A DNA stretch of 64,000 nt. Origin: Escherichia phage LPEK22. The translations under genes were made by a program, and so were the position numbers. Shown piece after piece: positions 1 through 64,000 of the stretch (within the stretch, counting starts at the first letter, position 1; each line of letters begins with the position of its first letter). The DNA lies in the sequence record OK283619.1, one strand, 5' to 3'. Under the pieces are notes generated by a model, which searched no databases, had not been told where the DNA came from, and worked only from the letters and a program-made list of their open reading frames with translations.

Positions 1-3000
1 CCTTCCCCTACGCGTATTGGGGATTCCGTTACTATTTGTGATGCTTATGGGAAATTTGCCACTTACCCATTGACCGTGTCTCCTTCTGGAAATAATTTGT
101 ATGGCTCCACTGAAGACATGGCTATAACAACTGATAACGTATCAGCAACGTTCACTTGGTCTGGACCTGAACAAGGTTGGGTTATCACATCCGGCGTCGG
201 TCTTGGCCAAGGCCGTGTCTACAGTCGTGAAATCTTTACACAAATTTTGGCGTCTGAAACAAGTGCTGTCACTCTCAATACTCCACCAACAATCGTGGAC
301 GTGTATGCTGACGGAAAACGTCTTGCGGAATCCAAATATTCACTAGATGGGAATGTAATCACTTTCAGTCCTTCTTTGCCAGCCAACACAGAACTTCAGG
401 TGATTGAATATACTCCGATTCAATTGGGTAATGGCGGTGGTTCTGGTTCTTCTACGATTACCTGGGTCTATAATGGGGGTTCAGCGATTGGCGGTGAAAC
501 CGAAATCACGTTAGACATCGTTGTTGATGATGTTCCGGCCATTGATATAAACGGAAGTCGCCAGTATAAAAATCTGGGGTTCACATTCGATCCATTAACC
601 AGTAAAATCACTCTTGCGCAAGAACTGGATGCAGAGGATGAAGTTGTTGTAATTATCAATGGAACGCCAAACATCTATAATCAAATTGATTATACTTTGC
701 GGGAAGTGGCTCGTGTAACCAATGTTAAAGATACAGAGGTCGTTTATTTTAGTGTTGGTGCTGTGTTAAGCGGGTATAAAGTTATCTACGATAAAATAAC
801 ACAGAGATCATATTTTATTCCAGAGTTACCGACTGGAACCACGGCAGTCAGCCTTAGTTCTTCGGCTGTGCTTGTACATTCTGCTGGTAGTGTTGATCTG
901 GGCGCATTAGCTGTATCTCGTGAAGAATATGTTACCTTGGCTGGGACATTTGATTCTGGTGCTGTCATCAATACTAAAAATGAATTACTCACCCATACTG
1001 ATGGAAAGTATCGTTGGGATGGTACACTTCCTAAAACTGTAGCTGCTGGCTCAACACCTGCAACAACTGGAGGCGTTGGTTCGGGAGCGTGGTTGAGTGT
1101 TGGTGATGCCACTGCCCGCCAGTGGGTAGCTAATAATTATATCAATAGTAAATTCGAGAAGTTTGGGTCTTTCTTGCAAGGTTCAGTTTTAACCACCAAC
1201 GAGCAAGCTCTTGTTGATTCAAGTGGTCTTTTCTGGGTTAAATATGGTGCTATACAAAGTGGTGGTTATACAGTAGCGCCGGGAACTGTTCCAGACTATC
1301 CCGATTTTTACTGTGTTGGATATTTAACAGATTATGATTGGCAGTCTGTTACAAACTGGGGTGCTGATAACAACTATTCTATCGCAGATAAGATCGGTGT
1401 AGACGCGGTCGATGCTATAAACCTCGCAGGTTATCATGCGGAGAAACGTGCGGAACTATTCGGATCCCAGCAAGTTGTCATGGTTCCTGCTGGCACTTAT
1501 CTGTTGGATAAAACGACTCTTGTGGAAGGCACGGCGCATGGTCTGACTATTTATCGTAATCAGGAAGTTATGATTTTTCTTCGCAACAACGTTACTTTCA
1601 TCGGCGATGGCGACGCAACGTTACTGTATGTTGCCGATGGTGTTGTTGAGCGCAATAAGGAAAACGGGGGCACTAAAGGCTTTGTAGTTTTCGGTGATGG
1701 TATTCGTGAAATTCAGAACGCATATGTCCACGATATGCTAATTGATGAAAATGGTGACAATAACCTTGTCCCGCCATTGAACTGGTCTGGAGCACAAGCT
1801 CATTGTCCAGCAGTAGCTTGTTACGAAGGTAGTAATGGTGTGACTGTTTCTGGAGTTAACGTCAAGAATGCTCCTGGTGCAAACGTAATGGTATTCCAGG
1901 AAGCTCAGGCAGCGTTCAACAGCTACAATACGCGTGTAGAGAATTGCAACTTCTATCGCGTTGCTGACGCTGTGACTGGAAACAGTAACCTAATAGACCA
2001 CTCATCAATAAGAATTCATTCCGATGGCTACGTTATAAATAACGTTAAATGTATCCAGCCAACCATGTCAGACATGTGTACGGTATTTGAGTGTCATGGT
2101 AATGGGATCGTTGATGGATGCATCACCAAAAAAGCTCGCTACCCATTCCTGAAGGCTAACGACGGTGCTACATCGACATCTATAGTCACCTTCACAAATA
2201 ACGTCTGTGAGGACGCAGGTAGTGCTTTGGTTCTGGATACCGTACCTAACGTTACAACTGTTGCCAGATTTATTGGTAATACTGTAACGCTACGATCAGA
2301 AAAGCAAGTTATCGGGTATCCTAATACTGCGGCATTCACAACACAGCAGCCGTCTGTTTTGTCATCTGACCCAACCACTATTAATGCAATTATTTACTCT
2401 GCAAATAATAACATATTGCAAAAAAACAGAGCCGCAGATTGGACAACTGAACAAAAAGCTGCAAACGTTGCTTATGACCTGGACTATTTCAAAGAAGTTG
2501 TTAGTGAAAATAACACTTTCTCAGGTTTTTGGGGGTGTGTTCGCTTGGGTAAACAAAAAACAGGTGCTACTTTCAACAGCAATGACTCTTTTGTCTCTTG
2601 CGGGACCAACGGTTCACCTCAATTATCAGACAACACAGCCATAAGGTTTACCAATAAATTTGCCAACGATTATCTTGTTCACCTTGATGAAATGCATATT
2701 AAATGGAATATGACAAAATGTCAGTTTGGTGGTGTCCTGGGTTTATTGCAACAAGCAGCAGGAGTGACTGTTGGTGTTGTGCAATTCACTGCTGATATTA
2801 AAACAGATAGATGGATGCATCCAGCGCTTGGGATAGCTCCACTATCCGTACAGGATTACTACTTCAACATTGATGTATACAGTGATGTGAATACCAGTGA
2901 ACCTTTATACGGATACGCTGGTATTCATGGGCAAATTAATGTTGACTCGCCAACTCAACCATATGTTAAACAATTTTACAAATACAAACCAAACACCCAG

Positions 3001-3168
3001 AATGGATGGTGGTTTAAAGGCATTTTAGCAACTGACACAACTTCTGTTCCTGACAGGCCTTTTGGTAATGCGTCTGGTGACAGATATGATGTTATTGCTG
3101 GGGCATCAAATATTTTCGGGTATCGACATAATGGTACAACATGGGATGCAATGAAATTTACATCATAG
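1..3168 (+). CDS. Tailspike protein, 5'-partial (reading frame open to window start; track start at 70 is a TTG). Long N-terminal extension, then the shared anchor module, then a C-terminal domain.
   Basis: Frame has no stop from nt 1. Residues about 236-370 (VKDTEVVYFSVG...YRWDGTLPK...GAWLSVGDA) are about 70 percent identical to the N-termini of the ORFs at 3272 and 8300. Beta-helix or depolymerase fold of the C-terminal part is assumed, not shown. Confidence 0.75.
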   Translation, partial: PSPTRIGDSVTICDAYGKFATYPLTVSPSGNNLYGSTEDMAITTDNVSATFTWSGPEQGWVITSGVGLGQGRVYSREIFTQILASETSAVTLNTPPTIVDVYADGKRLAESKYSLDGNVITFSPSLPANTELQVIEYTPIQLGNGGGSGSSTITWVYNGGSAIGGETEITLDIVVDDVPAIDINGSRQYKNLGFTFDPLTSKITLAQELDAEDEVVVIINGTPNIYNQIDYTLREVARVTNVKDTEVVYFSVGAVLSGYKVIYDKITQRSYFIPELPTGTTAVSLSSSAVLVHSAGSVDLGALAVSREEYVTLAGTFDSGAVINTKNELLTHTDGKYRWDGTLPKTVAAGSTPATTGGVGSGAWLSVGDATARQWVANNYINSKFEKFGSFLQGSVLTTNEQALVDSSGLFWVKYGAIQSGGYTVAPGTVPDYPDFYCVGYLTDYDWQSVTNWGADNNYSIADKIGVDAVDAINLAGYHAEKRAELFGSQQVVMVPAGTYLLDKTTLVEGTAHGLTIYRNQEVMIFLRNNVTFIGDGDATLLYVADGVVERNKENGGTKGFVVFGDGIREIQNAYVHDMLIDENGDNNLVPPLNWSGAQAHCPAVACYEGSNGVTVSGVNVKNAPGANVMVFQEAQAAFNSYNTRVENCNFYRVADAVTGNSNLIDHSSIRIHSDGYVINNVKCIQPTMSDMCTVFECHGNGIVDGCITKKARYPFLKANDGATSTSIVTFTNNVCEDAGSALVLDTVPNVTTVARFIGNTVTLRSEKQVIGYPNTAAFTTQQPSVLSSDPTTINAIIYSANNNILQKNRAADWTTEQKAANVAYDLDYFKEVVSENNTFSGFWGCVRLGKQKTGATFNSNDSFVSCGTNGSPQLSDNTAIRFTNKFANDYLVHLDEMHIKWNMTKCQFGGVLGLLQQAAGVTVGVVQFTADIKTDRWMHPALGIAPLSVQDYYFNIDVYSDVNTSEPLYGYAGIHGQINVDSPTQPYVKQFYKYKPNTQNGWWFKGILATDTTSVPDRPFGNASGDRYDVIAGASNIFGYRHNGTTWDAMKFTS

Positions 3169-3170
3169 TA

Positions 3171-3198
3171 AAAACCCCGCTTCGGCGGGGTTCTTATT
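3171..3198 (+). terminator. Rho-independent terminator after the first tailspike gene
   Basis: ccccgcttcggcgggg hairpin plus ttcttatt. Confidence 0.75.
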
Positions 3199-3231
3199 AT
3201 ATCCATGTTTATAAAATTTTGTTAATTCAGA

Positions 3232-3238
3232 CTAAATA
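3232..3238 (+). promoter_or_regulatory. Late-promoter-like motif CTAAATA(cc) upstream of a tailspike gene
   Basis: T4 late promoters are TATAAATA. The variant [C/T]TAAATAcc recurs upstream of many late genes in this window. Confidence 0.45.
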
Positions 3239-3271
3239 CCCCATATTGGTCATCCTTTATGGGGTATTATC

Positions 3272-5368
3272 ATGATTTCTCAATTCAATCAACCACGCGG
3301 CTCCACTTCCATAGAAGTTAACAAACAATCTATCGCTCGAAATTTCGGTGTCAAAGAAGACGAAGTCATTTATTTCACTGTCGGTATTGATCTCAGCGGA
3401 TTTAAAGTAATTTATGATGAGTCTACCCAACGGGCTTATTCTCTTCCTTCAGGTATTGTTTCAGGAACGACTGCGATAAGTCTGAACGAACAAGCCATCC
3501 TTACTCATTCTTCTGGCTCTGTTGATCTCGGGGAATTAGCAGTAAGCCGCGAAGAATATGTGACTTTACCTGGTTCTTTTAATTTCGGCCATACTATTAA
3601 TGTGAAAAATGAACTTCTTGTTCACGATGATGAAAAATATCGATGGGATGGTGCATTACCTAAAGTTGTTCCTGCTGGTTCAACTCCAGCATCAACTGGT
3701 GGCGTTGGTTTAGGTGCTTGGGTTAGTGTTGGTGATGCTGCATTTAGGCAGGAAGCTAATAAGAAATTCAAATATTCAGTAAAGTTATCTGATTATTCTA
3801 CATTACAGGATGCAGCGACAGCAGCCGTAGATGGATTGCTTATTGATGTTGACTACACTTTTACTGCAGATGAGAATGTAGATTTTAGCGGTAAAGTTTT
3901 AATCATTGAATGCAAAGGAAAATTCATTGGCGATGGTATGTTGGTTTGGAATGGTTTGGGTGCGGGCTCAGTAATTAAGAAACCGCACATGCATACTAAA
4001 ACTACGCCGTATACTGTTTACCGATTCGATGCAAACGGTAATTGGGTTACAGACCCAACACAAGTTCTGGCATCTGTTCAGCAGCGTTTGGATGTTGGAT
4101 ATAAGCCAAATATTAACGATTTAGATATTTGGGACGACCTTCCTGATAATGTAAAAAATCAGGTTGCTGGTGCTACTTTGCGAATAATGAGCGGCGATAA
4201 TATCATCGTAGAGAACCCAGAAGCTACATTTGGTGGTTATCTATTTACTTTATGTAATAGGATTCTTGTTAAGAATCCACGCAATTTTATTGCTTTGGAA
4301 TCGGGCATTACATTTGAGAACCATCATACAACTGCATGGGGTACTGGCAACTGGGTTGTTGGGGGTGAGATAAAATATGGCTCTGGTTCCGCTGTACTGT
4401 TCATTCGCAATGATGGTGGTACAGACCATGATGGTGGAGTAAGGGATTTAATCTCATACCGTGTTGGAGAATCAGGTATTAAAACCTATCAGAACGAAAT
4501 TGGAGGTCGTTCAGCCAGGAACTACCGTTTAGTGTTCGACAATATAACTACAATCCAGTGTTACTATGATGGTATTGATGTTAATGCTGACACAGGGTCG
4601 CCAACTGAACGTGTGGATGACTACTCACTCGCAGAGTATCCATGGTTCCACCTACCTACTCAACATATCATCCGTAATATTATTACTCGTGATTGTATGG
4701 GGATTGGTGCTTGGTGGGATGGTCAGAAAAATATTATTGATAATGTTGTTACTTATGAGGCCCATAAGGAAGGCGTCTTCGATAGGGGTACTAACAATGA
4801 TATTACTAACATTACTGTAGTAGGTGCGAATAAGGATTTAACTAACCTAAATCAGCTTACCTGTGAGGGAGGTAGTAGACTTCGTGGTATTAACATCCAT
4901 GCATATACTACACAAGGTTACGCTATATACGCTCCGTCTTCAGAAGTAAGTAATGTTTCCTGTGCTGGTTCCGGTACTAAGAAATTACTATGTACCTATA
5001 TAAGCGATATTCAGGGAGGTAATATCAATGTTCAGCATAGTGCCAACCAAATGACACTTGCAATGCAACCTGCTATGGGTGGTACTACAAACCCATCTTT
5101 GCTTATGACGGCAGATTGCCAGGTTGCTACACCAGGGGGTGAGGCAAGTATTGTCAAGCTTTCGGCAATTCAGGAGGGTGTACGTGTAGGTGAGTTTCAG
5201 CTTAACCGCTTAGGCTTTAAGCATATGAGTATACCTGCTGCCCCTTTACAATTACCAGAGAGCGCTCTGGAACATAATTCATCTATAGGATTCTTCTTCG
5301 GAAGTGACGGAGCATTGAGGTTGCTTGCTAAAAAACCAGATGGAAGTTATGTAACATACACACTTTAA
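3272..5368 (+). CDS. Tailspike protein (698 aa) with N-terminal shared anchor module
   Basis: ATG start. N-terminal 150 aa (VKEDEVIYFTVG...YRWDGALPKVVPAGSTPASTGGVGLGAWVSVGDA) matches the module in the other tailspikes. Preceded by terminator and late-promoter-like motif. Confidence 0.8.
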   Translation: MISQFNQPRGSTSIEVNKQSIARNFGVKEDEVIYFTVGIDLSGFKVIYDESTQRAYSLPSGIVSGTTAISLNEQAILTHSSGSVDLGELAVSREEYVTLPGSFNFGHTINVKNELLVHDDEKYRWDGALPKVVPAGSTPASTGGVGLGAWVSVGDAAFRQEANKKFKYSVKLSDYSTLQDAATAAVDGLLIDVDYTFTADENVDFSGKVLIIECKGKFIGDGMLVWNGLGAGSVIKKPHMHTKTTPYTVYRFDANGNWVTDPTQVLASVQQRLDVGYKPNINDLDIWDDLPDNVKNQVAGATLRIMSGDNIIVENPEATFGGYLFTLCNRILVKNPRNFIALESGITFENHHTTAWGTGNWVVGGEIKYGSGSAVLFIRNDGGTDHDGGVRDLISYRVGESGIKTYQNEIGGRSARNYRLVFDNITTIQCYYDGIDVNADTGSPTERVDDYSLAEYPWFHLPTQHIIRNIITRDCMGIGAWWDGQKNIIDNVVTYEAHKEGVFDRGTNNDITNITVVGANKDLTNLNQLTCEGGSRLRGINIHAYTTQGYAIYAPSSEVSNVSCAGSGTKKLLCTYISDIQGGNINVQHSANQMTLAMQPAMGGTTNPSLLMTADCQVATPGGEASIVKLSAIQEGVRVGEFQLNRLGFKHMSIPAAPLQLPESALEHNSSIGFFFGSDGALRLLAKKPDGSYVTYTL

Positions 5369-5380
5369 TTTATCTTGAGC

Positions 5381-5409
5381 AAAAACCCCGCTTTGGCGGG
5401 GTTCTTATT
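5381..5409 (+). terminator. Rho-independent terminator after the second tailspike gene
   Basis: ccccgctttggcgggg hairpin plus ttcttatt. Confidence 0.75.
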
Positions 5410-5441
5410 ATACCTTTGTTCATAAATTTTATTAGTTCAGA

Positions 5442-5448
5442 CTAAATA
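5442..5448 (+). promoter_or_regulatory. Late-promoter-like motif CTAAATA(cc)
   Basis: Same motif, upstream of the third tailspike gene. Confidence 0.45.
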
Positions 5449-5483
5449 CCCCATATTGGCAAATCCTTATGGGGTATTTTCAA

Positions 5484-8249
5484 ATGACCAGAAATGTAGA
5501 AGAATTATTCGGCGGCGTAATCACAGCTCCCCACCAGATTCCTTTCACGTATAAATCAAATGTCGGTGGAGAAACTTTCCTTTCTTTGCCGTTCCATCCC
5601 GTCACTGGTGTTATCACAATCAACGGTGGTATGCAAGTTCCGTTAGACAACTTTGAAATCGAAGGAAATACATTGAATCTCGGACGCGCATTGTCCAAAG
5701 GCGATGTTGTGTATTGCTTATTCGATAAAATTCTTTCGCCAGAAGATACAGCCAAAGGTATCCGCATATACAAATTTCAGGCCGTAGGAGGTGAAACCGA
5801 GTTCACTCCTGATTTCACATCTTATGGAGTCCAATCTCTTTATATCGGTGGCGAGTACAAAACCCCCGAAATTGAATATTCCTATGACAGTACGACAGGA
5901 AAAGTATCTTTGCAAACTGCACTGACTGCAGGCGTTTGGGTAGTCGCTGAAATGTCTGTTAAACAACCGAATATCAGTCCGGCGTTTGACCGAAGTATTC
6001 AAGAAATCGCCCGTTCTGCTAATGTAAAAGACTCTGAAGTCATCGTTAGTACGGACACCATATCTTTGTTGGATGGGAAGAAAGTTGTTTATGACATAGC
6101 GGCGCAAACCAGTTATGGTTTACCAACCATTCCTGATGGTTCTGTCATTTCTTCTGTATCTGCTGGGAAATTGAATTACAATCCAGGTGATGTGCAGGTT
6201 GATTTGTTGCCTTTAGAAGATTCATTTATTAATGTGATAAACACTCTGGGGCGAAATGATGGTGCCAAGTATATTGGAGAATGCCATTCTGTTGCTGATC
6301 TCAGGAATACTGAACCCACTATGGATGGACAACGCATTATTCTTAAGCAACACACTGCGGGTACTCTTCTTGGTGGAGGGGTATTCCGTGCGTTAATTGA
6401 TGGTACAGGAAAGACTGATAATAACGGTACTGTGATCAAAACTGTTGGCGGCGCAGCATGGTTACGTGTTAATGCTGATAGAGTTAACCCATTCATGTTT
6501 GGTGCTTTGGGTGGTTCTAATGATGATACTATTCCAGTACAATCTTGTGTGGATAGTGGTAAGGCCACACAATTAACTGGTGTACATTACGTTAGCAATA
6601 TCCAGTTAAAATATAATACGTCGTCTATTTATGGGTCTGGATTACATTACTCAAGGTTGCATCAGTTGCCTTCTGCTACTGGGAATTGTATTACCATAAA
6701 AGATACATGCTCCCTTATTGTATTAGACGCCTTTGGGGTATATGGCACAGGTGCACAACAAGGCACGTCATTTACTGCGGGCACAACAGGTATCTATGTA
6801 GAAACTCCTTCAGGTCTCTCAGCCGATTATCCGTTCCACACTACCGCAGACCCAAGACGGGACTTGTGTATTTCTAAGGTCCATATAGCAGGTTTTGATG
6901 AATATGGGTTAAATATTGATAGTGGTAACTTTAGTGTTACTACAGATTCTCTTTTAGTCAACCACATCAATCAGGTGGGTGTCCGTTGTGCTACTACTGA
7001 TTGGACTTGGACAAATATCCAGGTTAATACCTGCGGTAAACAATGTCTAGTTCTTGATGGTTGTGGTAATGGTCGTATTATTGGCGGTAAATTCATTTGG
7101 GCTAACTGGCAACCTTATGGTACAGTAGGACAGTTCCCAGGCATTACTATTAATAACAGCCAGAATATGGTTATTAATGGTATTGAGGTACAAGATTGTG
7201 GCGGGAATGGTATTGAGATTAGCGAGTCATATTCAATTTCCATGAACGGATTGAACACCAATCGTAACGGCATCAATGCTAACAACACTTTCTACAACAT
7301 CGTATTTAACAAAAGTGATGCAGTTATCAACGGATTCGTAGGACTCAATTATGCCGCGAATAGTGGTTCAGGTGCTAACTCTAGTGCAGGCAATTTTCAG
7401 TTCCTGTCTAATGATTGTAGTGTCACCATTAATGGTGTGGTTGAGACTGGTTATATGGGCATTAACTTTATTGGTGATAACAATATTATCAACCCCACCA
7501 ATTCCGACCTGAGCATTAACGGATTGGTTAATTATTCCAAGACTGGTTTGCAAACCATGAACGAGACCCCTACATTTGATGGTGTTAGCACTACACCTGT
7601 TTATGTAAGTGTCCCATCTTCTGTAGGGCAAGTAAATGGTCTGAGACTATCACAAGCCAACAAAGATAAATTACTGTATTCAAGAACAGCAGGTCCAGAA
7701 GGTATTACCATGGCTGCTGTTGTAGTACCCACCATATCTGGAGCTGAAGTATTTAACTTCATGGCCATTGGTTCAGGGTTTAGTGATACATCCAACAGTC
7801 TTCATCTTCAATTAGTTATAGACGCTTCTGGAAAACAAACAATTGCTTTGCTATTGGGGGGCGATGGTACAACCCAAATTTTATCTGGGGATTTACCTAA
7901 CGACCTTAAACTACAAAGTGGTGTACCATATCATATAGCTATTGGTGCTAAACCTGGATATTTCTGGTGGAGTATTCTTAATATTCAGACGGGTAAGAGA
8001 ATCAGACGGTCATTCCGAGGCGCTTATTTAGCCGTACCATTTAATTCTATATTCGGATTAACTTCTTCATTAACATTCTTCTCGGATAGCAATGCTGGTG
8101 GGGATGCTTGTTCTGGGGTGGGCGCTAAAGTGTATGTTGGTATGTTCTCTTCCGAGAACGATTATGTAGCTTCACGATACTACAATCTGATTAATCCGGT
8201 AGACCCTACTAAGTTAATTAGTTACCGTATATTGGATTCTTCTATTTAA
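5484..8249 (+). CDS. Tailspike protein (about 921 aa) with N-terminal extension and a diverged anchor module
   Basis: ATG at 5484 preferred over the in-frame ATG at 5469, which lies inside the upstream hairpin. Residues about 180-250 (ANVKDSEVIV...VVYDIAAQTSYGLP) are a diverged copy of the module. C-terminal domain fold not verified. Confidence 0.7.
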   Translation: MTRNVEELFGGVITAPHQIPFTYKSNVGGETFLSLPFHPVTGVITINGGMQVPLDNFEIEGNTLNLGRALSKGDVVYCLFDKILSPEDTAKGIRIYKFQAVGGETEFTPDFTSYGVQSLYIGGEYKTPEIEYSYDSTTGKVSLQTALTAGVWVVAEMSVKQPNISPAFDRSIQEIARSANVKDSEVIVSTDTISLLDGKKVVYDIAAQTSYGLPTIPDGSVISSVSAGKLNYNPGDVQVDLLPLEDSFINVINTLGRNDGAKYIGECHSVADLRNTEPTMDGQRIILKQHTAGTLLGGGVFRALIDGTGKTDNNGTVIKTVGGAAWLRVNADRVNPFMFGALGGSNDDTIPVQSCVDSGKATQLTGVHYVSNIQLKYNTSSIYGSGLHYSRLHQLPSATGNCITIKDTCSLIVLDAFGVYGTGAQQGTSFTAGTTGIYVETPSGLSADYPFHTTADPRRDLCISKVHIAGFDEYGLNIDSGNFSVTTDSLLVNHINQVGVRCATTDWTWTNIQVNTCGKQCLVLDGCGNGRIIGGKFIWANWQPYGTVGQFPGITINNSQNMVINGIEVQDCGGNGIEISESYSISMNGLNTNRNGINANNTFYNIVFNKSDAVINGFVGLNYAANSGSGANSSAGNFQFLSNDCSVTINGVVETGYMGINFIGDNNIINPTNSDLSINGLVNYSKTGLQTMNETPTFDGVSTTPVYVSVPSSVGQVNGLRLSQANKDKLLYSRTAGPEGITMAAVVVPTISGAEVFNFMAIGSGFSDTSNSLHLQLVIDASGKQTIALLLGGDGTTQILSGDLPNDLKLQSGVPYHIAIGAKPGYFWWSILNIQTGKRIRRSFRGAYLAVPFNSIFGLTSSLTFFSDSNAGGDACSGVGAKVYVGMFSSENDYVASRYYNLINPVDPTKLISYRILDSSI

Positions 8250-8299
8250 AAAATACACCCCTCTTAGGAGGGGCTTACTAGAAAAACAAAGAGGTATGT

Positions 8300-10612
8300 A
8301 TGAACGAGATGTTTAGTCAAGGTGGTAAGGGTTCAACTGGAATCCTAACCAACAAACAAGCAGTAGCTAGACACTTTGGGGTTAAGCAATCTGAGATTGT
8401 TTACTTTTCGGTTGGTGTAGATTTAGGGGGGTATAAAGTTATCTATGACAAGGAAACGCAAAGAGCTTATTCCTTACCTGCTGGTATTGCTTCTGGTACT
8501 ACTGCCGTCAGTCTTAATACTGCTGCTGTACTTGTACATTCAGCAGGTTCTGTAGACTTAGGTGCATTAGCTGTATCTCGTGAAGAATACGTAACCTTAC
8601 CTGGTTCGTTTGATTCTGGCTCTACGCTTAACGTTAAAAATGAATTACTCACTTATACAGATGGTAAGTATCGCTGGGATGGAGCATTACCTAAAGCTGT
8701 CCCTGCCGGTTCAACTCCTGCATCAACTGGTGGTATTGGTCTTGGCGCGTGGGTTAGTGTTGGTGATGCTTCTTTGAGAACACAACTGGCAAACGGCAAT
8801 GGCTCGTTGATTGGAATTCACCCGCAGGGAACGCTAAATAATGTATTAACTGTGCGCACACCTGAACAGTACAATGCGGTAGGCGACGGAATAGATGACG
8901 ATACTTCAAAATTAAAAGAAATGCTTTCAGACATAAACAACGTTCCTGAAACACTTCCTGATGCTGCGGCTGTAAACTCGTACATGGAGCAAGTAGCAGT
9001 AAAAATTAACCTGACCAAGTTATACCGATTCACAGAGACGCTATACATACCCCCAGGTGTTTCAATTGAAATGCCAGCACCAAACTTTTTTACTCGTGAG
9101 TGTAAGCAAGGATTGTTTTATGACCCAGTAGATAAGAATACAGCAGCAATCAGCTTAATGGTGTACCGTAAACAACCTGATGGTTCATACAAACTCAATA
9201 AAGATGTAGATTATTATCCTACTGGGTTAGATATTGATAATGGGTACGCTGTAACATGTGCCAGAAAAATTGATATTAGTAACCTTAACCTGATTACAGC
9301 ACCAGGTGTAAAGGTTGGTGTTAAATGGATAGGTGGGGCAGGTTGCACTACAAAAGGGTTATCTATTGGGGAGAATACAGGGAGCGATATTACAACAGCA
9401 AGACTGCCAAGAGTAGGATTGTTGCAGTCAGCATCATGGGGTTCTGTTCATGAAAATCTACGCATCCTGTATAAAACTCAGGGCGCAGTGTTCATTGACT
9501 CTAATGGCGGTGCTACTGTAAACAATGCTTACATTTCCCGCCTTGGTAATACCAATGGTGAGCTAGAACAAGCGGTGTATAAACCAGCAGGGTTTACTGA
9601 GGTAGGTGATGTTGCCATCACTCAGTTTGCAGGTTCAGAGGTTAAGTTTAATAGCCCAATCATCGAACAAGCATCATTCGACTTTGTTCACGCTGGCCGG
9701 GATACTGATTCCTACGGTTTATTTATGGTTGATAAACCCCACATTGAATCATCTGGTGGGAAGAAAAAACATAGTTTCTACCTGATCAATACCAGTTCAG
9801 ATGTTACGTTGTCAGGGGTAGGTCTTTCCGGACAAGACCCTGATCTAGATAGTATGTACTTCCTTAAAAACTGCCCAGAAACTGCCCGAAATGTTGTCAG
9901 AGGACAAATGCCAGTAGGTGGTTTAAAACTCGTTAGAGGTACTGGTAACTACCCTACATTGGTACTCGACTGTACAAATATGGGAAGTCAATTCCAATTT
10001 GGGGAAGTTGGTGACATTTTCTATATCAAAGATGTTGTTGGTGTAAAAGCAGACACTCTATACATAGATCCTGTAAATGGTAATAACTACAACTGGGGAT
10101 TTAACGGAACCAAACCTATAAGAGAGCTACTTAATATTTCAAAGTTATGCCAGCTATTCAAGTGCAAAAGAGTTTATCTTAACCCAGGTGAGATAGCCAT
10201 TACCTCTAACACGGAGTTGCCGATGGTTAATTTTGAAGGTACTGGTAGCTTGAAGGCAAATTCTGGTAGTAGCTTCCTTATCAAAACCGGTGGGACATTA
10301 TCATTAATTGGGCTTGCTGGTATATCTACAGATGGCGGCCATATGTTTAGAGTCTCCACCACGGAAAAAGTAAACATACATACTAACTGCCCAGTGGATT
10401 CTGGTGCGGCCTATGTTGTACTAAGTGAGATTCAGGGTAATATTGAATACAGGCAATTATTCTATTCTGTAAATTGTTCTAAGTATGTAGGTGCAACAGC
10501 TGGACAAACTATCGCTGGTGTCATGGTTAAGACAGCGTCAAGACCGACAGGAATAGATGCTGATCCAGTTGATGGTAATACTTCTCTAACCTATAAAATT
10601 ATAGGATCATAG
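8300..10612 (+). CDS. Tailspike protein (770 aa) with N-terminal shared anchor module
   Basis: ATG with RBS aaagaggt. N-terminal 150 aa about 75 percent identical to the ORF at 3272. Followed by a strong hairpin plus T-run terminator. Confidence 0.8.
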   Translation: MNEMFSQGGKGSTGILTNKQAVARHFGVKQSEIVYFSVGVDLGGYKVIYDKETQRAYSLPAGIASGTTAVSLNTAAVLVHSAGSVDLGALAVSREEYVTLPGSFDSGSTLNVKNELLTYTDGKYRWDGALPKAVPAGSTPASTGGIGLGAWVSVGDASLRTQLANGNGSLIGIHPQGTLNNVLTVRTPEQYNAVGDGIDDDTSKLKEMLSDINNVPETLPDAAAVNSYMEQVAVKINLTKLYRFTETLYIPPGVSIEMPAPNFFTRECKQGLFYDPVDKNTAAISLMVYRKQPDGSYKLNKDVDYYPTGLDIDNGYAVTCARKIDISNLNLITAPGVKVGVKWIGGAGCTTKGLSIGENTGSDITTARLPRVGLLQSASWGSVHENLRILYKTQGAVFIDSNGGATVNNAYISRLGNTNGELEQAVYKPAGFTEVGDVAITQFAGSEVKFNSPIIEQASFDFVHAGRDTDSYGLFMVDKPHIESSGGKKKHSFYLINTSSDVTLSGVGLSGQDPDLDSMYFLKNCPETARNVVRGQMPVGGLKLVRGTGNYPTLVLDCTNMGSQFQFGEVGDIFYIKDVVGVKADTLYIDPVNGNNYNWGFNGTKPIRELLNISKLCQLFKCKRVYLNPGEIAITSNTELPMVNFEGTGSLKANSGSSFLIKTGGTLSLIGLAGISTDGGHMFRVSTTEKVNIHTNCPVDSGAAYVVLSEIQGNIEYRQLFYSVNCSKYVGATAGQTIAGVMVKTASRPTGIDADPVDGNTSLTYKIIGS

Positions 10613-10613
10613 T

Positions 10614-10644
10614 AAAAACCCCGCTTCGGCGGGGGTTTTATTTC
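10614..10644 (+). terminator. Rho-independent terminator after the fourth tailspike gene
   Basis: ccccgcttcggcggggg hairpin plus ttttatttc. Confidence 0.8.
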
Positions 10645-10666
10645 TATCCTGTTTGTTGGCTGTATA

Positions 10667-10684
10667 CTAAATATCTCTATAAAT
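10667..10684 (+). promoter_or_regulatory. Late-promoter-like motifs (ctaaata and tataaatg) upstream of the 1612-aa gene
   Basis: tactaaatatctctataaatgg. Confidence 0.4.
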
Positions 10685-10705
10685 GGCACTCTATGGAGCA
10701 TCAAA

Positions 10706-13700
10706 ATGCAATCTACAAATTTAAACCGTCGCCCGTATTGGGATGACTGGAATCCTGGGAAACGTTTTTCACGGATTCTTTTTCGTCCGATGCCTATCAA
10801 GGTTCAGACTCGAGAACTGAACCAGATGCAGACTATTCTTCAGGATCAAATTGAAAAACTAGGCAACCATTTGTTCAAAGATGGTTCTATGGTTATCCCT
10901 GGCGGTCTGACGATTACCAATGCCGCAGTCTCTTTGAAATTCACTTTGGCTGGTGGTACTGAATTCACTGATCTGGAAGGTATTTCTGAACTCTACGTTT
11001 TGGGGAAGGACAATAATGCCAAAGCACGTGTGTTGTCTCTTGAACGTGATCTGTCTGCTCCTGATACGATGCTGGCTATCCTTGAGATGACTGAAGCGGG
11101 TAATGCTGACGGATTCCATGTTAACGATAATCTGTATTTCCAGACTTACGACGTGAATGATAATTTCATTCGTATTGGTTATGGTATCGCAGCTGCAGTA
11201 ACTGGTTCTATCGTCGCTCGTATGACGAAAGGCGTTTACTTCATTCGTGGGATGTTCCTAGACGTTGATGACGCAACTCTTATCGTTGATAAAACTTCTA
11301 ACATCACTTCCCACCGCATCGGATTTAAAGTCACCGAAACTATTGTCACCGAAACAGAAGATGAATCCCTTTATTCAAATGCTCAGGGAACGATTAACTC
11401 CAAAGCCCCAGGCGCTCATCGTCTTCGAATAGATCTGGTCTTATCTCGATTTGATTATGACGCCGTGGTTGAAGATTTTGTTGAACTGGCCAAAGTTCGT
11501 GATGGTAAAATCCAGTCTATGGTGACTCAGTCCACCTATAATATTCTGGAAGACACGTTGGCCCAACGGACGTATGAAACCAACGGCGATTACAACGTTT
11601 CAACGCACCAGATCGACATCCGCGAACACCTGAAAGTCAATAACAATGGCGGGGTATTCAATGCCGCTGATGGCGGTGACGAGAGCAAATTTGTTTCTGT
11701 GATGAAACCAGGCATCTCCTATGTTCGCGGTCGACGTATCGAAAATGTCGGGGAAGAACTGGTTATTGTCGACAAGGCGCGGGATACCGATGTCCTGAAT
11801 AACACCCCTGTTGCGGTGGCCACAGGCAATTATCTGGTCACTAAGAATTCTAAAGGTGTGCCAGTGATATCCCGCACCGTTCGATACAAATTACTGAATG
11901 CTTCAGGCGTTACCCAGGCTACAGCACTTTGTATATCAGCTGAACGTAATTCAACAGAATTTCGTCTGTATATGCGCGACCTGGTCGTTACTGGCGATGC
12001 ATCCACTATCACCAAAGTGTCTTACGAAGAAAGCGGTATCACCATGTTCTCTGCTGAACTGGAATCCAATCAGTTTAACCAGAGTTCTATGATAGATCTG
12101 ATCTTCTCTCTTCCGGTATTCGGTGTCAAGACTTTAGCACCAACTGGCTCCGTGGATATCAACTACACTGTTCTCAGAACGTATAAAGTGACGTTGGACA
12201 ACAGCGGCGCGGGTTCTATTTCTGCTCCATTGGGATATAGTTTTTCCCCAGAATTTTCGTTGTACTCTGCAGCGAAATCTGATGGTTCTGAAGCGCAGTT
12301 CGATATCTCTGGTTCTTTGTCTTTGACTGGTTCTCCGGTCGGTTCGGCGCTGCAGATTTCTCTGGGCAGTGGTAATGCTAACCAGTCAATCAATTTGCTG
12401 GCGCTGATGATTCGTACCACGGCCACAATCAAAACGAAGACCATCACTGAAACAACTGAAACAGTGACATTCACCTCGCAGACTAGCCGTCCTTTGGCGA
12501 ATCACGATGGTTGGAAATTGGTGTCGGTCAAAAACGATACTGGCGCAGACGTGACCTCCAGCTTCGTCCTAGATGGCGGACAGCGTGATGCAGGGTATTA
12601 CAAGTCTAACTTGTTATCCAGCGCTGGAGCAATCTCAGGGACGTATACAGTGGTGTATCAATACTTCGCCCACAGTTCCGGTGATTTCTTCTCTGCTGAT
12701 TCGTATACTTCGATGGATTATAAAGATATCCCGAATTATACATCTTCTACATCAGGCGCGGTGTACGGCCTGGCAGATAGTTTGGATTTCCGTCCGAAAA
12801 TCACCAACGGAACTTCTGACACAGATATGGTTCGTCCAAACACTGCAGTTATTCTGGACACAGAATATTATCTGCCGCGTATCGACGCGATTTATCTGGC
12901 AGACAACGGCGTGTTTGGTGTGGCTCGTGGCATCAGTTCTAATAATCTGGCTTCTCCAGCAATCCCAGCGAACGCCATGCGTTTGTATGAATTGTTGATC
13001 CCGCCGTATACACCGAATATTGATGATATCCAAATTCGAACTATTGATAATCGTCGTTATACAATGCGCGATATCGGTAAACTGGAAACCCGTATTTCCA
13101 ATGTTGAATACTATACCTCTCTGTCACAGCTGGAATCTTCAGCGATGACACAGCAAGTGTTCGACCCCATTACGGGTAATCCTCGTTTCAAAAATGGTAT
13201 CGCAGCTGATCCGTTCAAAGACTTCCGGTTGATTGATGACTTGTCTGAAGATTGGATGGGTTCTATCGATACCGAAAACGGACGTCTGCGCCCGTTTGTA
13301 CAACAAAACGTTGTTGACATGACTCCGGTTGGCTGGAACAAAGTGATGGATGGGATGGTGGTTTGTAATTACACGCCTGAAATCTCGGTGAACCAAGAAT
13401 ATGCGACGACGACGATCAACGTTAACCCGTATGCAGTATTCAATTGGGAAGGTTTCTTGAAGATTAACCCGACCACAGACTACTGGTTCGAAAACTATTA
13501 TGTTGCGCCGCGTATTATCAATGAAACGATCAACACCCGTGGTACTGTACAAGAAGGTTCAGTGTACGGAACATGGCGTACTGTTTCTGTTTCTGATCGT
13601 GTTTGGGAACCGCATGGTGCTGGTGGTGTGTGGTGGGGATATCGTTACCGCACGACTGTTTCTGCCCGTGATGTCACCACATATACATACACGGACAAAA

Positions 13701-15544
13701 CAACCACGACCATGACTGGTGAACAGATTGTGGAGACGCAAGTTATCCCATACATGCGCGAGATCGATATTTCTTTCGACGCATCTGGGCTGCGACCTTT
13801 CACTCGTATGTATGCGTTCTTCTCTGGTCGTGACGTCAATCTGTATTGCAAACCGAATGGTGGTAATTTCGGAGACCCAATCACCACTGATGCCAATGGT
13901 GCTGTTAAAGGTGTATTCCGCGTTCCACAGAACGATACAATCAAGTTCAACACAGGCGACAACGTGTTCCGCTTAACGGATAGCCCTGTTGACAGTAAAT
14001 CTGCGGATGATACACTGACCAATGCAGAAATTGTTCATAAATCTTTCGGTAAGAAACAAGGTATTCAAAAGACCTTTGTCAACACTCGTGTCCTGGGTTA
14101 CACTGCTAGTACTCGCACCGAAACTTCTACTTCTGAAGTGGTTGTTGATCAATGGCGTGATCCGATTGCCCAATCGTTTATGGTGGCGACTAAGATTGGC
14201 GGCGAGTATATCGAAGGCGTGGAAGTATTCTTCTCTACCAAGTCACGTGATGTTCCGATCACTCTGGAAATTCGCGAGATGGAGAATGGCTTACCTTCTC
14301 ATACAGTCATTACTCGTAAAACTTTGAACCCGTCTGAAGTGACGATCTCTACAGACTCTTCCGGCGGTACGAAGTTCACCTTTGATTATCCGGTGTATCT
14401 GCAAGCATCGACTGAGTTTGCTATCGTTTTGTTGGCGAATACTCAGGATTACAACGCGTATATCGCGGAAATGGGCAAGAAAAACCTTCTGTCCAACGAA
14501 TATATCGCCAAACAACCGTATACAGGGGTGTTCTTCACTTCTTCAAACGGTTCTACATGGTCTCCAAACCAAATGGCTGATATGAAATTCCGCATATATC
14601 GTTGTAACTTCGCTGCGGGACAGAACGTTGTAACATTTGATCCGAAGCTCGGGCCAAAACAACGTCCGTTGGGATTGAACACTCTGAACTGCGTAAGCGG
14701 GTCTTCTGTTGTGACTGTGTTTGCAACTGGTCATGGTTTGGTTGCTGGGAACAATGTTACTCTTTCTGAATTGACAGGCGGTTGTGGCTTTACTCCTGAA
14801 CAACTTAACAAAACGTTTACTGTGACAGATGCGAGCTATACTTCATTCAAGATTGACGTCGGTACGGCAGCAGACAGCAATGGACAAATCGGTGGAGATA
14901 ATGCTTCTTTCTTGGGCAATTATCTAGTTGATATGTTCTATGCCAGCGTTACCAATTCGGCTCTGGAAGGTTCAATTCTGAAATTGGAATACCGTTATCG
15001 CGATGCCACTTCAAATTCTATGTCTGATTGGGCTGAGTTTGAAACTGACACTGACGTGGCATTGCCGACTGAAGGTATCTATCGCCAGGTCGGGGATTTC
15101 CAAATCCGAGCCACCATGACGCGTAGTGAAAACAACGTGTACACTGCTCCAATGATTGATGGCGATGACCTGAGCGTAATCTTCAACTCATACGGTGTGG
15201 ATCCATTTGAAGATGTCTTCAAATACGTGACAAAGGACATCGGATTTGATAATCCGTGTTCTACTGTGAAGTTGTTCTTTGGTGCAATGCTCCCATCTCA
15301 GTCTTCGATGAAGGTGCAGGTGAAACTTCTACGAGCAGGGCAAGAGATGGATAGTGTGGCTTGGGAAGACGTCACCCCAACTTCGCCTCTGGTTAACGAC
15401 GGTTCCACATTCTTTGAATATGAGTATGACAAGACTGTGGCGAGCAATAACCCGTTTGTTGGCCTGAAAGTCCGAGCGCTTGTACGGGGGAACCGCGTTG
15501 CTCCTCCATCATTCAAAGACTTCCGTCTTATTGCTCTGGCATAA
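10706..15544 (+). CDS. Very large virion-associated structural protein (1612 aa), function unassigned
   Basis: Uninterrupted 4.8-kb ORF, ATG with GGAG RBS, late-promoter-like ctaaata and tataaatg upstream. T/S/N/G-rich fiber-like composition. Sits between the tailspikes and the neck genes. Confidence 0.6.
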   Translation: MQSTNLNRRPYWDDWNPGKRFSRILFRPMPIKVQTRELNQMQTILQDQIEKLGNHLFKDGSMVIPGGLTITNAAVSLKFTLAGGTEFTDLEGISELYVLGKDNNAKARVLSLERDLSAPDTMLAILEMTEAGNADGFHVNDNLYFQTYDVNDNFIRIGYGIAAAVTGSIVARMTKGVYFIRGMFLDVDDATLIVDKTSNITSHRIGFKVTETIVTETEDESLYSNAQGTINSKAPGAHRLRIDLVLSRFDYDAVVEDFVELAKVRDGKIQSMVTQSTYNILEDTLAQRTYETNGDYNVSTHQIDIREHLKVNNNGGVFNAADGGDESKFVSVMKPGISYVRGRRIENVGEELVIVDKARDTDVLNNTPVAVATGNYLVTKNSKGVPVISRTVRYKLLNASGVTQATALCISAERNSTEFRLYMRDLVVTGDASTITKVSYEESGITMFSAELESNQFNQSSMIDLIFSLPVFGVKTLAPTGSVDINYTVLRTYKVTLDNSGAGSISAPLGYSFSPEFSLYSAAKSDGSEAQFDISGSLSLTGSPVGSALQISLGSGNANQSINLLALMIRTTATIKTKTITETTETVTFTSQTSRPLANHDGWKLVSVKNDTGADVTSSFVLDGGQRDAGYYKSNLLSSAGAISGTYTVVYQYFAHSSGDFFSADSYTSMDYKDIPNYTSSTSGAVYGLADSLDFRPKITNGTSDTDMVRPNTAVILDTEYYLPRIDAIYLADNGVFGVARGISSNNLASPAIPANAMRLYELLIPPYTPNIDDIQIRTIDNRRYTMRDIGKLETRISNVEYYTSLSQLESSAMTQQVFDPITGNPRFKNGIAADPFKDFRLIDDLSEDWMGSIDTENGRLRPFVQQNVVDMTPVGWNKVMDGMVVCNYTPEISVNQEYATTTINVNPYAVFNWEGFLKINPTTDYWFENYYVAPRIINETINTRGTVQEGSVYGTWRTVSVSDRVWEPHGAGGVWWGYRYRTTVSARDVTTYTYTDKTTTTMTGEQIVETQVIPYMREIDISFDASGLRPFTRMYAFFSGRDVNLYCKPNGGNFGDPITTDANGAVKGVFRVPQNDTIKFNTGDNVFRLTDSPVDSKSADDTLTNAEIVHKSFGKKQGIQKTFVNTRVLGYTASTRTETSTSEVVVDQWRDPIAQSFMVATKIGGEYIEGVEVFFSTKSRDVPITLEIREMENGLPSHTVITRKTLNPSEVTISTDSSGGTKFTFDYPVYLQASTEFAIVLLANTQDYNAYIAEMGKKNLLSNEYIAKQPYTGVFFTSSNGSTWSPNQMADMKFRIYRCNFAAGQNVVTFDPKLGPKQRPLGLNTLNCVSGSSVVTVFATGHGLVAGNNVTLSELTGGCGFTPEQLNKTFTVTDASYTSFKIDVGTAADSNGQIGGDNASFLGNYLVDMFYASVTNSALEGSILKLEYRYRDATSNSMSDWAEFETDTDVALPTEGIYRQVGDFQIRATMTRSENNVYTAPMIDGDDLSVIFNSYGVDPFEDVFKYVTKDIGFDNPCSTVKLFFGAMLPSQSSMKVQVKLLRAGQEMDSVAWEDVTPTSPLVNDGSTFFEYEYDKTVASNNPFVGLKVRALVRGNRVAPPSFKDFRLIALA

Positions 15545-15596
15545 ATAATGTTGAAAGGTGGGCGTAAAGCCCACCAAACCAATAGAGGATAAAGAT

Positions 15597-15845
15597 ATGC
15601 GTGGAGTGAAAGTACAGGGGCACGCATCCATGTTGAGAAGCAGTTCTTGCCCTGGCGCGATTATTTGCACCGATCACGCCGCTGGCATGGCTGCATTGCA
15701 AGCCCGTCAACGCAATGAAACCCGTGAAGCCACCATTGTTGAACAATCAAACCAGATATCTAATCTGGAGGCGACAATCAAAATGATGGCCGAAAAGTTG
15801 GGGATCGAAATCCCCGAAGGAGGTCAGAATGGCGACGCAAGCTGA
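15597..15845 (+). CDS. Hypothetical protein (82 aa)
   Basis: ATG at 15597 with aggat RBS, downstream of a hairpin. Track start at 15558 is an alternative start codon. Confidence 0.35.
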   Translation: MRGVKVQGHASMLRSSSCPGAIICTDHAAGMAALQARQRNETREATIVEQSNQISNLEATIKMMAEKLGIEIPEGGQNGDAS

Positions 15846-16170
15846 AAGAACGGGGCTTGACATCCGTGGTATCTTAACCGCTGTCGTGGCTTCTGCATTG
15901 GTCTCGGCAGCATCGTTCCTTTGGTTCATGGGCGGGATGGAAACGCGCGTGAATGTATTGGAACGAGATTCCAACAAGATGGATCAAGTTCTTCAGAAAG
16001 TGAATGACATGAGTGAACGTATGGCGATCATGAATACTGACCTCGCATATGTCAAACAAAACATGGCTGAGTTAAAACTCAATAGCAGCAGTCTTTCAGA
16101 TGATGTTCGCACACTGCGGATTACTGTATCTGATTTGCAGCAAAAGGGGAATAACAATGGCCGTCAATAA
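15829..16170 (+). CDS. Hypothetical membrane-anchored coiled-coil protein (113 aa)
   Basis: ATG with strong RBS gaaggagg. One hydrophobic helix (ILTAVVASALVSAASFLWFM) followed by a heptad-like region. Confidence 0.45.
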   Translation: MATQAERTGLDIRGILTAVVASALVSAASFLWFMGGMETRVNVLERDSNKMDQVLQKVNDMSERMAIMNTDLAYVKQNMAELKLNSSSLSDDVRTLRITVSDLQQKGNNNGRQ

Positions 16171-16909
16171 GATTCGAGACAAAAAATCTTTTATGAATTA
16201 TGTCTTGCGTAAATTGGGTGCTCCTGTGATCCAAATTAACCTTGACAGTTCACAAGTCGAAGATGCAGTCGATGATGCTCTGCAGAAATTTTGGGAATAT
16301 CATCGTGATGGTAGCCAAGATGCGTTCTTCCTGTACCAAGTTAAACAAGAAGATATCGACAAGGGATATATAGAATTTCCCGATGATATTGACGATGTGA
16401 TTGAAGTTATCCCTGGACCTCCTATTGAGTCAATCGGAAACTGGGCAACTCCTCAATGGCAAATGGCTCAAGCAATGCTTGTCCCCAAAGCAGCGCTGGT
16501 TTCTATTCGTCTCATTGATTATGTTTCCATGCAACAACGCCTGTCGGATATCACAAGCGTCTTAAATGTTCGCCGTAATTTTGTGTACAAGAAGTTCCAG
16601 CGACGCCTTTACCCGCAGTTTGCTGCCATTGTTGATGAAACTCTGGCTTTTCGTTGTTATCAAAATATCGACCCCGAATCGGAAGAAAACGCTGAAGCAT
16701 GGAATGATATGTGGTTGAAAGCGTATGCGACTGCATTGGTCAAGCGCCGTTGGGCAGAGGTGCTTAAGAAGGCAAGAGGCATCCGTCTCCCTGGTGGTAT
16801 CGAACTGGATGGTGATAGTATGTTCAGTGAGGCCGAGACCGAGATAGAGCGGCTGGAGGAAGAATTGCGTACTGGTCAGCAATACCCCATTGATTTTATG
16901 ATGGGATAA
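16157..16909 (+). CDS. Neck protein, T4 gp13-like
   Basis: ATG at 16157 with RBS aagggga. N-terminus (VLRKLGAPVIQINLDSSQVEDAVDDALQKFWEYHRDG) and C-terminus (YATALVKRRW...LPGGIELDG) align with T4 gp13 as recalled. Confidence 0.8.
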   Translation: MAVNKIRDKKSFMNYVLRKLGAPVIQINLDSSQVEDAVDDALQKFWEYHRDGSQDAFFLYQVKQEDIDKGYIEFPDDIDDVIEVIPGPPIESIGNWATPQWQMAQAMLVPKAALVSIRLIDYVSMQQRLSDITSVLNVRRNFVYKKFQRRLYPQFAAIVDETLAFRCYQNIDPESEENAEAWNDMWLKAYATALVKRRWAEVLKKARGIRLPGGIELDGDSMFSEAETEIERLEEELRTGQQYPIDFMMG

Positions 16910-16913
16910 GAGA

Positions 16914-16939
16914 AGGCGGGTTATCCCGCCTTTCTTTTT
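16914..16939. terminator. Bidirectional rho-independent terminator between convergent genes
   Basis: aaggcgggttatcccgcc hairpin followed by tttcttttta. Confidence 0.7.
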
Positions 16940-17150
16940 ATAACTTGATGTCGCGTCCGGAAGGATCTGAATTTGCTAGAATATAACCATCAACCACGTT
17001 CTTTTCGTCCCACCATTCAATAAAATCATTTCCCTTTTCGCCTTTGATAAGACCCACAATGTTATATGAACCATCGGCGATTTTAGCATCTACACAGATA
17101 ATTCTCACACGCCTTCCGTCACGAGTTTCTTTAATATCTTCAACCTTCAT
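16938..17150 (-). CDS. Hypothetical protein (70 aa), antisense to the structural operon
   Basis: ATG on minus strand with good RBS (gagga, 9 nt upstream). Ends at the bidirectional terminator. Confidence 0.45.
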   Translation of the reverse strand: MKVEDIKETRDGRRVRIICVDAKIADGSYNIVGLIKGEKGNDFIEWWDEKNVVDGYILANSDPSGRDIKL

Positions 17151-17181
17151 TTATCAATTCCTCAAAAGAATTAATGATTGA

Positions 17182-17188
17182 CTAAATA
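17182..17188 (+). promoter_or_regulatory. Late-promoter-like motif upstream of the gp14-like gene
   Basis: gactaaatacc. Confidence 0.45.
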
Positions 17189-17211
17189 CCTTCAAAATTG
17201 AGGGTAAAGTC

Positions 17212-17853
17212 ATGGCTACTTCAAAATATTTCAACTATACAGCACATCAAGGTACTCAAAAATTAATTGATGACTTGGTGGTCGAGATGATACAATTGCG
17301 TGGGATTGACGTCAAGTATATCCCACGTTCTATTGTTGAAAAATACCCAATTTTAAACGAGGCCGAACACAAATTCGACCAAGCGTTTGACATCGAAGTG
17401 TATATGCAGGATTATCAAGGCTTCAACACACAGATGTGGGAAAAGTTCGGCGGTATCCAATTACAAGATGAAGTGACATTCACTATTGCTCGTCGTCGTT
17501 TTTCAGAAGTTATTGGTAATGGTCCAGGCCTTGAACAAATGCCTCAAGAAGGTGATTTGATATATCTGCCTATGGCTAACAAAATATTTAAAGTGAATAA
17601 CCCGAATAACGATGAAGAATTCATGCAATTTGGGAAATGGTACACATATTCCCTACCATGTACGTTGTTCCAATACGGTAACGAAGATTTCGATACAGGT
17701 GTATCTGAAATAGACGATATTGATAAACGATTGCAGGATCTGGAAGGAGACGGTGTGTACAAAGACGCCAGCCTGCAAACGGATAACCAATTTGCGGACG
17801 AAATAGAGAAAGATCTTTCGCCCAATAAAATGAAGATAGACTTCGGGGAATAA
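17212..17853 (+). CDS. Neck protein, T4 gp14-like
   Basis: LIDDLVVEMIQLRGIDVKYIPRS, LQDEVTFTIARRRF and PQEGDLIYLPMANKIFKVN align with T4 gp14 as recalled. gactaaatacc motif upstream. Confidence 0.8.
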   Translation: MATSKYFNYTAHQGTQKLIDDLVVEMIQLRGIDVKYIPRSIVEKYPILNEAEHKFDQAFDIEVYMQDYQGFNTQMWEKFGGIQLQDEVTFTIARRRFSEVIGNGPGLEQMPQEGDLIYLPMANKIFKVNNPNNDEEFMQFGKWYTYSLPCTLFQYGNEDFDTGVSEIDDIDKRLQDLEGDGVYKDASLQTDNQFADEIEKDLSPNKMKIDFGE

Positions 17854-17855
17854 TC

Positions 17856-18554
17856 ATGGCCAGACCATTTGAAAAATATTTCTATCATGAATCATTGTTG
17901 AAATACATACATGTGTTCAACGCTATCATGTCAGATTTAAAAGTCAAAACCGAACGTGGCTTGATGGAAATCCCGCTGCATATGGCCATTGGCCGCCGTA
18001 ATGACCTCAACAGGAACGTGCCAGCCAATATGCTGCCATTTGCAACAATGTCCTTTGGTCAGTTCGAAATCAATAAACAGGTGACGAAGTCATACCACAA
18101 CCAAATATCGACCGCTACGGCACGGTCCAAACAACGCATTCCGATCATTATAGATTTTGAATACAATATCAGAACTAAAAAATTGGTCGAAATGTTGCAA
18201 GTATTAGAACAAATTTATTCTGTGTTCACTCCTTCTGTTGACTGTCAGATAAAGGACAACGATACTTTATCTCAAGATCAGAACGTGAAGATAATGTTGG
18301 TAAATCACACGATTTCTGACAACTGGGAAGGGGACGCAACAGAATCACCACACATAGATTGTTCATTCAATTTTCAATTACATGGTCACATCTATGGAGA
18401 AGATTATTGGGTTGATGATGGTTCGGGCGGTGGGGATCCAAACGTCATCAAAGAGATAATTATTGAAATGTCTAATGATTTGAACATGCCATGGTCGGAA
18501 CTTCCTGAGTGGTTCCGAGTTGATAAAGACGGCATACATCATCCGGAGGATTGA
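17856..18554 (+). CDS. Tail sheath stabilizer / tail completion protein, T4 gp15-like
   Basis: N-terminus (FEKYFYHESLLKY...) and FEYNIRTKKLVEMLQVLEQIYSVFTP resemble T4 gp15 as recalled. Position between gp14 and terminase. Confidence 0.75.
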   Translation: MARPFEKYFYHESLLKYIHVFNAIMSDLKVKTERGLMEIPLHMAIGRRNDLNRNVPANMLPFATMSFGQFEINKQVTKSYHNQISTATARSKQRIPIIIDFEYNIRTKKLVEMLQVLEQIYSVFTPSVDCQIKDNDTLSQDQNVKIMLVNHTISDNWEGDATESPHIDCSFNFQLHGHIYGEDYWVDDGSGGGDPNVIKEIIIEMSNDLNMPWSELPEWFRVDKDGIHHPED

Positions 18555-18556
18555 TC

Positions 18557-19237
18557 ATGAGCAATATGTCAGAAAGGTTACTCGCCACGCTTGATGCAGT
18601 GACCGCCCGAGACGAAGTCGGGAAGGAGGCGATGGAGGCTGTCGCCCCTCGTCCAGGTATTGACTTCGATGAAAATACAGGTGAATGGTTTGGTGAACGT
18701 CCGGAAGGGTATCAGCCGATTCCTGAACCTCCTTCATTGGAGGATATTGCTTCCAAGGAATCCAAAGTACCTGAGTTTGCGGACACTGATGCTACAACGG
18801 ATTACAAACGGATACGCGACACAACATATGCCATGCAAGAAGCCACAATGTTCATGATGGGACAAGCCGCTAAATTGGCTGCATCCACAGAAGCTCCGCG
18901 AGCATTTTCTGTTTTCCGTGAATTGGGTGAACTCATGCGCGGTCTGAATAAAGACTTGATGGAAAACCAGAAAACCATCAAGGCAGTAACAGGTGATAAA
19001 GAACCACCTGTTGATGACACGACAGTGGATGTTACAACTTCACCAGACGGAACAACAACAGTATCGGTTGGGAAAAAGGCGCGATCTTCTCGCGATTTAT
19101 TGAAGACGATTGAAGATGCCCGCCGTCGCGCTGAAGAAAGATCACAAGCAAAGGCCGCACAACAACCAGAAGATGAAATCATTGATGGTGAAACAGTTGA
19201 TGTGAAGGAAGAAGACGATGGCGTATCAGAAGCGTGA
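18557..19237 (+). CDS. Terminase small subunit, T4 gp16-like
   Basis: ATG at 18557 after RBS ggagga (track start at 18551 is TTG). Position immediately upstream of, and overlapping, the large terminase. Weak similarity to T4 gp16. Confidence 0.65.
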   Translation: MSNMSERLLATLDAVTARDEVGKEAMEAVAPRPGIDFDENTGEWFGERPEGYQPIPEPPSLEDIASKESKVPEFADTDATTDYKRIRDTTYAMQEATMFMMGQAAKLAASTEAPRAFSVFRELGELMRGLNKDLMENQKTIKAVTGDKEPPVDDTTVDVTTSPDGTTTVSVGKKARSSRDLLKTIEDARRRAEERSQAKAAQQPEDEIIDGETVDVKEEDDGVSEA

Positions 19238-21428
19238 TATAGAATATGCCCCAATTAAAACGGGGTTCAAAATAGACGATGTGAAATTGCGTATGGACCA
19301 AACGTTCATGCGCAAACCTTCTGTGCGTGCTCCCCGAGTCGAGTTAATGCTGACAGATGAACAAGAAGACGAATTCGTTGAATGTTCAATGGACGCGCAT
19401 TACTTCGCCGCCAACTATTACAAGATAACCACGATCGATAAAGGCTTTATCCTTTTCGATATGCATGATTATCAGAAGCAGTTGTTCCATGACTTTCAGG
19501 ACTATCGATTCAATGCGGTCGTCCAGGCTCGTCAGTCCGGTAAATGCGTCCGTGGTGATACTCTTGTTTATGTCTATGATACAATCAGTCAACAAGAGTT
19601 GCATCTCACCATAGAAGAGCTTCACAAGCGCTTCGAAGGACCTAACCATGCTGTGCCACTGAATACCATTGGCAACCACAATAAGTTTGTAGACAGCCGT
19701 TTCGGGAAACGATATTTTGTTGAGTCCGACACTGGCTGGGTTCCGGTTATTGCCGCTCATAAAACGAAAGAATACGCTGAATACGTTGTCAGGACTGAAA
19801 CCGGACGCACAATTCATGTCGCAGATGAGCACATGTTCTTCAATGAATATGGGCGCGAAGTATTTGCTAAAGACATGGAGGCCGGAGATGCCATAATGAC
19901 CCAGGAGGGAATAGAATTCATCTCTGAGATCTGGGAGACTGGTGAGTACCACCACATGTATGACTTGCAAGTCAAGTCCAGCGATCAACGTTATTACACG
20001 AATGGGTTCCTCAGCCATAATACCACGGTCGTGGCTGCGTTTCTTCTTTGGTATGCGATGTTCCACTCAGACAAAGAAATCGCGGTACTGGCAAACAAAG
20101 AGAAACAAGCGATTGAAATTCTTGACCGTATCAGGAAGGCGTATCAGGACCTCCCATTCTTCCTTCAGCAGGGTTGTGAGAAGTTTGGTTCTACACTGAT
20201 AGAGTTTGAGAACGGCTCTAAGATATATGCTTATGCAACGTCTTCGGACTCTATTCGTGGTCGTTCTGTATCTCTCTTGTACGTGGACGAAGTAGCGTTC
20301 ATCGAAAATGACTTTGAATTTTGGGAATCAACATTCCCAGCGATCGCATCTGCTGATACTTCACGTTGTATCCTGACCAGTACTCCGAAAGGCCAGCGAG
20401 GGTTGTTCTACGATATCGTTACAAAAGCCGACCCACGCCATCCACAATACAACGATTTCCATCTTACCGAAGTCCCTTGGTACAAGGTTCCGGCGTACAC
20501 CAAAGACCCTGATTGGGAAACCAAACAACGCGCTCGTCTGGGGGATGCTCGTTTCGATCAAGAATTTGGCATTAAGTTCCGTGGTTCCGTGGGTTCATTG
20601 ATTCCGGCCAAATGCTTAGATAAAATGACGTCCAAGTTGTATCGGGAACCTAATGAATTCACCAAGATTTATAAGGAATACGACCCACAACGTCTCTACT
20701 TTGGGATTGCGGACACTGGGAAGGGGGTGGAAGGAGATTATTCCGTCTTAACAATTCTGGATATAACTGAATATCCGCATGTCATAGCAGCCAAGTACAG
20801 GAATAACACGATACCTCCTATGATGTATGCATACACGATAGCTGATATGTGCACCGAATACGGGGAATGCCCTGTCCTTGTTGAAACAAACAACGACGTC
20901 GGTGGACAGGTTATCACGATCTTGTATCAAGAAATTGAGTATCCAGAGATCATATTCACGTCGACGGATAACAAAGGGACAGGGAAACGGATTGGTGGTC
21001 GTAAACCAGAGCCAGGCATTAACACCAACAGGAAAGTGCGATCTATTGGTTGTGCTAACCTGAAAGCGCTTATTGAGAAAGAAATGTTGGTGATCGAAGA
21101 CCAAGACACGATAGATGAACTCAGCACATTCGTGTTCCGTGGTGCGCGTTATGAAGCAGATGATGGATGCCACGACGACTGCGTTATGCCGTTGGTATTA
21201 TATTCTTGGGCAGTTAAACAAGAATGGTTCAGTGATCTGACTTCTACCAGTATTTCTCAAGACATGAGAAATAGAATGTCTTCGACTGAGTCACAACAAG
21301 TATTCCCGTTTGGTGGTTTAGTCGTGGGAGACACTCCATCTGGAACTGAGCATCTCCCTGGGTTCGGTGGTGTTCAAGTCTTCGACGAACGTTCAGGGAT
21401 GACAATGGACGAGTGGTTTAAGAATTGA
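19218..21428 (+). CDS. Terminase large subunit, T4 gp17-like, interrupted by an in-frame mini-intein
   Basis: Exteins join as ARQSGK|TTVVAAFLLW, matching the T4 gp17 Walker A (SRQLGKTTVVAIFL). Downstream ATPase and nuclease regions are colinear with gp17. Confidence 0.9.
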   Translation: MAYQKRDIEYAPIKTGFKIDDVKLRMDQTFMRKPSVRAPRVELMLTDEQEDEFVECSMDAHYFAANYYKITTIDKGFILFDMHDYQKQLFHDFQDYRFNAVVQARQSGKCVRGDTLVYVYDTISQQELHLTIEELHKRFEGPNHAVPLNTIGNHNKFVDSRFGKRYFVESDTGWVPVIAAHKTKEYAEYVVRTETGRTIHVADEHMFFNEYGREVFAKDMEAGDAIMTQEGIEFISEIWETGEYHHMYDLQVKSSDQRYYTNGFLSHNTTVVAAFLLWYAMFHSDKEIAVLANKEKQAIEILDRIRKAYQDLPFFLQQGCEKFGSTLIEFENGSKIYAYATSSDSIRGRSVSLLYVDEVAFIENDFEFWESTFPAIASADTSRCILTSTPKGQRGLFYDIVTKADPRHPQYNDFHLTEVPWYKVPAYTKDPDWETKQRARLGDARFDQEFGIKFRGSVGSLIPAKCLDKMTSKLYREPNEFTKIYKEYDPQRLYFGIADTGKGVEGDYSVLTILDITEYPHVIAAKYRNNTIPPMMYAYTIADMCTEYGECPVLVETNNDVGGQVITILYQEIEYPEIIFTSTDNKGTGKRIGGRKPEPGINTNRKVRSIGCANLKALIEKEMLVIEDQDTIDELSTFVFRGARYEADDGCHDDCVMPLVLYSWAVKQEWFSDLTSTSISQDMRNRMSSTESQQVFPFGGLVVGDTPSGTEHLPGFGGVQVFDERSGMTMDEWFKN
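19545..20021 (+). mobile_element. Mini-intein (159 aa) inserted between the Lys and Thr of the terminase P-loop
   Basis: Begins with Cys (CVRGDTLVYVYD), ends with His-Asn (NGFLSHN), +1 residue is Thr. Contains a TxxH-type block B (GRTIHVADEH). No LAGLIDADG or HNH endonuclease domain evident. Confidence 0.85.
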
Positions 21429-21431
21429 TCA

Positions 21432-21438
21432 CTAAATA
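21432..21438 (+). promoter_or_regulatory. Late-promoter-like motif upstream of the sheath gene
   Basis: cactaaatatc. Confidence 0.45.
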
Positions 21439-21480
21439 TCTTTCAAATTGAGCGAAACTCTACCGAGAAGGAATAACATT

Positions 21481-23376
21481 ATGGCAACTCAAAGCTTCAG
21501 CGTTGCGCCGTCCGTTCAGTGGACTGAGCGTGATGCCACGCTTCAGACGTCCCCGTCCGTTGTTGTTCAGGGCGCGACCGTCGGCAAATTTCAATGGGGT
21601 GAAGTTGAACTTCCAGTGCTGGTGACTGGTGGTGAGACAGGTTTGGTGAAGAAATTCTTCAAACCCAACGACAGTACTGCGACAGATTTCCTTGTGATTG
21701 CAGACTTTTTGTCTTACAGCTCTATGGCATGGGTGACTCGTGTTGTTGGTCCTCTGGCCAAGAACTCTGTCACCAAAGGCCAGACAGCCATCACGATCAA
21801 AAACAAGCTGGATTTTGAAACAGCAAGTCCGTCAGCGTCTATCACTTGGGCTGGTCGTTATCCAGGTTCCCTGGGTAATGATATTGCTATCAATGTTTGT
21901 GACTCCGCTGGATTTCCGACCTGGGAATTCCGCAACAACTTTGCGTACGCACCTCAGTCTGGTGAATTCCATGTTGTGGTTGTAGACAAAGTTGGGCGCA
22001 TTACTGACTCTGAAGGCGCAGTCGGTCAGGTTGATCGTATATCTGTTTCTGGCACGGCAACTGCAGCTGGCACCATCAGTGTGGCAGGTGAAGATATTGC
22101 ATATCTGGATACTGATACTCCGGCCACTTTGGCGACCAAAATCGGCGCGGCGCTGACGGCGCTGACAGATGTTTATTCTTCTGTCGTTGTTAAGTCTAAC
22201 ACTGTCATCGTGACCCATAAAGCTATTGGTCCCCAGACAGTTACTGCTATTGTTCCAGATGATAAGGGGCTGACTGCAACCGCCGTGATTACCACTGTTG
22301 GCGCATCTGGTTCTATTATCGAAAAATACGAACTCATGCAGAACACACAGGGTTCCAAAAAGTCCGATGGCGCGAATGCGTACTTCAAAGATGTCATCAA
22401 TGATACATCAAATTGGGTGTACACCTTCGCTACCGCTCTGGCCGCAGGTGTTGTTGAATTAGAAGGCGGCGTAGACGATTATAACATCAACCGCGTGGCG
22501 GCTATCCAAGTCTTGAACAATGCCGAAGCATATGATGCGAAGCCAGTATTTGCATACTGTGAAGAGTTGATTGAGCAACAAGCATTGATCGACTTATCTA
22601 CTGAGCGAAAAGATACAGTATCTTTCGTATCCCCGCTCCGTGATACGGTTGTTGGCAACCGTGGTCGTGAAATGGATGATGTCGTTGCTTGGCGTGAAAG
22701 CCTTGTTCGCGACTCTTCTTATTTCTTCATGGATGATAACTGGGCATATGTGTACGACAAGTACAACGACAAAATGCGTTGGATTCCGGCTTGTGGTGGC
22801 ACCGCAGGTGTTTGGGCGCGAAGCATTGAAATCGCGGGTATCTACAAATCTCCGGCGTTCCACAACCGTGGTAAATACAACAACTATAATCGAATGGCGT
22901 GGTCTGCGTCTTCTGATGAACGTGCTGTGTTGTACCGCAATCAGATCAACAGCATCGTAACCTTCTCCAATGAAGGCATCGTCCTGTATGGTGACAAAAC
23001 TGGCCTGACCCGCCCGTCGGCGTTTGACCGTATCAACGTTCGTGGCCTGTTCATCATGGCTGAGCAGAACATCGCCGCAATCGCCAAATACTATCTTGGT
23101 GAGAACAATGACGCGTTTACACGTAGTCTGTTCAGCAATGCGGTTCGTCCATATATTCGCCAGCTGGCAAATATGGGCGCGATTTACGATGGTAAAGTCA
23201 AGTGTGATGAAGATAACAACACTGCTGATGTCATTGCGGCAAACCAAATGGTTGCTGGTATCTGGTTGAAGCCTGAGTACAGCATAAATTGGGTGTATCT
23301 TGACTTTGCTGCAGTTCGACCAGATATGGAGTTCAGCGAAATCGAATCCGGTGGCGGCATCGTTGCTGCTTCATAA
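21481..23376 (+). CDS. Tail sheath protein, T4 gp18-like
   Basis: YDKYNDKMRWIP and LYGDKTGLTRPSAFDRINVRGLF match T4 gp18 motifs as recalled. ATG at 21481 with RBS gaagga (track start at 21448 is TTG). Confidence 0.9.
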   Translation: MATQSFSVAPSVQWTERDATLQTSPSVVVQGATVGKFQWGEVELPVLVTGGETGLVKKFFKPNDSTATDFLVIADFLSYSSMAWVTRVVGPLAKNSVTKGQTAITIKNKLDFETASPSASITWAGRYPGSLGNDIAINVCDSAGFPTWEFRNNFAYAPQSGEFHVVVVDKVGRITDSEGAVGQVDRISVSGTATAAGTISVAGEDIAYLDTDTPATLATKIGAALTALTDVYSSVVVKSNTVIVTHKAIGPQTVTAIVPDDKGLTATAVITTVGASGSIIEKYELMQNTQGSKKSDGANAYFKDVINDTSNWVYTFATALAAGVVELEGGVDDYNINRVAAIQVLNNAEAYDAKPVFAYCEELIEQQALIDLSTERKDTVSFVSPLRDTVVGNRGREMDDVVAWRESLVRDSSYFFMDDNWAYVYDKYNDKMRWIPACGGTAGVWARSIEIAGIYKSPAFHNRGKYNNYNRMAWSASSDERAVLYRNQINSIVTFSNEGIVLYGDKTGLTRPSAFDRINVRGLFIMAEQNIAAIAKYYLGENNDAFTRSLFSNAVRPYIRQLANMGAIYDGKVKCDEDNNTADVIAANQMVAGIWLKPEYSINWVYLDFAAVRPDMEFSEIESGGGIVAAS

Positions 23377-23384
23377 AAATGACC

Positions 23385-23411
23385 AACCCCGCTTCGGCGG
23401 GGTTTTCCTTT
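23385..23411 (+). terminator. Rho-independent terminator after the sheath gene
   Basis: ccccgcttcggcgggg hairpin plus T-run. Confidence 0.8.
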
Positions 23412-23434
23412 GTCTTATTGATTTGAGTTATTGA

Positions 23435-23893
23435 ATGATATACGCATACAAAATTGAAACGATAACTAATGGAAAGGTCTACATCGGTGTGACCAATCAC
23501 CCACAACGAAGATATGATCAGCATTTTGCGAATGCTTTTCATCATGGAGTCCAAAGTGAATTGTATGATGCTATGCGTAAGTATGGAACATCTGGATTTA
23601 CTTTCGTTGTAATTGCTCAGACCGATGAAGTCCATAAATGGGAATTAGAGAAGCAACTCATCGCTCAATATAATTCTTATGAGATGGGTTACAACATGAA
23701 TAAAGGCGGTAATGATGGAAGTCATATGCTGGGTAAAACTGCAGCAAAATTGACATCCACAGGTGAACACATTGGTCTTGTTTCTCTCATAGATCCCCGT
23801 TGGGAATTGTGTGAAATCGAACCTGTTTCAAGTAATGTTCATCATGGTTTCGATCTTTCTTCCATGAAGATTAAAAGATTGACGACTAATTAG
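23435..23893 (+). CDS. Free-standing GIY-YIG homing-endonuclease-like protein (152 aa)
   Basis: N-terminal IYAYKIETITNGKVYIGVTNHPQRRYDQH carries the GIY...YIG...R...H core. Inserted between the sheath and tube genes, downstream of a terminator. Confidence 0.7.
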   Translation: MIYAYKIETITNGKVYIGVTNHPQRRYDQHFANAFHHGVQSELYDAMRKYGTSGFTFVVIAQTDEVHKWELEKQLIAQYNSYEMGYNMNKGGNDGSHMLGKTAAKLTSTGEHIGLVSLIDPRWELCEIEPVSSNVHHGFDLSSMKIKRLTTN

Positions 23894-23923
23894 AATTGTG
23901 TACTCTTATTTGGAGATATAAAA

Positions 23924-24457
23924 ATGGCGACAGTCAATGAGTTTCGCGCAGCCATGTCACGAGGGGGCGGCGTACAACGCCAACACCGCTGGCGTGTGAC
24001 TGTAAACTTTCCTTCTTTTGTTGCTGGTTCCGACACAATTCGTGACGTGTCCTTGCTGGCTGTAACCACCAACACCCCAACAGGTCAGCTGGGCGAAATT
24101 CTGGTGCCCTGGGGTGGTCGTGAACTTCCGTTCCCAGGGGATCGTCGTTTCGAAGCGCTTCCTGTGACGTTCATTAACGTGGTGAACAACGCTCCATACA
24201 ATGCTTTTGAAGTGTGGCAGCAATTCATCAACGGTAGTGAAAACAACCGCGCCAGCGCGAATCCAGATGATTATTTCCGTGATATCATCATGGAACTTCT
24301 GGACGCGAATGACAACGTGACTAAGACATGGACTTTACAGGGCGGCTGGCCTCAAAACCTCGGCCAACTGGAACTCGATATGTCGGCAATGGACTCTTAC
24401 ACACAGTTCACTGTCGACTTGCGTTATTTCCAAGCCGTTTCTGACAAGTCATTGTAA
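23924..24457 (+). CDS. Tail tube protein, T4 gp19-like
   Basis: C-terminal WTLQGGWPQNLGQLELDMSAMDSYTQFTVDLRYFQA parallels T4 gp19 (GLWPTNVGELQLDWDS...FEVTLALDYWE). RBS tggagat. Confidence 0.8.
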   Translation: MATVNEFRAAMSRGGGVQRQHRWRVTVNFPSFVAGSDTIRDVSLLAVTTNTPTGQLGEILVPWGGRELPFPGDRRFEALPVTFINVVNNAPYNAFEVWQQFINGSENNRASANPDDYFRDIIMELLDANDNVTKTWTLQGGWPQNLGQLELDMSAMDSYTQFTVDLRYFQAVSDKSL

Positions 24458-24524
24458 TGTCCTCGGTGCTGGGGGAATGTTATTCCCCCTCACTAATTAC
24501 AAGAAAACGTTGAGGACTTAGATC

Positions 24525-26207
24525 ATGGCTGGATACGGCATGGGGTTCTTCGGTTTGTTTGGTGGCGGCGGTTTAGTCAATGCCAAAGTCGACACCGATA
24601 AGTTAGCCCAAAAACAAGATGAATTGTTGCTCACCAAGGCGACAGTTGTTGCTCTGGACGATGCTCAAGACGGTTCTATAATCCTTCAGGGCGGTGCAAA
24701 CACCTACAACTATGTTGGCGTTGAGAGTGAACTTCTCAGCGTTAAAACAGTTGTGGAAGAATATCAGTCCATGGCTCAACAGCCTGAAATTCGCAAAGCT
24801 GTGGACATTATTGTCAATGATGTTGTCACCTGTGAGGAAGATGAAACTCCAGTGACAGTAAACCTTGACAAAGTTGAAGGGATATCTGATACTGTTAAAG
24901 AATCTATCACCGAATGCTTCAAAGAAGTTATGCACTTGATGGACTTTGACAATACAGCATATCAGAAGATCCGGAAATGGTATGTTGACGGTCGACAAGC
25001 ATATCATGTCATCGTTGATCCCACGAATAAAAAAGGCGGGATCAAGAAATTGGTTATGCTTGATTCTCGTTGCATTCGTCCTGTCTATATCGTTGAGAAG
25101 GCGATGCGTGAAGGCGGTATTGAAGCAATAGAATCTGTAACATTGAAGTATTATTACAACCCGAATTATAATCGAAACCAATTCACTGGCCAATCTGGTA
25201 CTTCTCAAAACTTCCAGCCTTCACAGCAAGAACTCGTATTCGATGACGAAAGCATTGTTTACATCGATAGTGGTGAAGAGCCATTGGCCAATGGTATTGT
25301 CCCAGGCCTTTTAAATCCTGCTATCCGTCCGTTGAACAACCTGGTTACGACTGAAGATGCGACTGTAATTTATGCCATCACTCGCGCCCCTGAGAAACGC
25401 GCATTCTATCTTGACGTCGGTACTCTCGGTAAGAAATCTGCTGAAGAATACATGACCATGATGATGGGTAAATTCAAAAACCGCAACGCATATGACCGCA
25501 CCACTGGTAAGATAACAGGTAATGCCCATCTTATGGGTATTGCAGAGGATTATTGGTTGCCGCGCCGCGAAGGTCAGAATGCTACAGAGATTGCGACTGT
25601 TGGGGGTGGGAATCAATTGGGCGAAATGGATCACGTGAACTATTTCCGTGAAAAACTCTATGATGCTCTAATGATCCCTAAGAGCCGCCTCCAAGAGGAA
25701 GGATCTATTAACATTGGGGGTTCTAACCTTGCGGAGATTACACAGGAAGAGCTGCGCTTCAGCAAGTTCTGTGCTGGGTTACGACGCCGTTACTCCCATT
25801 TCTTTATGGAATTCTTGCGCCGCCAGTTAATTTTGAAAGGCGTTACGGATGAAAAGGATTGGAATGAGAAGATCAAACCGTTTATAAAGTTTGAATTCAC
25901 ATCCGATAGTTACATTCGTGAACAACAAGAAAACGCTATCTTGAATGATCGTCTGGCTTCATTGAACACTGTTGAGCCATTTGTTGGTTCCATTTTCTCC
26001 ATAGACTACGTCATGAGAAATGTATTGCGTATGTCTGATGAAGAAGTTAAAGAACAACAAACGAAGATCGCGGAAGAGAAGAAGAAAGGTCTCTATCCGA
26101 AGGTTCAAGCAGATGAAACTGGCAATTATAGCGGTTCAGATGTTAGTCCGTTGAAGTTTAAACCTGAGACTATCCCATTCTCCGGTTCAACAGACGATAG
26201 TATTTAA
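24525..26207 (+). CDS. Portal protein, T4 gp20-like
   Basis: AITRAPEKRAFYLDVGTLGKKSAEEYM...YDRTTGKITGN...EDYWLPRREGQNATEI aligns with T4 gp20 as recalled. Confidence 0.9.
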   Translation: MAGYGMGFFGLFGGGGLVNAKVDTDKLAQKQDELLLTKATVVALDDAQDGSIILQGGANTYNYVGVESELLSVKTVVEEYQSMAQQPEIRKAVDIIVNDVVTCEEDETPVTVNLDKVEGISDTVKESITECFKEVMHLMDFDNTAYQKIRKWYVDGRQAYHVIVDPTNKKGGIKKLVMLDSRCIRPVYIVEKAMREGGIEAIESVTLKYYYNPNYNRNQFTGQSGTSQNFQPSQQELVFDDESIVYIDSGEEPLANGIVPGLLNPAIRPLNNLVTTEDATVIYAITRAPEKRAFYLDVGTLGKKSAEEYMTMMMGKFKNRNAYDRTTGKITGNAHLMGIAEDYWLPRREGQNATEIATVGGGNQLGEMDHVNYFREKLYDALMIPKSRLQEEGSINIGGSNLAEITQEELRFSKFCAGLRRRYSHFFMEFLRRQLILKGVTDEKDWNEKIKPFIKFEFTSDSYIREQQENAILNDRLASLNTVEPFVGSIFSIDYVMRNVLRMSDEEVKEQQTKIAEEKKKGLYPKVQADETGNYSGSDVSPLKFKPETIPFSGSTDDSI

Positions 26208-26214
26208 AGTTCAA

Positions 26215-26221
26215 CTAAATA
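26215..26221 (+). promoter_or_regulatory. Late-promoter-like motif upstream of the prohead core genes
   Basis: aactaaatata. Confidence 0.4.
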
Positions 26222-26248
26222 TAGAAAATTAATTCGGAGATCAAAATC

Positions 26249-26419
26249 ATGAGCGCAATTGATATCGTTCGTGCAGTAATTGACGGTGACACTGAAACTG
26301 CTGTTGCAGAATGCAACATGGAACTTGATGCACGTAGTCAAGAACTATTAAACCAAGGCACAGCATATGTTCTGGATTCTATCGCAGCTGATATGAATTC
26401 AAACAACAACGGCCAGTAA
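26249..26419 (+). CDS. Small acidic protein (56 aa), prohead core gp67-like by position
   Basis: ATG with RBS, between portal and protease as in T4 (20-67-68-21). Not in the ORF track because it is under 60 aa. Confidence 0.35.
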   Translation: MSAIDIVRAVIDGDTETAVAECNMELDARSQELLNQGTAYVLDSIAADMNSNNNGQ

Positions 26420-26427
26420 GGAGATGC

Positions 26428-26745
26428 ATGATGGAAATCACAGAGATCGCCACGTTCGCTGATTTCCTGGCCTCTCGTATGGACGAGCAGCGAGTCATCG
26501 ATAAAGTGAACGCTCGTGGTAAACGCCGCCGCCGCTTGAAATGTGCCCCTGGGTTCAAATTGTCGGCTGATGGTTCACGTTGTGAAGTCATGGATGCCAG
26601 CGAACGTCGTGTGCGCAAAATCGGCAACCGAAAAGCTCTTCGCTCCAAAAAGCGTATGGGTATGGGCTACCAACGAAAAATCGAGCGTCGTAAGAAAAAG
26701 GCTATGAAGTTCCGCAAAATGATGGGACTGAGTAAGAACAAGTAA
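26428..26745 (+). CDS. Highly basic small protein (105 aa), prohead core / internal protein (gp68-like by position)
   Basis: Very high Arg/Lys content (RGKRRRRLK...RKKKAMKFRK). RBS aaggag. Confidence 0.5.
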   Translation: MMEITEIATFADFLASRMDEQRVIDKVNARGKRRRRLKCAPGFKLSADGSRCEVMDASERRVRKIGNRKALRSKKRMGMGYQRKIERRKKKAMKFRKMMGLSKNK

Positions 26746-26752
26746 GGAGTTT

Positions 26753-27421
26753 ATGATGAAACTGTTGCGTGAGATCACAGCGATAGGGAAGGATCTTCAA
26801 ATCGGTGAGGATACGACCTCAACTGGTGGGAAGGCCATGTTCATCGAAGGTCCGTTTGTGATGTGTAACCAAGTAAACCGGAACGGGCGTAACTATGATC
26901 TACAGAAAGTGGGTATCCCTGCTGTCGAAGCATATGACAAAGAGTATATCCAAGATCGTCGCGCAATCGGTGAAGTCACACATCCTGACTATCCTTTCCC
27001 TAATCTGGTGGAAGCAGCGCTCAAAACCGAATCCCTTCGCTGGGAAGGCACCAATGCCATCGGTCGGGCGCGAATTTTAAATACACCAAAAGGCCAAATC
27101 ATACGTGCATTGGCTGAAGCAGACTTCAATCTGGCCGTGTCTACACGTGGTCTGGGTGAGACCAAGTCAGTAAACGGTTATGACGACGTTCAACCTGGCT
27201 TTATGCTCACCGCTGTTGATGCAGTCGACCGTCCTTCTGGACAAGTTTGTTATGTTAAGGCTGTGAGTGAATCTGTTGAATGGCAGCTTGATGAGGCTTC
27301 TGGTATTTGGATGCCTCGGGATGTTAAAGGAAACGTTGTTGATCAGTTGGTGAAAGCCAATATTCAAGTAGAAGACGACTTCCTGCGCCGCCTTGATGCA
27401 GCATTGAATCATCTGGGCTGA
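26753..27421 (+). CDS. Prohead core protease, T4 gp21-like
   Basis: AIGEVTHP, GRARIL and VSTRGLGE parallel T4 gp21 (ALGELNHP, GRARVI, VSSRGLGS). Confidence 0.85.
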   Translation: MMKLLREITAIGKDLQIGEDTTSTGGKAMFIEGPFVMCNQVNRNGRNYDLQKVGIPAVEAYDKEYIQDRRAIGEVTHPDYPFPNLVEAALKTESLRWEGTNAIGRARILNTPKGQIIRALAEADFNLAVSTRGLGETKSVNGYDDVQPGFMLTAVDAVDRPSGQVCYVKAVSESVEWQLDEASGIWMPRDVKGNVVDQLVKANIQVEDDFLRRLDAALNHLG

Positions 27422-27432
27422 AATTCAGCTCA

Positions 27433-27439
27433 CTAAATA
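27433..27439 (+). promoter_or_regulatory. Late-promoter-like motif upstream of the scaffold gene
   Basis: cactaaatact. Confidence 0.45.
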
Positions 27440-27467
27440 CTGAAAAATCGTTCAGAAGGAAACTATC

Positions 27468-28307
27468 ATGAAACCTGAATTGCAAAAACTGTTTGAAGGC
27501 GTTAATGGCCTCAGCACCGATTTCTTGGACAAAGTATCTGGTCTGCTGGAATCTAAAGTTGAAGCCGCCCGTCTGCAAGCTATTCAAGAAACTGAAGCGG
27601 CTGGTAACGTTGAGCGCCTGACTCTGGTAGAAGCCCACCAGAAAGAAGTCGCAGACCTTAAAGAAAATTTCACTCTTCAGTTGGCGGAAAAAGTTGATTC
27701 GTTCCTCAACGCGGTTGTTGAAGAATGGGCTAACAAAAATGCTCCGGCTATTGACGCTCAGATCAAAACCGAAGCTGCTGAACGCTTCCTCACTGGTTTC
27801 TCTAATGTTCTGAAAGAAGCAGGTGTTAGTTTCGCCACTGACCCAGACGGTCAGATTGCAGCTCTCACCAACCGCCTGGCTGAAGCAGAGCAACGCGCCA
27901 GCATTGCCAATACTGAATTGGCTCAGCTCAAAGAAAGTGAAACCAAACGCCAGCGCAATGATGTCATTGATCGTATTTGTGAAGGTATGGTTGACACCAA
28001 GAAAGACACTGTTGTCAACCTGCTGGAAGGTATTGAATTCCAGACCGAGTCTGAATTTGAATCCCGTGTGCGCACCTTCCGTAACCTGGTAGAAGGCAAA
28101 GATGACTTCTCTGATAAAGTCGGCAAAGACAATGAAAAAGGCAAGCCGGATGGCGACAAGTCTGAAAAAGACATCAAAGAAGGTAAAAAACCGAAGAAAG
28201 AAGGTGAAGCCGACGATGATGACGATGACGATGATGACAAAGACGAAGTTGGCAAAGAAGTCAACGAAGCCGTCCGTCGCCAGATCAGTGCTTTGCTGAA
28301 CGGCTAA
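27468..28307 (+). CDS. Prohead scaffolding protein, T4 gp22-like
   Basis: Alpha-helical, acidic, with a C-terminal poly-Asp tract. Position between protease and major capsid gene. Confidence 0.7.
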   Translation: MKPELQKLFEGVNGLSTDFLDKVSGLLESKVEAARLQAIQETEAAGNVERLTLVEAHQKEVADLKENFTLQLAEKVDSFLNAVVEEWANKNAPAIDAQIKTEAAERFLTGFSNVLKEAGVSFATDPDGQIAALTNRLAEAEQRASIANTELAQLKESETKRQRNDVIDRICEGMVDTKKDTVVNLLEGIEFQTESEFESRVRTFRNLVEGKDDFSDKVGKDNEKGKPDGDKSEKDIKEGKKPKKEGEADDDDDDDDDKDEVGKEVNEAVRRQISALLNG

Positions 28308-28398
28308 TTTTAGCAGCCACAGCCCTCGAAAGGGGGCTTGATTTTGAACTACTAAGTAATTTCAACTTAACTGAATATCAATGTAAGGAACGAGCATC

Positions 28399-29721
28399 AT
28401 GACTAAGAAACTTGTAACCGAAGAAATGCGCAAACAGTGGCTGCCAGTTCTCCAAAAAGAATCTGAAGCTATTCAACCTCTGTCTGCCGAAAACGTAACC
28501 ATCCGTCTGATGCAGAACCAGGCTGAATGGAACGCAAAAAACCTGGGCGAATCTGACGCACCTGGTTCTGTGAACAGCACTGTCGGTAAATGGCAGCCAG
28601 TTCTGATCGACATGGCAAAACGTCTGGCGCCGATCAACATCGCGATGGACTTCTTCGGTGTTCAGCCGCTGTCTGGTCCTGACGGTCAGATCTTTGCACT
28701 GCGCGCTCGCCAGGGTATTGGTGACAGTTCCAACACCGCACAGTCTCGTAAAGAACTGTTCATGCAGGAAGCCGATTCCGGCTATTCCGGTGATGGTACT
28801 GTACAGGCTGGCGACCCGTCAGGCTTTAGTCAGGCTGAGATCGAAGGTTCCGGCTCTGGCGTGACCACTATCGGTAAAGGTATGCCGTCAACCGACGCGG
28901 AACTGCTGGGTACTACCACCAATCCGTGGGCGCGTGTTGGTATCACCGTTCAGAAAGCGACCGTTACTGCCAAGTCTCGCGGCCTGTATGCTGATTACAG
29001 CCATGAACTGCGTCAGGATATGATGGCAATTCACGGCGAAGACGTGGATAATATCCTGTCTGACGTGATGGTAACTGAAATTCAGGCGGAAATGAACCGT
29101 GAATTCATCCGTACCATGAACTTCAGTGCTGTTCGCTTCAAAAAATTCGGCACCAACGGTGTTGTTGATATCGCGCAGGACATCTCTGGTCGTTGGGCGC
29201 TGGAAAAATGGAAGTTCCTGACTTTCATGCTGGAAGTTGAAGCGAACGGTATCGGTGTTGACACCCGTCGTGGTAAAGGCAACCGTGTTCTGTGTTCTCC
29301 GAACGTGGCATCCGCTCTGGCGATGTCTGGCATGCTGGACTATGCTCCAGTTCTGCAGGAAAACACTAAACTGGCTGTTGACCCGACTGGCCAGACCTTC
29401 GCTGGTGTTCTGTCCAACGGTATGCGCGTCTATGTTGACCCGTATGCTGTAGCAGAATATATCACTCTGGCATACAAAGGCGCAACTGCGCTGGATGCCG
29501 GTATCTTCTTCGCGCCGTATGTGCCGCTGGAAATGTACCGCACCCAGGGTGAAACCACCTTCGCTCCGCGTATGGCGTTCAAAACCCGTTACGGCATCTG
29601 TGCTAACCCGTTCGTACAGATTCCGGCTAACCAAGACCCGCAGGTTTACGTGACTGCTGACGGTATTGCTCAAGACAGCAACCCGTATTTCCGCAAAGGT
29701 CTGATCAAATCTCTGTTCTAA
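28399..29721 (+). CDS. Major capsid protein, T4 gp23-like
   Basis: DFFGVQPLSGPDGQIFALRARQG parallels T4 gp23 (FDICGVQPMNSPTGQVFALRAVYG). Strong codon bias. Followed by a terminator. Confidence 0.9.
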   Translation: MTKKLVTEEMRKQWLPVLQKESEAIQPLSAENVTIRLMQNQAEWNAKNLGESDAPGSVNSTVGKWQPVLIDMAKRLAPINIAMDFFGVQPLSGPDGQIFALRARQGIGDSSNTAQSRKELFMQEADSGYSGDGTVQAGDPSGFSQAEIEGSGSGVTTIGKGMPSTDAELLGTTTNPWARVGITVQKATVTAKSRGLYADYSHELRQDMMAIHGEDVDNILSDVMVTEIQAEMNREFIRTMNFSAVRFKKFGTNGVVDIAQDISGRWALEKWKFLTFMLEVEANGIGVDTRRGKGNRVLCSPNVASALAMSGMLDYAPVLQENTKLAVDPTGQTFAGVLSNGMRVYVDPYAVAEYITLAYKGATALDAGIFFAPYVPLEMYRTQGETTFAPRMAFKTRYGICANPFVQIPANQDPQVYVTADGIAQDSNPYFRKGLIKSLF

Positions 29722-29739
29722 TCGACAGGTTTTGATAAC

Positions 29740-29768
29740 AAACCCCGCTTCGGCGGGGTTTTTCTTTA
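29740..29768 (+). terminator. Rho-independent terminator after the major capsid gene
   Basis: aaccccgcttcggcggggtt hairpin plus tttctttat. Confidence 0.8.
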
Positions 29769-29815
29769 TAGGGATATGTAAGATAATAAAGCCTCATTTA
29801 TCAAAGGAGGTTAAA

Positions 29816-30052
29816 ATGTCTCATCAATTATCTGGCGGTGCAGTCGATACTCTATTCGTTCTTTTCTGGTTTGGACCTCGTGAAGCTGGGGAAATACCTG
29901 CTAAATCTGGAGAAGCCGAATTGGCCTCCCTGGGGTTTTGTAAACGAGTTGATGTTAAAAACGTACCAAAAGGTCGAGATACACATCTGTGTGTACTCAC
30001 CGAGGAAGGTTACAAATACGCATATCTGAAATATGTTTCTCAAAATGCGTGA
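29816..30052 (+). CDS. Hypothetical protein (78 aa)
   Basis: ATG after RBS aaaggagg (track start upstream is an alternative start). Confidence 0.45.
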   Translation: MSHQLSGGAVDTLFVLFWFGPREAGEIPAKSGEAELASLGFCKRVDVKNVPKGRDTHLCVLTEEGYKYAYLKYVSQNA

Positions 30053-30139
30053 TTGTTTATCGTAACGATTTAATACGCGAATAGTTCAATAACAATTCCT
30101 GTTGTACGATATAACTTTCTTACAACAGGAGTATCAGTC

Positions 30140-30454
30140 ATGACAACCCGAAATATTACCTCTGAACAATCCGTGTCACAAATCCTCATTAATTCCCGCA
30201 CCCAAAAAGAACGTCTTTTTGACATCCTCACTAATGTGATCAATATTCGTCGACAATTAGATGGTGAATTTCCCGAATCTGATTCTGAAGAAAAATCAAC
30301 ACACAATCCAGGTCTTGTTGGTGCTATCCTTAACATACAAGGAGAGCAGGACGATATCATCGATAGAATCAATGCCCACATGGACGTCATCCATACTAAA
30401 CTGGGAACGTTTTATCACCCAAATTGTGAAGACGAGTCTAAAGATAATTGTTAA
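30140..30454 (+). CDS. Hypothetical protein (104 aa)
   Basis: ATG. RBS aggag lies in the 3' arm of a hairpin (30098-30129). Confidence 0.45.
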   Translation: MTTRNITSEQSVSQILINSRTQKERLFDILTNVINIRRQLDGEFPESDSEEKSTHNPGLVGAILNIQGEQDDIIDRINAHMDVIHTKLGTFYHPNCEDESKDNC

Positions 30455-30515
30455 TGTTTTCAATAAATGGGTAATGAACCATCATTACCCAACTTTCACA
30501 ATAGGAATACAACTC

Positions 30516-30710
30516 ATGGCAAAAGAAACTCTTAACAATGAAAACTCCAACTTTGCAGAATGGCATACCGAATTAGAGCGCGTTGCCCGTTCTCAACATG
30601 GTTCTGCCGCTGATGCAGATGCTTGGCGTGAAGATTATGAATCTGGAAAAACTCCACGTCAGGCTTGGGAAGACGAATGGGGGTGGGATGATGCCGACTC
30701 TAATCCGTAA
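30516..30710 (+). CDS. Hypothetical small protein (64 aa)
   Basis: ATG at 30516. The longer track ORF from 30261 overlaps the ORF at 30140 out of frame and is probably not its true start. Confidence 0.3.
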   Translation: MAKETLNNENSNFAEWHTELERVARSQHGSAADADAWREDYESGKTPRQAWEDEWGWDDADSNP

Positions 30711-30921
30711 GATATATCTGGATAAGAACTATTTGGAATCTAAAATCGAAGTTTTCACGGCTCAAAAAATATTTGAAGACGGTGAAACGAGATATTATCT
30801 GAATCCAGACCTTTATCTCCCAGGAAGTAATTTGAATCGCGACATATCCCAAATAGACGGCACAATCATTCGTTGGGAAATAGCGACGCAAGAAGACAAC
30901 TGTCACAACATAACACTTTGA
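30685..30921 (+). CDS. Hypothetical small protein (78 aa)
   Basis: ATG at 30685 after a G-rich RBS. The upstream part of the track ORF overlaps the previous gene. Confidence 0.3.
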   Translation, partial: GMMPTLIRKIYLDKNYLESKIEVFTAQKIFEDGETRYYLNPDLYLPGSNLNRDISQIDGTIIRWEIATQEDNCHNITL

Positions 30922-30936
30922 AGAGAGAACTACATC

Positions 30937-31383
30937 ATGTCTAAACAAAATTATATCTTTATTAGTCCAGGACGTTCCCAGTTTTTTCGTAGCGACATCG
31001 ATACACCTATCGAAGGTTTTCGCATTTTCAAATGCTATAAATTGGCCAGCGGTGACATTGATTATCAAAGTCACGACAATGACCGCCAAGACTTGGTTGA
31101 TAACGGTTGGGAAGAAATAGATTCTCCTCAATATCTGACCGTCAACCTTTATTATATGAAGGAAAGCGGTAAATATTATTCGACTGGGGAGTTGAAAATC
31201 CGAGTTTCAGAAGCCCAATCCAATCCAGCAAAAAGTTGGTATGACACGCAAGAGTTAGTGCGTGATCTCCTGAAGAAAGGCGAACTGCCTGGCTTGGTTA
31301 AAGGTTCCCGTTTTGATACCTTCATGTCCTGTGAACAACACCCGTGCTATGTTCCGACTTTATTTAAAATCAGCAACATGTGA
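30937..31383 (+). CDS. Hypothetical protein (148 aa)
   Basis: ATG with upstream gagagaactacatcATG context shared with the ORF at 32106. Confidence 0.5.
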   Translation: MSKQNYIFISPGRSQFFRSDIDTPIEGFRIFKCYKLASGDIDYQSHDNDRQDLVDNGWEEIDSPQYLTVNLYYMKESGKYYSTGELKIRVSEAQSNPAKSWYDTQELVRDLLKKGELPGLVKGSRFDTFMSCEQHPCYVPTLFKISNM

Positions 31384-31394
31384 GAGATTAATAT

Positions 31395-31769
31395 ATGAGC
31401 AATTTACCACTGCTTCAAGTCGGCGATGTGTTCGTTCTCACAGAAGAAATGACCATTGAAACTCAGGTGCCTAAGCATTTCTTGTATTCTAATTGCAAGG
31501 GAGATTGGCAAACGGACTCTGGTTATATCACCCCTGAGGGATTCTTCGGTTACATGCAAGGGCATTATGTCGTTACCAAAACAGCTCTACAAGGAGGTAG
31601 CGCTGGTCACGACCCATACCCAGACGGTCATCATGTTTGGGCACAGCATACCGAAAATGAACGCATCAGGATCTGTTTTTATCAGACAGGCAGCTTCAGA
31701 AACATGCACCGTAACGTTCCAGTAGTCGGAAAAGCCAAGGCGCAAACATGGACTTGGGAGAAATTATGA
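31395..31769 (+). CDS. Hypothetical protein (124 aa)
   Basis: ATG with RBS gagag. ATGA overlap with the next ORF. Confidence 0.5.
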   Translation: MSNLPLLQVGDVFVLTEEMTIETQVPKHFLYSNCKGDWQTDSGYITPEGFFGYMQGHYVVTKTALQGGSAGHDPYPDGHHVWAQHTENERIRICFYQTGSFRNMHRNVPVVGKAKAQTWTWEKL

Positions 31770-32002
31770 GAATCAAAAAGATTGGAGCAAGCCCGTTGAC
31801 GGGCACTATCTTCCAAGGTACATTGAATACCAAAACCAGTATGTGGGTAGGTGAGAAGACCGACGTGACTAACGACTGTGTAGCGGCTACGGCTGAACAT
31901 ATGCGCCACATCAAGAAAGACTACTGCTTCCCTACTAAAGACGGCAAGTTCCTGGTGCTGAGCGCTGAGGTTCACGACACTCTTCCTGATCGCTTCAAAT
32001 AA
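31766..32002 (+). CDS. Hypothetical protein (78 aa)
   Basis: ATG at 31766 after gggagaaatt. Confidence 0.45.
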   Translation: MRIKKIGASPLTGTIFQGTLNTKTSMWVGEKTDVTNDCVAATAEHMRHIKKDYCFPTKDGKFLVLSAEVHDTLPDRFK

Positions 32003-32105
32003 ATTTAAAATTTATTCAATAAACGGGGTTTACTTCTTCAATAAACCCCGTATACTTCATTCCATAAGCAGCACAACACTGACTCTGAAATGAAGGAACT
32101 ACATC

Positions 32106-32570
32106 ATGACAACCGTAAAAATCTCCGTCTGGGCATTCAACAATTTCACCAAATTTGACGCGTTTGTTAAAAACGCTCTGGGCATCACCAACATAGAATC
32201 TTTCACTTCTTATGACCGCGAAGATCAGGTCAAAATGCTTCGTCCTGAAATCGACCTTGACGCAATGCTGAACGCCATCAAGAATCACGATGACAACCTG
32301 GCTGAATTCGAAAACCTCCGCACCTCTATCTTCAAAAAGAACGGTGGCATTCGTAAGCTGAGCAACAAAACCATCAAATATGTCACCGAAGGGTTCTTTG
32401 TGGTGTTCGACTTCATAGAAACCAAGCCGAACGAACTTCGTAAAGATTTAGACGGCAACGTTATCACCCTGAAAATATTTGGCGAAGCCAAAGCCGATAT
32501 GATGCGTGACGGCCTATGTGATGAGACATTCACATACGACGAATATTGCGATCAGTGCCAAGATCTGTAA
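32106..32570 (+). CDS. Hypothetical protein (154 aa)
   Basis: ATG with RBS aaggaa. Preceded by a hairpin at 32023-32051. Confidence 0.5.
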   Translation: MTTVKISVWAFNNFTKFDAFVKNALGITNIESFTSYDREDQVKMLRPEIDLDAMLNAIKNHDDNLAEFENLRTSIFKKNGGIRKLSNKTIKYVTEGFFVVFDFIETKPNELRKDLDGNVITLKIFGEAKADMMRDGLCDETFTYDEYCDQCQDL

Positions 32571-32638
32571 TTTGTTCTAAACCATTTGAACGGGTATGTT
32601 AAAATCATACCCAACCCCTACAAATAGAGGACTATAAC

Positions 32639-32956
32639 ATGGCTTGTAAAACACCAGAAATGAAATTAGTTGTTTCGTCAAAGGGACGTCGCAGCCGCAG
32701 TCGAAATCTCATCACCCGTTTAGATATTCTACGTCAAAAATATCAAGGTCACAGCGTGTTCACGCGCATCCGTAACGCATTAAAGGAAGGGCGAACCGAG
32801 TTGGAGCTATATCGTCCAAACGGTTCGACTCGTGCGTATCAGACCACCGACGGTTTGCTGGAACTGATCCGCCTCTCGGGAATGAGCATAGAACCTCGTT
32901 CATCAGGGACTCCCTTGTGCAGCCTGTATGTAATCGGCAATCTTGGGGCGCTGTGA
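32639..32956 (+). CDS. Hypothetical basic protein (105 aa)
   Basis: ATG with RBS agagga. Confidence 0.45.
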   Translation: MACKTPEMKLVVSSKGRRSRSRNLITRLDILRQKYQGHSVFTRIRNALKEGRTELELYRPNGSTRAYQTTDGLLELIRLSGMSIEPRSSGTPLCSLYVIGNLGAL

Positions 32957-32961
32957 GTTCT

Positions 32962-33384
32962 ATGAAGAAGTATATCGTTCTTATAACGGGTTCCCGTTCT
33001 ATAACTGAGCGGGATAAAATCTTCGCCAAACTGGATGAACTGTTAGATCCCCACGAGATCGAAACTTTTATAGAAGGTGAAGCGGTTGGTGTGGACTTGA
33101 TATCTCGTGATTGGTGTGAAATCAATTATGTCCATGTTACACCAATGGAGATCCCTAAGAATTATCACACGATATATGGGAAAGGCGCAGGAAACCAACG
33201 TAACAAAGATATGTTAGACAAAGCTATGACCCTGGCCAAACAAAAAGGTCTTGAGGTCTTTGGAATTGCATTATGGGATGGTTCGTCTACTGGGACGCAA
33301 GACATGATTACCCGCATGAAAAAAGCAGGTGTCAATGTCAATATCACTCTCATGGGCAAACCCAAAACCAAACGATTGTTATAA
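32962..33384 (+). CDS. SLOG / DprA-like Rossmann-fold protein (DUF2493-like), 140 aa, tentative
   Basis: MKKYIVLITGSRSITE...IETFIEGEAVGVD...GKGAGNQRNKDM resembles the SLOG (Smf/DprA/LOG) fold pattern. Recognition by eye only. Confidence 0.4.
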   Translation: MKKYIVLITGSRSITERDKIFAKLDELLDPHEIETFIEGEAVGVDLISRDWCEINYVHVTPMEIPKNYHTIYGKGAGNQRNKDMLDKAMTLAKQKGLEVFGIALWDGSSTGTQDMITRMKKAGVNVNITLMGKPKTKRLL

Positions 33385-33418
33385 ATATGTTTGCCTTCAC
33401 ACCCATATGGAGTTAGCT

Positions 33419-33589
33419 ATGCTGCAATTAATTTTGATTCTTTGCGTCGCTTTTACCATGTACTTTCTGGCGCGAATCAGTTATATCACACTAAATGATC
33501 TGAAAAATACACCACGCGAACCTAAATTTATATTTCTAAAGAAATACACCAAAAAGTTCTGCGAGAATTTTATCTATCATCTTCCGTGA
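33419..33589 (+). CDS. Small hydrophobic membrane protein (56 aa)
   Basis: One predicted TM helix (LQLILILCVAFTMYFLA). Start uncertain. Confidence 0.25.
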   Translation: MLQLILILCVAFTMYFLARISYITLNDLKNTPREPKFIFLKKYTKKFCENFIYHLP

Positions 33590-33590
33590 T

Positions 33591-33618
33591 TATAAATACC
33601 CCCAAAATTGGGGGTATT
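33591..33618 (+). promoter_or_regulatory. TATAAATA late-promoter-like box fused to a 9-bp-stem hairpin immediately upstream of the ATG at 33621
   Basis: tataaataccccc aaaatt gggggtattt. Arms aataccccc / gggggtatt. Confidence 0.45.
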
Positions 33619-33620
33619 TT

Positions 33621-34349
33621 ATGAACGCACAAATCTACGATGTCCTTTCCTCTGGTAATGCATTTAGCAACCCGCTTCCGTCCCTCTCCGGTCCCTCACA
33701 GGATTTAATCACCAGTGGTAGTACCAATATACCATTGATAACTGCCAACGCGACTCCGGAGATGCAGGCGGCTATGGTTGCTGGTGGACTAACACCAGAA
33801 AAACTCACAGCAGCCACCACCATGTATAGCGCCGCCAACACGGGGATAACGACACTGAACACATATGGCGACCAAAGTATCAATGACGCGTATTCTCGCA
33901 TCGGTACTTCCGTGTCATACAAATCAGGTCTGAAGGGTATATCACGAGAGCCAAACAATTGTGATTTGATCAACAAGGCTTTTGGTGTTGTTCAGGATTT
34001 AGGACGCCAATGGCTGAATGCTATGGAAGGTGCTCTACAGACCGTAACAAACAAGATATCGGAATTGTATGACATGATTATGGAAGGTGCCTCAGAAGGG
34101 ATGGCAAAACTACAGCAATTGGCTGCTGAAGTAACAGGACATATCAATGAGGCAATAACCGCAGTCAACGGGGTTATAAGTGATATTACAGATGGTATAG
34201 CCGCAGAACTTGCTCACATTGAAAGCATGATCAAAGAATGTCTAAACTTCTCTTTTGCGAATGTTCTTGGAGAATGGGCTAAAGATCTCTGTGCTGGAGG
34301 CGTTATTGATAAAATAGGGACTCCAGAATTAAAAGAGTCCCTGAAATAA
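33621..34349 (+). CDS. Hypothetical protein (242 aa)
   Basis: ATG immediately after the TATAAATA plus hairpin element at 33591-33618. Confidence 0.5.
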   Translation: MNAQIYDVLSSGNAFSNPLPSLSGPSQDLITSGSTNIPLITANATPEMQAAMVAGGLTPEKLTAATTMYSAANTGITTLNTYGDQSINDAYSRIGTSVSYKSGLKGISREPNNCDLINKAFGVVQDLGRQWLNAMEGALQTVTNKISELYDMIMEGASEGMAKLQQLAAEVTGHINEAITAVNGVISDITDGIAAELAHIESMIKECLNFSFANVLGEWAKDLCAGGVIDKIGTPELKESLK

Positions 34350-34970
34350 TTAATGTCTAGCGGGGAGAACTCCCACTGGTTCGATACCTTCCATCACCAG
34401 GGAGTTCACCCCAACATCACTCATTCGAATCCATACTTTACCGCCTGGTCTTATTTCATAGATGTTCATTTCATTACCCACAGCAGATCCATTAACGAAA
34501 ACACCCTGAGTGGCAATTCGGATCGGAGATTTGGTGTTATTAACTATCTGAAATGATATTGCAACGTCTCTGGTGATTTCTACGTCCCTTGCTTGAGTAT
34601 TCCTTCTGAGTTTGTCAAAGAAAGAAGGGTTGAAAGTCGCTATGATGCTATTATTCTGAGAGTAATAAATACTTGCGGATAGATATGGGATCTTTCCTTC
34701 GTCACCTTTCCTCAATAGGGGAATCGTGGTTTTCCAGTATGGTCTCAGTGACTGGTTGTTATCATCAAAACAACCAACAGCTTGAAGAGTCTGGAAGTTC
34801 TGAAAATCAGATACTACTTGATTCAGAATATTTTTATTGCATTTATCAATGTCGGCTGAGATGTTAACAGGTATGGTTCTGATTTCAGGATCCCAGAGGT
34901 CGGTTACAGAAATGACGGACGTGACAAAGATACGGCAACTTGTGAGTGCAAGCACCATTATCATCGTCAT
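34350..34970 (-). CDS. Hypothetical secreted or membrane protein (about 206 aa), antisense to the flanking genes
   Basis: Minus-strand ORF. ATG at 34970 gives a hydrophobic N-terminus (MTMIMVLALTSCRIF). The track start at 35048 is a TTG. Confidence 0.4.
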   Translation of the reverse strand: MTMIMVLALTSCRIFVTSVISVTDLWDPEIRTIPVNISADIDKCNKNILNQVVSDFQNFQTLQAVGCFDDNNQSLRPYWKTTIPLLRKGDEGKIPYLSASIYYSQNNSIIATFNPSFFDKLRRNTQARDVEITRDVAISFQIVNNTKSPIRIATQGVFVNGSAVGNEMNIYEIRPGGKVWIRMSDVGVNSLVMEGIEPVGVLPARH

Positions 34971-35033
34971 GATCCATTTTCTGAATCCGCGTATCAGGAA
35001 CACTAAAACGTTCTCCACAGCAAAGGTGCTAAC

Positions 35034-35531
35034 ATGACAGGTGTACAATTCAAAAACGAAAATCCTAATTTCGCGGCTTCCGATAAATGGCGCTTAACTA
35101 TCGGAGACCTGATATTGCTTACTCGTTCAATACATGACTTCAGTATTCCTGGAGTGTATTCTGAAGGTATCGAGGGACCATCCCCTGGCGATGTGCTCAA
35201 CTCCATACCTTCAGAACGTCTCACGTATGACCCCATCGTATTTACGTTCGTTATCGATGAGAGTTGGTACAACTGGGAACAGATTTACAATTGGATTGCG
35301 TCCAATGCTGGATCTGATTTAGCTGTTAGCCGTGACATCACCATCGACCTTCTTGATAACATGAATCGCCCTGTTGGTCTACAATTGTTGTTGGAAGAAG
35401 CCCGTCCCACAGCTTTGGACAACGTATTGGTGGATGTGGATGCTGCGGTTCCCCAACTGGTCACGACTGTCACGTTCAAATATTTGAAACTGACTCCGAC
35501 TCGCGTCACCCGCGAAATTGATAAACAATAA
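35034..35531 (+). CDS. Hypothetical protein (165 aa)
   Basis: ATG with RBS aaggtg. Confidence 0.5.
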   Translation: MTGVQFKNENPNFAASDKWRLTIGDLILLTRSIHDFSIPGVYSEGIEGPSPGDVLNSIPSERLTYDPIVFTFVIDESWYNWEQIYNWIASNAGSDLAVSRDITIDLLDNMNRPVGLQLLLEEARPTALDNVLVDVDAAVPQLVTTVTFKYLKLTPTRVTREIDKQ

Positions 35532-35569
35532 GTTATAATACAGAGAGTTGAAACAGCAGGGAATAAATC

Positions 35570-36025
35570 ATGAGCGAAACAAAACTTGAAACGATGAAAA
35601 CCGAAGATATAATGGCAGAATTGGAGCCTCTTATTTCGGTAAATCCTGAAGACATGAACTTAGACCAAATGTCATTGAAAATTGGTCGTTCGTGGATGAC
35701 TGTGCAACGCCATTATATTCGTGAAGGAAGATATCTGGAGTATCTAACTGGCAAATTCCGCCAAATAGATCTCTATTTACGCCGATTTTATGCAGGGGAA
35801 TTGCCGCCCAACGTTTATGTTGAACGCCCATTAAAAGTTCGACCCCTGAAATCTGATATAGATGTATGGGTAAAAGCAGATGATGATTATATCGAATTGT
35901 CTAGCATGCTTCAAGAGCAGAAAGCCAAAGTCAAGTTCATCGAAAGTTGCTTAGATCGTTTGAACAAACTCGGATATGAAGTGAAGAATGCTATTGATTG
36001 GCGAAAATATTTGGATGGGATGTAA
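35570..36025 (+). CDS. Hypothetical protein (151 aa)
   Basis: ATG with RBS caggga. TAATG overlap with the next gene. Confidence 0.5.
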   Translation: MSETKLETMKTEDIMAELEPLISVNPEDMNLDQMSLKIGRSWMTVQRHYIREGRYLEYLTGKFRQIDLYLRRFYAGELPPNVYVERPLKVRPLKSDIDVWVKADDDYIELSSMLQEQKAKVKFIESCLDRLNKLGYEVKNAIDWRKYLDGM

Positions 36026-36771
36026 TGGTTTCTCTACAGGCTTTGCGCAAACTTAATGACTTTGAAAATCGTCATCATACATTTCAGCAATATTCCTTGC
36101 CGTTTAAGGAACTGACTTGCGTAACTACCGAAAATGGTCGTCACTATGTTTCCCCCACTGGAGTCAAACTAACTTCAGTGACGACCATGTTAGGGCGTAC
36201 TGGTGACCACACATGGTTAGAAGCCTGGCGGGACAAGTTGGGGCATGAAGCTGCTGATATAGAAACACATCGTTGCGCAGACCGTGGGGAAAAACTTCAT
36301 TTGGCTTGTGAGTTGTATCTCAAAAACAGACCAATGAAGGAAGTTCTGGAAGCTGCAGGGGAATACGTGTTTATGTTCAAACAGGTTTTCCCCTACCTTA
36401 ACAAAATGAGCAAGATATATGCACAAGAGATTCCATTATATAGCGAAGTCCTGGGTCTTGCTGGTCGTGTTGACCTCATCGGGGTTTACGAAGGAATTCC
36501 AAGCATAATCGATTTCAAAACATCTAACACCCTAAAAACTCGAAGCATGATAGAAGATTATAGTATTCAATTGTGTCTATACTCAGTCATGTTTCAACAA
36601 ATGTTTAATGTCAAGATAGAGCGTTTAATCAATATTATATCCAACGAAAATGCCCTTGTTCCCACCATAATCGAATTCGATCGCAAAGACGTTATTTCTA
36701 AAATGTTTGACCGTGTCCGTCTGTATCACAAAATGAACAAAGAACAGAACGGAATCTGGGCGGATCGCTAA
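36025..36771 (+). CDS. PD-(D/E)XK family nuclease (RecB/Cas4-like exonuclease fold), tentative
   Basis: GRVDLIGVYEGIPSIIDFKTS fits the D...(D/E)xK catalytic core. ATG at 36025 overlaps the upstream stop. Confidence 0.55.
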   Translation: MVSLQALRKLNDFENRHHTFQQYSLPFKELTCVTTENGRHYVSPTGVKLTSVTTMLGRTGDHTWLEAWRDKLGHEAADIETHRCADRGEKLHLACELYLKNRPMKEVLEAAGEYVFMFKQVFPYLNKMSKIYAQEIPLYSEVLGLAGRVDLIGVYEGIPSIIDFKTSNTLKTRSMIEDYSIQLCLYSVMFQQMFNVKIERLINIISNENALVPTIIEFDRKDVISKMFDRVRLYHKMNKEQNGIWADR

Positions 36772-36774
36772 ATA
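36768..36774 (+). promoter_or_regulatory. Late-promoter-like motif upstream of uvsW
   Basis: gctaaatactc, about 27 nt before the uvsW ATG. Confidence 0.4.
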
Positions 36775-36800
36775 CTCCATAATATTGGGGGAAATTAGTG

Positions 36801-38300
36801 ATGTCTGAGATCCAAATAGTCAAAGTGAACGAAGTTAGAATGCGGATCCTTACCGAGGATTATATCCGTGAAGAACTCAACGATTACTTCAAATTTGAAG
36901 ATCCTAATTTCCAACCGAATCCGTTCAGTAAATGGGACGGCGTAGTGCGGCTGTTCACAAAGAGTTCTGGGCTTATCGACATCGGCCTGTTATTTGAGGT
37001 GTTCAAATTCTGTAAGATGAACGGTTACACCATCAAATTAGATCCGACCTTAAAATATATTCAAGATATTCCGGATGAAGAAATTCATGCGTTCATCGAT
37101 ACATTGAATGCGGTGTACCGAGACGAAAACAAACAATATCAAAAAGCGATTGTCCGCGATTATCAATTTGATTCTGTTGCCACAGCAATACGCCAAAGCA
37201 GATGTGTCCTCGAAGCTGCCACGAGTGCTGGCAAATCCTTTATTTTGTACATCATGGCGCGTTACTACAGGCAACGCAGAGATGCCCTCGAAAGTAATCT
37301 GAGGACGTTAATTGTTGTACCATCCATTCATTTGGTGACTCAGTTGTATGACAACTTCGAAGAATATAGCCACGGGACAGAATGGAAGCCATTGATGAAC
37401 GTCCAGACAATATACGAAGGGGCAACGAAAGAGATTTTCAAACCCATAGTTATTTCAACTTGGCAAGGTATCCAGAACCAACCCAAAGAGTGGTTCCATC
37501 AATTTGGAGATATCGTCGTCGACGAAGTACATACATCAAAATCAGATAAATTGTCTTACATCTTGAACAACTGTATTAACGCTGATCAACGTTTGGGAGT
37601 AACCGGAACCCTGGCGAATACAAAGGTCGCAGGGTTACAAGTCGTTGCTCACTTTGGCGCATATCATAAAATTATTACAGCGCGCGATTTAATCGATCTA
37701 GGATATGCGGTAGACATCAATGTTAATATGATTGAAGTCATACATCCTATGGCAGACTGTATTGAAATGCACGGTGCTGAGTATCAAAAGGAAATAGAAT
37801 TCCTCATTGCTAACGAACGCCGCAATGAATTGATAGCCCGAATGGCTCTATCTTTGAAAGGGAACGTCGCAGTCATGTTCGAACGTATCGATGCACACAT
37901 GATGTTGGTTTATGAAATGCTATCGGCAGTCAAGAAAAACGTATTCGTCATCAACGGGGAAGTCAAGACAGAAGTTCGTAAACAGATTCAGGCTGCTATG
38001 GAAGAAGGGGAAGATATAACACTGTTGGCATCATATGGTACTATGCAACAGGGCGTATCTATCAAAAAACTCCATCATCTGATATTGGCCCATCCCAGCA
38101 AATCTTATATCCGTGTTATACAGACATTGGGGCGTTTGATGCGCCAGCATTCCTCTAAGGATGTTGCGCGAATCTGGGACCTGGTAGACAACCTGCGTTA
38201 CAACGGTTCCTACAACCATGCTCTCAGGCATTCTCATGAGAGATATAAATTTTATCTTATGGAGCGCCACCCTGTTAAAATGAAAAAAGTGGCGCTCTAA
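36801..38300 (+). CDS. uvsW: UvsW-like DNA helicase
   Basis: KWDGVVRL, ATSAGKSF (Walker A), STWQGIQNQPKEWFHQFG, DEVH, ASYGTMQQGVSIKKLHHLILAH, QTLGRLMR and WDLVD align along the length with T4 UvsW as recalled. ATG at 36801 (track start is GTG). Confidence 0.9.
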   Translation: MSEIQIVKVNEVRMRILTEDYIREELNDYFKFEDPNFQPNPFSKWDGVVRLFTKSSGLIDIGLLFEVFKFCKMNGYTIKLDPTLKYIQDIPDEEIHAFIDTLNAVYRDENKQYQKAIVRDYQFDSVATAIRQSRCVLEAATSAGKSFILYIMARYYRQRRDALESNLRTLIVVPSIHLVTQLYDNFEEYSHGTEWKPLMNVQTIYEGATKEIFKPIVISTWQGIQNQPKEWFHQFGDIVVDEVHTSKSDKLSYILNNCINADQRLGVTGTLANTKVAGLQVVAHFGAYHKIITARDLIDLGYAVDINVNMIEVIHPMADCIEMHGAEYQKEIEFLIANERRNELIARMALSLKGNVAVMFERIDAHMMLVYEMLSAVKKNVFVINGEVKTEVRKQIQAAMEEGEDITLLASYGTMQQGVSIKKLHHLILAHPSKSYIRVIQTLGRLMRQHSSKDVARIWDLVDNLRYNGSYNHALRHSHERYKFYLMERHPVKMKKVAL

Positions 38301-38305
38301 CCATT

Positions 38306-38671
38306 TCAAAGATCTTGGTTCACATAGGCGGGGGTTGCCTCGCCTTCTTTGTTGGAACCAAATAAACAGTCGATCGTGCCAATACATTGTTGTAGCACTT
38401 TCGGCTCAAGAATCTGAGAAAACAATTCTTCATTAGATGCCAGCAGTGGAACAACTTTCACTTCCCGCGCCTGGCCTTGTTGAATAATGCCAACATACAG
38501 ACCTTTGTTATTTGGGAGTAATGGTATCACCAACATCGGTGACACAATAAACCCCGATGTACAGAAAAGACTTTGTAAATAAACGCCTTTTAATGACGGA
38601 CGTTGTTCTGCTATGGAAAGAATTACTTCTTGGTCTTCCCCTACTGCGTATAAACCAACAAATTGCTTCAT
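38306..38671 (-). CDS. Hypothetical protein (121 aa), minus strand, divergent from the clamp gene
   Basis: ATG on minus strand, convergent with uvsW. Function unknown. Confidence 0.45.
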   Translation of the reverse strand: MKQFVGLYAVGEDQEVILSIAEQRPSLKGVYLQSLFCTSGFIVSPMLVIPLLPNNKGLYVGIIQQGQAREVKVVPLLASNEELFSQILEPKVLQQCIGTIDCLFGSNKEGEATPAYVNQDL

Positions 38672-39010
38672 ATATTATTTCTCACGTGTTAGCAAACTTG
38701 ACTACATAATAATGTCATGTTCTGTTTAGACCAAATAAAATATTTTAATTGTTGAATAAAAATCGCTTTCTTGTTGAACAATCCGTGCGTAATATACGAG
38801 TTGTGAGCTTTGCGAGCAACGAGTATTATCACGAGCGAAGCGAGTAGACTGATAAAGAAAGGTTTTATTAAAACAGAATATTATAAATGCCGTCAGGCAT
38901 TTATTTATCGCGCGTAGGGCAATTTATCACTTGTTCTATAACTACAAACACGCGATACTAATTTGCGTCAAATATGACTTGAACCCCACTATATTTTGAG
39001 GATACAACTA
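38672..39010. promoter_or_regulatory. Long AT-rich divergent intergenic region (about 340 bp) with short direct repeats
   Basis: Largest non-coding gap in the window. Lies between the divergent minus ORF at 38306-38671 and the clamp gene. Contains TTGTTGAA twice and a cluster of ACGAG/GCGAG repeats at 38796-38844. Confidence 0.4.
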
Positions 39011-39679
39011 ATGCAAGAGATCACTCTCTCCGAACGCACTTTACAACTGCTGGCTAACTTTGAAACCATCTGCCCCTCTATCGTTCTGGCACCTGGTAAA
39101 AAGTTGCGCACTGTTAACGATTCCAGTACAGTTATCGCTATTGCCGACATTGACGAAGACTTCCCGTTCGAATTCCCGATTCTGGATCTGACCAAATTGC
39201 TGGCAATCCAGCGTCTGCCGAGTTTTAAAGGCGGTAAAATTGAAATGTCGGAAGACCACATTTTGCTGAAAGGTGAAAACTCCCAACTGCAATTCTGGCG
39301 TTCCGCTAAAGAACTGACTGTCGTTCCGGCAGACAGCATCGATCTCCCGTCTGTAGAATTTGAAGCAACAGTCACTCCTGAAAAAATGAAAGAGCTGACC
39401 CGCGCATGTTCTACTCTGGGCCACAAAACTGTACGCCTGGTTGCCAGCGGCGGTAAAACTCGTCTGGTGGGCACGACCACTACTATCGACAATTCCAACG
39501 ATTACACTGTTGAGTTGGGTGAAACAACTCTGGGTGATTTTGCTATGCCTGTTGATGTGGTCAACCTGAAAATGATCGAAGGCAACTACGTGATCCGCGC
39601 CTGTGCCGAAATGCAACTGGTTAACTTCCAATCCGCAGACGGCACCATCAACTATTACGTCGGCATGCAGCTGGATTAA
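39011..39679 (+). CDS. Sliding clamp, T4 gp45-like
   Basis: LQLLANFETICPSIVLAPG parallels T4 gp45 (LLKNFATINSGIMLKSG). ATG at 39011 with RBS gagga (track start is TTG). Lies upstream of the clamp loader. Confidence 0.8.
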   Translation: MQEITLSERTLQLLANFETICPSIVLAPGKKLRTVNDSSTVIAIADIDEDFPFEFPILDLTKLLAIQRLPSFKGGKIEMSEDHILLKGENSQLQFWRSAKELTVVPADSIDLPSVEFEATVTPEKMKELTRACSTLGHKTVRLVASGGKTRLVGTTTTIDNSNDYTVELGETTLGDFAMPVDVVNLKMIEGNYVIRACAEMQLVNFQSADGTINYYVGMQLD

Positions 39680-39708
39680 TCAATAACGATTCGGCGCTTT
39701 ATTATCGG

Positions 39709-39740
39709 TGGCGGGGGTTTCCCCGCCCTTTGAAACGTTT
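39709..39740 (+). terminator. Hairpin, possible attenuator or terminator between clamp and clamp loader
   Basis: gcgggggtttccccgc hairpin followed by an interrupted T-run. Confidence 0.45.
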
Positions 39741-39757
39741 TATCTAAAGAGGCTGCA

Positions 39758-40747
39758 ATGTCTAACATCACTATCGTCACAGATCAATACGCGTGGGAAA
39801 ACAAATATCGTCCTGACAATCTGGATGAGATCGTCCTCCCTTCAGACGTCCGTGCAAAAATCCATGGCTATGTTACATCAGGCAATGGAAACATCCCCTC
39901 AATGCTGTTCTATTCCCCTCAGCCTGGTACGGGCAAGACTACTTCTGCTCTGGCTGTGTGTAACGAAATCGGTTGTATCAAACCGTTGATGATCAATGCG
40001 TCACTGGATAACAGCATTGATGTCATCCGTGACCGTGTTATTCAATACGCAACTGGCGTCAGTGTTTTCGGTGGCCGCAAAGTCGTTATCCTCGATGAAG
40101 TTGAGCGACTTTCCATGGCGGCGCAGGAATCCCTGAAAGGCATCGTAGAGAAAGTCTCAAAAAACTGCTCCTTCATCCTGACGACTAATGCGAAACAGCG
40201 CGTTAACGAACCTCTGCGTTCCCGCTGTCGTGAAATTGATTTTATCTGGTCTGAAAAGGAAGCAGATGAAGTTAAACTTCAATTCATGCGTCGTTGCGCA
40301 ACTATCCTGACAGAGGAAGGCATTCCGTATGAAGCTGGTGTAATTGCTTCCATTGTGAAATCATATTTCCCAGATAATCGCAAAATTATGGGAACTCTTC
40401 AGGATAATGCCACCACGTTTGGTAAAATCGATGAACGCGCTCTGGCACAGGTTAAAGCAGGGGAATTCCAAGCGTTGGTGGATTTCCTAAAAACCAATGA
40501 TTGGGCTGGGATGAAGCAGTGGGTGACCGACAACCAAAACTACATCACTGAAGATTTTTATTCCCGTTTCTTCCATTTCTGCGTTCCCCAGAACAAGGAA
40601 AAGACTCCTTTGATTCAAAACGAGTCAATCCCTGATCTGGTATGCGTATGTGGTCAGTCTCAGATTGAACATCGTTCCGTCGGCGACGTCTGGTTACACG
40701 GCGTTTACTTCTTGACTAACGTCATGCTCAACATCAAATGGAAGTAA
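39758..40747 (+). CDS. Clamp loader large subunit (AAA+), T4 gp44-like
   Basis: Walker A PQPGTGKTT, Walker B ILDEVERL, RFC-box-like SRC. Confidence 0.9.
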   Translation: MSNITIVTDQYAWENKYRPDNLDEIVLPSDVRAKIHGYVTSGNGNIPSMLFYSPQPGTGKTTSALAVCNEIGCIKPLMINASLDNSIDVIRDRVIQYATGVSVFGGRKVVILDEVERLSMAAQESLKGIVEKVSKNCSFILTTNAKQRVNEPLRSRCREIDFIWSEKEADEVKLQFMRRCATILTEEGIPYEAGVIASIVKSYFPDNRKIMGTLQDNATTFGKIDERALAQVKAGEFQALVDFLKTNDWAGMKQWVTDNQNYITEDFYSRFFHFCVPQNKEKTPLIQNESIPDLVCVCGQSQIEHRSVGDVWLHGVYFLTNVMLNIKWK

Positions 40748-40751
40748 TATT

Positions 40752-41174
40752 ATGGCCGCTCCGTCACTGTTCGATTACCTCGGTGCGTTGAATAGCACCA
40801 AAGAGAATCTGTTGATGACCGAAGACCCCGAAATCAGAAAGGCTTTTGATCCTTTCATGACTCGGCGCGGCCTTGCTCAGAGTAAAGACACGCTTGTGGT
40901 TGCCGAACAAATGAACCGCTTCCATGCCATTACTCCTTGGATGCAATGGAACCTGGCGTTTCATAGCATTCCGGCAAAACGTCGCTATGACAAGTGGTCT
41001 AAGAAGGGAGCTATGGATCCTGATGTGAAATTGATTTCTGAGTATTATTACATCAGTCCTGAAAAGGCTTCAGAATATGTTCGATTCCTGCCGAAAGAAG
41101 TCCTGGCTGAAATCAAGGCGAAGGTCGAACGTTCCAACAGCAACGAAAAAGCCAAACCGCGCAAGGCTAAGTAA
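40752..41174 (+). CDS. Clamp loader small subunit, T4 gp62-like
   Basis: IPAKRRYDKWSK parallels T4 gp62 (VPRGKRYGKWAK). Position immediately after the gp44-like gene. Confidence 0.7.
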   Translation: MAAPSLFDYLGALNSTKENLLMTEDPEIRKAFDPFMTRRGLAQSKDTLVVAEQMNRFHAITPWMQWNLAFHSIPAKRRYDKWSKKGAMDPDVKLISEYYYISPEKASEYVRFLPKEVLAEIKAKVERSNSNEKAKPRKAK

Positions 41175-41203
41175 TTCAAATAATTGTTAAAGGGGTATGA
41201 GTC

Positions 41204-41668
41204 ATGGCGCGTAATACGCTGGACATCTTAAAACTTTCAGCTGTCAACGATGAGGCCAGCATTGTTGACTGTATGGTTGAAGTTCAATTGAACCAAGACA
41301 AACCAGGGATTTTCCTGGGTATCAAGGAAACGCTGAGTCGGATAGGGGTTAACACTCGTCAAGAGCCTAACACCTTGTATCAAACGTGCCATATTCTGCA
41401 TAAATTTGGCAGATATCACATCGTGCATTTCAAGCATCTTTTCATGCTAGATGGGCACTACAACGGCTTTACGCGTGAAGATGTCCTGCGTATGAATCGG
41501 ATTATACGGCTTCTGGAGCAATGGAATATGGTTAAGATCTTGCATCCGGAACAAATAACCGAAGTGGCTGACATGTCTCGGATCAAAGTTGTAAAACATG
41601 ACCAAGTTTCTGAGTGGAAACTGGTTCCAAAATACACCATTCGCCCAAGTCGGGCAAAAAGCGAATAA
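41204..41668 (+). CDS. regA: RegA-like translational repressor
   Basis: LYQTCHILHKFGRYHIVHFKHLFMLDG and EWKLVPKYTI match T4 RegA (LYQSCHILQKKGLYYIVHFKEM, EWKLVPKYTI) as recalled. Confidence 0.85.
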   Translation: MARNTLDILKLSAVNDEASIVDCMVEVQLNQDKPGIFLGIKETLSRIGVNTRQEPNTLYQTCHILHKFGRYHIVHFKHLFMLDGHYNGFTREDVLRMNRIIRLLEQWNMVKILHPEQITEVADMSRIKVVKHDQVSEWKLVPKYTIRPSRAKSE

Positions 41669-41684
41669 CTGGAGTCGCTATATT

Positions 41685-42548
41685 ATGACAACTACATTTA
41701 ATAAAAACGTGAGATTGAATTTGGCTTTTGGTAATGCGGCTGGAGATATTACAGCCCCTGACTTCGGTAAAATTCGCAATCAGGCCAAACTGGTTCTGGA
41801 AGAGACCCGCGAATTACTGGAAGCGGCTTATTTCGATCATGACATCAAACTTGAGCTGGTGGCAACTCCAAAAGAAGACACCGATGATGTTGATATGGAT
41901 AAAATCCTGAAAGCCATCATGGACGCTCAGGGTGATATCACAACTGTTAATGACGGCGTGGCCCATATCGCTGGTTTTAATGGTGATGAATGTTTACAAC
42001 GCGTGTTTGCCTCTAACATGAGCAAATTTATTCGCTCAGAAGATGAAGTCGGTCCGGCACTGGAATATTATTATTCACGCGGTTTCCCAGATGGCCAGTT
42101 ACGCGTTGAAGGTGAATTCCCTCAGGCATGCATCAAAGTGAATGAGACTGTGATGTGGAATGGCAAAGAATATCCGAAAGGAAAATTCCTGAAAAACATG
42201 GCTGTGTTCAAAGAGCCTGATTTCTCTGATATGCTGACGAATACCCCTTCCCGTCAGATCAATGACATCGTTGCCAGCATGGCAATTGAAGAAGGTCAGG
42301 TATTTGTTGATGATATGAACGGCGTGGCGTTGGTATCTCCAAAAACGTTGGAAGTAATTCTTTCTATGGCAGTTGAAAAATCTTCTCGACCCGTAGATGT
42401 TAACGGCCAAATTGAAAGTTATGTGCCAGCGTATATCATTAACGATACCAATATGCCTAAGCTGTGTGGGGTGTGGGGTGCTAATGTTCGTGTATACGCG
42501 TGCGCACCTGTTCAAAACACTGTGACACACCTCTCTCGCTTCGATTAA
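41685..42548 (+). CDS. Hypothetical protein (287 aa); N-terminal region is possibly a MazG/HisE-like nucleotide pyrophosphohydrolase
   Basis: ATG at 41685 with GGAG RBS (track start at 41598 overlaps regA). LVLEETRELLEAA resembles the EExxE metal-binding helix of MazG-type all-alpha NTP pyrophosphatases. Weak. Confidence 0.45.
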   Translation: MTTTFNKNVRLNLAFGNAAGDITAPDFGKIRNQAKLVLEETRELLEAAYFDHDIKLELVATPKEDTDDVDMDKILKAIMDAQGDITTVNDGVAHIAGFNGDECLQRVFASNMSKFIRSEDEVGPALEYYYSRGFPDGQLRVEGEFPQACIKVNETVMWNGKEYPKGKFLKNMAVFKEPDFSDMLTNTPSRQINDIVASMAIEEGQVFVDDMNGVALVSPKTLEVILSMAVEKSSRPVDVNGQIESYVPAYIINDTNMPKLCGVWGANVRVYACAPVQNTVTHLSRFD

Positions 42549-42572
42549 TATAATCCGTTATTCACTAAACAA

Positions 42573-42600
42573 CAGAGGCTATAATGGCCTCTGTTTTTGT
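42573..42600 (+). terminator. Rho-independent terminator
   Basis: cagaggc/gcctctg stem with tataatg loop, followed by tttttg. Confidence 0.7.
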
Positions 42601-42617
42601 ATTCTAGAGAGGATACC

Positions 42618-43823
42618 ATGAAAGATAAACCACATGACATCCCATATTGCGGTGTCCGTGAAACCAAAATCAAATCAGCCCATCCTATGTTAAGTTCATT
42701 CCACCGCCAGCTGGCATATGAATGGATGAGGGATCGTTATGCGATACATGTCAAGAAGGACGTGCAATGCCTTCCAGCGCCATGGACGGATAATCCGGTA
42801 TTACGCCAAGTCAAGTTTTGTAACGTGCGGAGAGAGCACGATAGGCAGTCTCGAAATTTGATCAATAATATCATCCTCGATCAGGATCTCACGCTATCTG
42901 ACAAAATGTTCAACTGTGTATTGTTCCGCATGTACAACATGTGGGAACCTATACAGGCTTTGGGTGGTCCATGGACGATCGAAGAATTCGGAAACATAAA
43001 TCTTGAATGGTGTCGAGATGTTCTTCAGGAATTCGAATCTAAAGGTGGCAAAGTTTTCACCAATGCGTTTAATACAGGCGGTCTGAAACAATGCCTGGCT
43101 TTCCCTGAACTAGTTGTCAACCACAAGGAGCAACGCTTTGGCGGCATGAAGGTAAAAGTCCATCGGGTTGGCGGTGTTATAGATGAAATGGATTACAAGG
43201 TTGCCAAGAAGCTGGCCGAAGATAATCCTGGTGAATACAAAATAGAAGGCTGGGAACCATACATGCCGATGCGAGTCATCCGCTCTTTGAAGGCATTCGT
43301 CAACAAACACCCTCATTACTTTGATCGCCTCAGGGAATTTAGCCGTCCCGACTCTGTTTACCAGGCGATGTATGACGACATTGAGGGGCTTGGACCATTC
43401 TTGGCATACCAGATTTGGGTTGATTTTACATACATCGATGAATATCCATTCAGTGAAAACCACTTCACTATCGCTGGTCCAGGTTGCCGTGCTGGTATCG
43501 ATCTGTTATTTTTGGACAAGGACGGCATGACGCATGAAGAATGCATATTCTGGGTTCGTGATCATCAAGATCAATTGTTCGCTCAGTACGGGTATAAACG
43601 TAATGAATTTTGGTCGGCAGAAGAACCGGAAGACCGTTGCATGAATGTTATGCAGTTGGAGAACATGTTCTGTGAACTTCAGAAATATACCCGCTGCGTT
43701 GAGGCGGTGATGCGCGGGGAGAAACCTCGAGGAAAGGTGGGGTATAATGGTGGTGAAGTTAATCAGCCATTACAGAAGACTCCCGTTCGTTCTATTAATC
43801 TGTTAGAGAAGATGAAAAAATGA
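42618..43823 (+). CDS. Hypothetical protein (401 aa), unassigned enzyme-sized ORF
   Basis: ATG at 42618 with RBS agagagga (track start is TTG). No P-loop, no thymidylate-synthase or ThyX motif seen. Confidence 0.55.
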   Translation: MKDKPHDIPYCGVRETKIKSAHPMLSSFHRQLAYEWMRDRYAIHVKKDVQCLPAPWTDNPVLRQVKFCNVRREHDRQSRNLINNIILDQDLTLSDKMFNCVLFRMYNMWEPIQALGGPWTIEEFGNINLEWCRDVLQEFESKGGKVFTNAFNTGGLKQCLAFPELVVNHKEQRFGGMKVKVHRVGGVIDEMDYKVAKKLAEDNPGEYKIEGWEPYMPMRVIRSLKAFVNKHPHYFDRLREFSRPDSVYQAMYDDIEGLGPFLAYQIWVDFTYIDEYPFSENHFTIAGPGCRAGIDLLFLDKDGMTHEECIFWVRDHQDQLFAQYGYKRNEFWSAEEPEDRCMNVMQLENMFCELQKYTRCVEAVMRGEKPRGKVGYNGGEVNQPLQKTPVRSINLLEKMKK

Positions 43824-44227
43824 AACCCGTAAAACATCATCGTTCATGGAAAGTATGCCCAGCGTGTTCAAGTCGGGCGACAAAATTGTTCAACATGAAT
43901 ACTGGGAAATATGAATGTCAAGTCTGTCGGCATCATTATGATGATCCAAAATGTCGATCTTTGGTCGACAAAATTTATAAATTTATCATTTTGTTGGGTA
44001 ATTGCGAGCAATATCAATATACCGTGTATGGTGATAGTTTAAGCCAGATCGATAAACATCTTTTGAAATTGATTTCGAAATACGATAAAGAAAGCAAGCG
44101 CCCTGTGCGCGTTGTGAGTACTCCAAAGGGTTATCCAAAGGGAACAAGATCAGTTACGGTTGTTGGTTACACCAGTTATGACGGGAAACGGTTCAGAAGT
44201 ATTCGAGTAAACATGATTCCCGTTTAA
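43820..44227 (+). CDS. Zinc-ribbon protein (135 aa)
   Basis: CPAC...CQVC pattern. ATGA overlap with the upstream gene. Confidence 0.5.
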   Translation: MKPVKHHRSWKVCPACSSRATKLFNMNTGKYECQVCRHHYDDPKCRSLVDKIYKFIILLGNCEQYQYTVYGDSLSQIDKHLLKLISKYDKESKRPVRVVSTPKGYPKGTRSVTVVGYTSYDGKRFRSIRVNMIPV

Positions 44228-44323
44228 ACTTTTCAATAAATCTTTTCAGCGTATATTGACCTCACTTTAACGACGCGCCCCGATAAGGGCGCTCACTTTG
44301 AACTGAAACAGGAAGACTATACC

Positions 44324-46342
44324 ATGGCAGAATTCAAACCCTTCGCAACGGCAGTTAATAACAACGTGCTGGCGATGTCCGCAACTGGTCTGTTCATGAC
44401 CAATATCGATAAAGATGCTCTTTGGGATCTGTATCTGGCATCTTTCCCTGCTGGTACTAACCCGCTGTACCGCGAACGTACTGAACACGATTGCACCTGC
44501 TGTAAACAATTCATCCGTAACATCGGCGGTGTTGTCACCATCGATTCAGAACTGAACGTAATTTCTATCTGGGACAACATTGATCTGGGTAATGAATATG
44601 ACGTGGTGGCTGCGGCTCTTTCCGCGTATGTCAAACAACACGCAATCGTCGATGTTTATTTTAACGATTCTGCCAAAGTCGGCCTGTCTCACAATCACGA
44701 ATCTGGTGAAGATGGCAAAATCCGTACTTACAATCATTTCCATACCCAATTACTTGGTAGCTATGTTCTGCGTCCGGACGCAATCGCTTCGAAAAAAGGT
44801 GAAATCCGCCAGGCTATTGAATTGTTTGAACGCGGTCTGCGTGAAATTACTCTGGAATCAGCTGAAATCGTTCTGGAACTGATTGACCAGAATTCTCTGT
44901 ATCGCGGCGCAGAACACAAAGCAGCAGTGAAGGGATTTGTTGAAACCAAAAAGGCATATGAACAAGTCCCCGAATCAGCCCGTTCTCTTTGGGCATGGCA
45001 TACTGGATACCGTTCAAACAATCATGTTCCACACGGCATCCGCAACACAGTTATCGGCACTCTGCTGACAGATATCAGCGAAGGCGTGGAACTGGAAAAG
45101 GCTGTTAAATCGTTTGAATCCAAAGTTGCTCCGGCGAACTACAAACGTCCGACAGCGCTGGTTTCAAAATCCATGATCGAAAACGCTCAGAAAGAAGTTA
45201 TTGCTCTGGGTTTGGAAGACTCACTGGCGCGTCGTTATGCGGTTTACGATGATCTGACAATCAACAACGTTCTGTTCGCAGATCTGGCCGCTCAGAAAGC
45301 GATGGATCCGTTTGCACAGCTGGCCGCCGAAGTGAAAACTCCGACCAAATCCCTGGAAAAAGTTGAAGAGATCAGCGTTGATGATTTCCTGAGCAATGTT
45401 CTGCCAAAAGCGCATTCAATGGAAGTGCTTGTAGAGAATTCTCATACTAGCAACCTGATGTCCCTGGTTGCTCCGGCGAACCCAGATGCGCCTAACCTGT
45501 TCAAGTGGAACAACGGTTTCTCCTGGTCTTACAACGGTGAAGTGACCGATTCCATTAAAGAACGTGTAAAGGCTGCTGGTGGTAAAGTTGACGGGTATCT
45601 GCGCGTTTCCTTGGCGTGGCACAACAACGACGACCTCGATCTGCATATGTTCAACAACATGGAGCACGTTTACTTCCGTGATCGCCGCTCTATGACAGGT
45701 GCCCATCTGGATATCGATATGAACGGTATGGATGGTATTGATCCAAACCGCGCTCCGGTGGAAAATATCATCTTTACAGATGAAAGCAAGCTGCGCGATG
45801 GTGAATACCGTTTCGAAATCCACAACTACAATCAACGTGAAAAAATCGACGAAGGGTTTGAAGTCGAAGTAGAATACAAAGGCGCAACGCATCGTTTCAG
45901 CCATCCTGGCCTGAAAGATCAGGGGCGTATCACTGCAGTCATCCTGACTGTTAAAGACAAACAAGTTGTTGGCATTAAGTCCGAACTGGCTAATGTTGAT
46001 AAGTCTAAAGAAGTTTGGGGTATCAAGACCGCGACCTTCCAGAAAGTACAGCTGGTTCTGAATTCACCAAACCATTGGGATGGGGAGCAAACTGGTAACA
46101 AGCATGTGTTCTTCATTCTTGAAGGCTGTGCTAATCCTGAAGGTACTCGTGGTTTCTACAACGAATATCTGAAGCCGGAACTGGATAAACATCGTAAGGT
46201 TTTTGAAATGTTGGGTAGTAAAATGAAAGTCCAGCCGAATGAAAACCAACTGTCCGGTCTGGGATTCTCGACGACGCAACGCAACCACGTGTTCGTCAAA
46301 GTGTCCGGCGCGTTTAACCGTACTGTAAAAGTCATTTTCTAA
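44324..46342 (+). CDS. Hypothetical protein (672 aa), unassigned
   Basis: Long clean ORF with ATG and upstream caggaagactataccATG context. No motif recognised by eye. Confidence 0.6.
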   Translation: MAEFKPFATAVNNNVLAMSATGLFMTNIDKDALWDLYLASFPAGTNPLYRERTEHDCTCCKQFIRNIGGVVTIDSELNVISIWDNIDLGNEYDVVAAALSAYVKQHAIVDVYFNDSAKVGLSHNHESGEDGKIRTYNHFHTQLLGSYVLRPDAIASKKGEIRQAIELFERGLREITLESAEIVLELIDQNSLYRGAEHKAAVKGFVETKKAYEQVPESARSLWAWHTGYRSNNHVPHGIRNTVIGTLLTDISEGVELEKAVKSFESKVAPANYKRPTALVSKSMIENAQKEVIALGLEDSLARRYAVYDDLTINNVLFADLAAQKAMDPFAQLAAEVKTPTKSLEKVEEISVDDFLSNVLPKAHSMEVLVENSHTSNLMSLVAPANPDAPNLFKWNNGFSWSYNGEVTDSIKERVKAAGGKVDGYLRVSLAWHNNDDLDLHMFNNMEHVYFRDRRSMTGAHLDIDMNGMDGIDPNRAPVENIIFTDESKLRDGEYRFEIHNYNQREKIDEGFEVEVEYKGATHRFSHPGLKDQGRITAVILTVKDKQVVGIKSELANVDKSKEVWGIKTATFQKVQLVLNSPNHWDGEQTGNKHVFFILEGCANPEGTRGFYNEYLKPELDKHRKVFEMLGSKMKVQPNENQLSGLGFSTTQRNHVFVKVSGAFNRTVKVIF

Positions 46343-46379
46343 TTGATTTGACCACAAATTCGTAATAAGGAACAATGAA

Positions 46380-46751
46380 ATGTTTGATCAAGCAACCCGT
46401 TTAAAACTGCGTTTCAACTCTAACAAAGGTCTGCTGTCTGTTGAGCAGGTTTGGGATCTGAACCTGAATGCCCTAAACGAACTGGCGAAAGACCTCAGCC
46501 GTCAGGTGAAGGAAGCCGCCAGCGATGAAGAAGATTTCATCGGCGTGAAAAGCGCAGTCGACTCTCAGTTACAACTGCGTTTCGATATCGTGAAAGCGAT
46601 CATCGGTGTCAAACTGAAAGAACGTGACGAAAGCGCAACCGCCGCCGAACGTAAAGCGAACAACCAGGTTATTCTGGAACTGATCCAGCGTAAGAAACAG
46701 CAGGAGCTTGAAGGTAAATCTGTTGAAGAACTGGAAGCGCTGTTGAAATAA
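46380..46751 (+). CDS. Hypothetical coiled-coil protein (123 aa)
   Basis: ATG with RBS taaggaa. Followed by a strong terminator. Confidence 0.5.
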   Translation: MFDQATRLKLRFNSNKGLLSVEQVWDLNLNALNELAKDLSRQVKEAASDEEDFIGVKSAVDSQLQLRFDIVKAIIGVKLKERDESATAAERKANNQVILELIQRKKQQELEGKSVEELEALLK

Positions 46752-46771
46752 TCTGTCGGCTCCGGCCTGAG

Positions 46772-46800
46772 CAACCCCGCCTTGTGCGGGGTTTCTTTTG
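46772..46800 (+). terminator. Rho-independent terminator
   Basis: ccccgccttgtgcgggg hairpin plus tttcttttg. Confidence 0.75.
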
Positions 46801-46810
46801 GAGAAATATT

Positions 46811-47047
46811 ATGAAACAAATTACTAAGACAGTACAAATCACCCAATATCAAACGGATGACGGCAGAGTGTTCGATACTCTTGGTCAGGCCGAACATTAT
46901 GAGAAGATGAAGTCCGGTATTCGCAAGGTATGCCCTTCTTGTGATGGCAAAGGTCGCGACTCTCCGTCTGGCGACGGGCGTGATATGACGACTTGTCATT
47001 ATTGTGGTGGTAAAGGCTGGGTAGAAAAGAAAGAGATATGGGGTTAA
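46811..47047 (+). CDS. Small zinc-ribbon protein (78 aa)
   Basis: ATG at 46811 (track start is GTG). CPSCDGKG...CHYCGGKG. Confidence 0.4.
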   Translation: MKQITKTVQITQYQTDDGRVFDTLGQAEHYEKMKSGIRKVCPSCDGKGRDSPSGDGRDMTTCHYCGGKGWVEKKEIWG

Positions 47048-47457
47048 TGAAACCTGTCATCTGTGATTACTGCGGCCTTCCTGCCAAATACGTCGGGGGT
47101 GATGTTGTATACCCCCACCGCCCTGAACTCCGCAATCTGAAGTTCTGGGTGTGCACTCCATGTGACGCCCGAGTCGGTTGCCATAAACATGGTGATGGAA
47201 AGACCCCTATGGGAAGGATGGCGAATGCCGCTCTCCGTGCTGCTAAGCAGGAAGCTCATAGGTCGTTTGACCCTATCTGGAAAAGTGGGCAGAGGAGCAG
47301 GAGTGATGCTTACAGCTGGCTGGCTCATAATCTGGGGATCAAGAAGCGCGATTGCCATATCGGCTTGTTCGATATCGACACGTGCCGTAAAGTAATATCT
47401 GTGTGTGACCAACTAGAGGTGTCAAACGATGTCAAAGGAAATACAAGAATCTTTTGA
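47047..47457 (+). CDS. Cys-rich hypothetical protein (about 136 aa)
   Basis: ATG overlapping the upstream stop (TAATG). CDYCG...CTPCD pattern. Confidence 0.4.
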   Translation: MKPVICDYCGLPAKYVGGDVVYPHRPELRNLKFWVCTPCDARVGCHKHGDGKTPMGRMANAALRAAKQEAHRSFDPIWKSGQRSRSDAYSWLAHNLGIKKRDCHIGLFDIDTCRKVISVCDQLEVSNDVKGNTRIF

Positions 47458-47680
47458 AAAGTTATCTCAGGTAATGACCGATTGCAACCGCCGAAATTAT
47501 TGCGATGAAGCGTATACGCAATTGAAAACCGTCGTCGAATCTGAGTTGAATAACCTTTCAACTTTTAAAGATATTCAGACCGAAGTGCTATATCTGTCGG
47601 ATGAAGATTTAAGGCGTTGTCCCCGCAAGATTTACCAATTACTGGATCGTTTGGTGAAAGTGGGGGTGGATAATGGGTAA
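47429..47680 (+). CDS. Hypothetical protein (83 aa)
   Basis: ATG with RBS gaggtg. Confidence 0.4.
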   Translation: MSKEIQESFEKLSQVMTDCNRRNYCDEAYTQLKTVVESELNNLSTFKDIQTEVLYLSDEDLRRCPRKIYQLLDRLVKVGVDNG

Positions 47681-48398
47681 TCGTGAAGGGATTAAACTCA
47701 CTCCAGAACTTCTAAAGTCCCACATCGCCGAAGTGATTTATGAAGACCGTGAAGTCGGTGGTCATCGTGTCATTACATGCCACTTCAAGATGGACAATGG
47801 CTTCGTCGTCTGGGGGAAGAATAGTTCAACTTCTATCGACCCAGCCAACTTTGATGAAGAGTTGGGTAAGAAACTGGCCTATGAAAAGACCTTCTCCCAG
47901 CTGTGGGAACTGGAAGCATATCGCGCGATGGTAGAAAAGCAGATCATCGATGTGTCCGTCAAAGATGCTAAGATCAACATTGATGAATATGTGTCAGAAA
48001 GGGAAGCGATACATGAGATGGGTGGTTCTGAATTCCTTAAGGGTAAAGGACAATCTGTCGTGTTTCGTCATCCCAAGGATCCAAGTCGGGGATTTCGAGT
48101 TGAATTTGTTCGCACCGATAACGAACGTTATAACGAACGACGTAATGGTGAAGCAAGATCTTTGGTGGAAGCGTATCTTCGCTCGTTCATGACTTCTGAA
48201 GAACTAAATTCTGAACTTGTTTTGCGTTTGGCGAAAACGTGTAATGCTGCTTCAGGGGATTATCCGTGGTGTGACCTGTCAGAAGACAAACGCCAAGCAG
48301 CTTGTGATCGTGTTAAGAAATTCTTGTTAGATCCGAAAGCCGAACCTGATGATTCCGTGGGGGCGCTGTATAGAGCCATCGTGGTGTCATACTTGTGA
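47673..48398 (+). CDS. Hypothetical protein (241 aa) with N-terminal phage Gp49/gp66-like domain, tentative
   Basis: LTPELLKSHIAEVIYEDREVGGHRVITCHFKMDNGFVVWG...LAYEKTFSQLWELEAY resembles the N4 gp49 / Sf6 gp66 family pattern as recalled. Confidence 0.45.
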   Translation: MGNREGIKLTPELLKSHIAEVIYEDREVGGHRVITCHFKMDNGFVVWGKNSSTSIDPANFDEELGKKLAYEKTFSQLWELEAYRAMVEKQIIDVSVKDAKINIDEYVSEREAIHEMGGSEFLKGKGQSVVFRHPKDPSRGFRVEFVRTDNERYNERRNGEARSLVEAYLRSFMTSEELNSELVLRLAKTCNAASGDYPWCDLSEDKRQAACDRVKKFLLDPKAEPDDSVGALYRAIVVSYL

Positions 48399-48497
48399 TT
48401 TTCAAAAGTCTTTCAAAATCAATAACGTCCGGCAAATTGCTGGGCGTTTCAATTAACAAGCCAAGGTATAATGGTCTAATTGTAAAGCGAGGAAATC

Positions 48498-48857
48498 ATG
48501 TCCGTAAAAATGAAAGGTGTTGAATTCAACGCCTACTATAACGATGACGAATATTGGGAAAAGGGTGCTTGGCACGATGATCATTGCGTCAAAGTTAATG
48601 GAGAATACCGTGAAGAACTCGATGAAAATATTCCAGACGATGCTGATGTCGTAATTGAGTCAGGCACAGTTTATATCCCTGTAGCTGGAGAAAGTGGTGC
48701 TGAAGAGAAAGATATCCAGTTGGTCACTCATTTCAAGAATTGGCGTAAGAAAAAGAACTTTTCTTTCATTGTTGTGATTGTAAAGAAAGATAAGGCGTCG
48801 GAAGTCCGTGAAGCCCTGAAGAATATTTCTGGTGTCATGGAAGTGAAAGGGAATTGA
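48498..48857 (+). CDS. Hypothetical protein (119 aa)
   Basis: ATG with RBS gaggaa. Confidence 0.45.
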   Translation: MSVKMKGVEFNAYYNDDEYWEKGAWHDDHCVKVNGEYREELDENIPDDADVVIESGTVYIPVAGESGAEEKDIQLVTHFKNWRKKKNFSFIVVIVKKDKASEVREALKNISGVMEVKGN

Positions 48858-48858
48858 T

Positions 48859-49029
48859 ATGACCAAACCATTTTTGCGTTCAGGAGTTGACTCTCTTGAC
48901 TCACAGTTTAAACCCAGCGAAGTTTTAATCCAACAGATTGAAACTAATCGCGAATTCATAGAACACATGCTGGCGAAGCCGGAAGGTGAAGCCGTCCATA
49001 CCACTAAAGAAGGTAATAACGATGATTGA
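48859..49029 (+). CDS. Possible small ORF (56 aa)
   Basis: ATG with RBS aaggga. Overlaps the start of the vWA gene. Under 60 aa, so absent from the track. Confidence 0.2.
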   Translation: MTKPFLRSGVDSLDSQFKPSEVLIQQIETNREFIEHMLAKPEGEAVHTTKEGNNDD

Positions 49030-51238
49030 ATCATTAACATTTAAGAATGCGGTTGCGACCGTCGCGCCGTCTAACCATGTAATCGTTGTGGATATCTCCG
49101 GTTCCATGTATCGTTCACTTCCAGAAGTCCGTAAGCATCTGAAGGAGAACCTGCCTTCCCTGGTGAAACCGGAAGATACTGTGAGCATCCTTTACTTTTC
49201 ATCTCGCGGTGATTTCGGAACGGTATTTGCCGGACGTCAGATTAACAGTGCAACTGACCTCAGTGAGATCAATAATCTAATTGACCGTTTCCTGAAGCCT
49301 TCTGGTTGTACTGGTTTTGTTGAGCCGCTGAAACTGGCTGCGGAAACTGCCATTAGCCTGAATAAACCTGGTTATGTTAACAACCTGGCATTCATGACCG
49401 ACGGGTATGACAACTGCTGGCGTTCTAATGAAATCCTGGATGCCGCTGAAGTACTGCCCAAAGCGTTTGATAACATTACCTTCATCGAATACGGTTGGTA
49501 TTGTAATCGCGAACTGCTGGGGCTAATGGCAGAACGTTCTGGTGCGACCCACGTATTCGCCGAAGGACAGAATGAATATCAGACCGAATTGGAAAACGTG
49601 CTGAAAACTTCTTCACCGAAAGTTGTAGTCGATGTTCCTCTGGTTTATACCCATGCCATTTATGTTGAAAATGGCGTGGCGACTGTTTTAGCTGTGCATC
49701 CTGATGAAGAGCACCCTATTGGCCACGTCAGCATCCCTGAAAGCGTTTCTCAGCTGTGGGTTGTAAACCCCAACATGATCGACCAGCTGGATAATCTGGC
49801 AGACATCCAAGCGGCATACGTGCTGGCATTTTACGGCGTGTATACCATGGACGCCGATCTGGTCTGGGCCGCGCTGAAGAAGACGGGTGACGTCCGCTTC
49901 ATCAAACAGTACAGCAACTGTTTCACCAAGCAGGACTATTCCAACATCAAAGTCGATCTGACTCAGGCTATCGTAGACGAATCTCTGCGAGGAGTTGATG
50001 GCATCGATTATAATATGGTTCCGGCTGAAGACGCCACCACCATTGTTGATGTTCTGACGTATCTGGCTGAAGCAGATGTCTCTATCGTCACCAAGCATCC
50101 ACTATTCTCTTACAAGAGCATTGGGCGCGGTACTGTACAGAAAGTTGATGACACCGAAGACAAGTTGGCCGAAGAGATTGCGAATGCGACTTCTAAAGAA
50201 GAGCGTAAAGCCCTGGCGCTCAAACTGGCCGAGCACGAAGATTGGACCCCCGAATTCAATCCGGTTGATGATAAAGGGATTGTCCCGATCAGCAATTTGG
50301 TCTACAATTCAGAACGTCCTAACATCAGTGTGCAGACAGTTCAACACGGAACGGTTGTTGTGCCTGAGTTTGTACAGAAGAAATATGAACTTCCTGAAGA
50401 GCTGGGGACCTGGCGTTATCGCAATTACACCATTGTCAAGGATGGTATCATCAACCTGAAAACAATGCCTATCACTGCAGATTCTCCGATTGTTCGGGCT
50501 AAGGTGGCACAGGATTTGACTGCCATGGGTGTTCATGTGTTTGGTGGACCGGAAGTCTTCATTGTAAATCTGGAAAGTGTCCCAATGGTTAACCGCGCCA
50601 TGACAAAGAATATCAGTGCTGCTGAATTCTTTGCAGACAATGTGCGCCGTGAAGCATTGAAGGCAAAACAGAAAGTTCTGAAATTCTACCGTGATGAACT
50701 GGTTGGTAAAGGCAACGCTACTGGTCTGGCTTCAAAATATGGCAAAGAAGCAGCTGATTTCCTGTCAGCAAACGGAATTCGCGACTATGGATTTTCACCG
50801 AAGACTTCTTCTGTAGAATCAACCGATGTCTATATGAGTCGTGAATTGAATGTGAAAATCAAAGGCGCATCTTCACTGCCGAGCATCGCGTCTGTTATCA
50901 AAAAACAGACGGACGGTAAAAAACTGAATGTCGCTGATCAGCTGATCGCTAATGCCCTGGCTGAATACAATGCATTTGTTAAATCGCCGATGATCACCAG
51001 CGTACCGGAAGAGACTCAGAAAAAGCTGATTGAAAGCTGGATCGGAGACGCAGCAAAAGCGGCCATTAACGAAGTCCGCGCCCTGAACAAAACGCTGTCC
51101 AAGGTAGTTTATGGGATTGTTGCAGGCCATGGTTGGTTTACCGACCTGGATTTGGAAGAATCCACTATGGATGTGGAAGTTGATGGGGTGAAATACACCG
51201 TCACTGCCGAACTGGCTGAAAAAGAAGTCAAAATCTAA
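49022..51238 (+). CDS. von Willebrand factor A (vWA) domain protein with MIDAS motif (738 aa)
   Basis: ATG at 49022 with RBS aaagaaggt (track start is GTG). N-terminal VVDISGSM...FMTDG fits the MIDAS pattern (DxSxS...T...D). Long C-terminal region unassigned. Confidence 0.7.
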   Translation: MIESLTFKNAVATVAPSNHVIVVDISGSMYRSLPEVRKHLKENLPSLVKPEDTVSILYFSSRGDFGTVFAGRQINSATDLSEINNLIDRFLKPSGCTGFVEPLKLAAETAISLNKPGYVNNLAFMTDGYDNCWRSNEILDAAEVLPKAFDNITFIEYGWYCNRELLGLMAERSGATHVFAEGQNEYQTELENVLKTSSPKVVVDVPLVYTHAIYVENGVATVLAVHPDEEHPIGHVSIPESVSQLWVVNPNMIDQLDNLADIQAAYVLAFYGVYTMDADLVWAALKKTGDVRFIKQYSNCFTKQDYSNIKVDLTQAIVDESLRGVDGIDYNMVPAEDATTIVDVLTYLAEADVSIVTKHPLFSYKSIGRGTVQKVDDTEDKLAEEIANATSKEERKALALKLAEHEDWTPEFNPVDDKGIVPISNLVYNSERPNISVQTVQHGTVVVPEFVQKKYELPEELGTWRYRNYTIVKDGIINLKTMPITADSPIVRAKVAQDLTAMGVHVFGGPEVFIVNLESVPMVNRAMTKNISAAEFFADNVRREALKAKQKVLKFYRDELVGKGNATGLASKYGKEAADFLSANGIRDYGFSPKTSSVESTDVYMSRELNVKIKGASSLPSIASVIKKQTDGKKLNVADQLIANALAEYNAFVKSPMITSVPEETQKKLIESWIGDAAKAAINEVRALNKTLSKVVYGIVAGHGWFTDLDLEESTMDVEVDGVKYTVTAELAEKEVKI

Positions 51239-51244
51239 ATTCAA

Positions 51245-51272
51245 CTGGCGGGGAAACCCGCCTTCATTTTGA
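51245..51272 (+). terminator. Rho-independent terminator
   Basis: ggcggggaaacccgcc hairpin plus ttcattttg. Confidence 0.7.
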
Positions 51273-51275
51273 GAT

Positions 51276-51593
51276 ATGCTTATGTCAAACAAACCAACTT
51301 ATGTTGAAGTAATGCGTGTTCTGGCTCAGTACGCTTGTGACAACCTGAACATGGAAACCTGGCGCAACGGGGATCACAAGGACAAGTTTGATAACATTGA
51401 TGATAATATCGATGCTTTAGCGCCGTTACGGGTTAAGAATGATCTCGGCGGTGACGATCTTGACATGATTGAGCTGGTCATGGAAATCGAAGAAGAGTAC
51501 GATGTAGAAATTAGTGACGAGTGGGTGGGTAAACATGGAGATGATCCTACCCTCGGAGAGTTAGCTGAACTCGTCGTTGTTCTCTGCAAATAA
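51276..51593 (+). CDS. Acyl-carrier-protein-like protein lacking the phosphopantetheine-site Ser (Ser to Asp)
   Basis: DLGGDDLDMIELVMEIEEEYDVEISDE aligns with the ACP helix II region ([20 protein letters not shown]..EIPDE). The position of the conserved Ser is Asp. Confidence 0.6.
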   Translation: MLMSNKPTYVEVMRVLAQYACDNLNMETWRNGDHKDKFDNIDDNIDALAPLRVKNDLGGDDLDMIELVMEIEEEYDVEISDEWVGKHGDDPTLGELAELVVVLCK

Positions 51594-51602
51594 TAATCCA
51601 TG

Positions 51603-51632
51603 AAATCCCCAATAATTATTGGGGATTTTTAC
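51603..51632 (+). terminator. Rho-independent terminator
   Basis: aaatcccca/tggggattt stem followed by a T-run. Confidence 0.75.
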
Positions 51633-51724
51633 TTTCAAAGGCTTTACTTGAATAAACATTTGCCGTATTATTCAATAACTGGCTAACGTGGGGTTGGTCA
51701 GAAATTGAATAGGTTGATTATAAC

Positions 51725-51964
51725 ATGTCAAACAAGAAAGTAGAAACGGCAGTAGAAATAGACCGCAATTGGGGCTTGCTCCGCGCTAAAGGATTCCGCC
51801 GTGTGTACATGACTAAGGAAGTCTATGCTTCGCGCCGAGATGTTATCATTAGCAAGAAAGGAAAAGTATGGGTTGCTGAAGAGGTTGATGCCGAAACGGG
51901 TGTCGTCGGTAAGGTTAAAGCCAAGGCGAATATTCTTTTCGCTCTTCTGAAGCATATCAATTAA
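51725..51964 (+). CDS. Hypothetical protein (79 aa)
   Basis: ATG start. Confidence 0.4.
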   Translation: MSNKKVETAVEIDRNWGLLRAKGFRRVYMTKEVYASRRDVIISKKGKVWVAEEVDAETGVVGKVKAKANILFALLKHIN

Positions 51965-52023
51965 TTCTATAAATTATGGCGGGGTATGATTACCCCGCCG
52001 ATTTGAAATGCAGGAACTATACC

Positions 52024-52479
52024 ATGACCCGTATCAATGTTATTCCCGTTGAATCTCTTTGCGACCAACACCTCCTTGCCGAGTACAAAGAACTTGCGCC
52101 AGTTGTCCTTAACGTGGTGAATGGAAAACGCCGTAATCTCAAGGGCGCTCCAAAGCAGTACAAACTCAACGAAGGTCATGTGCTGTTCTTCCGCGACAAA
52201 CTCATTTATCTGATCGAGCGCTACGATCAGCTTGTTGCCGAACTGATTTCTCGTGGGTATGTTGTCAACTATCCTTCGCTCCGCAATCAGGTGACGTCTG
52301 ACAATCGACAGGAACTCGCGATCTATTTGAACGATTACCAACCGACCCAGGCAGCAGTAGAAGAGAATGCCGAGCGCATTGTCGAACGTCTGAATGGCAT
52401 GGGCAAGATCACGTATAACAGAACACCAGTAGATCCATCCTACATGGTGAACGTTATGAAACAAACATTCCAATTTTGA
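52024..52479 (+). CDS. denV: Pyrimidine-dimer DNA glycosylase, T4 endonuclease V (DenV)-like
   Basis: N-terminus MTRINVIPVESLCDQHLLAEYKEL parallels T4 DenV ([24 protein letters not shown]). ATG at 52024 with RBS (track start upstream is an alternative start). Confidence 0.85.
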   Translation: MTRINVIPVESLCDQHLLAEYKELAPVVLNVVNGKRRNLKGAPKQYKLNEGHVLFFRDKLIYLIERYDQLVAELISRGYVVNYPSLRNQVTSDNRQELAIYLNDYQPTQAAVEENAERIVERLNGMGKITYNRTPVDPSYMVNVMKQTFQF

Positions 52480-52491
52480 AGAGACTATATC

Positions 52492-52770
52492 ATGACAGAT
52501 CAAAGAAGTATTGCTCGTTCGGAAATCAAAGATATTATACAGAGCAAAACCAACGAAACTCATGCTCAATCCAGAATGCTATCTCGATTTGTTGAAATTA
52601 AGTTTGACATTGAAGAGAATAACAATCGGAGAGCGCTGGAGGGAATGTTGGCGATTATCTTGGGCCATGTCACCAATTCAGCATACGACATGGATGATTT
52701 AACTCGTTTGTTGAACGCCCAGAATAACGTTGGGAATTCTGTTCGCGAATTGCTGTTTAAGTCCGAATGA
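52492..52770 (+). CDS. Hypothetical protein (92 aa)
   Basis: ATG start. Confidence 0.4.
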   Translation: MTDQRSIARSEIKDIIQSKTNETHAQSRMLSRFVEIKFDIEENNNRRALEGMLAIILGHVTNSAYDMDDLTRLLNAQNNVGNSVRELLFKSE

Positions 52771-52807
52771 ACTAACTAAGGGATAATCCTATATCCCGAG
52801 GTGTGTC

Positions 52808-53257
52808 ATGTTCCTTACATCCTTTATTGACTGGATGAATATCATAAATGGCCTGAGGATTCCTGTTGGGAACCTCGGGCTTTCTCGTTCTTCTATGCCG
52901 CAAATCGATGCCGACAAACAAGAAGATTTTCACAAATATCTTGAAGACAACGGCGTGTCCATAGATGCTGCGCAAGTGCCCATCAAAATGCTTCGTCTTA
53001 CCCAGAACGAAATCAATAAAATGAAGGTCTGGAAGATTATGAAGCAGATCAGAAATAAGAAGCCCATGGGTCGAGTTTGGGTGTCTTCTGACAATTACGT
53101 TGTTGACGGGTCTCACCGATTTGTCGCTGCGTTGAACATGGACGGCAAACAGCGCATGAAGGTCTACAAAGTTGATTTGCCAGCGATGGAATTTGTTAAA
53201 CTCGCTAAACAGTTTCAGGGTGTGCGATACAGAACGGTCAGCGATACCCGTTTCTGA
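52808..53257 (+). CDS. ParB/Srx-like nuclease-domain protein (149 aa), tentative
   Basis: VVDGSHRFVAA resembles the DGxHR core of the ParB N-terminal domain. RBS gaggtg. Confidence 0.45.
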   Translation: MFLTSFIDWMNIINGLRIPVGNLGLSRSSMPQIDADKQEDFHKYLEDNGVSIDAAQVPIKMLRLTQNEINKMKVWKIMKQIRNKKPMGRVWVSSDNYVVDGSHRFVAALNMDGKQRMKVYKVDLPAMEFVKLAKQFQGVRYRTVSDTRF

Positions 53258-53336
53258 ATACGATAGTTTATTGAAACCCTTTACTCAACATGGTGACAGC
53301 CCTATCATTTTATCCAATGAAATAAGGAGAATCACC

Positions 53337-54026
53337 ATGAAACGTTTAATCATCGGGGTTGTGCTGGCTGGTCTGGCACTTCCTGCCACCGCCAAGCTGA
53401 ACTCCACAGGTGAAAAACTGTGGTCTGATCTTTCCTACTGTGCTGGGTTCTCCCAAGCCGTCGCTATAGACAAAACTGGTTCCATAGAGAACTTTGCTGA
53501 ACTCTGGACCACAGGTAATGTCACAGATGCCGTTGTAAATGCTGGTATTGAGTTTAATCGATATAAGCAAGGCGCGTTCAACCTGAAAGGATATATGAAC
53601 GACAAAGAATTTAACCGAGGAGGCATGGAGGCTGGCGATCTTATTATGACTGGTCGTATGGGTACACAAGGACGAATGACCGTAAGACAGTGCCGTTCTC
53701 TTCCTTCTCCAGCATTACAAAAAGGTGTGCAGGTTGGCCGACGTCAGCTGGATCTCATCAATGATGGCAACCAATGCATCAAGGTGTTTGAATATAGTGC
53801 CGACCAAGAATCAGATCGACGTTTGAAAAAGGAATGGCGGACTCGCGCCCTTGGCCTGAGAGCATGGCTGGTGGAAAATGATCATTATTATGAAGACCGT
53901 GTTCAGAATGGTTTGAAAGATCTTTCCACTAATTTGTCTGTCAATCTTGATGATCCAAGGCTTTCCCGTGAACTCAAGCAAACAAGAATTGACTGTGATA
54001 ATATGATGAAGGAGAACGAAAGATGA
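53337..54026 (+). CDS. Secreted / periplasmic protein with signal peptide (229 aa)
   Basis: ATG at 53337 after RBS aaggaga. N-terminus MKRLIIGVVLAGLALPATA is signal-peptide-like. Confidence 0.5.
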   Translation: MKRLIIGVVLAGLALPATAKLNSTGEKLWSDLSYCAGFSQAVAIDKTGSIENFAELWTTGNVTDAVVNAGIEFNRYKQGAFNLKGYMNDKEFNRGGMEAGDLIMTGRMGTQGRMTVRQCRSLPSPALQKGVQVGRRQLDLINDGNQCIKVFEYSADQESDRRLKKEWRTRALGLRAWLVENDHYYEDRVQNGLKDLSTNLSVNLDDPRLSRELKQTRIDCDNMMKENER

Positions 54027-54343
54027 AAATCAAAATCTTATTGTTATTCCTGTGCACTTTCATGTCTTCCCAAGTATTGGCAGCTCCGGCCAGTAAGTTG
54101 AATATTTGTGCTGCTTGGTTGTCTACATATCAACAATTCCATCCGGATGATAAGGATACATCAATTCTTTTATCTGATTATGAAGGTGAATTGAAACGCC
54201 TTGATCTCTATAGTGTGGACCAGATAGAGAATGCGCTTGATTTATCTATGATGGAATCTGCCGCAGACAACAGCAAACAGACTATTAAAGATCTGACGAT
54301 GTGTCGTGAAATTGCAACTAATTTCGTTGGAAATCAAAGATAG
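54023..54343 (+). CDS. Small secreted protein with signal peptide (106 aa)
   Basis: MKIKILLLFLCTFMSSQVLAAP signal-peptide-like. RBS gaaggag. Confidence 0.45.
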   Translation: MKIKILLLFLCTFMSSQVLAAPASKLNICAAWLSTYQQFHPDDKDTSILLSDYEGELKRLDLYSVDQIENALDLSMMESAADNSKQTIKDLTMCREIATNFVGNQR

Positions 54344-54392
54344 TTTCAGGTTAAAATTTTATTCCCCATTGAACTGAAAGGTGTATTTCGTG

Positions 54393-55184
54393 ATGATCAT
54401 TACCAAAAAGATCGCTGAGGCGATCGTTGAAAAGAATAAAATGTTCGCACCTAACAAAGCAAAGGTTATTCTGATCCATGATGATGGTCGCGTGGTCTTC
54501 GCTGAAAAATTTGAGCAAGGGTGCGCTTTCTGGTTTGCAGACACGATGCGTGAAAGCAAGCTACAGGGCATCATTTACAAATTAACTCTGGTTGCCAAGC
54601 GCAACGACCAGGGTGACTGGGTTACGGTTTGTGATTTCAGCTCCAAGGTTGATACTCGACCAAAATCTCGCCAAGAGAGAATTCTGGAAGCTCAGGAAAA
54701 ACTTGTTGCTGCTCGTACTTCACCAGTCATTAAGCCAGCAGTCATCTCCCCTTCTATTGATCTGCCGCCTGTCAGCCAAAAGGCTGTTGAGCAATATGCA
54801 GAAAAACGAAAAGAAGAACCCGTGAAGTCTCCGGTTGAGAATAAAGAAGAATCTGAATTTATTTCAATCAGGCAGTTATGTCCGCAAGAAAGGCGATTTT
54901 CTTCACCAAATGATTTATTCGTGTCTTTCCGGTCTAATGGGAAGATTATATTGTGCAAAACCCTACGGGAACAATTGCAGTGGCCTAACATCAATATGAT
55001 GGTGAGTCGGAACTTCAAACGATTCGCAATCGGTGAAGGTAAAGATTATCCTGTTAATAAGAGCGGAACATATGCAAATCGTCATATGTGCGACAAATTG
55101 TCTTTCCCAAACGATTCTGGCACTATTCGTGTTCGTTTAGAATGGGATGAAAGTTTGAACATGTATGTCGGTGATATAAAATAA
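54393..55184 (+). CDS. Hypothetical protein (263 aa)
   Basis: ATG at 54393 (track start is GTG). Followed by a terminator at 55207-55238. Confidence 0.5.
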   Translation: MIITKKIAEAIVEKNKMFAPNKAKVILIHDDGRVVFAEKFEQGCAFWFADTMRESKLQGIIYKLTLVAKRNDQGDWVTVCDFSSKVDTRPKSRQERILEAQEKLVAARTSPVIKPAVISPSIDLPPVSQKAVEQYAEKRKEEPVKSPVENKEESEFISIRQLCPQERRFSSPNDLFVSFRSNGKIILCKTLREQLQWPNINMMVSRNFKRFAIGEGKDYPVNKSGTYANRHMCDKLSFPNDSGTIRVRLEWDESLNMYVGDIK

Positions 55185-55206
55185 TTCAATAACATTAGGG
55201 CGGTTA

Positions 55207-55238
55207 TTATTAAACCGCCTTTTATTTGAGAGATCTAT
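55207..55238 (+). terminator. Rho-independent terminator
   Basis: ggcggtt/aaccgcc stem plus ttttatttg. Confidence 0.7.
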
Positions 55239-55241
55239 ATT

Positions 55242-55910
55242 ATGAACAACAAGAGCCGTATTATCATCGGGGCTGACCAGGGTAATTTATATTTTGAAAG
55301 ATCTGATGTTGTCGCCCACGCTATCCTTCCCACTGGAATTTCCGTTTATTGTGTGGAACATCCTGACCCTGCAGTTAAACGTCTTTGCTATGTCTCCCGT
55401 GAAAATGGACTAATTGTATTGCCAGAAGGCGCGATTATGCGCGCTCGTTTTTGGCCGATCGATTTTAATTCCATGAGCAATAGGGAGATCGACGCCCGTT
55501 TCTTCGTACATAATATGAACCGGACTCTGAAAAATGAAACTCAGAGAGTTGTTCATTTCGACAATGAAACTCATGGAGTGACGTTAGAATTCAGAACTCG
55601 TGGTGAAGCTCTTCAGGTGAAGAAATCAAGCTGGAAAACTGAAGGGACGTTCACATATGATTATGCGTTAATCGACAAATTGTGTAATCAGTTTCGCATT
55701 AGCCTGACTGCCAACGACGATTTAGGTCAGTATGTTGTATGGACAGCCCGTTCACCACATATGAACGGTATCATGATGGAGAGTGAAACTCGTAATCGCG
55801 CTGTGCTCCAACTGCTGCTGTTAGACGCGTATTCTCGCAACCCGTTGGAATATCTGTCTCGGGAACAGATTGATAACGCGCTTTCTCATTGTAACCGTCT
55901 GGAGGTGTAA
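55242..55910 (+). CDS. Hypothetical protein (222 aa)
   Basis: ATG start. Confidence 0.5.
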   Translation: MNNKSRIIIGADQGNLYFERSDVVAHAILPTGISVYCVEHPDPAVKRLCYVSRENGLIVLPEGAIMRARFWPIDFNSMSNREIDARFFVHNMNRTLKNETQRVVHFDNETHGVTLEFRTRGEALQVKKSSWKTEGTFTYDYALIDKLCNQFRISLTANDDLGQYVVWTARSPHMNGIMMESETRNRAVLQLLLLDAYSRNPLEYLSREQIDNALSHCNRLEV

Positions 55911-55911
55911 T

Positions 55912-56199
55912 ATGTCCGGCGTATGGTGTGATGTATTGTTGGTAAGATTTTCAAACGGGATGGATAATCAGATCATTTCATTCTTTTATCCTGTTCCCTT
56001 TTCTTCTATGGGTCTGACTGTCAAGCGCGTTCTTGACATAGAAGAAAAACTCAACACGATGCCGTATATGGCGCGACCACACGTGCTGGGTTGTGAACTG
56101 TTAAACGAAATGATGATTGACGAGAATCTTGTTGAAACAATTATCACGCGTGAACAGATGAAAACCATACTGTCTCAGGGAGAACCCCATGTCGAATAA
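55912..56199 (+). CDS. Hypothetical protein (95 aa)
   Basis: ATG at 55912 after RBS ggaggtg. Confidence 0.4.
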   Translation: MSGVWCDVLLVRFSNGMDNQIISFFYPVPFSSMGLTVKRVLDIEEKLNTMPYMARPHVLGCELLNEMMIDENLVETIITREQMKTILSQGEPHVE

Positions 56200-56509
56200 A
56201 CCGTTTGAACTTAAATTTCGCGTTTGGCATATTCCCCAGGTTCCTGGGATCGCTTTTCATGTTGAGGTTCCAACATTTGAAGAAGCGCAGCGCCTGAAGA
56301 ATACTCTGGCTGATTACGACCTGTTTCAGTATAACAATAACATCAAGCCGGATTATTGTAATGCTTCCGGCGTTCAAATATACCAACATGATCTGACTGA
56401 AGAAGATCTAAATGATATGGGTCTGGATGATCGTTGGGTTGATATCGAAGATATTGACGAACTCAACGATTATTTTGATCATCTGCGTAGCACAGGGTGG
56501 GAAATATGA
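56189..56509 (+). CDS. Hypothetical acidic protein (106 aa)
   Basis: ATG start. ATGA overlap with the downstream gene. Confidence 0.45.
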   Translation: MSNKPFELKFRVWHIPQVPGIAFHVEVPTFEEAQRLKNTLADYDLFQYNNNIKPDYCNASGVQIYQHDLTEEDLNDMGLDDRWVDIEDIDELNDYFDHLRSTGWEI

Positions 56510-56715
56510 TCGGGTTAATCCGTTATCTGTTCATATTCGTAATTTCAACATTCATTTTATTTTTCTTTTTCAAATACTTGAAAGAGACTAAAATCTACCG
56601 AAGTAAACGTTGGCGTAAACGGGTGAGGGTAACTTTCCTGCTGCTGATTTCTTCGGTTACAATAACCGCACTCACATTGGGTGCATATATCTACATTTTT
56701 GAAGGGGTACATTGA
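56506..56715 (+). CDS. Small membrane protein with two predicted TM helices (69 aa)
   Basis: ATG at 56506. Hydrophobic stretches flank a basic loop (RSKRWRKRVR). Confidence 0.4.
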   Translation: MIGLIRYLFIFVISTFILFFFFKYLKETKIYRSKRWRKRVRVTFLLLISSVTITALTLGAYIYIFEGVH

Positions 56716-57506
56716 TGTTCAAGAAATTGGTGTTTGGTGCAATTATGGTTCTGGCTGCAAGTCTACTTTCTGGTTGTGGTGGCGTTATCGATGAAGGTAA
56801 TGTCGGCGTTCGCACCCAATGGGGTGAAGTAGACATGAACCCTGTAACAGCGGGGATCTACACCAGCTTTGTTTCAAGCGTGGATGTTTACACGACCAAA
56901 GAAGCCGTTGTGAGTCTGACGAAAATGACGCCAAAGGCCAAAGACAACCTGACCTTGGAAGATCTGGATGTGGACGTTTATTACACACCGAACGTCGCGA
57001 AGGTTCCTTGGTTCCATACCAAATTTGCAGGTCAGAGCGCTGAACTCGGTGACGGCACGATAGCGGTGGGATTCAACCTGGTTAAAACCGCCGCAGCATC
57101 CTCAACGATGGACGCCGTTTCCTCTTTGGATTCTATGACAATTCACACCCAACGGGCTGAGTTAGAAAAGATGATCAAGGAACGCACCCAGCAGCAATTG
57201 GAAACTGCTGCGCCTGGCATGTTCACAATCACACGTGTGTTGGTGAAAAAGGCGCTGACAGATCCTTCGATTGAGCAATCTATCCGTGATAATGTCATGG
57301 CCGACAAACGTTTGGATACAGCAAGAAAGAACGTTGAAATTCGAGACCAAGAAGCCAGGGCGAATCAGAAACTGACGACATCTCTGACACCTGAATATTT
57401 ACAACACGAATATAACATGGTGTTGCAATCTTGCGCCAACAGCGGGAAATGTACTCTGATTGTTGATGGTTCAGGCTCAAGTAAAATGCTAAACGTCGGC
57501 AAATAA
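56715..57506 (+). CDS. Lipoprotein, possibly SPFH/band-7-like (263 aa)
   Basis: Signal peptide plus lipobox (AASLLSGCGG). RBS gaagggg. The SPFH resemblance (NVGVRTQWGEV...) is by eye only. Confidence 0.5.
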   Translation: MFKKLVFGAIMVLAASLLSGCGGVIDEGNVGVRTQWGEVDMNPVTAGIYTSFVSSVDVYTTKEAVVSLTKMTPKAKDNLTLEDLDVDVYYTPNVAKVPWFHTKFAGQSAELGDGTIAVGFNLVKTAAASSTMDAVSSLDSMTIHTQRAELEKMIKERTQQQLETAAPGMFTITRVLVKKALTDPSIEQSIRDNVMADKRLDTARKNVEIRDQEARANQKLTTSLTPEYLQHEYNMVLQSCANSGKCTLIVDGSGSSKMLNVGK

Positions 57507-57589
57507 ACGCTTTATTCAATAGTATTTGTTAGGTAAGCTGTAGTCCTCTTGTAGTGAAACATCGTAAACAACTAACTGGAGTAATCCGA

Positions 57590-57868
57590 ATGAACCGTAC
57601 TGATTTTATCGCTCACATCGCTCAAACCCAGGGTATGACCAAAGGCGAAGCTGAGAAAATCGTTGCATCTTTTATCAATGGCGTGAAAACTGCAGTCGCG
57701 GCTGGCCAATCTGTCCAATTCGTAGGCTTCGGCGCGTTCGAAGTTAAACATCAGGAAGCGCGCACTGGCCGCAACCCGCTGAACGGACAACAGATCCAGA
57801 TCGAAGCGAAAAATGTAGTTAAATTCAAAGTCGGTGAAGGTCTGAAAGCTGCTGCCAACGGCCAGTAA
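57590..57868 (+). CDS. HU/IHF-family histone-like DNA-binding protein
   Basis: MNRTDFIAHIAQ...VQFVGFGAFEVKHQEARTGRNPLNGQQIQIEAKNV aligns along the length with bacterial HU (...[35 protein letters not shown]). ATG at 57590 with GGAG RBS. Confidence 0.85.
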   Translation: MNRTDFIAHIAQTQGMTKGEAEKIVASFINGVKTAVAAGQSVQFVGFGAFEVKHQEARTGRNPLNGQQIQIEAKNVVKFKVGEGLKAAANGQ

Positions 57869-57928
57869 TCACACCAGGCGTCGGCTCAGCGCATGTCTGC
57901 AGTGCAGCGGCGCAAGGCTAAAAGGAGA

Positions 57929-57956
57929 AGCCGAGGTTAATGCCTCGGCTTTTTCG
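57929..57956 (+). terminator. Rho-independent terminator after the HU-like gene
   Basis: agccgagg/cctcggct stem plus ttttt. Confidence 0.8.
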
Positions 57957-58003
57957 TTGTTGGGATTCGGGTAAACTATAACAGAATCCAAAGGAGGAAC
58001 AAC

Positions 58004-59725
58004 GTGACAGCATTTAATCAACACCGAAAGGCGATTGACGCCATAGGCCGTAAGGTTCCTGTGGAAGAAATACAACGCCTTACCAAAGATGAATTCCCAT
58101 ATGACAAAGCGAACCCAGGCCAGATGGAATGCATCGTCGAAGCCATAGATGCGCTTATCAACAAAAAGGTTAAACATGTCATCATTGAAGCTCCGACAGG
58201 TGTCGGTAAATCTTTGATTGGCACTACCATTCATAAAGTGATTCGCCATCTAGTTTTACAGGCTGATCCTTATGGGCAATTTCGCACTTCTATCAGCACC
58301 CCGACCAAAGGTCTGCAAGATCAGTATGCTGCTGAAAAGGCGGTGGCGATAGACATCCTAAAAGGCAAGAAGAACTATCGTTGCCACGTACATCCAGATG
58401 TGTATTACAATGCTGTCCAATGCCGTATAGCATGCCGTGACGGGCATTGTAGCAAACGCCGCTGTCCTTATGTACAGGCGCGTAATTTGTGGACGGATAT
58501 TTCATCATTGCGTTGTACTAATGCTGCCATGATGATCGAAATGTGTACAACCATCTGCATGAAGCCCGAAAACCGTTCCGATATGCTGATCCTTGACGAG
58601 TGCCATAAAATGCCCTCTACGCTCCTAGAGCACACGATCATGGAATACAATACAAAGGCCGTGGAGGGGCTGCGTTCTATCCCTGATGGCAAGGAGATCG
58701 TCTCTACCATTGGTGATATCGTAGAACGCACCAAGGACTATGTCCTGGGCAAGTTATATTCCTTGTCTGGTGAACTACATTCAATGTTTGAAGACCTCCA
58801 TCTCAAAGTAGAAAATTTGTTGGAAGTTCTTGAAGAATTGGTCGAAGATGATCGCTTGAGTGAAAGCCAAGTGATGAAACTCGCCGACATTATAGATGTC
58901 TTGCATAACTTGAGTGATTATTGCGGTATTATGTCTCAGACAAAGGCCAGCACCTTTATCGTACAGGAAAAGGGAGATGACTTTATTCGGTTTAAACCCG
59001 TTATGCCTTCTGATGTAAGTGAATTCGGGTTATTCCGAAAAGCTGATTATCACGTTCATATGTCAGCAACGATCTGTGGTATAGATTCGTATGCTCGTTC
59101 ATTGGGTATTCGACAGGGGGATTATCATTCCATTCAGATCGGCAACCCTATCCCGATTGAAAACAGAAAAGTCAACTATATGCCCATAGTGAAGATGACT
59201 AACAATATGGGTGACTATGAAATGAAAAGGTTGACGGAATATATTGATGAAATAATCGCGTTCCACCCAGGTCAGTCCGGTATTATCCATACAGTGAGTT
59301 ATGATCGCGCGTTGGCAATACAAAAATTCAGCAAATATCAGAATTTTATCCATGTTCCGCGCACCCGAAAGGCGTTGATGGATATTATGGAAAATGCTTT
59401 TAGAACAAAGTCCCCATGCGTCATTGCCAGTCCTGCCATGGAAGAAGGTTATGATTTCAAAGGGGATTACAGCCGTTTCCAAATACTGATCAAAGTCCCT
59501 TATGATTATCTGGGCGATCCACTGATAGCACATATCAATTCAGTGGATCCGTCGGCATATTTCCGCAATGCAGTACTGCGCATTGTTCAAATGTGTGGGC
59601 GTTCGGTCAGGGGTGTTGATGACTGGGCTGCGACATACATCATTGATTCATCTTTTGAATCTCTTATGATGCGCAACCCAGAATTCTTCCCAACCTGGTT
59701 CACCGATGCAGTGTTTGAGGTTTAA
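58004..59725 (+). CDS. DinG/Rad3 (XPD)-family Fe-S helicase, GTG start
   Basis: Walker A EAPTGVGKS, DEAH-type box ILDECH, four-Cys cluster between them (C..C....C....C). Strong RBS aaggagg 6 nt before the GTG. Confidence 0.8.
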   Translation: MTAFNQHRKAIDAIGRKVPVEEIQRLTKDEFPYDKANPGQMECIVEAIDALINKKVKHVIIEAPTGVGKSLIGTTIHKVIRHLVLQADPYGQFRTSISTPTKGLQDQYAAEKAVAIDILKGKKNYRCHVHPDVYYNAVQCRIACRDGHCSKRRCPYVQARNLWTDISSLRCTNAAMMIEMCTTICMKPENRSDMLILDECHKMPSTLLEHTIMEYNTKAVEGLRSIPDGKEIVSTIGDIVERTKDYVLGKLYSLSGELHSMFEDLHLKVENLLEVLEELVEDDRLSESQVMKLADIIDVLHNLSDYCGIMSQTKASTFIVQEKGDDFIRFKPVMPSDVSEFGLFRKADYHVHMSATICGIDSYARSLGIRQGDYHSIQIGNPIPIENRKVNYMPIVKMTNNMGDYEMKRLTEYIDEIIAFHPGQSGIIHTVSYDRALAIQKFSKYQNFIHVPRTRKALMDIMENAFRTKSPCVIASPAMEEGYDFKGDYSRFQILIKVPYDYLGDPLIAHINSVDPSAYFRNAVLRIVQMCGRSVRGVDDWAATYIIDSSFESLMMRNPEFFPTWFTDAVFEV

Positions 59726-60489
59726 TAACCCGCAATAAACGATAAATGGCACTTGATATTTGGTTCAAGTGTCGTTATCGTGATAATCATATTGTCCACA
59801 TCTTGGCTGAAAGATATATTTGCGATCGGTTTGGTTTGAACATGATTATACAGGCTATAAATCAGATCTTCACCACGATAACCGATTTTGCCATCAGTGT
59901 CCTGCCAATGACCGAGGGTAGACTCTCGAGCGTGTACTCGGAATTCGACCATATGAAACAATGCTTTTGGGATTGTCTTCAGTATGCTGGTCCCAACAAC
60001 CGGAATATCAATAGAAGAGTCGTTGGAGTTTCCTTCATAAACAGATTCCCAACCAAATATTGGATCACCTCCTGCCACAGGAGTTCTTTTCCAGTATTGG
60101 AATTCTGGGTTGCCCGAAGCGTTCTTTTGTAGGAGGATTACTTCACCGCCTTCAAAATTGGAAGTGTCTATATCGTCCCTTGCTAATAAATCTGCCGGAG
60201 AACCAATAAATTTCCAAGTTTCGCGATCTAAAATAGACTTATAATAATCGGTGAATACGTTGCTGTCGTTAGCTGCATTGATTGCGTCTTTAAGACCTTC
60301 ACCTGTGACCATCTCATTAAGTTTTAGCCACATGTTTTTGACAGCTGACGCAGCTGCGACTTGACCTTCAGTCCCACCCGCCGTGTAGTCATAAATGATG
60401 TCCAGCTTTTGTATGGAATCATTTATAGACAAGAGCAAACGCTCAATTTCTGGGGCGGTCAGACTGAAACGATATGCGCGTTCTGACAT
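59722..60489 (-). CDS. Hypothetical protein (255 aa), minus strand
   Basis: ATG on minus strand with RBS gaggaa. Its stop overlaps the helicase stop tail-to-tail (ttaa). Confidence 0.5.
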   Translation of the reverse strand: MSERAYRFSLTAPEIERLLLSINDSIQKLDIIYDYTAGGTEGQVAAASAVKNMWLKLNEMVTGEGLKDAINAANDSNVFTDYYKSILDRETWKFIGSPADLLARDDIDTSNFEGGEVILLQKNASGNPEFQYWKRTPVAGGDPIFGWESVYEGNSNDSSIDIPVVGTSILKTIPKALFHMVEFRVHARESTLGHWQDTDGKIGYRGEDLIYSLYNHVQTKPIANISFSQDVDNMIITITTLEPNIKCHLSFIAGY

Positions 60490-60531
60490 GATTCGTTCCT
60501 CATCGATAAAACCAGTTTGGGATACTTATAC

Positions 60532-61059
60532 ATGATTGAAATATACACTGACGGGGCATCATCCCCTCAGAAGACACGAGCCGCTGGTTGGGCATTTGCC
60601 ATCAGTCCAATCACTGGAGAGCAATGGAAAGTGTTTTATGGGTATTTACCCCCGCCGTCAACGAACAATATAGCTGAGTTACTCGGGGTTATAAACGCAA
60701 TGAAGATCCTATGGAAATTCTCTAATTGCGGTGAACGCTGCATTCCCCCAGCCCGCATCATATCCGACAGCCAATATGTTATCAATAGCGTTTTGGAGTG
60801 GCGTCGTAAATGGGAATATGAAGGAATGCCGCCTAAGAACACAGAACTTCTGCTCGAGTTGTTCGATTATTATGACAAAGTTTGTTCAATTTGTGAACTT
60901 GAATTAAAATGGGTGAAAGGTCATGCAGGAACGATGGGCAACGAAATTGCGGATCAGTGGAGCGTTAGAGCCAAAGAAGATAGTTCAATGGTTCTTGAAA
61001 ATAACCGTTTCTCGGTCAAGAAAGTCGTTGGTTCTTTCAATGAATTCATTGGTATTTGA
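60532..61059 (+). CDS. Ribonuclease HI (RNase H1-type)
   Basis: IYTDGAS...AGWAF...NNIAELLGVINAM...SDSQYVIN...WVKGHAG..GNE.AD carries the catalytic-residue pattern of RNase HI. ATG at 60532 (track start is TTG). Confidence 0.85.
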   Translation: MIEIYTDGASSPQKTRAAGWAFAISPITGEQWKVFYGYLPPPSTNNIAELLGVINAMKILWKFSNCGERCIPPARIISDSQYVINSVLEWRRKWEYEGMPPKNTELLLELFDYYDKVCSICELELKWVKGHAGTMGNEIADQWSVRAKEDSSMVLENNRFSVKKVVGSFNEFIGI

Positions 61060-61070
61060 GGATTATCACG

Positions 61071-61862
61071 ATGGGTATGAATTTTGTAGACAGGGGTGAT
61101 AACGTCACCAAATATTTCACAGACGAAGATAATGACCGTGTTGTTGGAATATTGAGAGATTGGATTCCGGCTCGCAAAAAGGCTTTGGCCGAAGGAACAC
61201 CCCTACCAAGAATCCCCAATTATGTGGCCATGAATGTTCAGATGATTATTAAGAACATGAGTATGCGCTACAACTATCGTGATTATCCATACCGCGAAGA
61301 CATGGTCAGTGAGGCCGTTGTCAACATCCTTCGTTACCTCCATACATTTGACGTCAGTCATATCGGCAAGAAAGGAAAAATCAATTTCTTCTCTTGGGTA
61401 ACGATGTGCGCCGATCGTTCATTCGCCAAGAAACTCACCAGTGAAGAAGAACACAATTATATCAAGTTGCGTTCATTTGAAGAAGCAGGTGGTTTCGCTG
61501 CATTATCAGATGACCCAGACTTCCAGCAACAGACATTCGTAGACAGCACTGGTATAACAATGGACTTCCGTGAGCGTATCGGAAATTTTGAAACTAAGAA
61601 AGAAGCACAGCGCGAAAAGGAACGCCAAAAGCAAATCGCCATCAAAGAAGAGGAAAAGAATAAGAAAATTCCTCGCGGTATACTTCAATGTCTCACAAAG
61701 AGTGAAAATACCATTACCGCCGACGCCGAAGATAATTCAGACTATGACTTCGGCTCTACTCAATTCAATCTGGAAGACGAAATATGTTCTATGGAACCAG
61801 ATTGGGAAGAAGCAAAGAAACGAGCATTAGAACGGGAGCAACAAAATAATGGCGATTGCTAA
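61071..61862 (+). CDS. Late-transcription sigma factor, T4 gp55-like, with C-terminal extension
   Basis: QMIIKNMSMRYNYRDYPYREDMVSEAVVNILRYLHTFD and INFFSWVTMCADRSFAKKLTSEEE parallel T4 gp55 as recalled. 263 aa against about 185 aa in T4; extra Lys/Glu-rich C-terminal region. Confidence 0.75.
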   Translation: MGMNFVDRGDNVTKYFTDEDNDRVVGILRDWIPARKKALAEGTPLPRIPNYVAMNVQMIIKNMSMRYNYRDYPYREDMVSEAVVNILRYLHTFDVSHIGKKGKINFFSWVTMCADRSFAKKLTSEEEHNYIKLRSFEEAGGFAALSDDPDFQQQTFVDSTGITMDFRERIGNFETKKEAQREKERQKQIAIKEEEKNKKIPRGILQCLTKSENTITADAEDNSDYDFGSTQFNLEDEICSMEPDWEEAKKRALEREQQNNGDC

Positions 61863-62964
61863 AATAGGCGATTTACATATCGGGAGCCGTAATGGTTCCC
61901 GTTACGTTCGAGAATTCATAAAGAATTATCTCATCAATTATTTTATTCCAGAATTGGTTGACGCCGATATTAAAGAAGTGTGGCAATTTGGTGATACGTT
62001 TGATGTTCGCAAATTCATGTATGGTCGCGATAAAGATTGGTTGAAAGATGAATTGACGCCAGCGCTGCGCAAAGCAGGTATTAAATGGAATGGCATCGTC
62101 GGCAACCATGATATCACGTTAGAAGAGTCCAATCGCATTAACTGGCCTTCTTATCTTAATGAATTGGCACCGGATGTTTATCATTATTACAGCGAACCAA
62201 CTGAAGTAATGATTGAAGGTGTCAAGACCCTCCTACTGCCGTGGATTAACAAAGAGAACTATGATGCGTCCATTAAAGCGATACAAGATACAGACGCCAA
62301 GTACTGTTTTGCGCATCTGGAGTTGGCAGGGTTCAAAATGTATCAGTCCTCTATATGTGATAAAGGTCAGATCGACGTGGCGCTCCTTTCGAAATTCGAG
62401 CGCGTGGATACCGGACATTTCCATACCCGTTCGATGGAAGGTAACATTCAGTATATTGGGACTCCTTATCACCTTACCTGGGAAGACCACAAAGACGGGA
62501 CGAACCGAGGATTCTATGTAGACGACATGAATGGCGGGGAATTGTTTATCCCCAACAACGAACAACAAACGTTGTTCCGGTTCGTGGAATACGACTACAC
62601 GCAAATGTCTTCTGACACCGAAGGTAATTGGATCGACCCCGATTGGTTAAACAATGTTTTGGGTATTGAAGGGCAAATCGTTAAGGTGATTGTACAGAAC
62701 CGTGACAATGCCAAGCATTATGAAAAGTTCTGTGACGCATTGAAGCGCTGTAAATGCATCGATTACAACTTCATCGATCGGACGATTACTGTTGCTTCCG
62801 AGAAGGTAGAAGTCACTGAAGAGATGGTGGCGACTGATGCTGTGGAAGTCCTGAAGAAAGATATCCGCGCCGCCAATAATATCCAGCGCCCTGAAAATGT
62901 TTGCAAATTAGCAGAACAATTCTATAATGCTGCCCAACAACGCCTGAACACATTGGATGCATAA
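61849..62964 (+). CDS. Recombination nuclease subunit, T4 gp47-like (Mre11/SbcD family)
   Basis: Phosphoesterase motifs GDLHIG, GDTFD, VGNHD, GHFH and YIGTP, colinear with T4 gp47. Confidence 0.9.
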   Translation: MAIAKIGDLHIGSRNGSRYVREFIKNYLINYFIPELVDADIKEVWQFGDTFDVRKFMYGRDKDWLKDELTPALRKAGIKWNGIVGNHDITLEESNRINWPSYLNELAPDVYHYYSEPTEVMIEGVKTLLLPWINKENYDASIKAIQDTDAKYCFAHLELAGFKMYQSSICDKGQIDVALLSKFERVDTGHFHTRSMEGNIQYIGTPYHLTWEDHKDGTNRGFYVDDMNGGELFIPNNEQQTLFRFVEYDYTQMSSDTEGNWIDPDWLNNVLGIEGQIVKVIVQNRDNAKHYEKFCDALKRCKCIDYNFIDRTITVASEKVEVTEEMVATDAVEVLKKDIRAANNIQRPENVCKLAEQFYNAAQQRLNTLDA

Positions 62965-62966
62965 TA

Positions 62967-64000
62967 ATGAACAATGTAGACCTATTATCAAAATTTGGTT
63001 CGCTGTTGAAAGAAGCGGACACTCCTGTTTCTGTTGAAGCACCATTTGAAATCCGTGGGGAAATTACCCACAAACTGACTTTCCATCGCGGTCGCGCTAA
63101 AAACTTTCGTTCTATCGGTAATGAATTCATGGAAATTGATTACCAACGCAACCCTGCAACCTTGGTTACATCCGATGACAATGGCGCTGGTAAATCCACC
63201 ATGCTTGTCTGGCTGCTGTTCTTCGTTCTGTATAATGACACATATAGCAAGAAAGAAAAGAAAGCCGGATTAGTCAATTCCCAAAACAAAAAGGAATGCG
63301 TGGGTGAAGTTGAGTTCTCCACTCGAGGAAGTGAATGGAAAGTCCGTCGTGGTATCAAACCTGATTTCGTAGAAGTCTATCAGATGGTAGACGGTGAGTG
63401 GAAGCAGGTCGTGAATGATGCGGCCAAAGCCGACATGAACAAATATATTGTGAACCTGATTGGCGTAGACCAGAAGATGTTTGAGAACTCCCTGGTTCTG
63501 GGCAAAGAGAAGTTCATCCCATTCACGGAAATGTACACTGCCGACCGTCGCGCTATGGTAGAGACAATCTGGGATTTGGGGTTCTTCAGTCTGATGAATG
63601 AAGATGTAAAAGCATCTATCAAGACAGTAACGAATGAACTCACGACGGTCACCAATGATTACGCCTTTCATGATGTAAATTTAAAAGGCCAGCAATCGCA
63701 GTTGGAACAGATCAATAATTCCAATGCGATGATCCAGCAACAATCTGCTGATATCCTTGTCCAAGAGAAGGAACGTCTGAATAGCCTGAATTCAGATATC
63801 AGCGCAGTGCAGGAACAACTGACAGAGTCCCGTGCTCAAGACTCTAAATTGGAATCAGAATTATCAGAAGTCCGTAATCGCCTGAATGCCGAAATGAAAG
63901 GGGATATCGATGCCATCAATGAAGAGTATGCGGCCAAAATCCAAGCAGTTCAGGATGAAGCCGATACCAAGGCTGAAGATTATGAACGCATAGAAGTATC
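62967..64000 (+). CDS. Recombination ATPase subunit, T4 gp46-like (Rad50/SbcC family), 3'-partial at window end
   Basis: Walker A DNGAGKSTML and NSQNKKE parallel T4 gp46, then coiled-coil. Frame open to nt 64000. Confidence 0.85.
   Translation, partial: MNNVDLLSKFGSLLKEADTPVSVEAPFEIRGEITHKLTFHRGRAKNFRSIGNEFMEIDYQRNPATLVTSDDNGAGKSTMLVWLLFFVLYNDTYSKKEKKAGLVNSQNKKECVGEVEFSTRGSEWKVRRGIKPDFVEVYQMVDGEWKQVVNDAAKADMNKYIVNLIGVDQKMFENSLVLGKEKFIPFTEMYTADRRAMVETIWDLGFFSLMNEDVKASIKTVTNELTTVTNDYAFHDVNLKGQQSQLEQINNSNAMIQQQSADILVQEKERLNSLNSDISAVQEQLTESRAQDSKLESELSEVRNRLNAEMKGDIDAINEEYAAKIQAVQDEADTKAEDYERIEV

What the first reader, a model, noticed from the sequence alone, without database searches (positions are those of the whole stretch)
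36768..36774. Late-promoter motif family and a shared start-codon context
[C/T]TAAATAcc-type motifs sit 25-45 nt upstream of the ATGs of tailspike, neck, sheath, prohead, scaffold and uvsW genes; the uvsW case fits T4, where uvsW is a late gene. Variants CTAATTA (before tube and portal) and CTAAGTA (before the capsid gene) also occur. Separately, several non-structural genes share a gaACTAcAtcATG start context (30937, 32106, 44324, 52024), hinting at a second regulatory class.
Basis: partly seen in the sequence, partly recalled or inferred. Interest (0 to 1): 0.35.

Follow-up and report, generated by a model that had tools for sequence, protein, structure and literature searches.

The report
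T4-type late promoters in a Kuttervirus
The short sequence CTAAATA in front of the virion genes of this Salmonella phage is its version of the phage T4 late promoter; it is real and strongly non-random, but it is an already described feature of this phage family.

Summary
The window is a ViI-like Salmonella phage (Kuttervirus, Ackermannviridae), 99% identical to sequenced isolates.

**Late promoter motif: confirmed.**
- Eight of ten CTAAATA copies lie 20-42 nt upstream of same-strand start codons. About 0.4 are expected, and 0 of 5000 shuffles reach 8.
- It is the top 7-mer in an unbiased k-mer scan of the upstream regions.
- It is kept before the orthologous genes in seven genera, although the flanking sequence diverges.
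- The variant sites are canonical CTAAATA at the same positions in more distant genera.
- The phage encodes homologues of T4 gp55 and gp45. A 99%-identical relative also encodes gp33.
- The consensus is (c)aCTAAATA with no -35 element. It matches T4 TATAAATA except for C at -12, as already reported for Aeromonas phage Aeh1.
- A late promoter for this family is cited as known since 2012, so this part is correct but not new.

**Start-codon context: also real.** ACTAYAYC abuts ATG five times in the window. It is too close to the ATG, and downstream of the ribosome-binding site, to be a promoter. It is the 3' edge of repeated early-gene leader cassettes, one of which borders a swapped gene.

**Other signals found.**
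- A second promoter-like motif, TTCAATAA.
- Hairpins that place the late promoter in one arm and the ribosome-binding site in the other, as in T4 genes e, soc and 49.

The parts
3232..3238 (+). CTAAATA late promoter element before the tailspike gene (ATG 3272)
   Evidence: same leader in Limestonevirus and Nezavisimistyvirus
5442..5448 (+). CTAAATA late promoter element before the second tailspike gene (annotated ATG 5469; 5484 is the likelier start)
10667..10673 (+). CTAAATA before VrlC (ATG 10706)
   Evidence: kept in 6 of 7 genera at 21-34 nt from the ATG
17182..17188 (+). CTAAATA before neck protein gp14 (ATG 17212)
21432..21438 (+). CTAAATA before tail sheath (ATG 21481)
   Evidence: kept in all 7 genera
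23886..23892 (+). CTAATTA variant (A to T at -8) before tail tube (ATG 23924)
   Evidence: canonical CTAAATA at the same place in phiMAM1 and phiEa2809
24493..24499 (+). CTAATTA variant before portal (ATG 24525)
   Evidence: canonical in phiMAM1, phiEa2809 and VAP7
26215..26221 (+). CTAAATA before the small ORF at 26249 that heads the prohead core/protease genes
27433..27439 (+). CTAAATA before prohead scaffold gp22 (ATG 27468)
   Evidence: kept in all 7 genera
28352..28358 (+). CTAAGTA variant (A to G at -8) before the major capsid gene (ATG 28399)
   Evidence: aligned with canonical CTAAATA in phiMAM1 and phiEa2809
33591..33598 (+). TATAAATA (exact T4 consensus; A at -12) before a putative structural protein (ATG 33621)
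36768..36774 (+). CTAAATA before uvsW (ATG 36801); its TAA is also the stop codon of the exonuclease gene
   Evidence: kept in all 7 genera
52772..52778 (+). CTAACTA (-8 variant) before a putative structural protein (ATG 52808); tentative
61071..61862 (+). gp55 homologue, the late sigma factor presumed to read the motif
   Evidence: PHROG 234 E 1.6e-53; family profile hits T4 gp55 chain 7d7c_F, E 2.2e-7; pocket residues compared
39011..39679 (+). gp45 sliding clamp homologue (activator of late transcription in T4)
   Evidence: PHROG 223 E 1.5e-65
39758..41174 (+). clamp loader gp44/gp62 homologues
   Evidence: annotation transferred from phage moki
3235..3268 (+). hairpin: 5' arm AAUACCCCAUA overlaps the promoter, 3' arm UAUGGGGUAUU covers the ribosome-binding site
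   Evidence: -19.6 kcal/mol, z -3.7, 0 of 200 shuffles fold as well
5444..5479 (+). same type of hairpin before the second tailspike gene
   Evidence: -16.8 kcal/mol, z -3.8
17179..17212 (+). promoter/ribosome-binding-site hairpin before gp14
   Evidence: -14.1 kcal/mol, z -4.9; a different sequence forms the same architecture in Vibrio phage VAP7
33590..33624 (+). promoter/ribosome-binding-site hairpin before the structural gene at 33621
   Evidence: -17.8 kcal/mol, z -3.7; 12-pair consensus in 6 genera, 3 pairs with compensatory changes
36765..36801 (+). promoter/ribosome-binding-site hairpin before uvsW
   Evidence: -13.1 kcal/mol, z -4.0
30929..30936 (+). ACTACATC start context, abuts ATG 30937
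32098..32105 (+). ACTACATC start context, abuts ATG 32106; left junction of a swapped ORF
44316..44323 (+). ACTATACC start context, abuts ATG 44324
52016..52023 (+). ACTATACC start context, abuts ATG 52024 (denV)
52484..52491 (+).
32015..32056 (+). stem-loop plus sigma-70-like early promoter (TTTACT, 16 nt, TATACT) carrying two TTCAATAA copies, 50-90 nt upstream of ATG 32106
30085..30092 (+). TTCAATAA, second intergenic motif; further copies at 30459, 44232, 51671 and 55185
   Evidence: 7 intergenic + strand copies against 0.23 expected
41204..41668 (+). RegA translational repressor homologue, a candidate reader of the start context (speculative)
   Evidence: PHROG 242 E 3.2e-53

Best explanation
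CTAAATA, in full (c)aCTAAATA(c/t), is the -10-like element of the late promoters of this ViI-like phage. By analogy with T4, host RNA polymerase core carrying the phage sigma factor (the gp55 homologue, 61071-61862) recognises this single element. In T4 it lies at about -12 to -6 from the transcription start, no -35 element is involved, and initiation is boosted by the sliding clamp (gp45, 39011-39679) through gp33, which ties late transcription to DNA replication.

The element drives the virion genes (tailspikes, VrlC, neck, sheath, tube, portal, prohead and capsid) and uvsW. Position -12 is C in most sites and A in some. Position -8 tolerates T, G or C in a few sites.

At a subset of sites the promoter is built into the 5' arm of a hairpin whose 3' arm holds the ribosome-binding site. 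These sites are the two tailspike genes, gp14, the structural gene at 33621 and uvsW. A transcript that reads through from upstream would fold and hide the ribosome-binding site. A transcript started at the late promoter would lack the 5' arm and be translatable.

The ACTAYAYC-ATG context is a different thing. It is the last part of the 5' leader of early-type genes that are preceded by sigma-70-like promoters marked by TTCAATAA. These leaders are repeated cassettes.

**Shown here:** motif enrichment, position, strand bias, cross-genus conservation, presence of the protein homologues, hairpin stability and some covariation, and the gene swap at a cassette edge.

**Inferred:** recognition by gp55, the transcription start positions, late timing, and the translational gating.
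For: **Enrichment and position**
- 8 copies in promoter zones against 0.4 expected; 0 of 5000 shuffles reach 8.
- Top k-mer in the unbiased upstream scan.
- 9 copies on the + strand against 1 on the - strand in the window. In the structural loci of six other genera the totals are 67 + strand and 6 - strand.
- In the complete 99% relative, 17 of 22 copies lie 20-45 nt upstream of a same-strand start. Fourteen of the 17 genes are annotated as virion or morphogenesis genes. The other three are uvsW, a RuvC-like resolvase (the functional analogue of T4 late gene 49) and a hypothetical gene. Only 5 copies lie elsewhere, where about 17 are expected in total.

**Conservation**
- A logo of 60 orthologous sites shows an invariant T, A, T, A core, C at -12 in 57 of 60, nothing conserved upstream, and an A-rich stretch where T4 spacing predicts the start.
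- The variants become canonical in distant genera.
- The single-mismatch variants most enriched in promoter zones are the three -8 changes and ATAAATA.

**Trans-acting proteins**
- gp55 homologue. T4 pocket residues N13, R57, F86 and T99 are kept (against PMC7892883).
- gp45.
- gp33 in the relative: Pfam PF16805, E 4.6e-19.

**Literature**
- T4 consensus TATAAATA at -13 to -6, and the CTAAATA variant in Aeh1 (PMC1524935, PMC2988020).
- T4 uvsW has a late promoter (PMC3016281).

**Hairpins**
- z from -3.7 to -4.9, with 0 of 200 shuffles folding as well. The two predicted late transcripts that were folded (3244-3277 and 33604-33626) are unstructured.
- Compensatory pairs across genera.
- The T4 precedent is genes e, soc, 49 and I-TevI (PMC3014915).
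Against: - No transcript 5' ends or expression timing are available for this phage or, in the library searched, for any member of the family. Promoter activity, start sites and late timing are therefore inferred.
- gp55 is distant from T4 gp55: the link is seen only at profile level, and a single-sequence search of the PDB found nothing.
- Two T4 pocket residues differ (H95 to F, Y97 to W). The Y-to-W change does not explain C at -12, because Aeh1 has the same promoter variant and keeps Tyr.
- Several late-type genes lack a recognisable element: the third tailspike gene at 8300, gp3 at 35034 and the spanins.
- The capsid gene, the most heavily expressed, carries a variant rather than the consensus.
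- Hairpins are present at only a subset of sites and are not conserved in all genera (gp14). They could act as terminators instead.
Confidence: 0.88

Rival explanations
1. The CTAAATA copies are a compositional by-product of A+T-rich intergenic DNA, stop codons (TAA) or the A-tracts of terminators, and have no promoter function.
For: - One copy (36768) contains the stop codon of the upstream gene.
- Several copies sit next to G+C-rich stems.
- The loose pattern YTAAATA is not enriched over the whole window.
Against: - Dinucleotide shuffles of the same upstream zones give 0.4 copies against 8 observed.
- Among the 105 permutations of the same seven letters, only CTAAATA and its one-base shifts stand out.
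- The strand bias is strong.
- The motif is kept at orthologous sites while flanks diverge, even in a Vibrio phage.
- Most sites have no hairpin.
Confidence: 0.03
2. The conserved element works mainly as RNA or DNA structure. It would be the A-rich 5' arm of an intrinsic terminator or of a hairpin that hides the ribosome-binding site, and the promoter resemblance would be secondary.
For: - Five window sites form stable hairpins that start inside the motif.
- AAATACCCC...GGGGTATTTT has the A-tract, stem and U-tract look of a terminator.
Against: - VrlC, sheath, the ORF at 26249, gp22, tube, portal and capsid carry the motif without such a hairpin.
- The invariant bases are those of the T4 element, not those needed for pairing.
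- The gp14 hairpin is absent in three genera that keep the motif.
- The two roles are compatible rather than exclusive, as in T4 genes e, soc and 49.
Confidence: 0.05
3. For the start context: ACTAYAYC-AUG, with TTGAA a few bases upstream, is the operator of a phage translational repressor. The RegA homologue at 41204-41668 is the candidate. The motif would then define a post-transcriptional regulon of early genes.
For: - The motif abuts or overlaps the AUG, is A+U-rich and is not predicted to be structured. Those are the general features of T4 RegA sites (PMC3014915).
- A RegA homologue is encoded.
- 10 copies in the complete relative against 0.5 expected, all at or next to start codons of non-structural genes.
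- The similarity extends into the second codon (ATG AC).
Against: - It bears no resemblance to the T4 RegA consensus AAAAUUGUUAUGUAA.
- The replication genes that RegA represses in T4 (44, 45, 62, regA) do not carry the motif here.
- For some copies the similarity extends 50-110 nt upstream, and one copy borders a swapped ORF. That fits duplication or recombination of a cassette and needs no binding protein.
Confidence: 0.2

Closest known systems
Bacteriophage T4 late promoters (TATAAATA at -13 to -6, read by gp55 with gp33 and the gp45 sliding clamp)
   Same: - A single 7-8 bp A+T-rich element with no -35 element, and the same TAAATA core.
- It sits in front of virion genes and uvsW.
- gp55, gp33 and gp45 homologues are present.
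- An A-rich start region lies at the T4 spacing.
- Some sites carry the exact T4 octamer (33591-33598).
   Different: - C rather than A at -12 in most sites.
- gp55 is 263 aa against 185 in T4, with an insertion next to the -12 pocket residue and Trp in place of Tyr97.
- No experimental start sites are available.
Aeromonas phage Aeh1 late promoters (CTAAATA beginning at -12; Nolan et al. 2006, PMC1524935)
   Same: The heptamer is identical, and it was found in the same way, upstream of orthologues of T4 late genes.
   Different: - A different phage family (Straboviridae).
- Aeh1 gp55 keeps the T4-type Tyr97 and lacks the insertion. The shared C at -12 is therefore not explained by the one pocket residue compared.
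Late gene promoter reported for the ViI-like phages (Adriaenssens et al. 2012, Arch Virol 157:2035)
   Same: The same phage family. [quoted passage not shown] From memory, not checked, the published consensus is CTAAATAcCcc.
   Different: The paper is not in the library, so I could not compare site lists. An earlier paper on CBA120 (PMC3184105) stated that the late promoter of the family was still unidentified.
T4 genes e, soc, 49 and I-TevI: a hairpin that hides the ribosome-binding site, with a late promoter in its 5' arm
   Same: - The late promoter overlaps the 5' arm and the ribosome-binding site lies in the 3' arm.
- The predicted late start lies inside the hairpin.
- In the relative genome the endolysin and the resolvase genes, analogues of e and 49, have the same layout.
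   Different: Here the layout is also found on tailspike, neck and uvsW genes. It has not been tested, and a terminator role is not excluded.
PeSL cassettes (promoter-early stem-loop) of T4-like phages (PMC2839356, PMC4122927)
   Same: - Short repeated stem-loop plus early-promoter sequences lie between small variable genes.
- One cassette (32009-32110) borders an ORF that differs between two 99%-identical phages.
- That cassette has 73-75% copies elsewhere in the genome.
   Different: - The sequence is unrelated to the described PeSLs.
- Here the repeat runs on through the leader to the start codon (ACTAYAYC-ATG).
- Recombination at these sites is inferred from a single swap.

Membership tests
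T4-type (gp55-dependent) late promoter | Single A+T-rich TATAAATA-like element with no conserved -35 element | tested here: met
   Logo of 60 orthologous sites: aCTAAATA, with information near zero from 3 to 15 nt upstream of the motif. 6 of 8 positions match T4.
T4-type (gp55-dependent) late promoter | Element centred about one helical turn upstream of a mapped transcription start | not testable with these tools
   No 5'-end data. The only indication is an A-rich stretch at the position that T4 spacing predicts as +1.
T4-type (gp55-dependent) late promoter | Phage encodes a gp55-type sigma factor | tested here: met
   Window 61071-61862: PHROG 234 E 1.6e-53. The family profile hits T4 gp55 chain 7d7c_F at E 2.2e-7.
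T4-type (gp55-dependent) late promoter | Phage encodes the sliding clamp gp45 and the co-activator gp33 | tested here: met
   gp45 at 39011-39679. gp33 (Pfam PF16805, E 4.6e-19) is in the 99%-identical genome of phage moki, outside this window.
T4-type (gp55-dependent) late promoter | Precedes late (virion and lysis) genes, on the same strand | tested here: met
   8 of 8 zone sites in the window and 17 of 22 copies in the full relative genome.
T4-type (gp55-dependent) late promoter | Activity late in infection, dependent on gp55 and on DNA replication | not testable with these tools
   Needs time-resolved RNA data or mutants.
Aeh1-type CTAAATA variant | C at -12 in place of A | tested here: met
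   C in 57 of 60 orthologous sites. PMC1524935 describes the Aeh1 motif.
Late promoter embedded in a hairpin that hides the ribosome-binding site (T4 e/soc/49/I-TevI type) | Stable hairpin pairing the ribosome-binding site and/or AUG | tested here: met
   Five window sites: -13 to -20 kcal/mol, z -3.7 to -4.9.
Late promoter embedded in a hairpin that hides the ribosome-binding site (T4 e/soc/49/I-TevI type) | The late start lies inside the hairpin, so late RNA lacks the 5' arm | tested here: inconclusive
   True only if T4 spacing holds. Two predicted late RNAs were folded and are unstructured. No mapped starts.
Late promoter embedded in a hairpin that hides the ribosome-binding site (T4 e/soc/49/I-TevI type) | Structure conserved, with compensatory changes | tested here: inconclusive
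   Leader of the structural gene at 33621: 12 pairs in 6 genera, 3 with changes on both sides. The gp14 hairpin is not conserved in all genera.
RegA operator | A+U-rich unstructured site at or overlapping the AUG of early mRNAs, with RegA encoded | tested here: inconclusive
   Position and composition fit, and a RegA homologue is present. The motif does not resemble the T4 consensus and is absent from genes 44, 45, 62 and regA.
PeSL-like regulatory cassette | Repeated stem-loop plus sigma-70-like early promoter flanking variable ORFs, at indel or swap junctions | tested here: met
   - Stem-loop plus TTTACT, 16 nt, TATACT at 32015-32056.
- Paralogous copies, and an exact ORF replacement between 32114 and 32569.
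- Only one junction was examined.

The most novel reading that the evidence does not exclude
Two features beyond the known late promoter may be unreported for this family.

1. A family-wide translational gate. Ten or more late genes, including tailspikes, neck, uvsW, endolysin and resolvase, would place the late promoter inside a hairpin that hides the ribosome-binding site. This is far more widespread than the four classic T4 cases.
2. A conserved ACTAYAYC-AUG element that may be the operator of a phage RNA-binding regulator such as RegA.

If both hold, the phage would set the timing of many genes at the level of translation as well as transcription.
Probability: 0.25. Interest if true: 0.45.

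Novelty: already known. Interest (0 to 1): 0.25.

Why it matters
The result gives a clean, statistically supported map of the late transcription units in the structural half of a Kuttervirus genome. This group is used for phage therapy, biocontrol and reporter-phage diagnostics.

- Knowing the exact element, its tolerated variants (-12 and -8) and the hairpins that may restrict translation to late transcripts helps when inserting reporter or payload genes, and when correcting start codons such as 5469 against 5484.
- The repeated early leaders that end in ACTAYAYC-ATG mark places where genes are exchanged between close relatives. That is useful for understanding and engineering the variable part of these genomes.

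None of this changes the current picture of T4-type late transcription.

Tried and rejected
- **Pocket residue and C at -12.** I asked whether C at -12 is explained by the Tyr97-to-Trp change in the gp55 pocket that holds the -12 base in T4. It is not: Aeh1 has the same CTAAATA promoters and keeps Tyr.
- **Direct link to T4 gp55.** A single-sequence search of the PDB with the gp55 homologue found nothing relevant, and Pfam has no model for it. The link to T4 gp55 needed PHROGs and a family profile.
- **T at the first position.** TTAAATA is not supported in this window (0 of 10 copies in promoter zones). It does occur before the endolysin and the DNA end-protector genes of the relative.
- **Start context as a promoter.** I tried reading ACTAYAYC, with TTGAA upstream, as -10 and -35 elements. 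The spacing is about 8 nt and the ribosome-binding site lies upstream of it, so this was rejected.
- **TTCAATAA as a fixed -35 element.** Its distance to TATAAT-like hexamers varies between 6 and 19 nt. Only some copies fit TTTACT, 16-17 nt, TATAMT. The generic sigma-70 scan is only weakly above shuffles (14 against 8.2, sd 3.0).
- **Doubtful sites.** ATAAATA at 15541 has a terminator-like hairpin between it and the gene. CTAAGTA at 41167, before regA, overlaps the end of the gp62 gene. I did not count either as a promoter.
- **Literature.** The 2012 Viunalikevirus paper could not be read by DOI or PMC id. No transcriptome of an Ackermannviridae phage was found.
Full report
**What the window is.** A 6-kb piece is 99.7% identical to Salmonella phage SeHz-1 and 99.3% identical to phage moki. 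Its relatives are ViI-like phages of Salmonella, Escherichia, Klebsiella, Dickeya and Serratia. The annotated record of moki (Kuttervirus, Ackermannviridae) was used to transfer gene calls. The window carries:
- the tailspike cluster, VrlC, neck, terminase, sheath, tube, portal, prohead and capsid genes;
- a block of small non-structural genes;
- gp3, uvsY, an exonuclease, uvsW, gp45, gp44/62 and regA;
- further small genes, the spanins, RNase H, the gp55-like late sigma factor and gp47/46.

Nearly all genes are on the + strand. Only 3.2 kb, about 5%, is intergenic.

**The observation.** CTAAATA is at 36768-36774 as stated. The window has ten exact copies, nine on the + strand. Eight of them end 20-42 nt upstream of a + strand start codon: two tailspike genes, VrlC, gp14, sheath, the small ORF that heads the prohead core/protease genes, scaffold gp22 and uvsW.

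**Is it more than chance?**
- The loose pattern YTAAATA is not enriched over the whole window (20 copies against 18.8 in shuffles), so the test has to be about position.
- In the 3108 nt where a 7-mer would end 15-50 nt upstream of a start, CTAAATA occurs 8 times. Dinucleotide shuffles of the same stretches give 0.4, with a maximum of 4 in 5000.
- Among all 105 orderings of the same seven letters, only CTAAATA and its one-base shifts stand out.
- An unbiased k-mer scan of 74 upstream regions ranks CTAAATA first among 7-mers. It ranks ACTAAATA first among 8-mers, with 7 of 7 copies upstream of genes.

**The whole genome.** I assembled the complete genome of the 99% relative from five fetched pieces and repeated the census. 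Of 22 copies, 17 lie 20-45 nt upstream of an annotated same-strand start.
- The additional genes include a baseplate wedge subunit, the first tailspike, the tail-tube cap and four proteins annotated as structural.
- They also include a RuvC-like resolvase, the functional analogue of T4 late gene 49.
- Only 5 copies lie anywhere else, while a first-order Markov model expects about 17 in total. The word is therefore avoided inside genes, as expected if stray copies are harmful.
- Other late genes of the relative (hub, gp5, tube initiator) carry ATAAATA. Two of them have the exact T4 octamer TATAAATA.
- The endolysin and the DNA end-protector genes carry TTAAATA.

**Conservation.** I fetched the structural region of six other genera: Agtrevirus, Taipeivirus, Limestonevirus, Miltonvirus, Nezavisimistyvirus and the Vibrio phage VAP7. 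The VAP7 sheath protein is only 51% identical.
- The motif is kept before VrlC, gp14, sheath, gp22 and uvsW in all or nearly all of them, although the surrounding intergenic sequence is unalignable in the distant ones.
- The variant sites of the window are canonical CTAAATA at the same place in phiMAM1, phiEa2809 and VAP7. This is the best evidence that the variants are true sites.
- A logo of 60 orthologous sites shows c-a-C-T-A-A-A-T-A-(c/t). Nothing is conserved further upstream, and an A-rich stretch lies 5-8 nt downstream of the motif.
- Strand bias in these loci is 67 to 6.
- In the window, the single-mismatch variants most enriched in promoter zones are the three changes at one position (CTAAGTA, CTAATTA, CTAACTA), followed by ATAAATA. 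TTAAATA is 0 of 10.

**Mechanism.** In T4 the late promoter is TATAAATA at -13 to -6 with no -35 element. It is read by gp55, with gp33 and the sliding clamp gp45 as activators (PMC1524935, PMC2988020, PMC7892883).
- With that numbering, the element here has C at -12 and the variable position is -8.
- The window encodes a gp55 homologue (PHROG 234, E 1.6e-53). A profile of 14 family members hits T4 gp55 in the cryo-EM structure 7d7c at E 2.2e-7.
- The window also encodes gp45 and the clamp loader. gp33 is present in the relative (Pfam PF16805).
- Of the seven T4 residues whose mutation impairs open-complex formation, N13, R57, F86 and T99 are identical in the family. H95 is Phe and Y97, which stacks on the -12 base, is Trp.
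- The Tyr-to-Trp change does not explain the C, because Aeh1 keeps Tyr and was reported to use CTAAATA (PMC1524935).
- Recognition by gp55, the start sites and late timing remain inferences.

**What is known.**
- The CBA120 paper of 2011 stated that the late promoter of the ViI family had not been identified (PMC3184105).
- The AG3 and LIMEstone papers listed 17 and 33 putative late promoters by similarity to T4 (PMC3121705, PMC3296691).
[quoted passage not shown] I could not read that 2012 paper. From memory, unverified, it gives CTAAATAcCcc.
- The same heptamer was described for Aeh1 in 2006.
- T4 UvsW is expressed from a late promoter (PMC3016281), so the uvsW site fits.

The main finding is therefore correct and already known.

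**Hairpins.** At five window sites the motif is the start of a stable hairpin whose other arm holds the ribosome-binding site. These sites are the two tailspike genes, gp14, the structural gene at 33621 and uvsW.
- Energies are -13 to -20 kcal/mol, z is -3.7 to -4.9, and none of 200 shuffles folds as well.
- RNAs that begin at the start predicted from T4 spacing lack the 5' arm. The two that were folded are unstructured.
- This explains the 'cc' after the motif: it is the complement of the GGGG or GAGG ribosome-binding site.
- The leader of the gene at 33621 keeps a 12-pair hairpin in six genera, with three compensatory pairs.
- The gp14 hairpin is present in three close genera and, with a different sequence, in VAP7. 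It is absent in three others.
- In the relative, the endolysin and resolvase genes have the same layout. T4 genes e and 49 are the textbook cases of a late promoter inside a hairpin that hides the ribosome-binding site (PMC3014915).
- A role as a terminator for upstream transcripts is not excluded. The stem is flanked by an A-tract and a U-rich tail.

**The start-codon context.** ACTAYAYC directly abuts the ATG at 30937, 32106, 44324 and 52024. It also does so at 52492, and at 32639 with one mismatch.
- In the complete relative there are 10 copies against 0.5 expected, all on the + strand before non-structural genes.
- It lies between the ribosome-binding site and the ATG, so it cannot be a promoter.
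- For the copy at 32106 the identity extends about 100 nt upstream, through a stem-loop and a sigma-70-like promoter (TTTACT, 16 nt, TATACT at 32029-32056).
- This leader is almost unchanged in four genera while the ORF behind it differs.
- Between the window and moki, 96.6% identity runs to 8 nt past the ATG, stops, and resumes at the stop codon. The 154-aa ORF in between has no homologue in moki.
- The leader also has 73-75% copies at two other places in the genome.
- This is the behaviour described for the promoter-early stem-loop cassettes of T4-like phages (PMC2839356, PMC4122927).
- A role as a RegA operator is possible but weakly supported.

**A second intergenic motif.** TTCAATAA occurs eight times on the + strand. 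Seven copies are intergenic, against 0.23 expected, and lie 54-92 nt upstream of non-structural genes.
- Genome-wide it often appears as (G/C)TTTACT-yc-TTCAATAA followed 6-8 nt later by TATAMT. It appears in opposed pairs at the two regions where transcription diverges.
- It is present in the enterobacterial genera but not on the gene strand of the Vibrio phage locus.
- This motif, rather than the start context, is the likely promoter signature of the second class.

**Verdict.** The hairpin layout and the repeated early leaders are modest extensions of known T4 paradigms and would need experiments.

Noticed in passing
window 32106-32570: A 154-aa ORF with no homologue in the 99%-identical phage moki. 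Identity (96.6%) runs through the upstream promoter and leader to 8 nt past the ATG, stops, and resumes at the stop codon. This is an exact ORF replacement between two conserved intergenic cassettes.
   Followed up: partly
window 30085, 30459, 32015, 32037, 44232, 51671, 55185: TTCAATAA is a second strongly enriched intergenic motif: 7 copies against 0.23 expected. It lies 54-92 nt upstream of non-structural genes, often within (G/C)TTTACT..TTCAATAA..TATAMT. It is probably the early-promoter signature of the enterobacterial members of the family.
   Followed up: partly
window 5469-5486: The annotated start of the second tailspike gene (ATG 5469) lies inside the 3' arm of the leader hairpin. 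By analogy with the first tailspike leader, the in-frame ATG at 5484 is the likelier start.
   Followed up: no
L009 about 9735-9775 (phage moki record about 80235-80275): The endolysin gene of the relative is preceded by TTAAATA followed by a hairpin (AAATACCTTCGC...GCGGAGGTATTT) that covers the ribosome-binding site. This is the same layout as T4 lysozyme gene e.
   Followed up: no
window 61071-61862: The gp55 homologue is 263 aa against 185 in T4. It has a 5-residue insertion just before the residue equivalent to T4 Tyr97 (here Trp109), and an acidic tail of about 60 residues after a motif (KIPRGILQCL) that aligns with the C-terminal clamp-binding region.
   Followed up: partly
window 8025-8031 (-) and 8834-8840 (+); whole genome of the relative: CTAAATA is rare away from gene starts: 2 copies in the window, and 5 in the 158-kb relative where about 17 are expected in total. 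This suggests selection against stray late promoters inside genes.
   Followed up: partly
window 23435-23893: A GIY-YIG homing endonuclease gene sits between the sheath and tube genes. Other genera have a different endonuclease, or none, at this spot.
   Followed up: no
window 8300-10612: The third tailspike gene (770 aa) differs from moki, where the region is annotated as two shorter genes. It has no recognisable late promoter element, only a terminator-like hairpin upstream.
   Followed up: no
window 38672-39010: At 339 nt this is the longest intergenic region of the window. It lies between a - strand gene and gp45 and is well conserved in four genera. It has no late motif. It may hold divergent early or middle promoters or a replication-related site.
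   Followed up: no

What the first reader, a model, noticed from the sequence alone, without database searches (positions are those of the whole stretch)
38672..39010. Large divergent intergenic region with direct repeats: candidate regulatory hub or origin
This about 340-bp AT-rich gap is the only sizeable non-coding region in the window. It separates divergently oriented genes (the minus ORF at 38306-38671 and the clamp gene), so it must hold at least two promoters. It contains TTGTTGAA twice (38749-38756, 38771-38778) and a dense run of ACGAG/GCGAG pentamers (38796-38844). In T4 an origin lies near uvsY/uvsW, so a comparable element next to uvsW here is plausible, but this is speculation.
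Basis: inference. Interest (0 to 1): 0.5.

Follow-up and report, generated by a model that had tools for sequence, protein, structure and literature searches.

The report
Conserved hairpin cassette upstream of clamp gene
The gap before the sliding-clamp gene of this Salmonella phage holds three host-type promoters and an undescribed pair of hairpins, more conserved than the neighbouring genes, that is probably a regulatory RNA and possibly part of a replication origin.

Summary
The window is a Kuttervirus (Ackermannviridae; 100% identical to Salmonella phage Se-E here). The gap, its AT-richness, the two TTGTTGAA copies and the ACGAG/GCGAG run are all real. Five RCGAG in 49 nt never arose in 300 simulations. 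The gap is not the only ORF-free gap. Comparison across six genera shows three sigma-70-type promoters with conserved hexamers and variable spacers: one leftward and two rightward. The pentamers are the two halves of tandem G·A mismatches (YGAR opposite YGAR) in two plus-strand hairpins, 38796-38824 and 38831-38845, capped by GNA or GNNA loops. This block is 88% identical across genera, against 57% for clamp-gene third codon positions and 47% for the neighbouring ORF. It shows compensatory changes and matched insertions on both arms. It occurs once per genome and matches no Rfam family. A TAnTAT -10 element sits one base upstream in every enteric genus. An AT-rich, sequence-variable spacer with a palindromic hairpin follows. 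My best reading (about 0.4) is a structured 5' domain of an early rightward transcript. The main rival (about 0.28) is a T4 oriF/oriG-like R-loop origin. The TTGTTGAA repeat is not conserved as an iteron. Origin function remains untested.

The parts
38706..38734 (-). Leftward sigma-70-type promoter for the minus ORF (CBA120 orf164 equivalent). On the minus strand the -35 TTGGTC is at 38734-38729, the spacer is 17 bp, and the -10 TATTAT is at 38711-38706. Predicted start is near 38699.
   Evidence: In alignment A1 (12 sequences, 4 genera), TGTTTAGACCAA and ATA-n-TA are invariant while the spacer varies. Coordinates were read.
38749..38779 (+). Upstream region of the distal rightward promoter. 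It holds the two TTGTTGAA copies (38749-56 and 38771-78), an A-tract AATAAAAAT (38754-62, UP-element-like position) and the conserved block GCTTTCTTGTTGAAC (38765-79, about -37 to -23).
   Evidence: The A-tract ATTAAAAA/AATAAAAA is kept in all six enteric genera. The second TTGTTGAAC is kept only in Kutter-, Agtre-, Limestone- and Taipeivirus. Miltonvirus instead has TTGGAC-17-TAGTAT. The block has no other copy in the window.
38790..38795 (+). -10 element TAATAT of the distal rightward promoter. Predicted start is 38801-38803 (inferred).
   Evidence: The hexamer is TA-n-TAT, with only the third base varying: TAATAT, TATTAT, TACTAT, TAGTAT (TATATT in Bue1). It always lies 0-1 nt from the hairpin base. 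Agtrevirus has an extended TGn.
38796..38824 (+). Hairpin 1: A-CGAG-UUGU-GAGC-UUU-GCGAG-CAA-CGAG-U. It has nine Watson-Crick or G·U pairs and two tandem G·A internal loops (CGAG opposite CGAG, UGAG opposite CGAG).
   Evidence: It is the MFE or consensus fold. The loop-closing pair occurs as C-G, U-A and A-U. U·G alternates with U-A. Bue1 has one extra pair and Miltonvirus three extra pairs, inserted on both arms.
38831..38845 (+). Hairpin 2: A-CGAGC-GAA-GCGAG-U, with the same YGAGC-loop-GCGAR core as the top of hairpin 1. GCGAAGC matches the mini-hairpin consensus.
   Evidence: C-G changes to U-A compensatorily in Agtre- and Limestonevirus. The loop is GAA or GUA. A covariance model finds a single copy in the window (68 bits, E=1e-17).
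38846..38882 (+). AT-rich spacer. Together with hairpin 3 it is 27% GC. Composition is conserved but sequence is not.
   Evidence: Identity to other genera is 0.535, about the neutral level. It has indels and a 19-nt duplication in some Agtrevirus.
38883..38904 (.). Hairpin 3: the perfect palindrome ATAAATGCC-GTCA-GGCATTTAT. It is a weak or bidirectional terminator-like element.
   Evidence: The scan flags it as terminator-like only on the minus strand. The plus-strand tail is UUAUCG. The GC core is present only in Kutter-, Agtre- and Limestonevirus; other genera have AT-only palindromes at the same place.
38909..38917 (+). Conserved CGCGCG-TAG block (CGCGCGAG in other genera). Its role is unknown.
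38931..38959 (+). Proximal rightward promoter for gp45: -35 TTGTTC at 38931-36, 17-bp spacer, -10 GATACT at 38954-59. Predicted start is 38965-67.
   Evidence: The hexamers are invariant and the spacer varies in A1. The equivalents are TTGCAT-17-TATAAT in Serratia phage Kevin and TTGCTT-17-TAATAT in Erwinia phage Bue1.
38964..39010 (+). Conserved gp45 5' UTR, including GACTTGAACCCCACTATA (38976-93) and the Shine-Dalgarno GAGGA (38998-39002).
   Evidence: Identity to other genera is 0.836. The block is unique in the window.

Best explanation
The gap is a compact control region that is conserved across the family. It holds three host-type (sigma-70) promoters: one fires leftward into the small minus ORF and two fire rightward. 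Directly downstream of the distal rightward promoter lies a cassette of about 50 nt. It consists of two hairpins built from the same unit, YGAGC-loop-GCGAR: two G-C pairs, a tandem sheared G·A pair and a flanking Y-R pair. I think this cassette most likely acts as RNA. It would be the structured 5' domain of an early rightward transcript that either ends at the weak hairpin 3, giving an RNA of about 100 nt, or reads on into the gp45-gp44-gp62-regA replication operon. In that role the two identical hairpin units would be a recognition and stability platform for a protein or for RNA polymerase itself. That platform would set how much transcript survives or passes hairpin 3 and the later hairpins in the operon. 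Shown: the conservation, the hairpin architecture, the promoter footprints and the single copy per genome. Inferred: that the promoter fires, where it starts, that the hairpins form in RNA, and any effect on stability or read-through.
For: The region is conserved at 74-80% across four genera, and recognisably in two more. The hairpin block is 0.885 identical, against 0.566 at gp45 third codon positions and 0.471 for the adjacent ORF. Of the pair cells, 96.5% are standard pairs. Three pairs show compensatory double changes. No shuffle out of 500 reached the observed covariation score, and all slid controls were far lower. Stem insertions are matched on both arms in Miltonvirus and Bue1. G·U wobble is used freely (5 of 11 variants at one pair), and the complementary strand does not fold (-1.6 kcal/mol), so the element is strand-specific and RNA-like. 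The TA-n-TAT hexamer varies only at its least critical base and lies 0-1 nt from the hairpin in every genus; Miltonvirus has a near-consensus TTGGAC-17-TAGTAT. No reading frame is conserved across the cassette. The CBA120 genome paper found no MotA/AsiA and suggested antitermination may time delayed-early genes (PMC3184105). GC-rich hairpins with T-runs sit inside the downstream operon.
Against: With a normal start 6-8 nt after the -10, the lower stem of hairpin 1 (38796-38800) would not be transcribed. Yet it is invariant, and its outer pair switches from A-U to U-A. Folding energies are no better than those of shuffled sequence (z from about 0 to -2.8). Hairpin 3 fails the plus-strand terminator rule and has no GC core in three genera. 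GNA triloops and GNNA tetraloops closed by C-G are hallmarks of stable DNA hairpins rather than RNA hairpins (PMC13037366). I found no transcript data for any Ackermannviridae phage. No partner protein is identified; the neighbouring ORF has no recognisable fold.
Confidence: 0.4

Rival explanations
1. Replication origin of the T4 oriF/oriG kind. The distal rightward promoter makes a transcript that stays annealed as an R-loop in the A+T-rich segment (38846-38905) and primes leading-strand synthesis rightward. The displaced plus strand folds into the very stable tandem-G·A and GNA mini-hairpins. These hold the bubble open or mark the site for primosome loading.
For: [quoted passage not shown] Here the -10 is conserved, the -35 is poor, and a conserved block lies at about -31 to -23. 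A 27%-GC segment follows that keeps its composition but not its sequence. Hairpin loops fit GCGNAGC/GCGNNAGC, including GCGTTAGC (as in St-1/alpha3), GCGGAGC (as in the N4 promoter) and CCGAAGG (as in RSF1010 ssiA). That motif is reported at priming and initiation sites, and the one RNA counterpart cited, r(GCGAAAGC), is far less stable than its DNA form (Tm 39 C against 76.5 C). The lower stem of hairpin 1 overlaps bases that are probably not transcribed. The site lies next to uvsY/uvsW and the replisome genes.
Against: T4 origins have no such conserved hairpins and share little sequence even with each other. Here 50 nt are nearly invariant across genera. G·T wobble, frequent here, is poorly tolerated in DNA stems. 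Hairpin 1 in Kuttervirus and Taipeivirus has a TTT loop, not a mini-hairpin. There is no sustained GC-skew switch. DNA-parameter folding is weak. AT-rich non-coding DNA is the default. There are no replication data.
Confidence: 0.28
2. A stand-alone, trans-acting, base-pairing small RNA of about 100 nt (38801-38905) that regulates host or phage mRNAs through a seed sequence.
For: It has its own promoter, 5' hairpins, an AU-rich middle, and a hairpin with a U-rich tail in Kutter- and Agtrevirus. It is unannotated and absent from Rfam.
Against: The single-stranded parts (linker and AT-rich spacer) are the least conserved, about neutral at 0.535, so no seed is conserved. The conserved parts are the stems. 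The terminator is weak or absent in three genera.
Confidence: 0.1
3. Double-stranded DNA sites. The CGAG repeats and the TTGTTGAA pair are operators or iterons for a DNA-binding protein that controls the divergent promoters.
For: The motifs are clustered next to promoters. The gap is strongly conserved.
Against: Changes keep complementarity rather than spacing: matched insertions on both arms, and C-G replaced by U-A or A-U. The element is strand-asymmetric, with G·A on one strand only. The first TTGTTGAA is not conserved.
Confidence: 0.07
4. Small protein-coding genes, as annotated in some GenBank records (31- and 35-codon 'hypothetical proteins' at window 38689-38781 minus and 38810-38917 plus).
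For: Pharokka-style annotations of KE30, KE27 and SeKF phages call them.
Against: Indels shift the frame between genera, and no stop-free frame with a related peptide is shared. The plus-strand ORF would start at TTG inside hairpin 1, and I see no Shine-Dalgarno-like sequence in the bases upstream of it (sequence read; not formally scanned).
Confidence: 0.02

Closest known systems
Bacteriophage T4 oriF (ori(uvsY)) and oriG (ori(34)) R-loop origins
   Same: About 100-140 bp. The promoter has a sigma-70-type -10 and a non-canonical upstream box. It is followed by an A+T-rich segment whose composition, not sequence, is kept. The site lies near recombination and replication genes (PMC3016281).
   Different: No MotA/AsiA is reported in this family (PMC3184105). 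A nearly invariant 50-nt hairpin cassette sits between the promoter and the AT-rich segment. No R-loop or initiation data exist. T4 origins are not conserved in sequence.
Promoter-proximal antitermination RNAs (lambda nut: boxA plus boxB; HK022 put: two stem-loops)
   Same: Position: just after an early promoter and before the first terminator-like hairpin of a long operon. There are two stem-loops with purine-rich loops. (Features of nut and put are from my own knowledge.)
   Different: Kuttervirus has no boxA; a UGCUCUUGA is present only in Miltovirus-type Serratia phages (Miltonvirus). The loops are GNA triloops on stems carrying tandem G·A, not the 5-nt boxB loop. No N-like protein is identified. 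There is no sequence similarity and no functional test.
DNA mini-hairpins GCGNAGC/GCGNNAGC at initiation sites (G4, St-1 and alpha3 complementary-strand origins; RSF1010 ssiA; N4 virion-RNAP promoters)
   Same: Hairpin 2 in every genus, and hairpin 1 in four genera, carry exactly these heptamers or octamers. They include GCGTTAGC, GCGGAGC and GCGAAGC; CCGAAGG occurs in hairpin 3 of Agtrevirus (PMC13037366).
   Different: Those systems act on single-stranded DNA with dedicated primases or polymerases (DnaG on ssDNA phages, RepB', N4 vRNAP). None of these is shown or expected here. The present hairpins add tandem G·A internal loops and tolerate G·T(U) wobble.
RNA motifs built on tandem sheared G·A pairs (kink-turns and related protein-binding internal loops)
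   Same: The 5'-YGAR-3' opposite 5'-YGAR-3' context is the classic one for sheared tandem G·A (own knowledge). It is repeated three times and invariant.
   Different: There is no 3-nt bulge, so it is not a kink-turn. No L7Ae-type partner is known in enteric hosts.

Membership tests
T4 oriF/oriG-type R-loop origin | Promoter with a sigma-70-like -10 and an activator box near -30 instead of a -35 | tested here: inconclusive
   The -10 TA-n-TAT is conserved in all genera. The -35 is poor (TTTCTT), and the conserved TTGTTGAAC at about -31 to -23 occurs in four genera only. Miltonvirus has an ordinary TTGGAC -35. MotA is reported absent (PMC3184105).
T4 oriF/oriG-type R-loop origin | [quoted passage not shown] | tested here: met
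   38847-38905 is 27% GC against 44% for the window. Identity across genera is 0.535, about neutral, and the segment is length-variable. It starts about 45 nt after the predicted start, beyond the hairpin cassette.
T4 oriF/oriG-type R-loop origin | Persistent R-loop, and initiation of DNA synthesis or autonomous plasmid replication on infection | not testable with these tools
   I found no replication or R-loop data. There is no sustained GC-skew switch, though that is not a defining feature.
Iteron-type origin | Three or more conserved direct repeats bound by an initiator | tested here: not met
   There are only two TTGTTGAA copies, and the first is lost in Taipei-, Milton- and Nezavisimistyvirus. 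The CGAG units behave as paired halves of hairpins.
Terminator-bounded bacterial/phage sRNA gene | Own promoter | tested here: met
   Sequence footprint only. No transcript data.
Terminator-bounded bacterial/phage sRNA gene | Intrinsic terminator (GC-rich stem plus U-tract) at the 3' end | tested here: inconclusive
   Hairpin 3 has three G-C pairs and the tail UUAUCG. It fails the plus-strand rule of the scan and passes only on the minus strand. It is AT-only in three genera.
Any Rfam family | Score at or near a family's gathering threshold | tested here: not met
   No hit overlaps 38796-38905 at E<=10 in the window. There is no hit at E<=1 in loci from six genera.
Lambda-type nut site | boxA (CGCUCUUA-like) followed by a boxB hairpin with a 5-nt GNRA-like loop | tested here: not met
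   Kutter-, Agtre-, Taipei- and Nezavisimistyvirus have no boxA. UGCUCUUGA occurs in Miltonvirus only. The loops are 3-4 nt.
DNA mini-hairpin initiation signals | GCGNAGC or GCGNNAGC (or CCGNAGG) hairpin | tested here: met
   Hairpin 2 is GCGAAGC or GCGTAGC in all genera. Hairpin 1 is GCGTTAGC, GCGTCAGC, GCGAAGC or GCGGAGC in four genera, but GCTTTGC in Kutter- and Taipeivirus. The consensus is from PMC13037366.
DNA mini-hairpin initiation signals | Acts in single-stranded DNA with a cognate primase or polymerase | not testable with these tools
No N4-type vRNAP or RepB' was examined.
Kink-turn | Three-nucleotide bulge followed by tandem sheared G·A pairs | tested here: not met
   The G·A pairs lie in symmetric 2x2 internal loops with no bulge.

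The most novel reading that the evidence does not exclude
This is the first mapped origin of an Ackermannviridae phage, and it has a new architecture. A host-type early promoter makes a primer transcript. The displaced non-template strand locks the R-loop open by folding into extraordinarily stable DNA mini-hairpins (tandem sheared G·A plus GNA loops) next to an AT-rich unwinding element. This would join the T4 R-loop mechanism to the hairpin initiation signals of single-stranded-DNA replicons.
Probability: 0.22. Interest if true: 0.75.

Novelty: new variant of a known kind. Interest (0 to 1): 0.5.

Why it matters
Kuttervirus and its relatives (CBA120, ViI, Det7, LIMEstone, the Klebsiella Taipeiviruses) are widely used in biocontrol and as models. 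Yet their early and middle transcription signals and their origins are unknown; the CBA120 genome paper says so explicitly. This 340-bp gap gives three concrete promoter predictions. It also gives one unannotated element, conserved across the family and under stronger constraint than the genes around it, sitting at the entrance to the replisome operon. Whether it is a regulatory RNA or an origin, it is a defined target of about 50 nt. It makes the question 'how do these phages time replication-gene expression or start replication' directly testable with a handful of mutants. The repeated YGAGC-loop-GCGAR unit is also a clean natural example of tandem sheared G·A pairs under selection.

Tried and rejected
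- **Rfam.** Scans of the window region and of loci from six genera gave nothing relevant.
- **Coding potential.** No frame is conserved. The small CDSs in some records are probably over-calls.
- **Extra copies.** A covariance model built from 11 variants finds one copy in the 64-kb window. It finds no match (E<=10) in the two Vibrio-phage loci (L015, L017) or the Aeromonas-phage locus (L016). It does give sub-threshold hits of 10-23 bits in unrelated metagenome contigs (L038, L040, L041), which I regard as chance or unrelated repeats. BLAST gives 272 places in 272 records.
- **Pattern scans.** Viral contigs returned only known Ackermannviridae plus three environmental relatives. Metagenomes returned two real hits and three chance hits. 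Bacterial and archaeal genomes returned none. E. coli genomes had no similar DNA, so there is no host homologue or mimic.
- **More distant gp45 loci** (80 IMG/VR loci). The cassette is absent outside the enteric genera and the VP-1-like Vibrio phages.
- **The neighbouring ORF as a possible RNA-binding partner.** There is no Pfam hit, the PHROG has unknown function, and the AlphaFold model (pLDDT 81.5) has no PDB match at E<0.7.
- **Shared promoter motifs elsewhere in the window.** GCTTTCTTGTTGAAC, GACTTGAACCCCACTATA and the T4 late box TATAAATA were searched. None recurs or is enriched.
- **Tandem-G·A hairpins elsewhere in the window.** They occur at the chance level.
- **GC skew.** There is no sustained switch.
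- **Long-range consensus fold from the cassette to the gp45 start.** Only hairpin 1 and a weak helix were found.
- **Literature on transcription starts, RNA-seq or origins in this family.** I found none.

Full report
**Identity of the window.** The 801 bases around the finding are 100% identical to Salmonella phage Se-E and 98.8-99.6% identical to the other 39 records listed, nearly all Kuttervirus genomes (PhiSH19, CBA120, Det7 relatives; family Ackermannviridae). Upstream lie the structural genes, then uvsY, an exonuclease and the UvsW helicase. Downstream lie gp45, gp44, gp62, a RegA-type translation repressor and further genes, almost all on the plus strand. The 121-aa ORF at 38306-38671 is a lone minus-strand gene of unknown function (PHROG 4255, no Pfam hit).

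**Check of the observation.** The gap 38672-39010 is real and AT-rich: 33.6% GC against 44.0% for the window. TTGTTGAA is at 38749-56 and 38771-78. RCGAG pentamers start at 38796, 38812, 38819, 38831 and 38840. This is the only place in the window with three or more in 49 nt, and 300 Markov simulations never exceeded three. The claim that this is the only sizeable non-coding stretch does not hold. A crude ORF map and the PhiSH19 annotation both leave other gaps of 200 bp or more. TTGTTGAA is also three-fold over-represented throughout the window, mostly inside ORFs, so two copies are not remarkable in themselves.

**The gap is under selection.** The 340 bases align over their full length at 74-80% identity with Agtrevirus, Limestonevirus and Taipeivirus. 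I scored identity of those genera to the window sequence, region by region:
- 0.885 for 38796-38846
- 0.836 for 38931-39010
- about 0.72 for the promoter regions
- 0.535 for 38847-38905

For comparison, gp45 first and second codon positions score 0.87-0.93. gp45 third positions score 0.566. The whole neighbouring minus ORF scores 0.471, and its protein is only 38-40% identical between genera. So part of this non-coding DNA is held as tightly as the replacement sites of a core replication protein.

**Three promoter footprints.** Each shows the classic pattern of invariant hexamers and a variable 17-bp spacer (coordinates).
- *Minus strand:* TTGGTC (38734-38729), 17 bp, TATTAT (38711-38706). This would serve the small ORF.
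- *Plus strand, proximal:* TTGTTC (38931-36), 17 bp, GATACT (38954-59). It is followed by a conserved 45-nt leader and a GAGGA Shine-Dalgarno before the gp45 ATG. The equivalents are TTGCAT-17-TATAAT in Serratia phage Kevin and TTGCTT-17-TAATAT in Erwinia phage Bue1.
- *Plus strand, distal:* a hexamer TA-n-TAT (38790-95) in which only the third base varies between genera. The variants are TAATAT, TATTAT, TACTAT and TAGTAT, with TATATT in Bue1. It is preceded by a poor -35, a conserved GCTTTCTTGTTGAAC block and an A-tract at the UP-element position. In Miltonvirus the same promoter is a near-consensus TTGGAC-17-TAGTAT.

The two TTGTTGAA copies belong to this upstream region. The first is not conserved outside Kutter-, Agtre- and Limestonevirus. 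Neither is conserved in Milton- or Nezavisimistyvirus. They are therefore not iterons.

**What the pentamers are.** On the plus strand, 38796-38824 folds as A-CGAG-UUGU-GAGC-UUU-GCGAG-CAA-CGAG-U, and 38831-38845 folds as A-CGAGC-GAA-GCGAG-U. Every CGAG or UGAG on a 5' arm faces a CGAG on the 3' arm, giving C-G, G·A, A·G, G-C. This is a tandem G·A mismatch in the Y-GA-R context that favours sheared pairs (context rule from my own knowledge). The 'dense run of ACGAG/GCGAG' is thus three such motifs seen from one strand. Support for pairing comes from comparison:
- The loop-closing pair of hairpin 1 occurs as C-G, U-A and A-U.
- The pair flanking the G·A motif of hairpin 2 switches from C-G to U-A.
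- A U·G alternates with U-A.
- The outermost pair switches from A-U to U-A.
- Bue1 carries one extra base pair and the Miltonviruses three, inserted on both arms.

On an 11-variant alignment, 96.5% of cells are standard pairs. Three pairs have double changes. No shuffle out of 500 reached the observed covariation score, and registers slid by 1-3 columns pair only 14-50%. This is a modest number of independent events, but the pattern is coherent.

The complementary strand does not fold. No reading frame is conserved. The cassette occurs once per genome. It has no Rfam match in any of six genera. It has no counterpart in E. coli genomes or in 185,579 bacterial and archaeal species genomes.

Two Vibrio Ackermannviridae lineages (VP-1, D493) have a simpler version at the same place. 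It is a GAA-triloop hairpin followed by UGGUGAGC-GCA-GCGAACCA or UAGAGC-GGA-GCGUUA. More distant gp45 loci lack it.

**Downstream of the cassette.** About 60 nt at 27% GC follow, with near-neutral sequence divergence, indels and even a 19-nt duplication. Within it every genus has a palindromic hairpin. In Kutter-, Agtre- and Limestonevirus this hairpin has a three-pair GC core (ATAAATGCC-GTCA-GGCATTTAT, 38883-38904) and a U/A tail. The terminator scan accepts it only on the minus strand. In the other genera it is AT-only. A conserved CGCGCG(T)AG follows, and then the proximal promoter.

**How it most likely works.** The firm statement is this: a conserved host-type promoter is fused, at a fixed distance of 0-1 nt, to a conserved strand-specific hairpin cassette, which is followed by an AT-rich segment free of sequence constraint. 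I favour an RNA role at about 0.4. The cassette would be the structured 5' domain of an early rightward transcript. It would present two copies of one recognition unit (YGAGC-loop-GCGAR) to a protein or to RNA polymerase. That would affect transcript stability or read-through of hairpin 3 and of the GC-rich hairpins inside the gp45-gp44 operon. Four points favour this:
- G·U wobble is used freely.
- The element is strand-asymmetric.
- The promoter is coupled to the cassette.
- The family has no MotA/AsiA-type middle regulators, and antitermination was proposed for it (PMC3184105).

A seed-pairing sRNA is less likely, because the single-stranded parts are the least conserved.

**The main rival.** T4 oriF and oriG are minimal units of about 100 bp. 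Each is a promoter with a sigma-70-like -10 and a non-canonical upstream box, plus an A+T-rich unwinding element of arbitrary sequence. The transcript persists there as an R-loop and leaves the non-template strand unpaired (PMC3016281). The present layout fits those sequence-level features.

Two oddities also point to DNA rather than RNA. First, a normal start 6-8 nt after the -10 would leave the invariant lower stem of hairpin 1 untranscribed. Second, the loops (GAA, GTA, GGA, GCA, GTTA, GTCA, closed by C-G) are exactly the GCGNAGC/GCGNNAGC 'mini-hairpins'. These are extraordinarily stable as DNA, and the one RNA counterpart cited, r(GCGAAAGC), melts at 39 C against 76.5 C for the DNA. They occur at the G4, St-1 and alpha3 priming sites, at RSF1010 ssiA and at N4 promoters (PMC13037366).

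Several points count against the origin reading. T4 origins carry no conserved hairpins. G·T wobble is unfavourable in DNA. Hairpin 1 of Kuttervirus itself has a TTT loop. There is no sustained skew switch. There are no replication data. Neither reading can be settled from sequence.

**Comparison with known systems and novelty.** The element is not a member of any Rfam family. It is not a nut site: Kuttervirus has no boxA and the loops are of a different type. It is not a kink-turn, because there is no bulge. It is not an iteron origin. It shares layout with T4 R-loop origins and with promoter-proximal antitermination RNAs, and it shares loop chemistry with DNA mini-hairpins. In the 21 Ackermannviridae records whose annotation I inspected, none annotates it as an RNA or regulatory feature. 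At most, spurious 30-35-codon ORFs are called across it. I rate it a new variant of a known kind: a promoter-coupled hairpin control element. Interest is moderate, at 0.5. It is strongly conserved, unusual in structure, sits at the gate of the replisome operon, and can be tested directly. Its function is still inferred.

Noticed in passing
window 38306-38671 (minus strand): The small ORF next to the gap (PHROG 4255, unknown function) is confined to Ackermannviridae-like contigs. It diverges fast, at 38-40% amino-acid identity between Kuttervirus and Agtrevirus, although its N-terminus (MKQFVGLYAVG) and C-terminus (EATPAYVNQD) are nearly invariant. An AlphaFold model (pLDDT 81.5) has no PDB fold match.
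   Followed up: partly
window 38326-38345 (plus strand): A terminator-like hairpin AGGCGGGG-GTTG-CCTCGCCT followed by TCTTTG lies inside the 3' end of the minus ORF, 26 nt after the uvsW stop. It would end the uvsW transcript within the convergent gene.
   Followed up: no
window about 39710-39731: A GC-rich hairpin GGCGGGGG-TTT-CCCCGCC followed by CTTTG lies between gp45 and gp44. It could be an internal attenuator or an mRNA 3' stabiliser in the clamp / clamp-loader operon.
   Followed up: no
L039 (CYGL01000298.1) 1380-1700: This metagenome contig is Agtrevirus-like up to a few bases after hairpin 2. It then continues into a gp5-like baseplate-hub ORF (1669-3279) instead of the AT-rich spacer and gp45. 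This is either a natural rearrangement with its breakpoint at the cassette edge or an assembly chimera.
   Followed up: partly
L008 (Salmonella phage vB_CECAV_050), L021, L042: AT-rich spacer: A 19-nt tandem duplication (TTATTATCTTTAATAAAGG) lies in the AT-rich spacer of some Agtrevirus genomes. It shows that length there is not constrained.
   Followed up: no
L043 690-705 and L044 (Serratia phages Kevin and 3M): The longer linker between the two hairpins in Miltonvirus contains UGCUCUUGA. This resembles the boxA of lambda nut sites and rrn leaders, and it lies 8 nt upstream of hairpin 2. It is absent from the other genera.
   Followed up: no
L040 (Ga0302114_10001894), many positions: This unrelated, GC-rich metagenome contig is peppered with GCGAGCGAAGCGAGC-type hairpin repeats. 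It matched the search pattern and the covariance model only weakly (up to 23 bits).
   Followed up: no
GenBank OR844942.1 and MN871475.1 (hits H21, H63): The records named 'Enterococcus phage Efm 3-10' and 'Pseudomonas phage Pa-sanjiao' are 98.5-99% identical to Kuttervirus across this region. The host labels are probably wrong, or the samples were contaminated.
   Followed up: no
window-wide: TTGTTGAA occurs 17 times against 5.5 expected (0 of 100 shuffles reached 17). Fourteen copies are on the plus strand and nearly all are inside ORFs. This is unexplained and may reflect codon-pair usage.
   Followed up: partly
window-wide: The T4 late-promoter box TATAAATA is not enriched (3 found, 2.5 expected), although the window carries many structural genes. 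The late promoter of this family must differ from that of T4.
   Followed up: no

What the first reader, a model, noticed from the sequence alone, without database searches (positions are those of the whole stretch)
41685..42548. Possible MazG-like NTP pyrophosphohydrolase next to regA
The N-terminal region has an EETRELLEAA helix resembling the metal-binding EExxE motif of MazG/HisE-type pyrophosphatases. In phages with non-canonical bases such enzymes remove the canonical dNTP from the pool. The call is weak and the protein is longer than typical MazG.
Basis: inference. Interest (0 to 1): 0.4.

Follow-up and report, generated by a model that had tools for sequence, protein, structure and literature searches.

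The report
Second NTP pyrophosphatase of ViI-like phage
The ORF is a real gene for a MazG/DR2231-like nucleotide pyrophosphatase with an extra orphan C-terminal domain. Public phage records already name it that way, and its substrate is unknown because the same phage lineage has another, better-supported dTTP/dUTP-clearing enzyme.

Summary
The window is a Kuttervirus (ViI-like Ackermannviridae) genome, 99.8% identical to Salmonella phages D5lw, bering and Mutine. ORF 41685-42548 (287 aa) is real. It lies 16 nt after regA, has a GGAG ribosome-binding site and is followed by a terminator hairpin. RefSeq and GenBank already call it 'MazG-like pyrophosphatase' or 'NTP pyrophosphohydrolase'.

The family call holds:
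- PHROG 2144 matches full length (E 5e-136).
- 30 of 50 diverse homologues hit Pfam PRA-PH, 18 hit MazG.
- The family profile hits the solved dUTPase DR2231 (E 5e-8).
- E40, E43, D84, K167 and K170 are invariant.

The motif alone was weak evidence. Residues 190-287 form a fast-evolving domain found only in close orthologues, with no known relative.

The implied role (removing dTTP) is not established. Kutterviruses, PhiW-14 and SH-Ab 15599 also encode a dUTPase_2-type enzyme beside dUMP hydroxymethylase. Its SH-Ab 15599 version was shown experimentally to be the dTTPase/dUTPase. This ORF is therefore a conserved second pyrophosphatase of unknown substrate. Ordinary and already annotated; low interest.

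The parts
41204..41668 (+). regA translational repressor gene, the upstream neighbour (context)
   Evidence: Pfam Translat_reg E 4.1e-35 and phrog_242. Annotated regA in Mutine and ViI.
41671..41674 (+). GGAG ribosome-binding site, 10 nt before the ATG
   Evidence: Read from the sequence. An RBS is annotated at the same place in phage Mutine.
41685..42548 (+). CDS of the 287-aa two-domain protein (orthologue of ViI Vi01_131c / orf00161)
   Evidence: 85% identical to ViI Vi01_131c. phrog_2144 E 4.8e-136. 277 homologues in the protein database.
41685..42239 (+). N-terminal catalytic domain (aa 1-185): DR2231-like all-alpha NTP pyrophosphohydrolase
41799..41828 (+). EETRELLEAA (aa 39-48); E39/E40/E43 are the first acidic metal-binding motif
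   Evidence: E40 and E43 are invariant in A2 and A3. The motif aligns with EESAE of DR2231.
41922..41936 (+). D80-A-Q-G-D84, the second acidic motif on helix 71-96
   Evidence: D84 is invariant and D80 is at least 90% conserved. D84 aligns with the D of DR2231 ELAD. The partner acidic residue is shifted by one position: D80 rather than position 81.
42012..42026 (+). S110-N-M-S-K114 motif
   Evidence: Invariant among orthologues. Aligns with ANLSK of DR2231.
42183..42194 (+). K167-F-L-K170 basic motif, likely phosphate binding (inferred)
   Evidence: K167 and K170 are invariant in 77 homologues. The same GK.LK motif occurs in DR2231. The role is inferred by analogy with the basic residues of C. 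jejuni dUTPase (PMC10014863).
42252..42545 (+). C-terminal alpha/beta domain (aa 190-287), clade-specific, function unknown
   Evidence: pLDDT about 71-86. Found only in ~290-aa orthologues. Only 33-43% identity where the N-domain has 76-88%. No PDB or BFVD analogue.
42571..42595 (+). Intrinsic-terminator-like hairpin (11 pairs) plus T-run, closing the clamp / clamp-loader / regA / NTP-PPase gene block
   Evidence: A terminator is annotated at the same place in Mutine.
42618..43823 (+). Downstream neighbour: aGPT-Pplase1, orthologue of ViI gp160 (context, thymidine hypermodification)
   Evidence: Pfam PF18723 E 1.7e-83. Syntenic with Vi01_130c / orf00160. gp160 is listed as aG/PT-PPlase1 in PMC5889632.

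Best explanation
The ORF encodes a two-domain enzyme.

Residues 1-185 are a DR2231-like member of the all-alpha (MazG / HisE / dimeric dUTPase) NTP pyrophosphohydrolase superfamily. Acidic residues on two adjacent helices (E39/E40/E43 and D80/D84) would hold divalent metal ions. Conserved lysines (K114, K167, K170) would hold the phosphates. The enzyme would cut a nucleoside triphosphate between the alpha and beta phosphates, giving the monophosphate and pyrophosphate.

The gene is the last one in the sliding clamp / clamp loader / regA block, so it is probably expressed with the replication genes (inferred). It most probably trims the deoxynucleotide pool while the phage makes 5-hydroxymethyl-dU DNA. 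The most likely substrate is a pyrimidine dNTP, dUTP above all.

It is a second pyrophosphatase, not the primary thymidine-excluding one. The lineage also carries a dUTPase_2-type enzyme next to dUMP hydroxymethylase. Residues 190-287 are a fast-evolving, clade-specific domain of unknown role.

Shown here: gene, fold, family, motif conservation, synteny. Inferred: catalysis, substrate, expression timing.

Sub-probabilities: member of the superfamily 0.9; active pyrophosphohydrolase 0.75; substrate is dUTP and/or dTTP about 0.4.
For: - Sequence family: phrog_2144 'MazG-like pyrophosphatase' matches full length at E 4.8e-136, and phrog_671 'nucleotide pyrophosphohydrolase' matches aa 2-189 at E 2e-18.
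- Pfam by transitivity: of 50 homologues found by exhaustive phmmer, 30 match PRA-PH, 18 MazG and 13 MazG-like.
- Solved structures: the family profile hits DR2231 at E 4.6e-8, and more weakly AF_0060, SSO3215 MazG and E. coli MazG.
- Conservation: E40, E43, D84, G91, K167 and K170 are invariant.
- Closest characterised relative: DR2231 is reported as exclusively a dUTPase (title of Mota 2016, cited).
- Host phage biology: ViI-like phages build DNA from 5-hmdUTP (PMC8989533; PMC3184105).
- Lineage conservation: the gene is kept near regA in ViI, in a Vibrio Ackermannviridae phage and in PhiW-14. SH-Ab 15599 has a divergent homologue elsewhere in its genome, next to exonuclease A.
- Transcription unit: a terminator follows the gene directly.
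Against: - No direct Pfam or NCBIfam hit for this protein itself, and no single-sequence PDB hit.
- Foldseek against the PDB found nothing.
- The fourth acidic ligand is displaced: DxxxD instead of ExxD.
- No biochemical data exist for any member of this phage clade. None was found in the two literature searches aimed at this gene or at phage dTTPases, which returned only genome-annotation papers and the gp18 study.
- dTTP and dUTP hydrolysis is already covered by the dUTPase_2-type enzyme in a related phage.
- ViI hypermodification of 5-hmdU DNA was reconstituted in lysates without this protein (PMC5889632). Pool remodelling in E. coli was achieved with SH-Ab 15599 genes that did not include its DR2231-like gene.
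- Standalone homologues occur in Cbunavirus and Samunavirus phages, which are not known to use hmU.
Confidence: 0.7

Rival explanations
1. It is the thymidine-excluding enzyme: a dTTPase, or dTTPase/dUTPase, that removes dTTP so that only 5-hmdUTP enters phage DNA.
For: - CBA120 does not incorporate labelled thymidine, so a dTTPase must exist (PMC3184105).
- PhiW-14 infection induces a dTTPase whose gene was never assigned (PMC5977210), and PhiW-14 has a homologue, gp207.
- The gene sits beside the hypermodification gene gp160.
Against: - Kuttervirus, PhiW-14 and SH-Ab 15599 all also carry a dUTPase_2-type gene directly beside dUMP hydroxymethylase and dNMP kinase.
- The SH-Ab 15599 version of that gene (gp18) hydrolyses dTTP and dUTP but not 5hmdUTP in vitro.
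- Kutter et al. already assigned the dTTPase role to that gene.
- DR2231, the closest characterised relative of this ORF, is reported to act on dUTP only.
- Adjacency to gp160 is not conserved in the Vibrio phage or in SH-Ab 15599, and a terminator separates the two genes.
Confidence: 0.15
2. It supplies precursor rather than removing a competitor. For example, it could be a dCTP/dCDP pyrophosphatase giving dCMP to the phage dCMP deaminase, which makes dUMP for the hydroxymethylase. MazZ plays this kind of role for PurZ, and T4 gp56 for dCMP hydroxymethylase.
For: - ViI-like phages encode dCMP deaminase (PMC3184105; PMC10892097).
- gp18 of SH-Ab 15599 has no activity on dCTP, so that step is unassigned.
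- MazG-like enzymes do act as precursor feeders in other modified-base phages (MazZ, PMC8342488).
- That enterobacteria lack another major dCMP source is my own knowledge, not tested here.
Against: Pure inference: nothing in the sequence points to cytosine. Hydrolysing dCTP would also drain a nucleotide the phage needs for its own DNA.
Confidence: 0.08
3. It is a general house-cleaning or host-interaction protein unrelated to the modified base. It could remove damaged or non-canonical nucleotides or a signalling nucleotide, with the variable C-terminal domain binding a host or phage partner.
For: - Close standalone homologues (about 50% identity) occur in N4-like Cbunavirus phages, and more distant ones in Samunavirus, in unrelated genomic contexts.
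- The superfamily is classically described as house-cleaning (PMC10014863).
- The C-terminal domain and the loop at 49-75 are mosaic and evolve much faster than the catalytic core.
Against: The gene is conserved with the replication block across the whole hmU T4-like lineage, PhiW-14 included. No defence or anti-defence evidence was obtained.
Confidence: 0.15
4. It is not a pyrophosphatase but a PAS-domain protein, as some UniRef entries name its orthologues.
For: The UniRef label 'PAS domain-containing protein' appears on P0002, P0011 and P0020. There is a weak Pfam PAS_4 hit, E 0.15.
Confidence: 0.02

Closest known systems
DR2231 of Deinococcus radiodurans (MazG-like NTP pyrophosphohydrolase; PDB 2yeu, 2yf3 and others)
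   Same: It is the best solved-structure match of the family profile (E 4.6e-8). The aligned motifs are EESAE / EETRE, (E)LAD / (D)AQGD, ANLSK / SNMSK and GKQLK / GKFLK. It is a MazG-like (all-alpha) NTP pyrophosphohydrolase described as a two-metal-ion hydrolase (paper titles).
   Different: - DR2231 is about 140-150 residues long and bacterial.
- The phage protein has a ~45-residue alpha/beta insertion between the SNMSK and GKFLK motifs, a variable loop, and a ~100-residue extra C-terminal domain.
- The second acidic pair is DxxxD rather than ExxD.
- The substrate of the phage protein is untested.
Exig_1061 / YP_001813558.1 (PDB 3nl9, DUF2166 putative NTP pyrophosphohydrolase)
   Different: 3nl9 is a segment-swapped linked dimer with unknown substrate. 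Sequence similarity is marginal (E 0.15).
SH-Ab 15599 gp18 C-terminal domain / T4 gp56-type dimeric dUTPase (Pfam dUTPase_2, PF08761)
   Same: It is assigned to the same all-alpha superfamily in the literature (PMC2954211). It comes from the same phage family, Ackermannviridae. It is the experimentally shown dTTPase/dUTPase that supports a thymidine hypermodification pathway.
   Different: It is a different family: BLASTP and hhalign find no significant similarity. Its Kuttervirus orthologue is a separate gene, about 52 kb away in STP55, next to dUMP hydroxymethylase and dNMP kinase.
MazZ of cyanophage S-2L
   Same: A MazG-like enzyme in a phage with a non-canonical base. It shapes the dNTP pool and sits in the base-replacement gene cluster (PMC8342488).
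   Different: MazZ is (d)GTP-specific and feeds PurZ. It is small and has only two extra strands. No homology to this ORF was tested here beyond superfamily membership.
PhiW-14 gp207 ('MazG-like pyrophosphatase', 339 aa)
   Same: Same DR2231-like domain (hmmsearch E 9e-40, with EE..E, D...D, SNMSK and KGKYLK all conserved). It lies within about 2 kb of regA in another T4-like hmU phage.
   Different: The domain is at the C-terminal end, after a ~180-residue unrelated N-terminal extension. It lacks the Kuttervirus C-terminal domain.

Membership tests
All-alpha NTP pyrophosphohydrolase superfamily (MazG / HisE / dimeric dUTPase) | Helical-bundle core fold | tested here: met
All-alpha NTP pyrophosphohydrolase superfamily (MazG / HisE / dimeric dUTPase) | Four acidic metal ligands, ExxE ... 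ExxD, on two helices (PMC10014863) | tested here: met
   E40 and E43 are invariant, D84 is invariant and D80 is at least 90% conserved in 50-77 homologues. One variation: the second pair is DxxxD, with the first acid shifted by one residue relative to DR2231 ELAD.
All-alpha NTP pyrophosphohydrolase superfamily (MazG / HisE / dimeric dUTPase) | Significant sequence or profile match to family models | tested here: met
   Direct Pfam and NCBIfam scans of this protein gave no hit. However, phrog_2144 matches at E 4.8e-136, 30/50 homologues hit PF01503 and 18/50 hit PF03819, and the family profile hits DR2231 at E 4.6e-8.
All-alpha NTP pyrophosphohydrolase superfamily (MazG / HisE / dimeric dUTPase) | Metal-dependent hydrolysis of NTP to NMP plus pyrophosphate; dimer or tetramer assembly | not testable with these tools
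   Needs an enzyme assay and an oligomer analysis.
MazG proper (Pfam PF03819) | Match to the MazG domain model above the gathering score | tested here: not met
   This protein has no PF03819 hit at E <= 1. Only 18/50 relatives hit at E <= 0.01, fewer than for PRA-PH. 'MazG-like' is a superfamily label here, not membership of MazG proper.
DR2231-like subfamily | Shared EExxE, xxxD, SN(M/L)SK and GKxLK motifs, in order | tested here: met
   HMM alignment to DR2231 chains; conservation.
DR2231-like subfamily | Exclusive dUTPase activity | not testable with these tools
   Known only from the title of Mota et al. 2016. No specificity determinants could be mapped.
Dimeric dUTPase / T4 gp56 dCTPase family (Pfam PF08761 dUTPase_2) | Match to the dUTPase_2 model or to characterised members | tested here: not met
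   No PF08761 hit. BLASTP against gp18 gives E 2.0. hhalign gives probability 0.14 and 0.08. A different Kuttervirus gene does meet the test (30.6 bits against a cut-off of 22.9).
PAS domain | Match to a PAS model, or a PAS fold | tested here: not met

The most novel reading that the evidence does not exclude
The DR2231-like enzyme is not redundant with the dUTPase_2-type dTTPase/dUTPase. It would have its own specificity, for example feeding dCMP or dUMP into the 5-hmdU pathway, or acting on dTTP alone. Its fast-evolving, mosaic C-terminal domain would be a new regulatory or partner-binding module that ties the enzyme to the replication or nucleotide-synthesis machinery, or to a host factor. 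This would explain why every T4-like hmU phage examined here keeps two all-alpha pyrophosphatases.
Probability: 0.25. Interest if true: 0.45.

Novelty: already known. Interest (0 to 1): 0.2.

Why it matters
Little changes for annotation, because the gene is already labelled correctly at the superfamily level.

The useful point is a caution. In ViI-like phages, 'MazG-like' should not be read as 'the dTTPase'. The lineage has two all-alpha pyrophosphatases, and the biochemically supported dTTP/dUTP-clearing enzyme is the other one.

If someone assays this protein, the result would fill one unassigned step in the pre-replicative pathway that replaces thymidine by 5-hydroxymethyl-dU. It might also give a function to an orphan domain found only in these phages.

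Tried and rejected
- **Direct family scans of the protein.** Pfam gave only sub-threshold noise (VanA_C, PAS_4, DNA_III_psi) and NCBIfam gave nothing.
- **PDB sequence searches.** The single sequence found nothing. The shallow orthologue profile A1 gave only a chance hit to 2dyy, E 0.4.
- **afdb50 fold search.** The library was not available.
- **Homology to the characterised dTTPase/dUTPase gp18.** BLASTP and hhalign were both negative, so the gp18 result cannot be transferred by homology.
- **'PAS domain' label.** Rejected.
- **Longer ORF from ATG 41598.** Rejected as the start, because it overlaps regA and no orthologue supports it.
- **Papers not held in the library.** The two DR2231 papers and the EcoSal review on hypermodified DNA could not be read.

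Full report
**What the window is.** The 2.6 kb around the finding is 99.8% identical to Salmonella phages D5lw, bering and Mutine. It matches 264 phage records, nearly all of them ViI-like phages of Salmonella, Klebsiella, Escherichia and Dickeya. Mutine and ViI are classified as Ackermannviridae, genus Kuttervirus. These phages replace thymidine by 5-hydroxymethyl-dU during replication. They then convert part of it to 5-(2-aminoethoxy)methyl-dU (PMC5889632; PMC8989533).

**The observation.**
- The ORF is real. ATG 41685 is preceded by GGAG at 41671-41674, and the stop codon is at 42546-42548.
- The mechanical ORF that starts at 41598 overlaps regA and is not supported by any orthologue; M1 of MTTTF is invariant.
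- regA lies directly upstream at 41204-41668 (Pfam E 4e-35), after the clamp and clamp-loader genes.
- An 11-bp-stem hairpin with a T-run at 42571-42595 follows the stop. It is annotated as a terminator in Mutine.
- EETRELLEAA is residues 39-48.
- The motif on its own is poor evidence. 7 of 135 long stop-to-stop segments in this window contain EE..E, and 4 also have a second acidic pair at the right distance.

**Family and fold of residues 1-185.**
- Direct Pfam, NCBIfam and PDB sequence searches of the protein found nothing.
- PHROGs gave a full-length match to phrog_2144 'MazG-like pyrophosphatase' (E 4.8e-136) and a match of residues 2-189 to phrog_671.
- An exhaustive phmmer search of 1.8 billion cluster representatives found 232 relatives. 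Apart from the three closest (P0121-P0123), their matches fall within roughly residues 1-190, with a few running to about 240. Many are standalone proteins of 155-190 aa.
- Of 50 diverse relatives, 30 match Pfam PRA-PH, 18 match MazG and 13 match MazG-like.
- A profile of these 50 hits the solved MazG-like dUTPase DR2231 at E 4.6e-8. The motifs align in order: EESAE / EETRE, ELAD / AQGD, ANLSK / SNMSK and GKQLK / GKFLK. Weaker hits go to AF_0060, SSO3215 MazG and E. coli MazG.
- E40, E43, D84, G91, K167 and K170 are invariant in alignments of 50 and 77 sequences. N12, Q33, D80, H94 and G97 are nearly so.
- AlphaFold2 on the 77-sequence alignment gave mean pLDDT 87.4.
- One departure from the canonical pattern: the second acidic pair is DxxxD rather than ExxD.
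- Conclusion: the N-terminal domain is a DR2231-like member of the all-alpha NTP pyrophosphohydrolase superfamily. It is not MazG proper, and it is not the T4 gp56 / dUTPase_2 family.

**Why the protein is long.**
- Relative to DR2231 there is a variable loop at residues 49-70 and a ~45-residue helix-plus-hairpins insertion between SNMSK and GKFLK.
- There is also a C-terminal domain at about residues 190-287. It is modelled at pLDDT about 71-86 as strands and one helix.
- This domain occurs only in the ~290-aa orthologues.
- It has no Pfam family (VanA_C E 0.014, below the cut-off). It has no credible PDB or viral-structure analogue.
- It is only 33-43% identical in pairs whose catalytic domains are 76-88% identical.
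- Other members of the family carry different accessory parts. PhiW-14 gp207 has a ~180-residue N-terminal extension. The SH-Ab 15599 homologue has an internal insertion. Pseudomonas phage FBPa45 has an unrelated C-terminal tail.

**Context and the functional question.**
- The downstream gene (42618-43823, Pfam PF18723 E 1.7e-83) is the orthologue of ViI gp160. gp160 is the aGPT-Pplase1 used in the lysate reconstitution of the ViI hypermodification. The finding's ORF is ViI Vi01_131c / orf00161 (85% identity). It was not part of that reconstitution.
- Its position near regA is old. In a Vibrio Ackermannviridae phage a 166-aa version follows regA after one small gene. In PhiW-14 a homologue lies about 2 kb from regA.
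- Adjacency to Pplase1 is not conserved. In SH-Ab 15599, regA is followed directly by the Pplase1-like gene, and the DR2231-like gene is elsewhere, next to exonuclease A.
That meets a stronger candidate. Kuttervirus STP55, whose copy of residues 1-189 is identical to the window's, has a separate cluster about 52 kb away. That cluster is dUMP hydroxymethylase, dNMP kinase and dUTPase_2 (PF08761, 30.6 bits against a cut-off of 22.9). The same cluster exists in PhiW-14.
- In SH-Ab 15599 the kinase and dUTPase_2 parts are fused as gp18. gp18 was shown in vitro to hydrolyse dTTP and dUTP to the monophosphates plus pyrophosphate. It showed no activity on 5hmdUTP or any other dNTP or NTP tested (PMC13458397).
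- Kutter et al. had already predicted that the CBA120 dUTPase doubles as the dTTPase (PMC3184105).
- This lineage therefore keeps two all-alpha pyrophosphatases, and the finding is the uncharacterised one.

**Best reading.**
- The protein is most likely an active, metal-dependent (d)NTP pyrophosphohydrolase expressed with the replication genes.
- Its most likely substrate is a pyrimidine dNTP. dUTP is favoured because DR2231 is reported as dUTP-exclusive (title cited).
- The substrate is nonetheless open.
- Alternatives are a dedicated dTTPase, a dCMP or dUMP feeder, or a house-cleaning or host-interaction role. The last is suggested by close homologues in N4-like Cbunavirus and in Samunavirus phages, and by the mosaic loop and C-terminal domain.

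**Novelty and verdict.**
- RefSeq, GenBank and UniRef entries for identical or near-identical proteins already read 'MazG-like pyrophosphatase' or 'nucleoside triphosphate pyrophosphohydrolase'.
- A published Vi01-like phage gene table lists an NTP pyrophosphohydrolase next to regA (PMC10892097).
- The finding is correct at the family level, already known, and ordinary.
- Two small questions remain: the substrate of this second enzyme, and the role of its orphan C-terminal domain.

Noticed in passing
window 42618-43823 (+): The downstream neighbour is the orthologue of ViI gp160 (aGPT-Pplase1, Pfam PF18723 E 1.7e-83), a thymidine-hypermodification gene. Most public records label it 'hypothetical protein'. 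The mechanical ORF starts at TTG 42597, but the annotated start is ATG 42618.
   Followed up: partly
window 43820-44227 (+) and 44324-46342 (+): A 135-aa zinc-ribbon ORF (phrog_16119, called 'transposase' in phage D5lw) and a 672-aa ORF with no Pfam family (phrog_1735) follow the Pplase1 gene. ViI has differently sized genes at this position (Vi01_129c and Vi01_128c), so this stretch may vary within Kuttervirus; the sequences themselves were not compared.
   Followed up: no
window 41829-41909 (aa 49-75) and 42252-42545 (aa 190-287): The loop at residues 49-75 and the C-terminal domain are mosaic between lineages. ViI carries the loop type seen in Klebsiella-phage orthologues. Some Salmonella-phage orthologues (for example P0029) combine a Kuttervirus-type N-domain with the C-domain type also seen in Shigella phage Ag3 and a Dickeya phage. 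The pattern suggests domain-level recombination or diversifying selection.
   Followed up: partly
L004 3928-6091 (Salmonella phage STP55, outside the window); L013 423-2655 (PhiW-14); L003 10020-12326 (SH-Ab 15599): There is a conserved cluster of dUMP hydroxymethylase, dNMP kinase and dUTPase_2-type pyrophosphatase. The last two are fused in SH-Ab 15599 gp18, the experimentally shown dTTPase/dUTPase. The hmU T4-like lineage therefore carries two all-alpha pyrophosphatases.
   Followed up: yes
L010 31347-32132 (PhiW-14 gene 37, YP_003358891.1): RefSeq names this gene 'terminase small subunit', but it is the 5-hmdU DNA kinase demonstrated in PMC8989533. The same phrog_800 'terminase small subunit' label gave a weak hit (E 5.7e-5) on the window's Pplase1 gene, and it was already questioned in PMC9409062.
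   Followed up: partly
L009 20270-21121 (-) (SH-Ab 15599 AXF41522.1): This unannotated 'hypothetical protein' is a divergent DR2231-like pyrophosphatase homologue (E 1e-29) with a ~65-residue insertion and a degenerate second acidic motif. It is not mentioned in any of the passages of the paper that characterised gp18 which were retrieved here.
   Followed up: partly
L004 6091-6621 (STP55_orf00167): The gene just after the dUTPase_2-type gene matches Pfam 'Phage ACT-like domain' (PF24021, E 2.5e-86). This may be a small-molecule-binding regulator sitting within the nucleotide-metabolism cluster.
   Followed up: no
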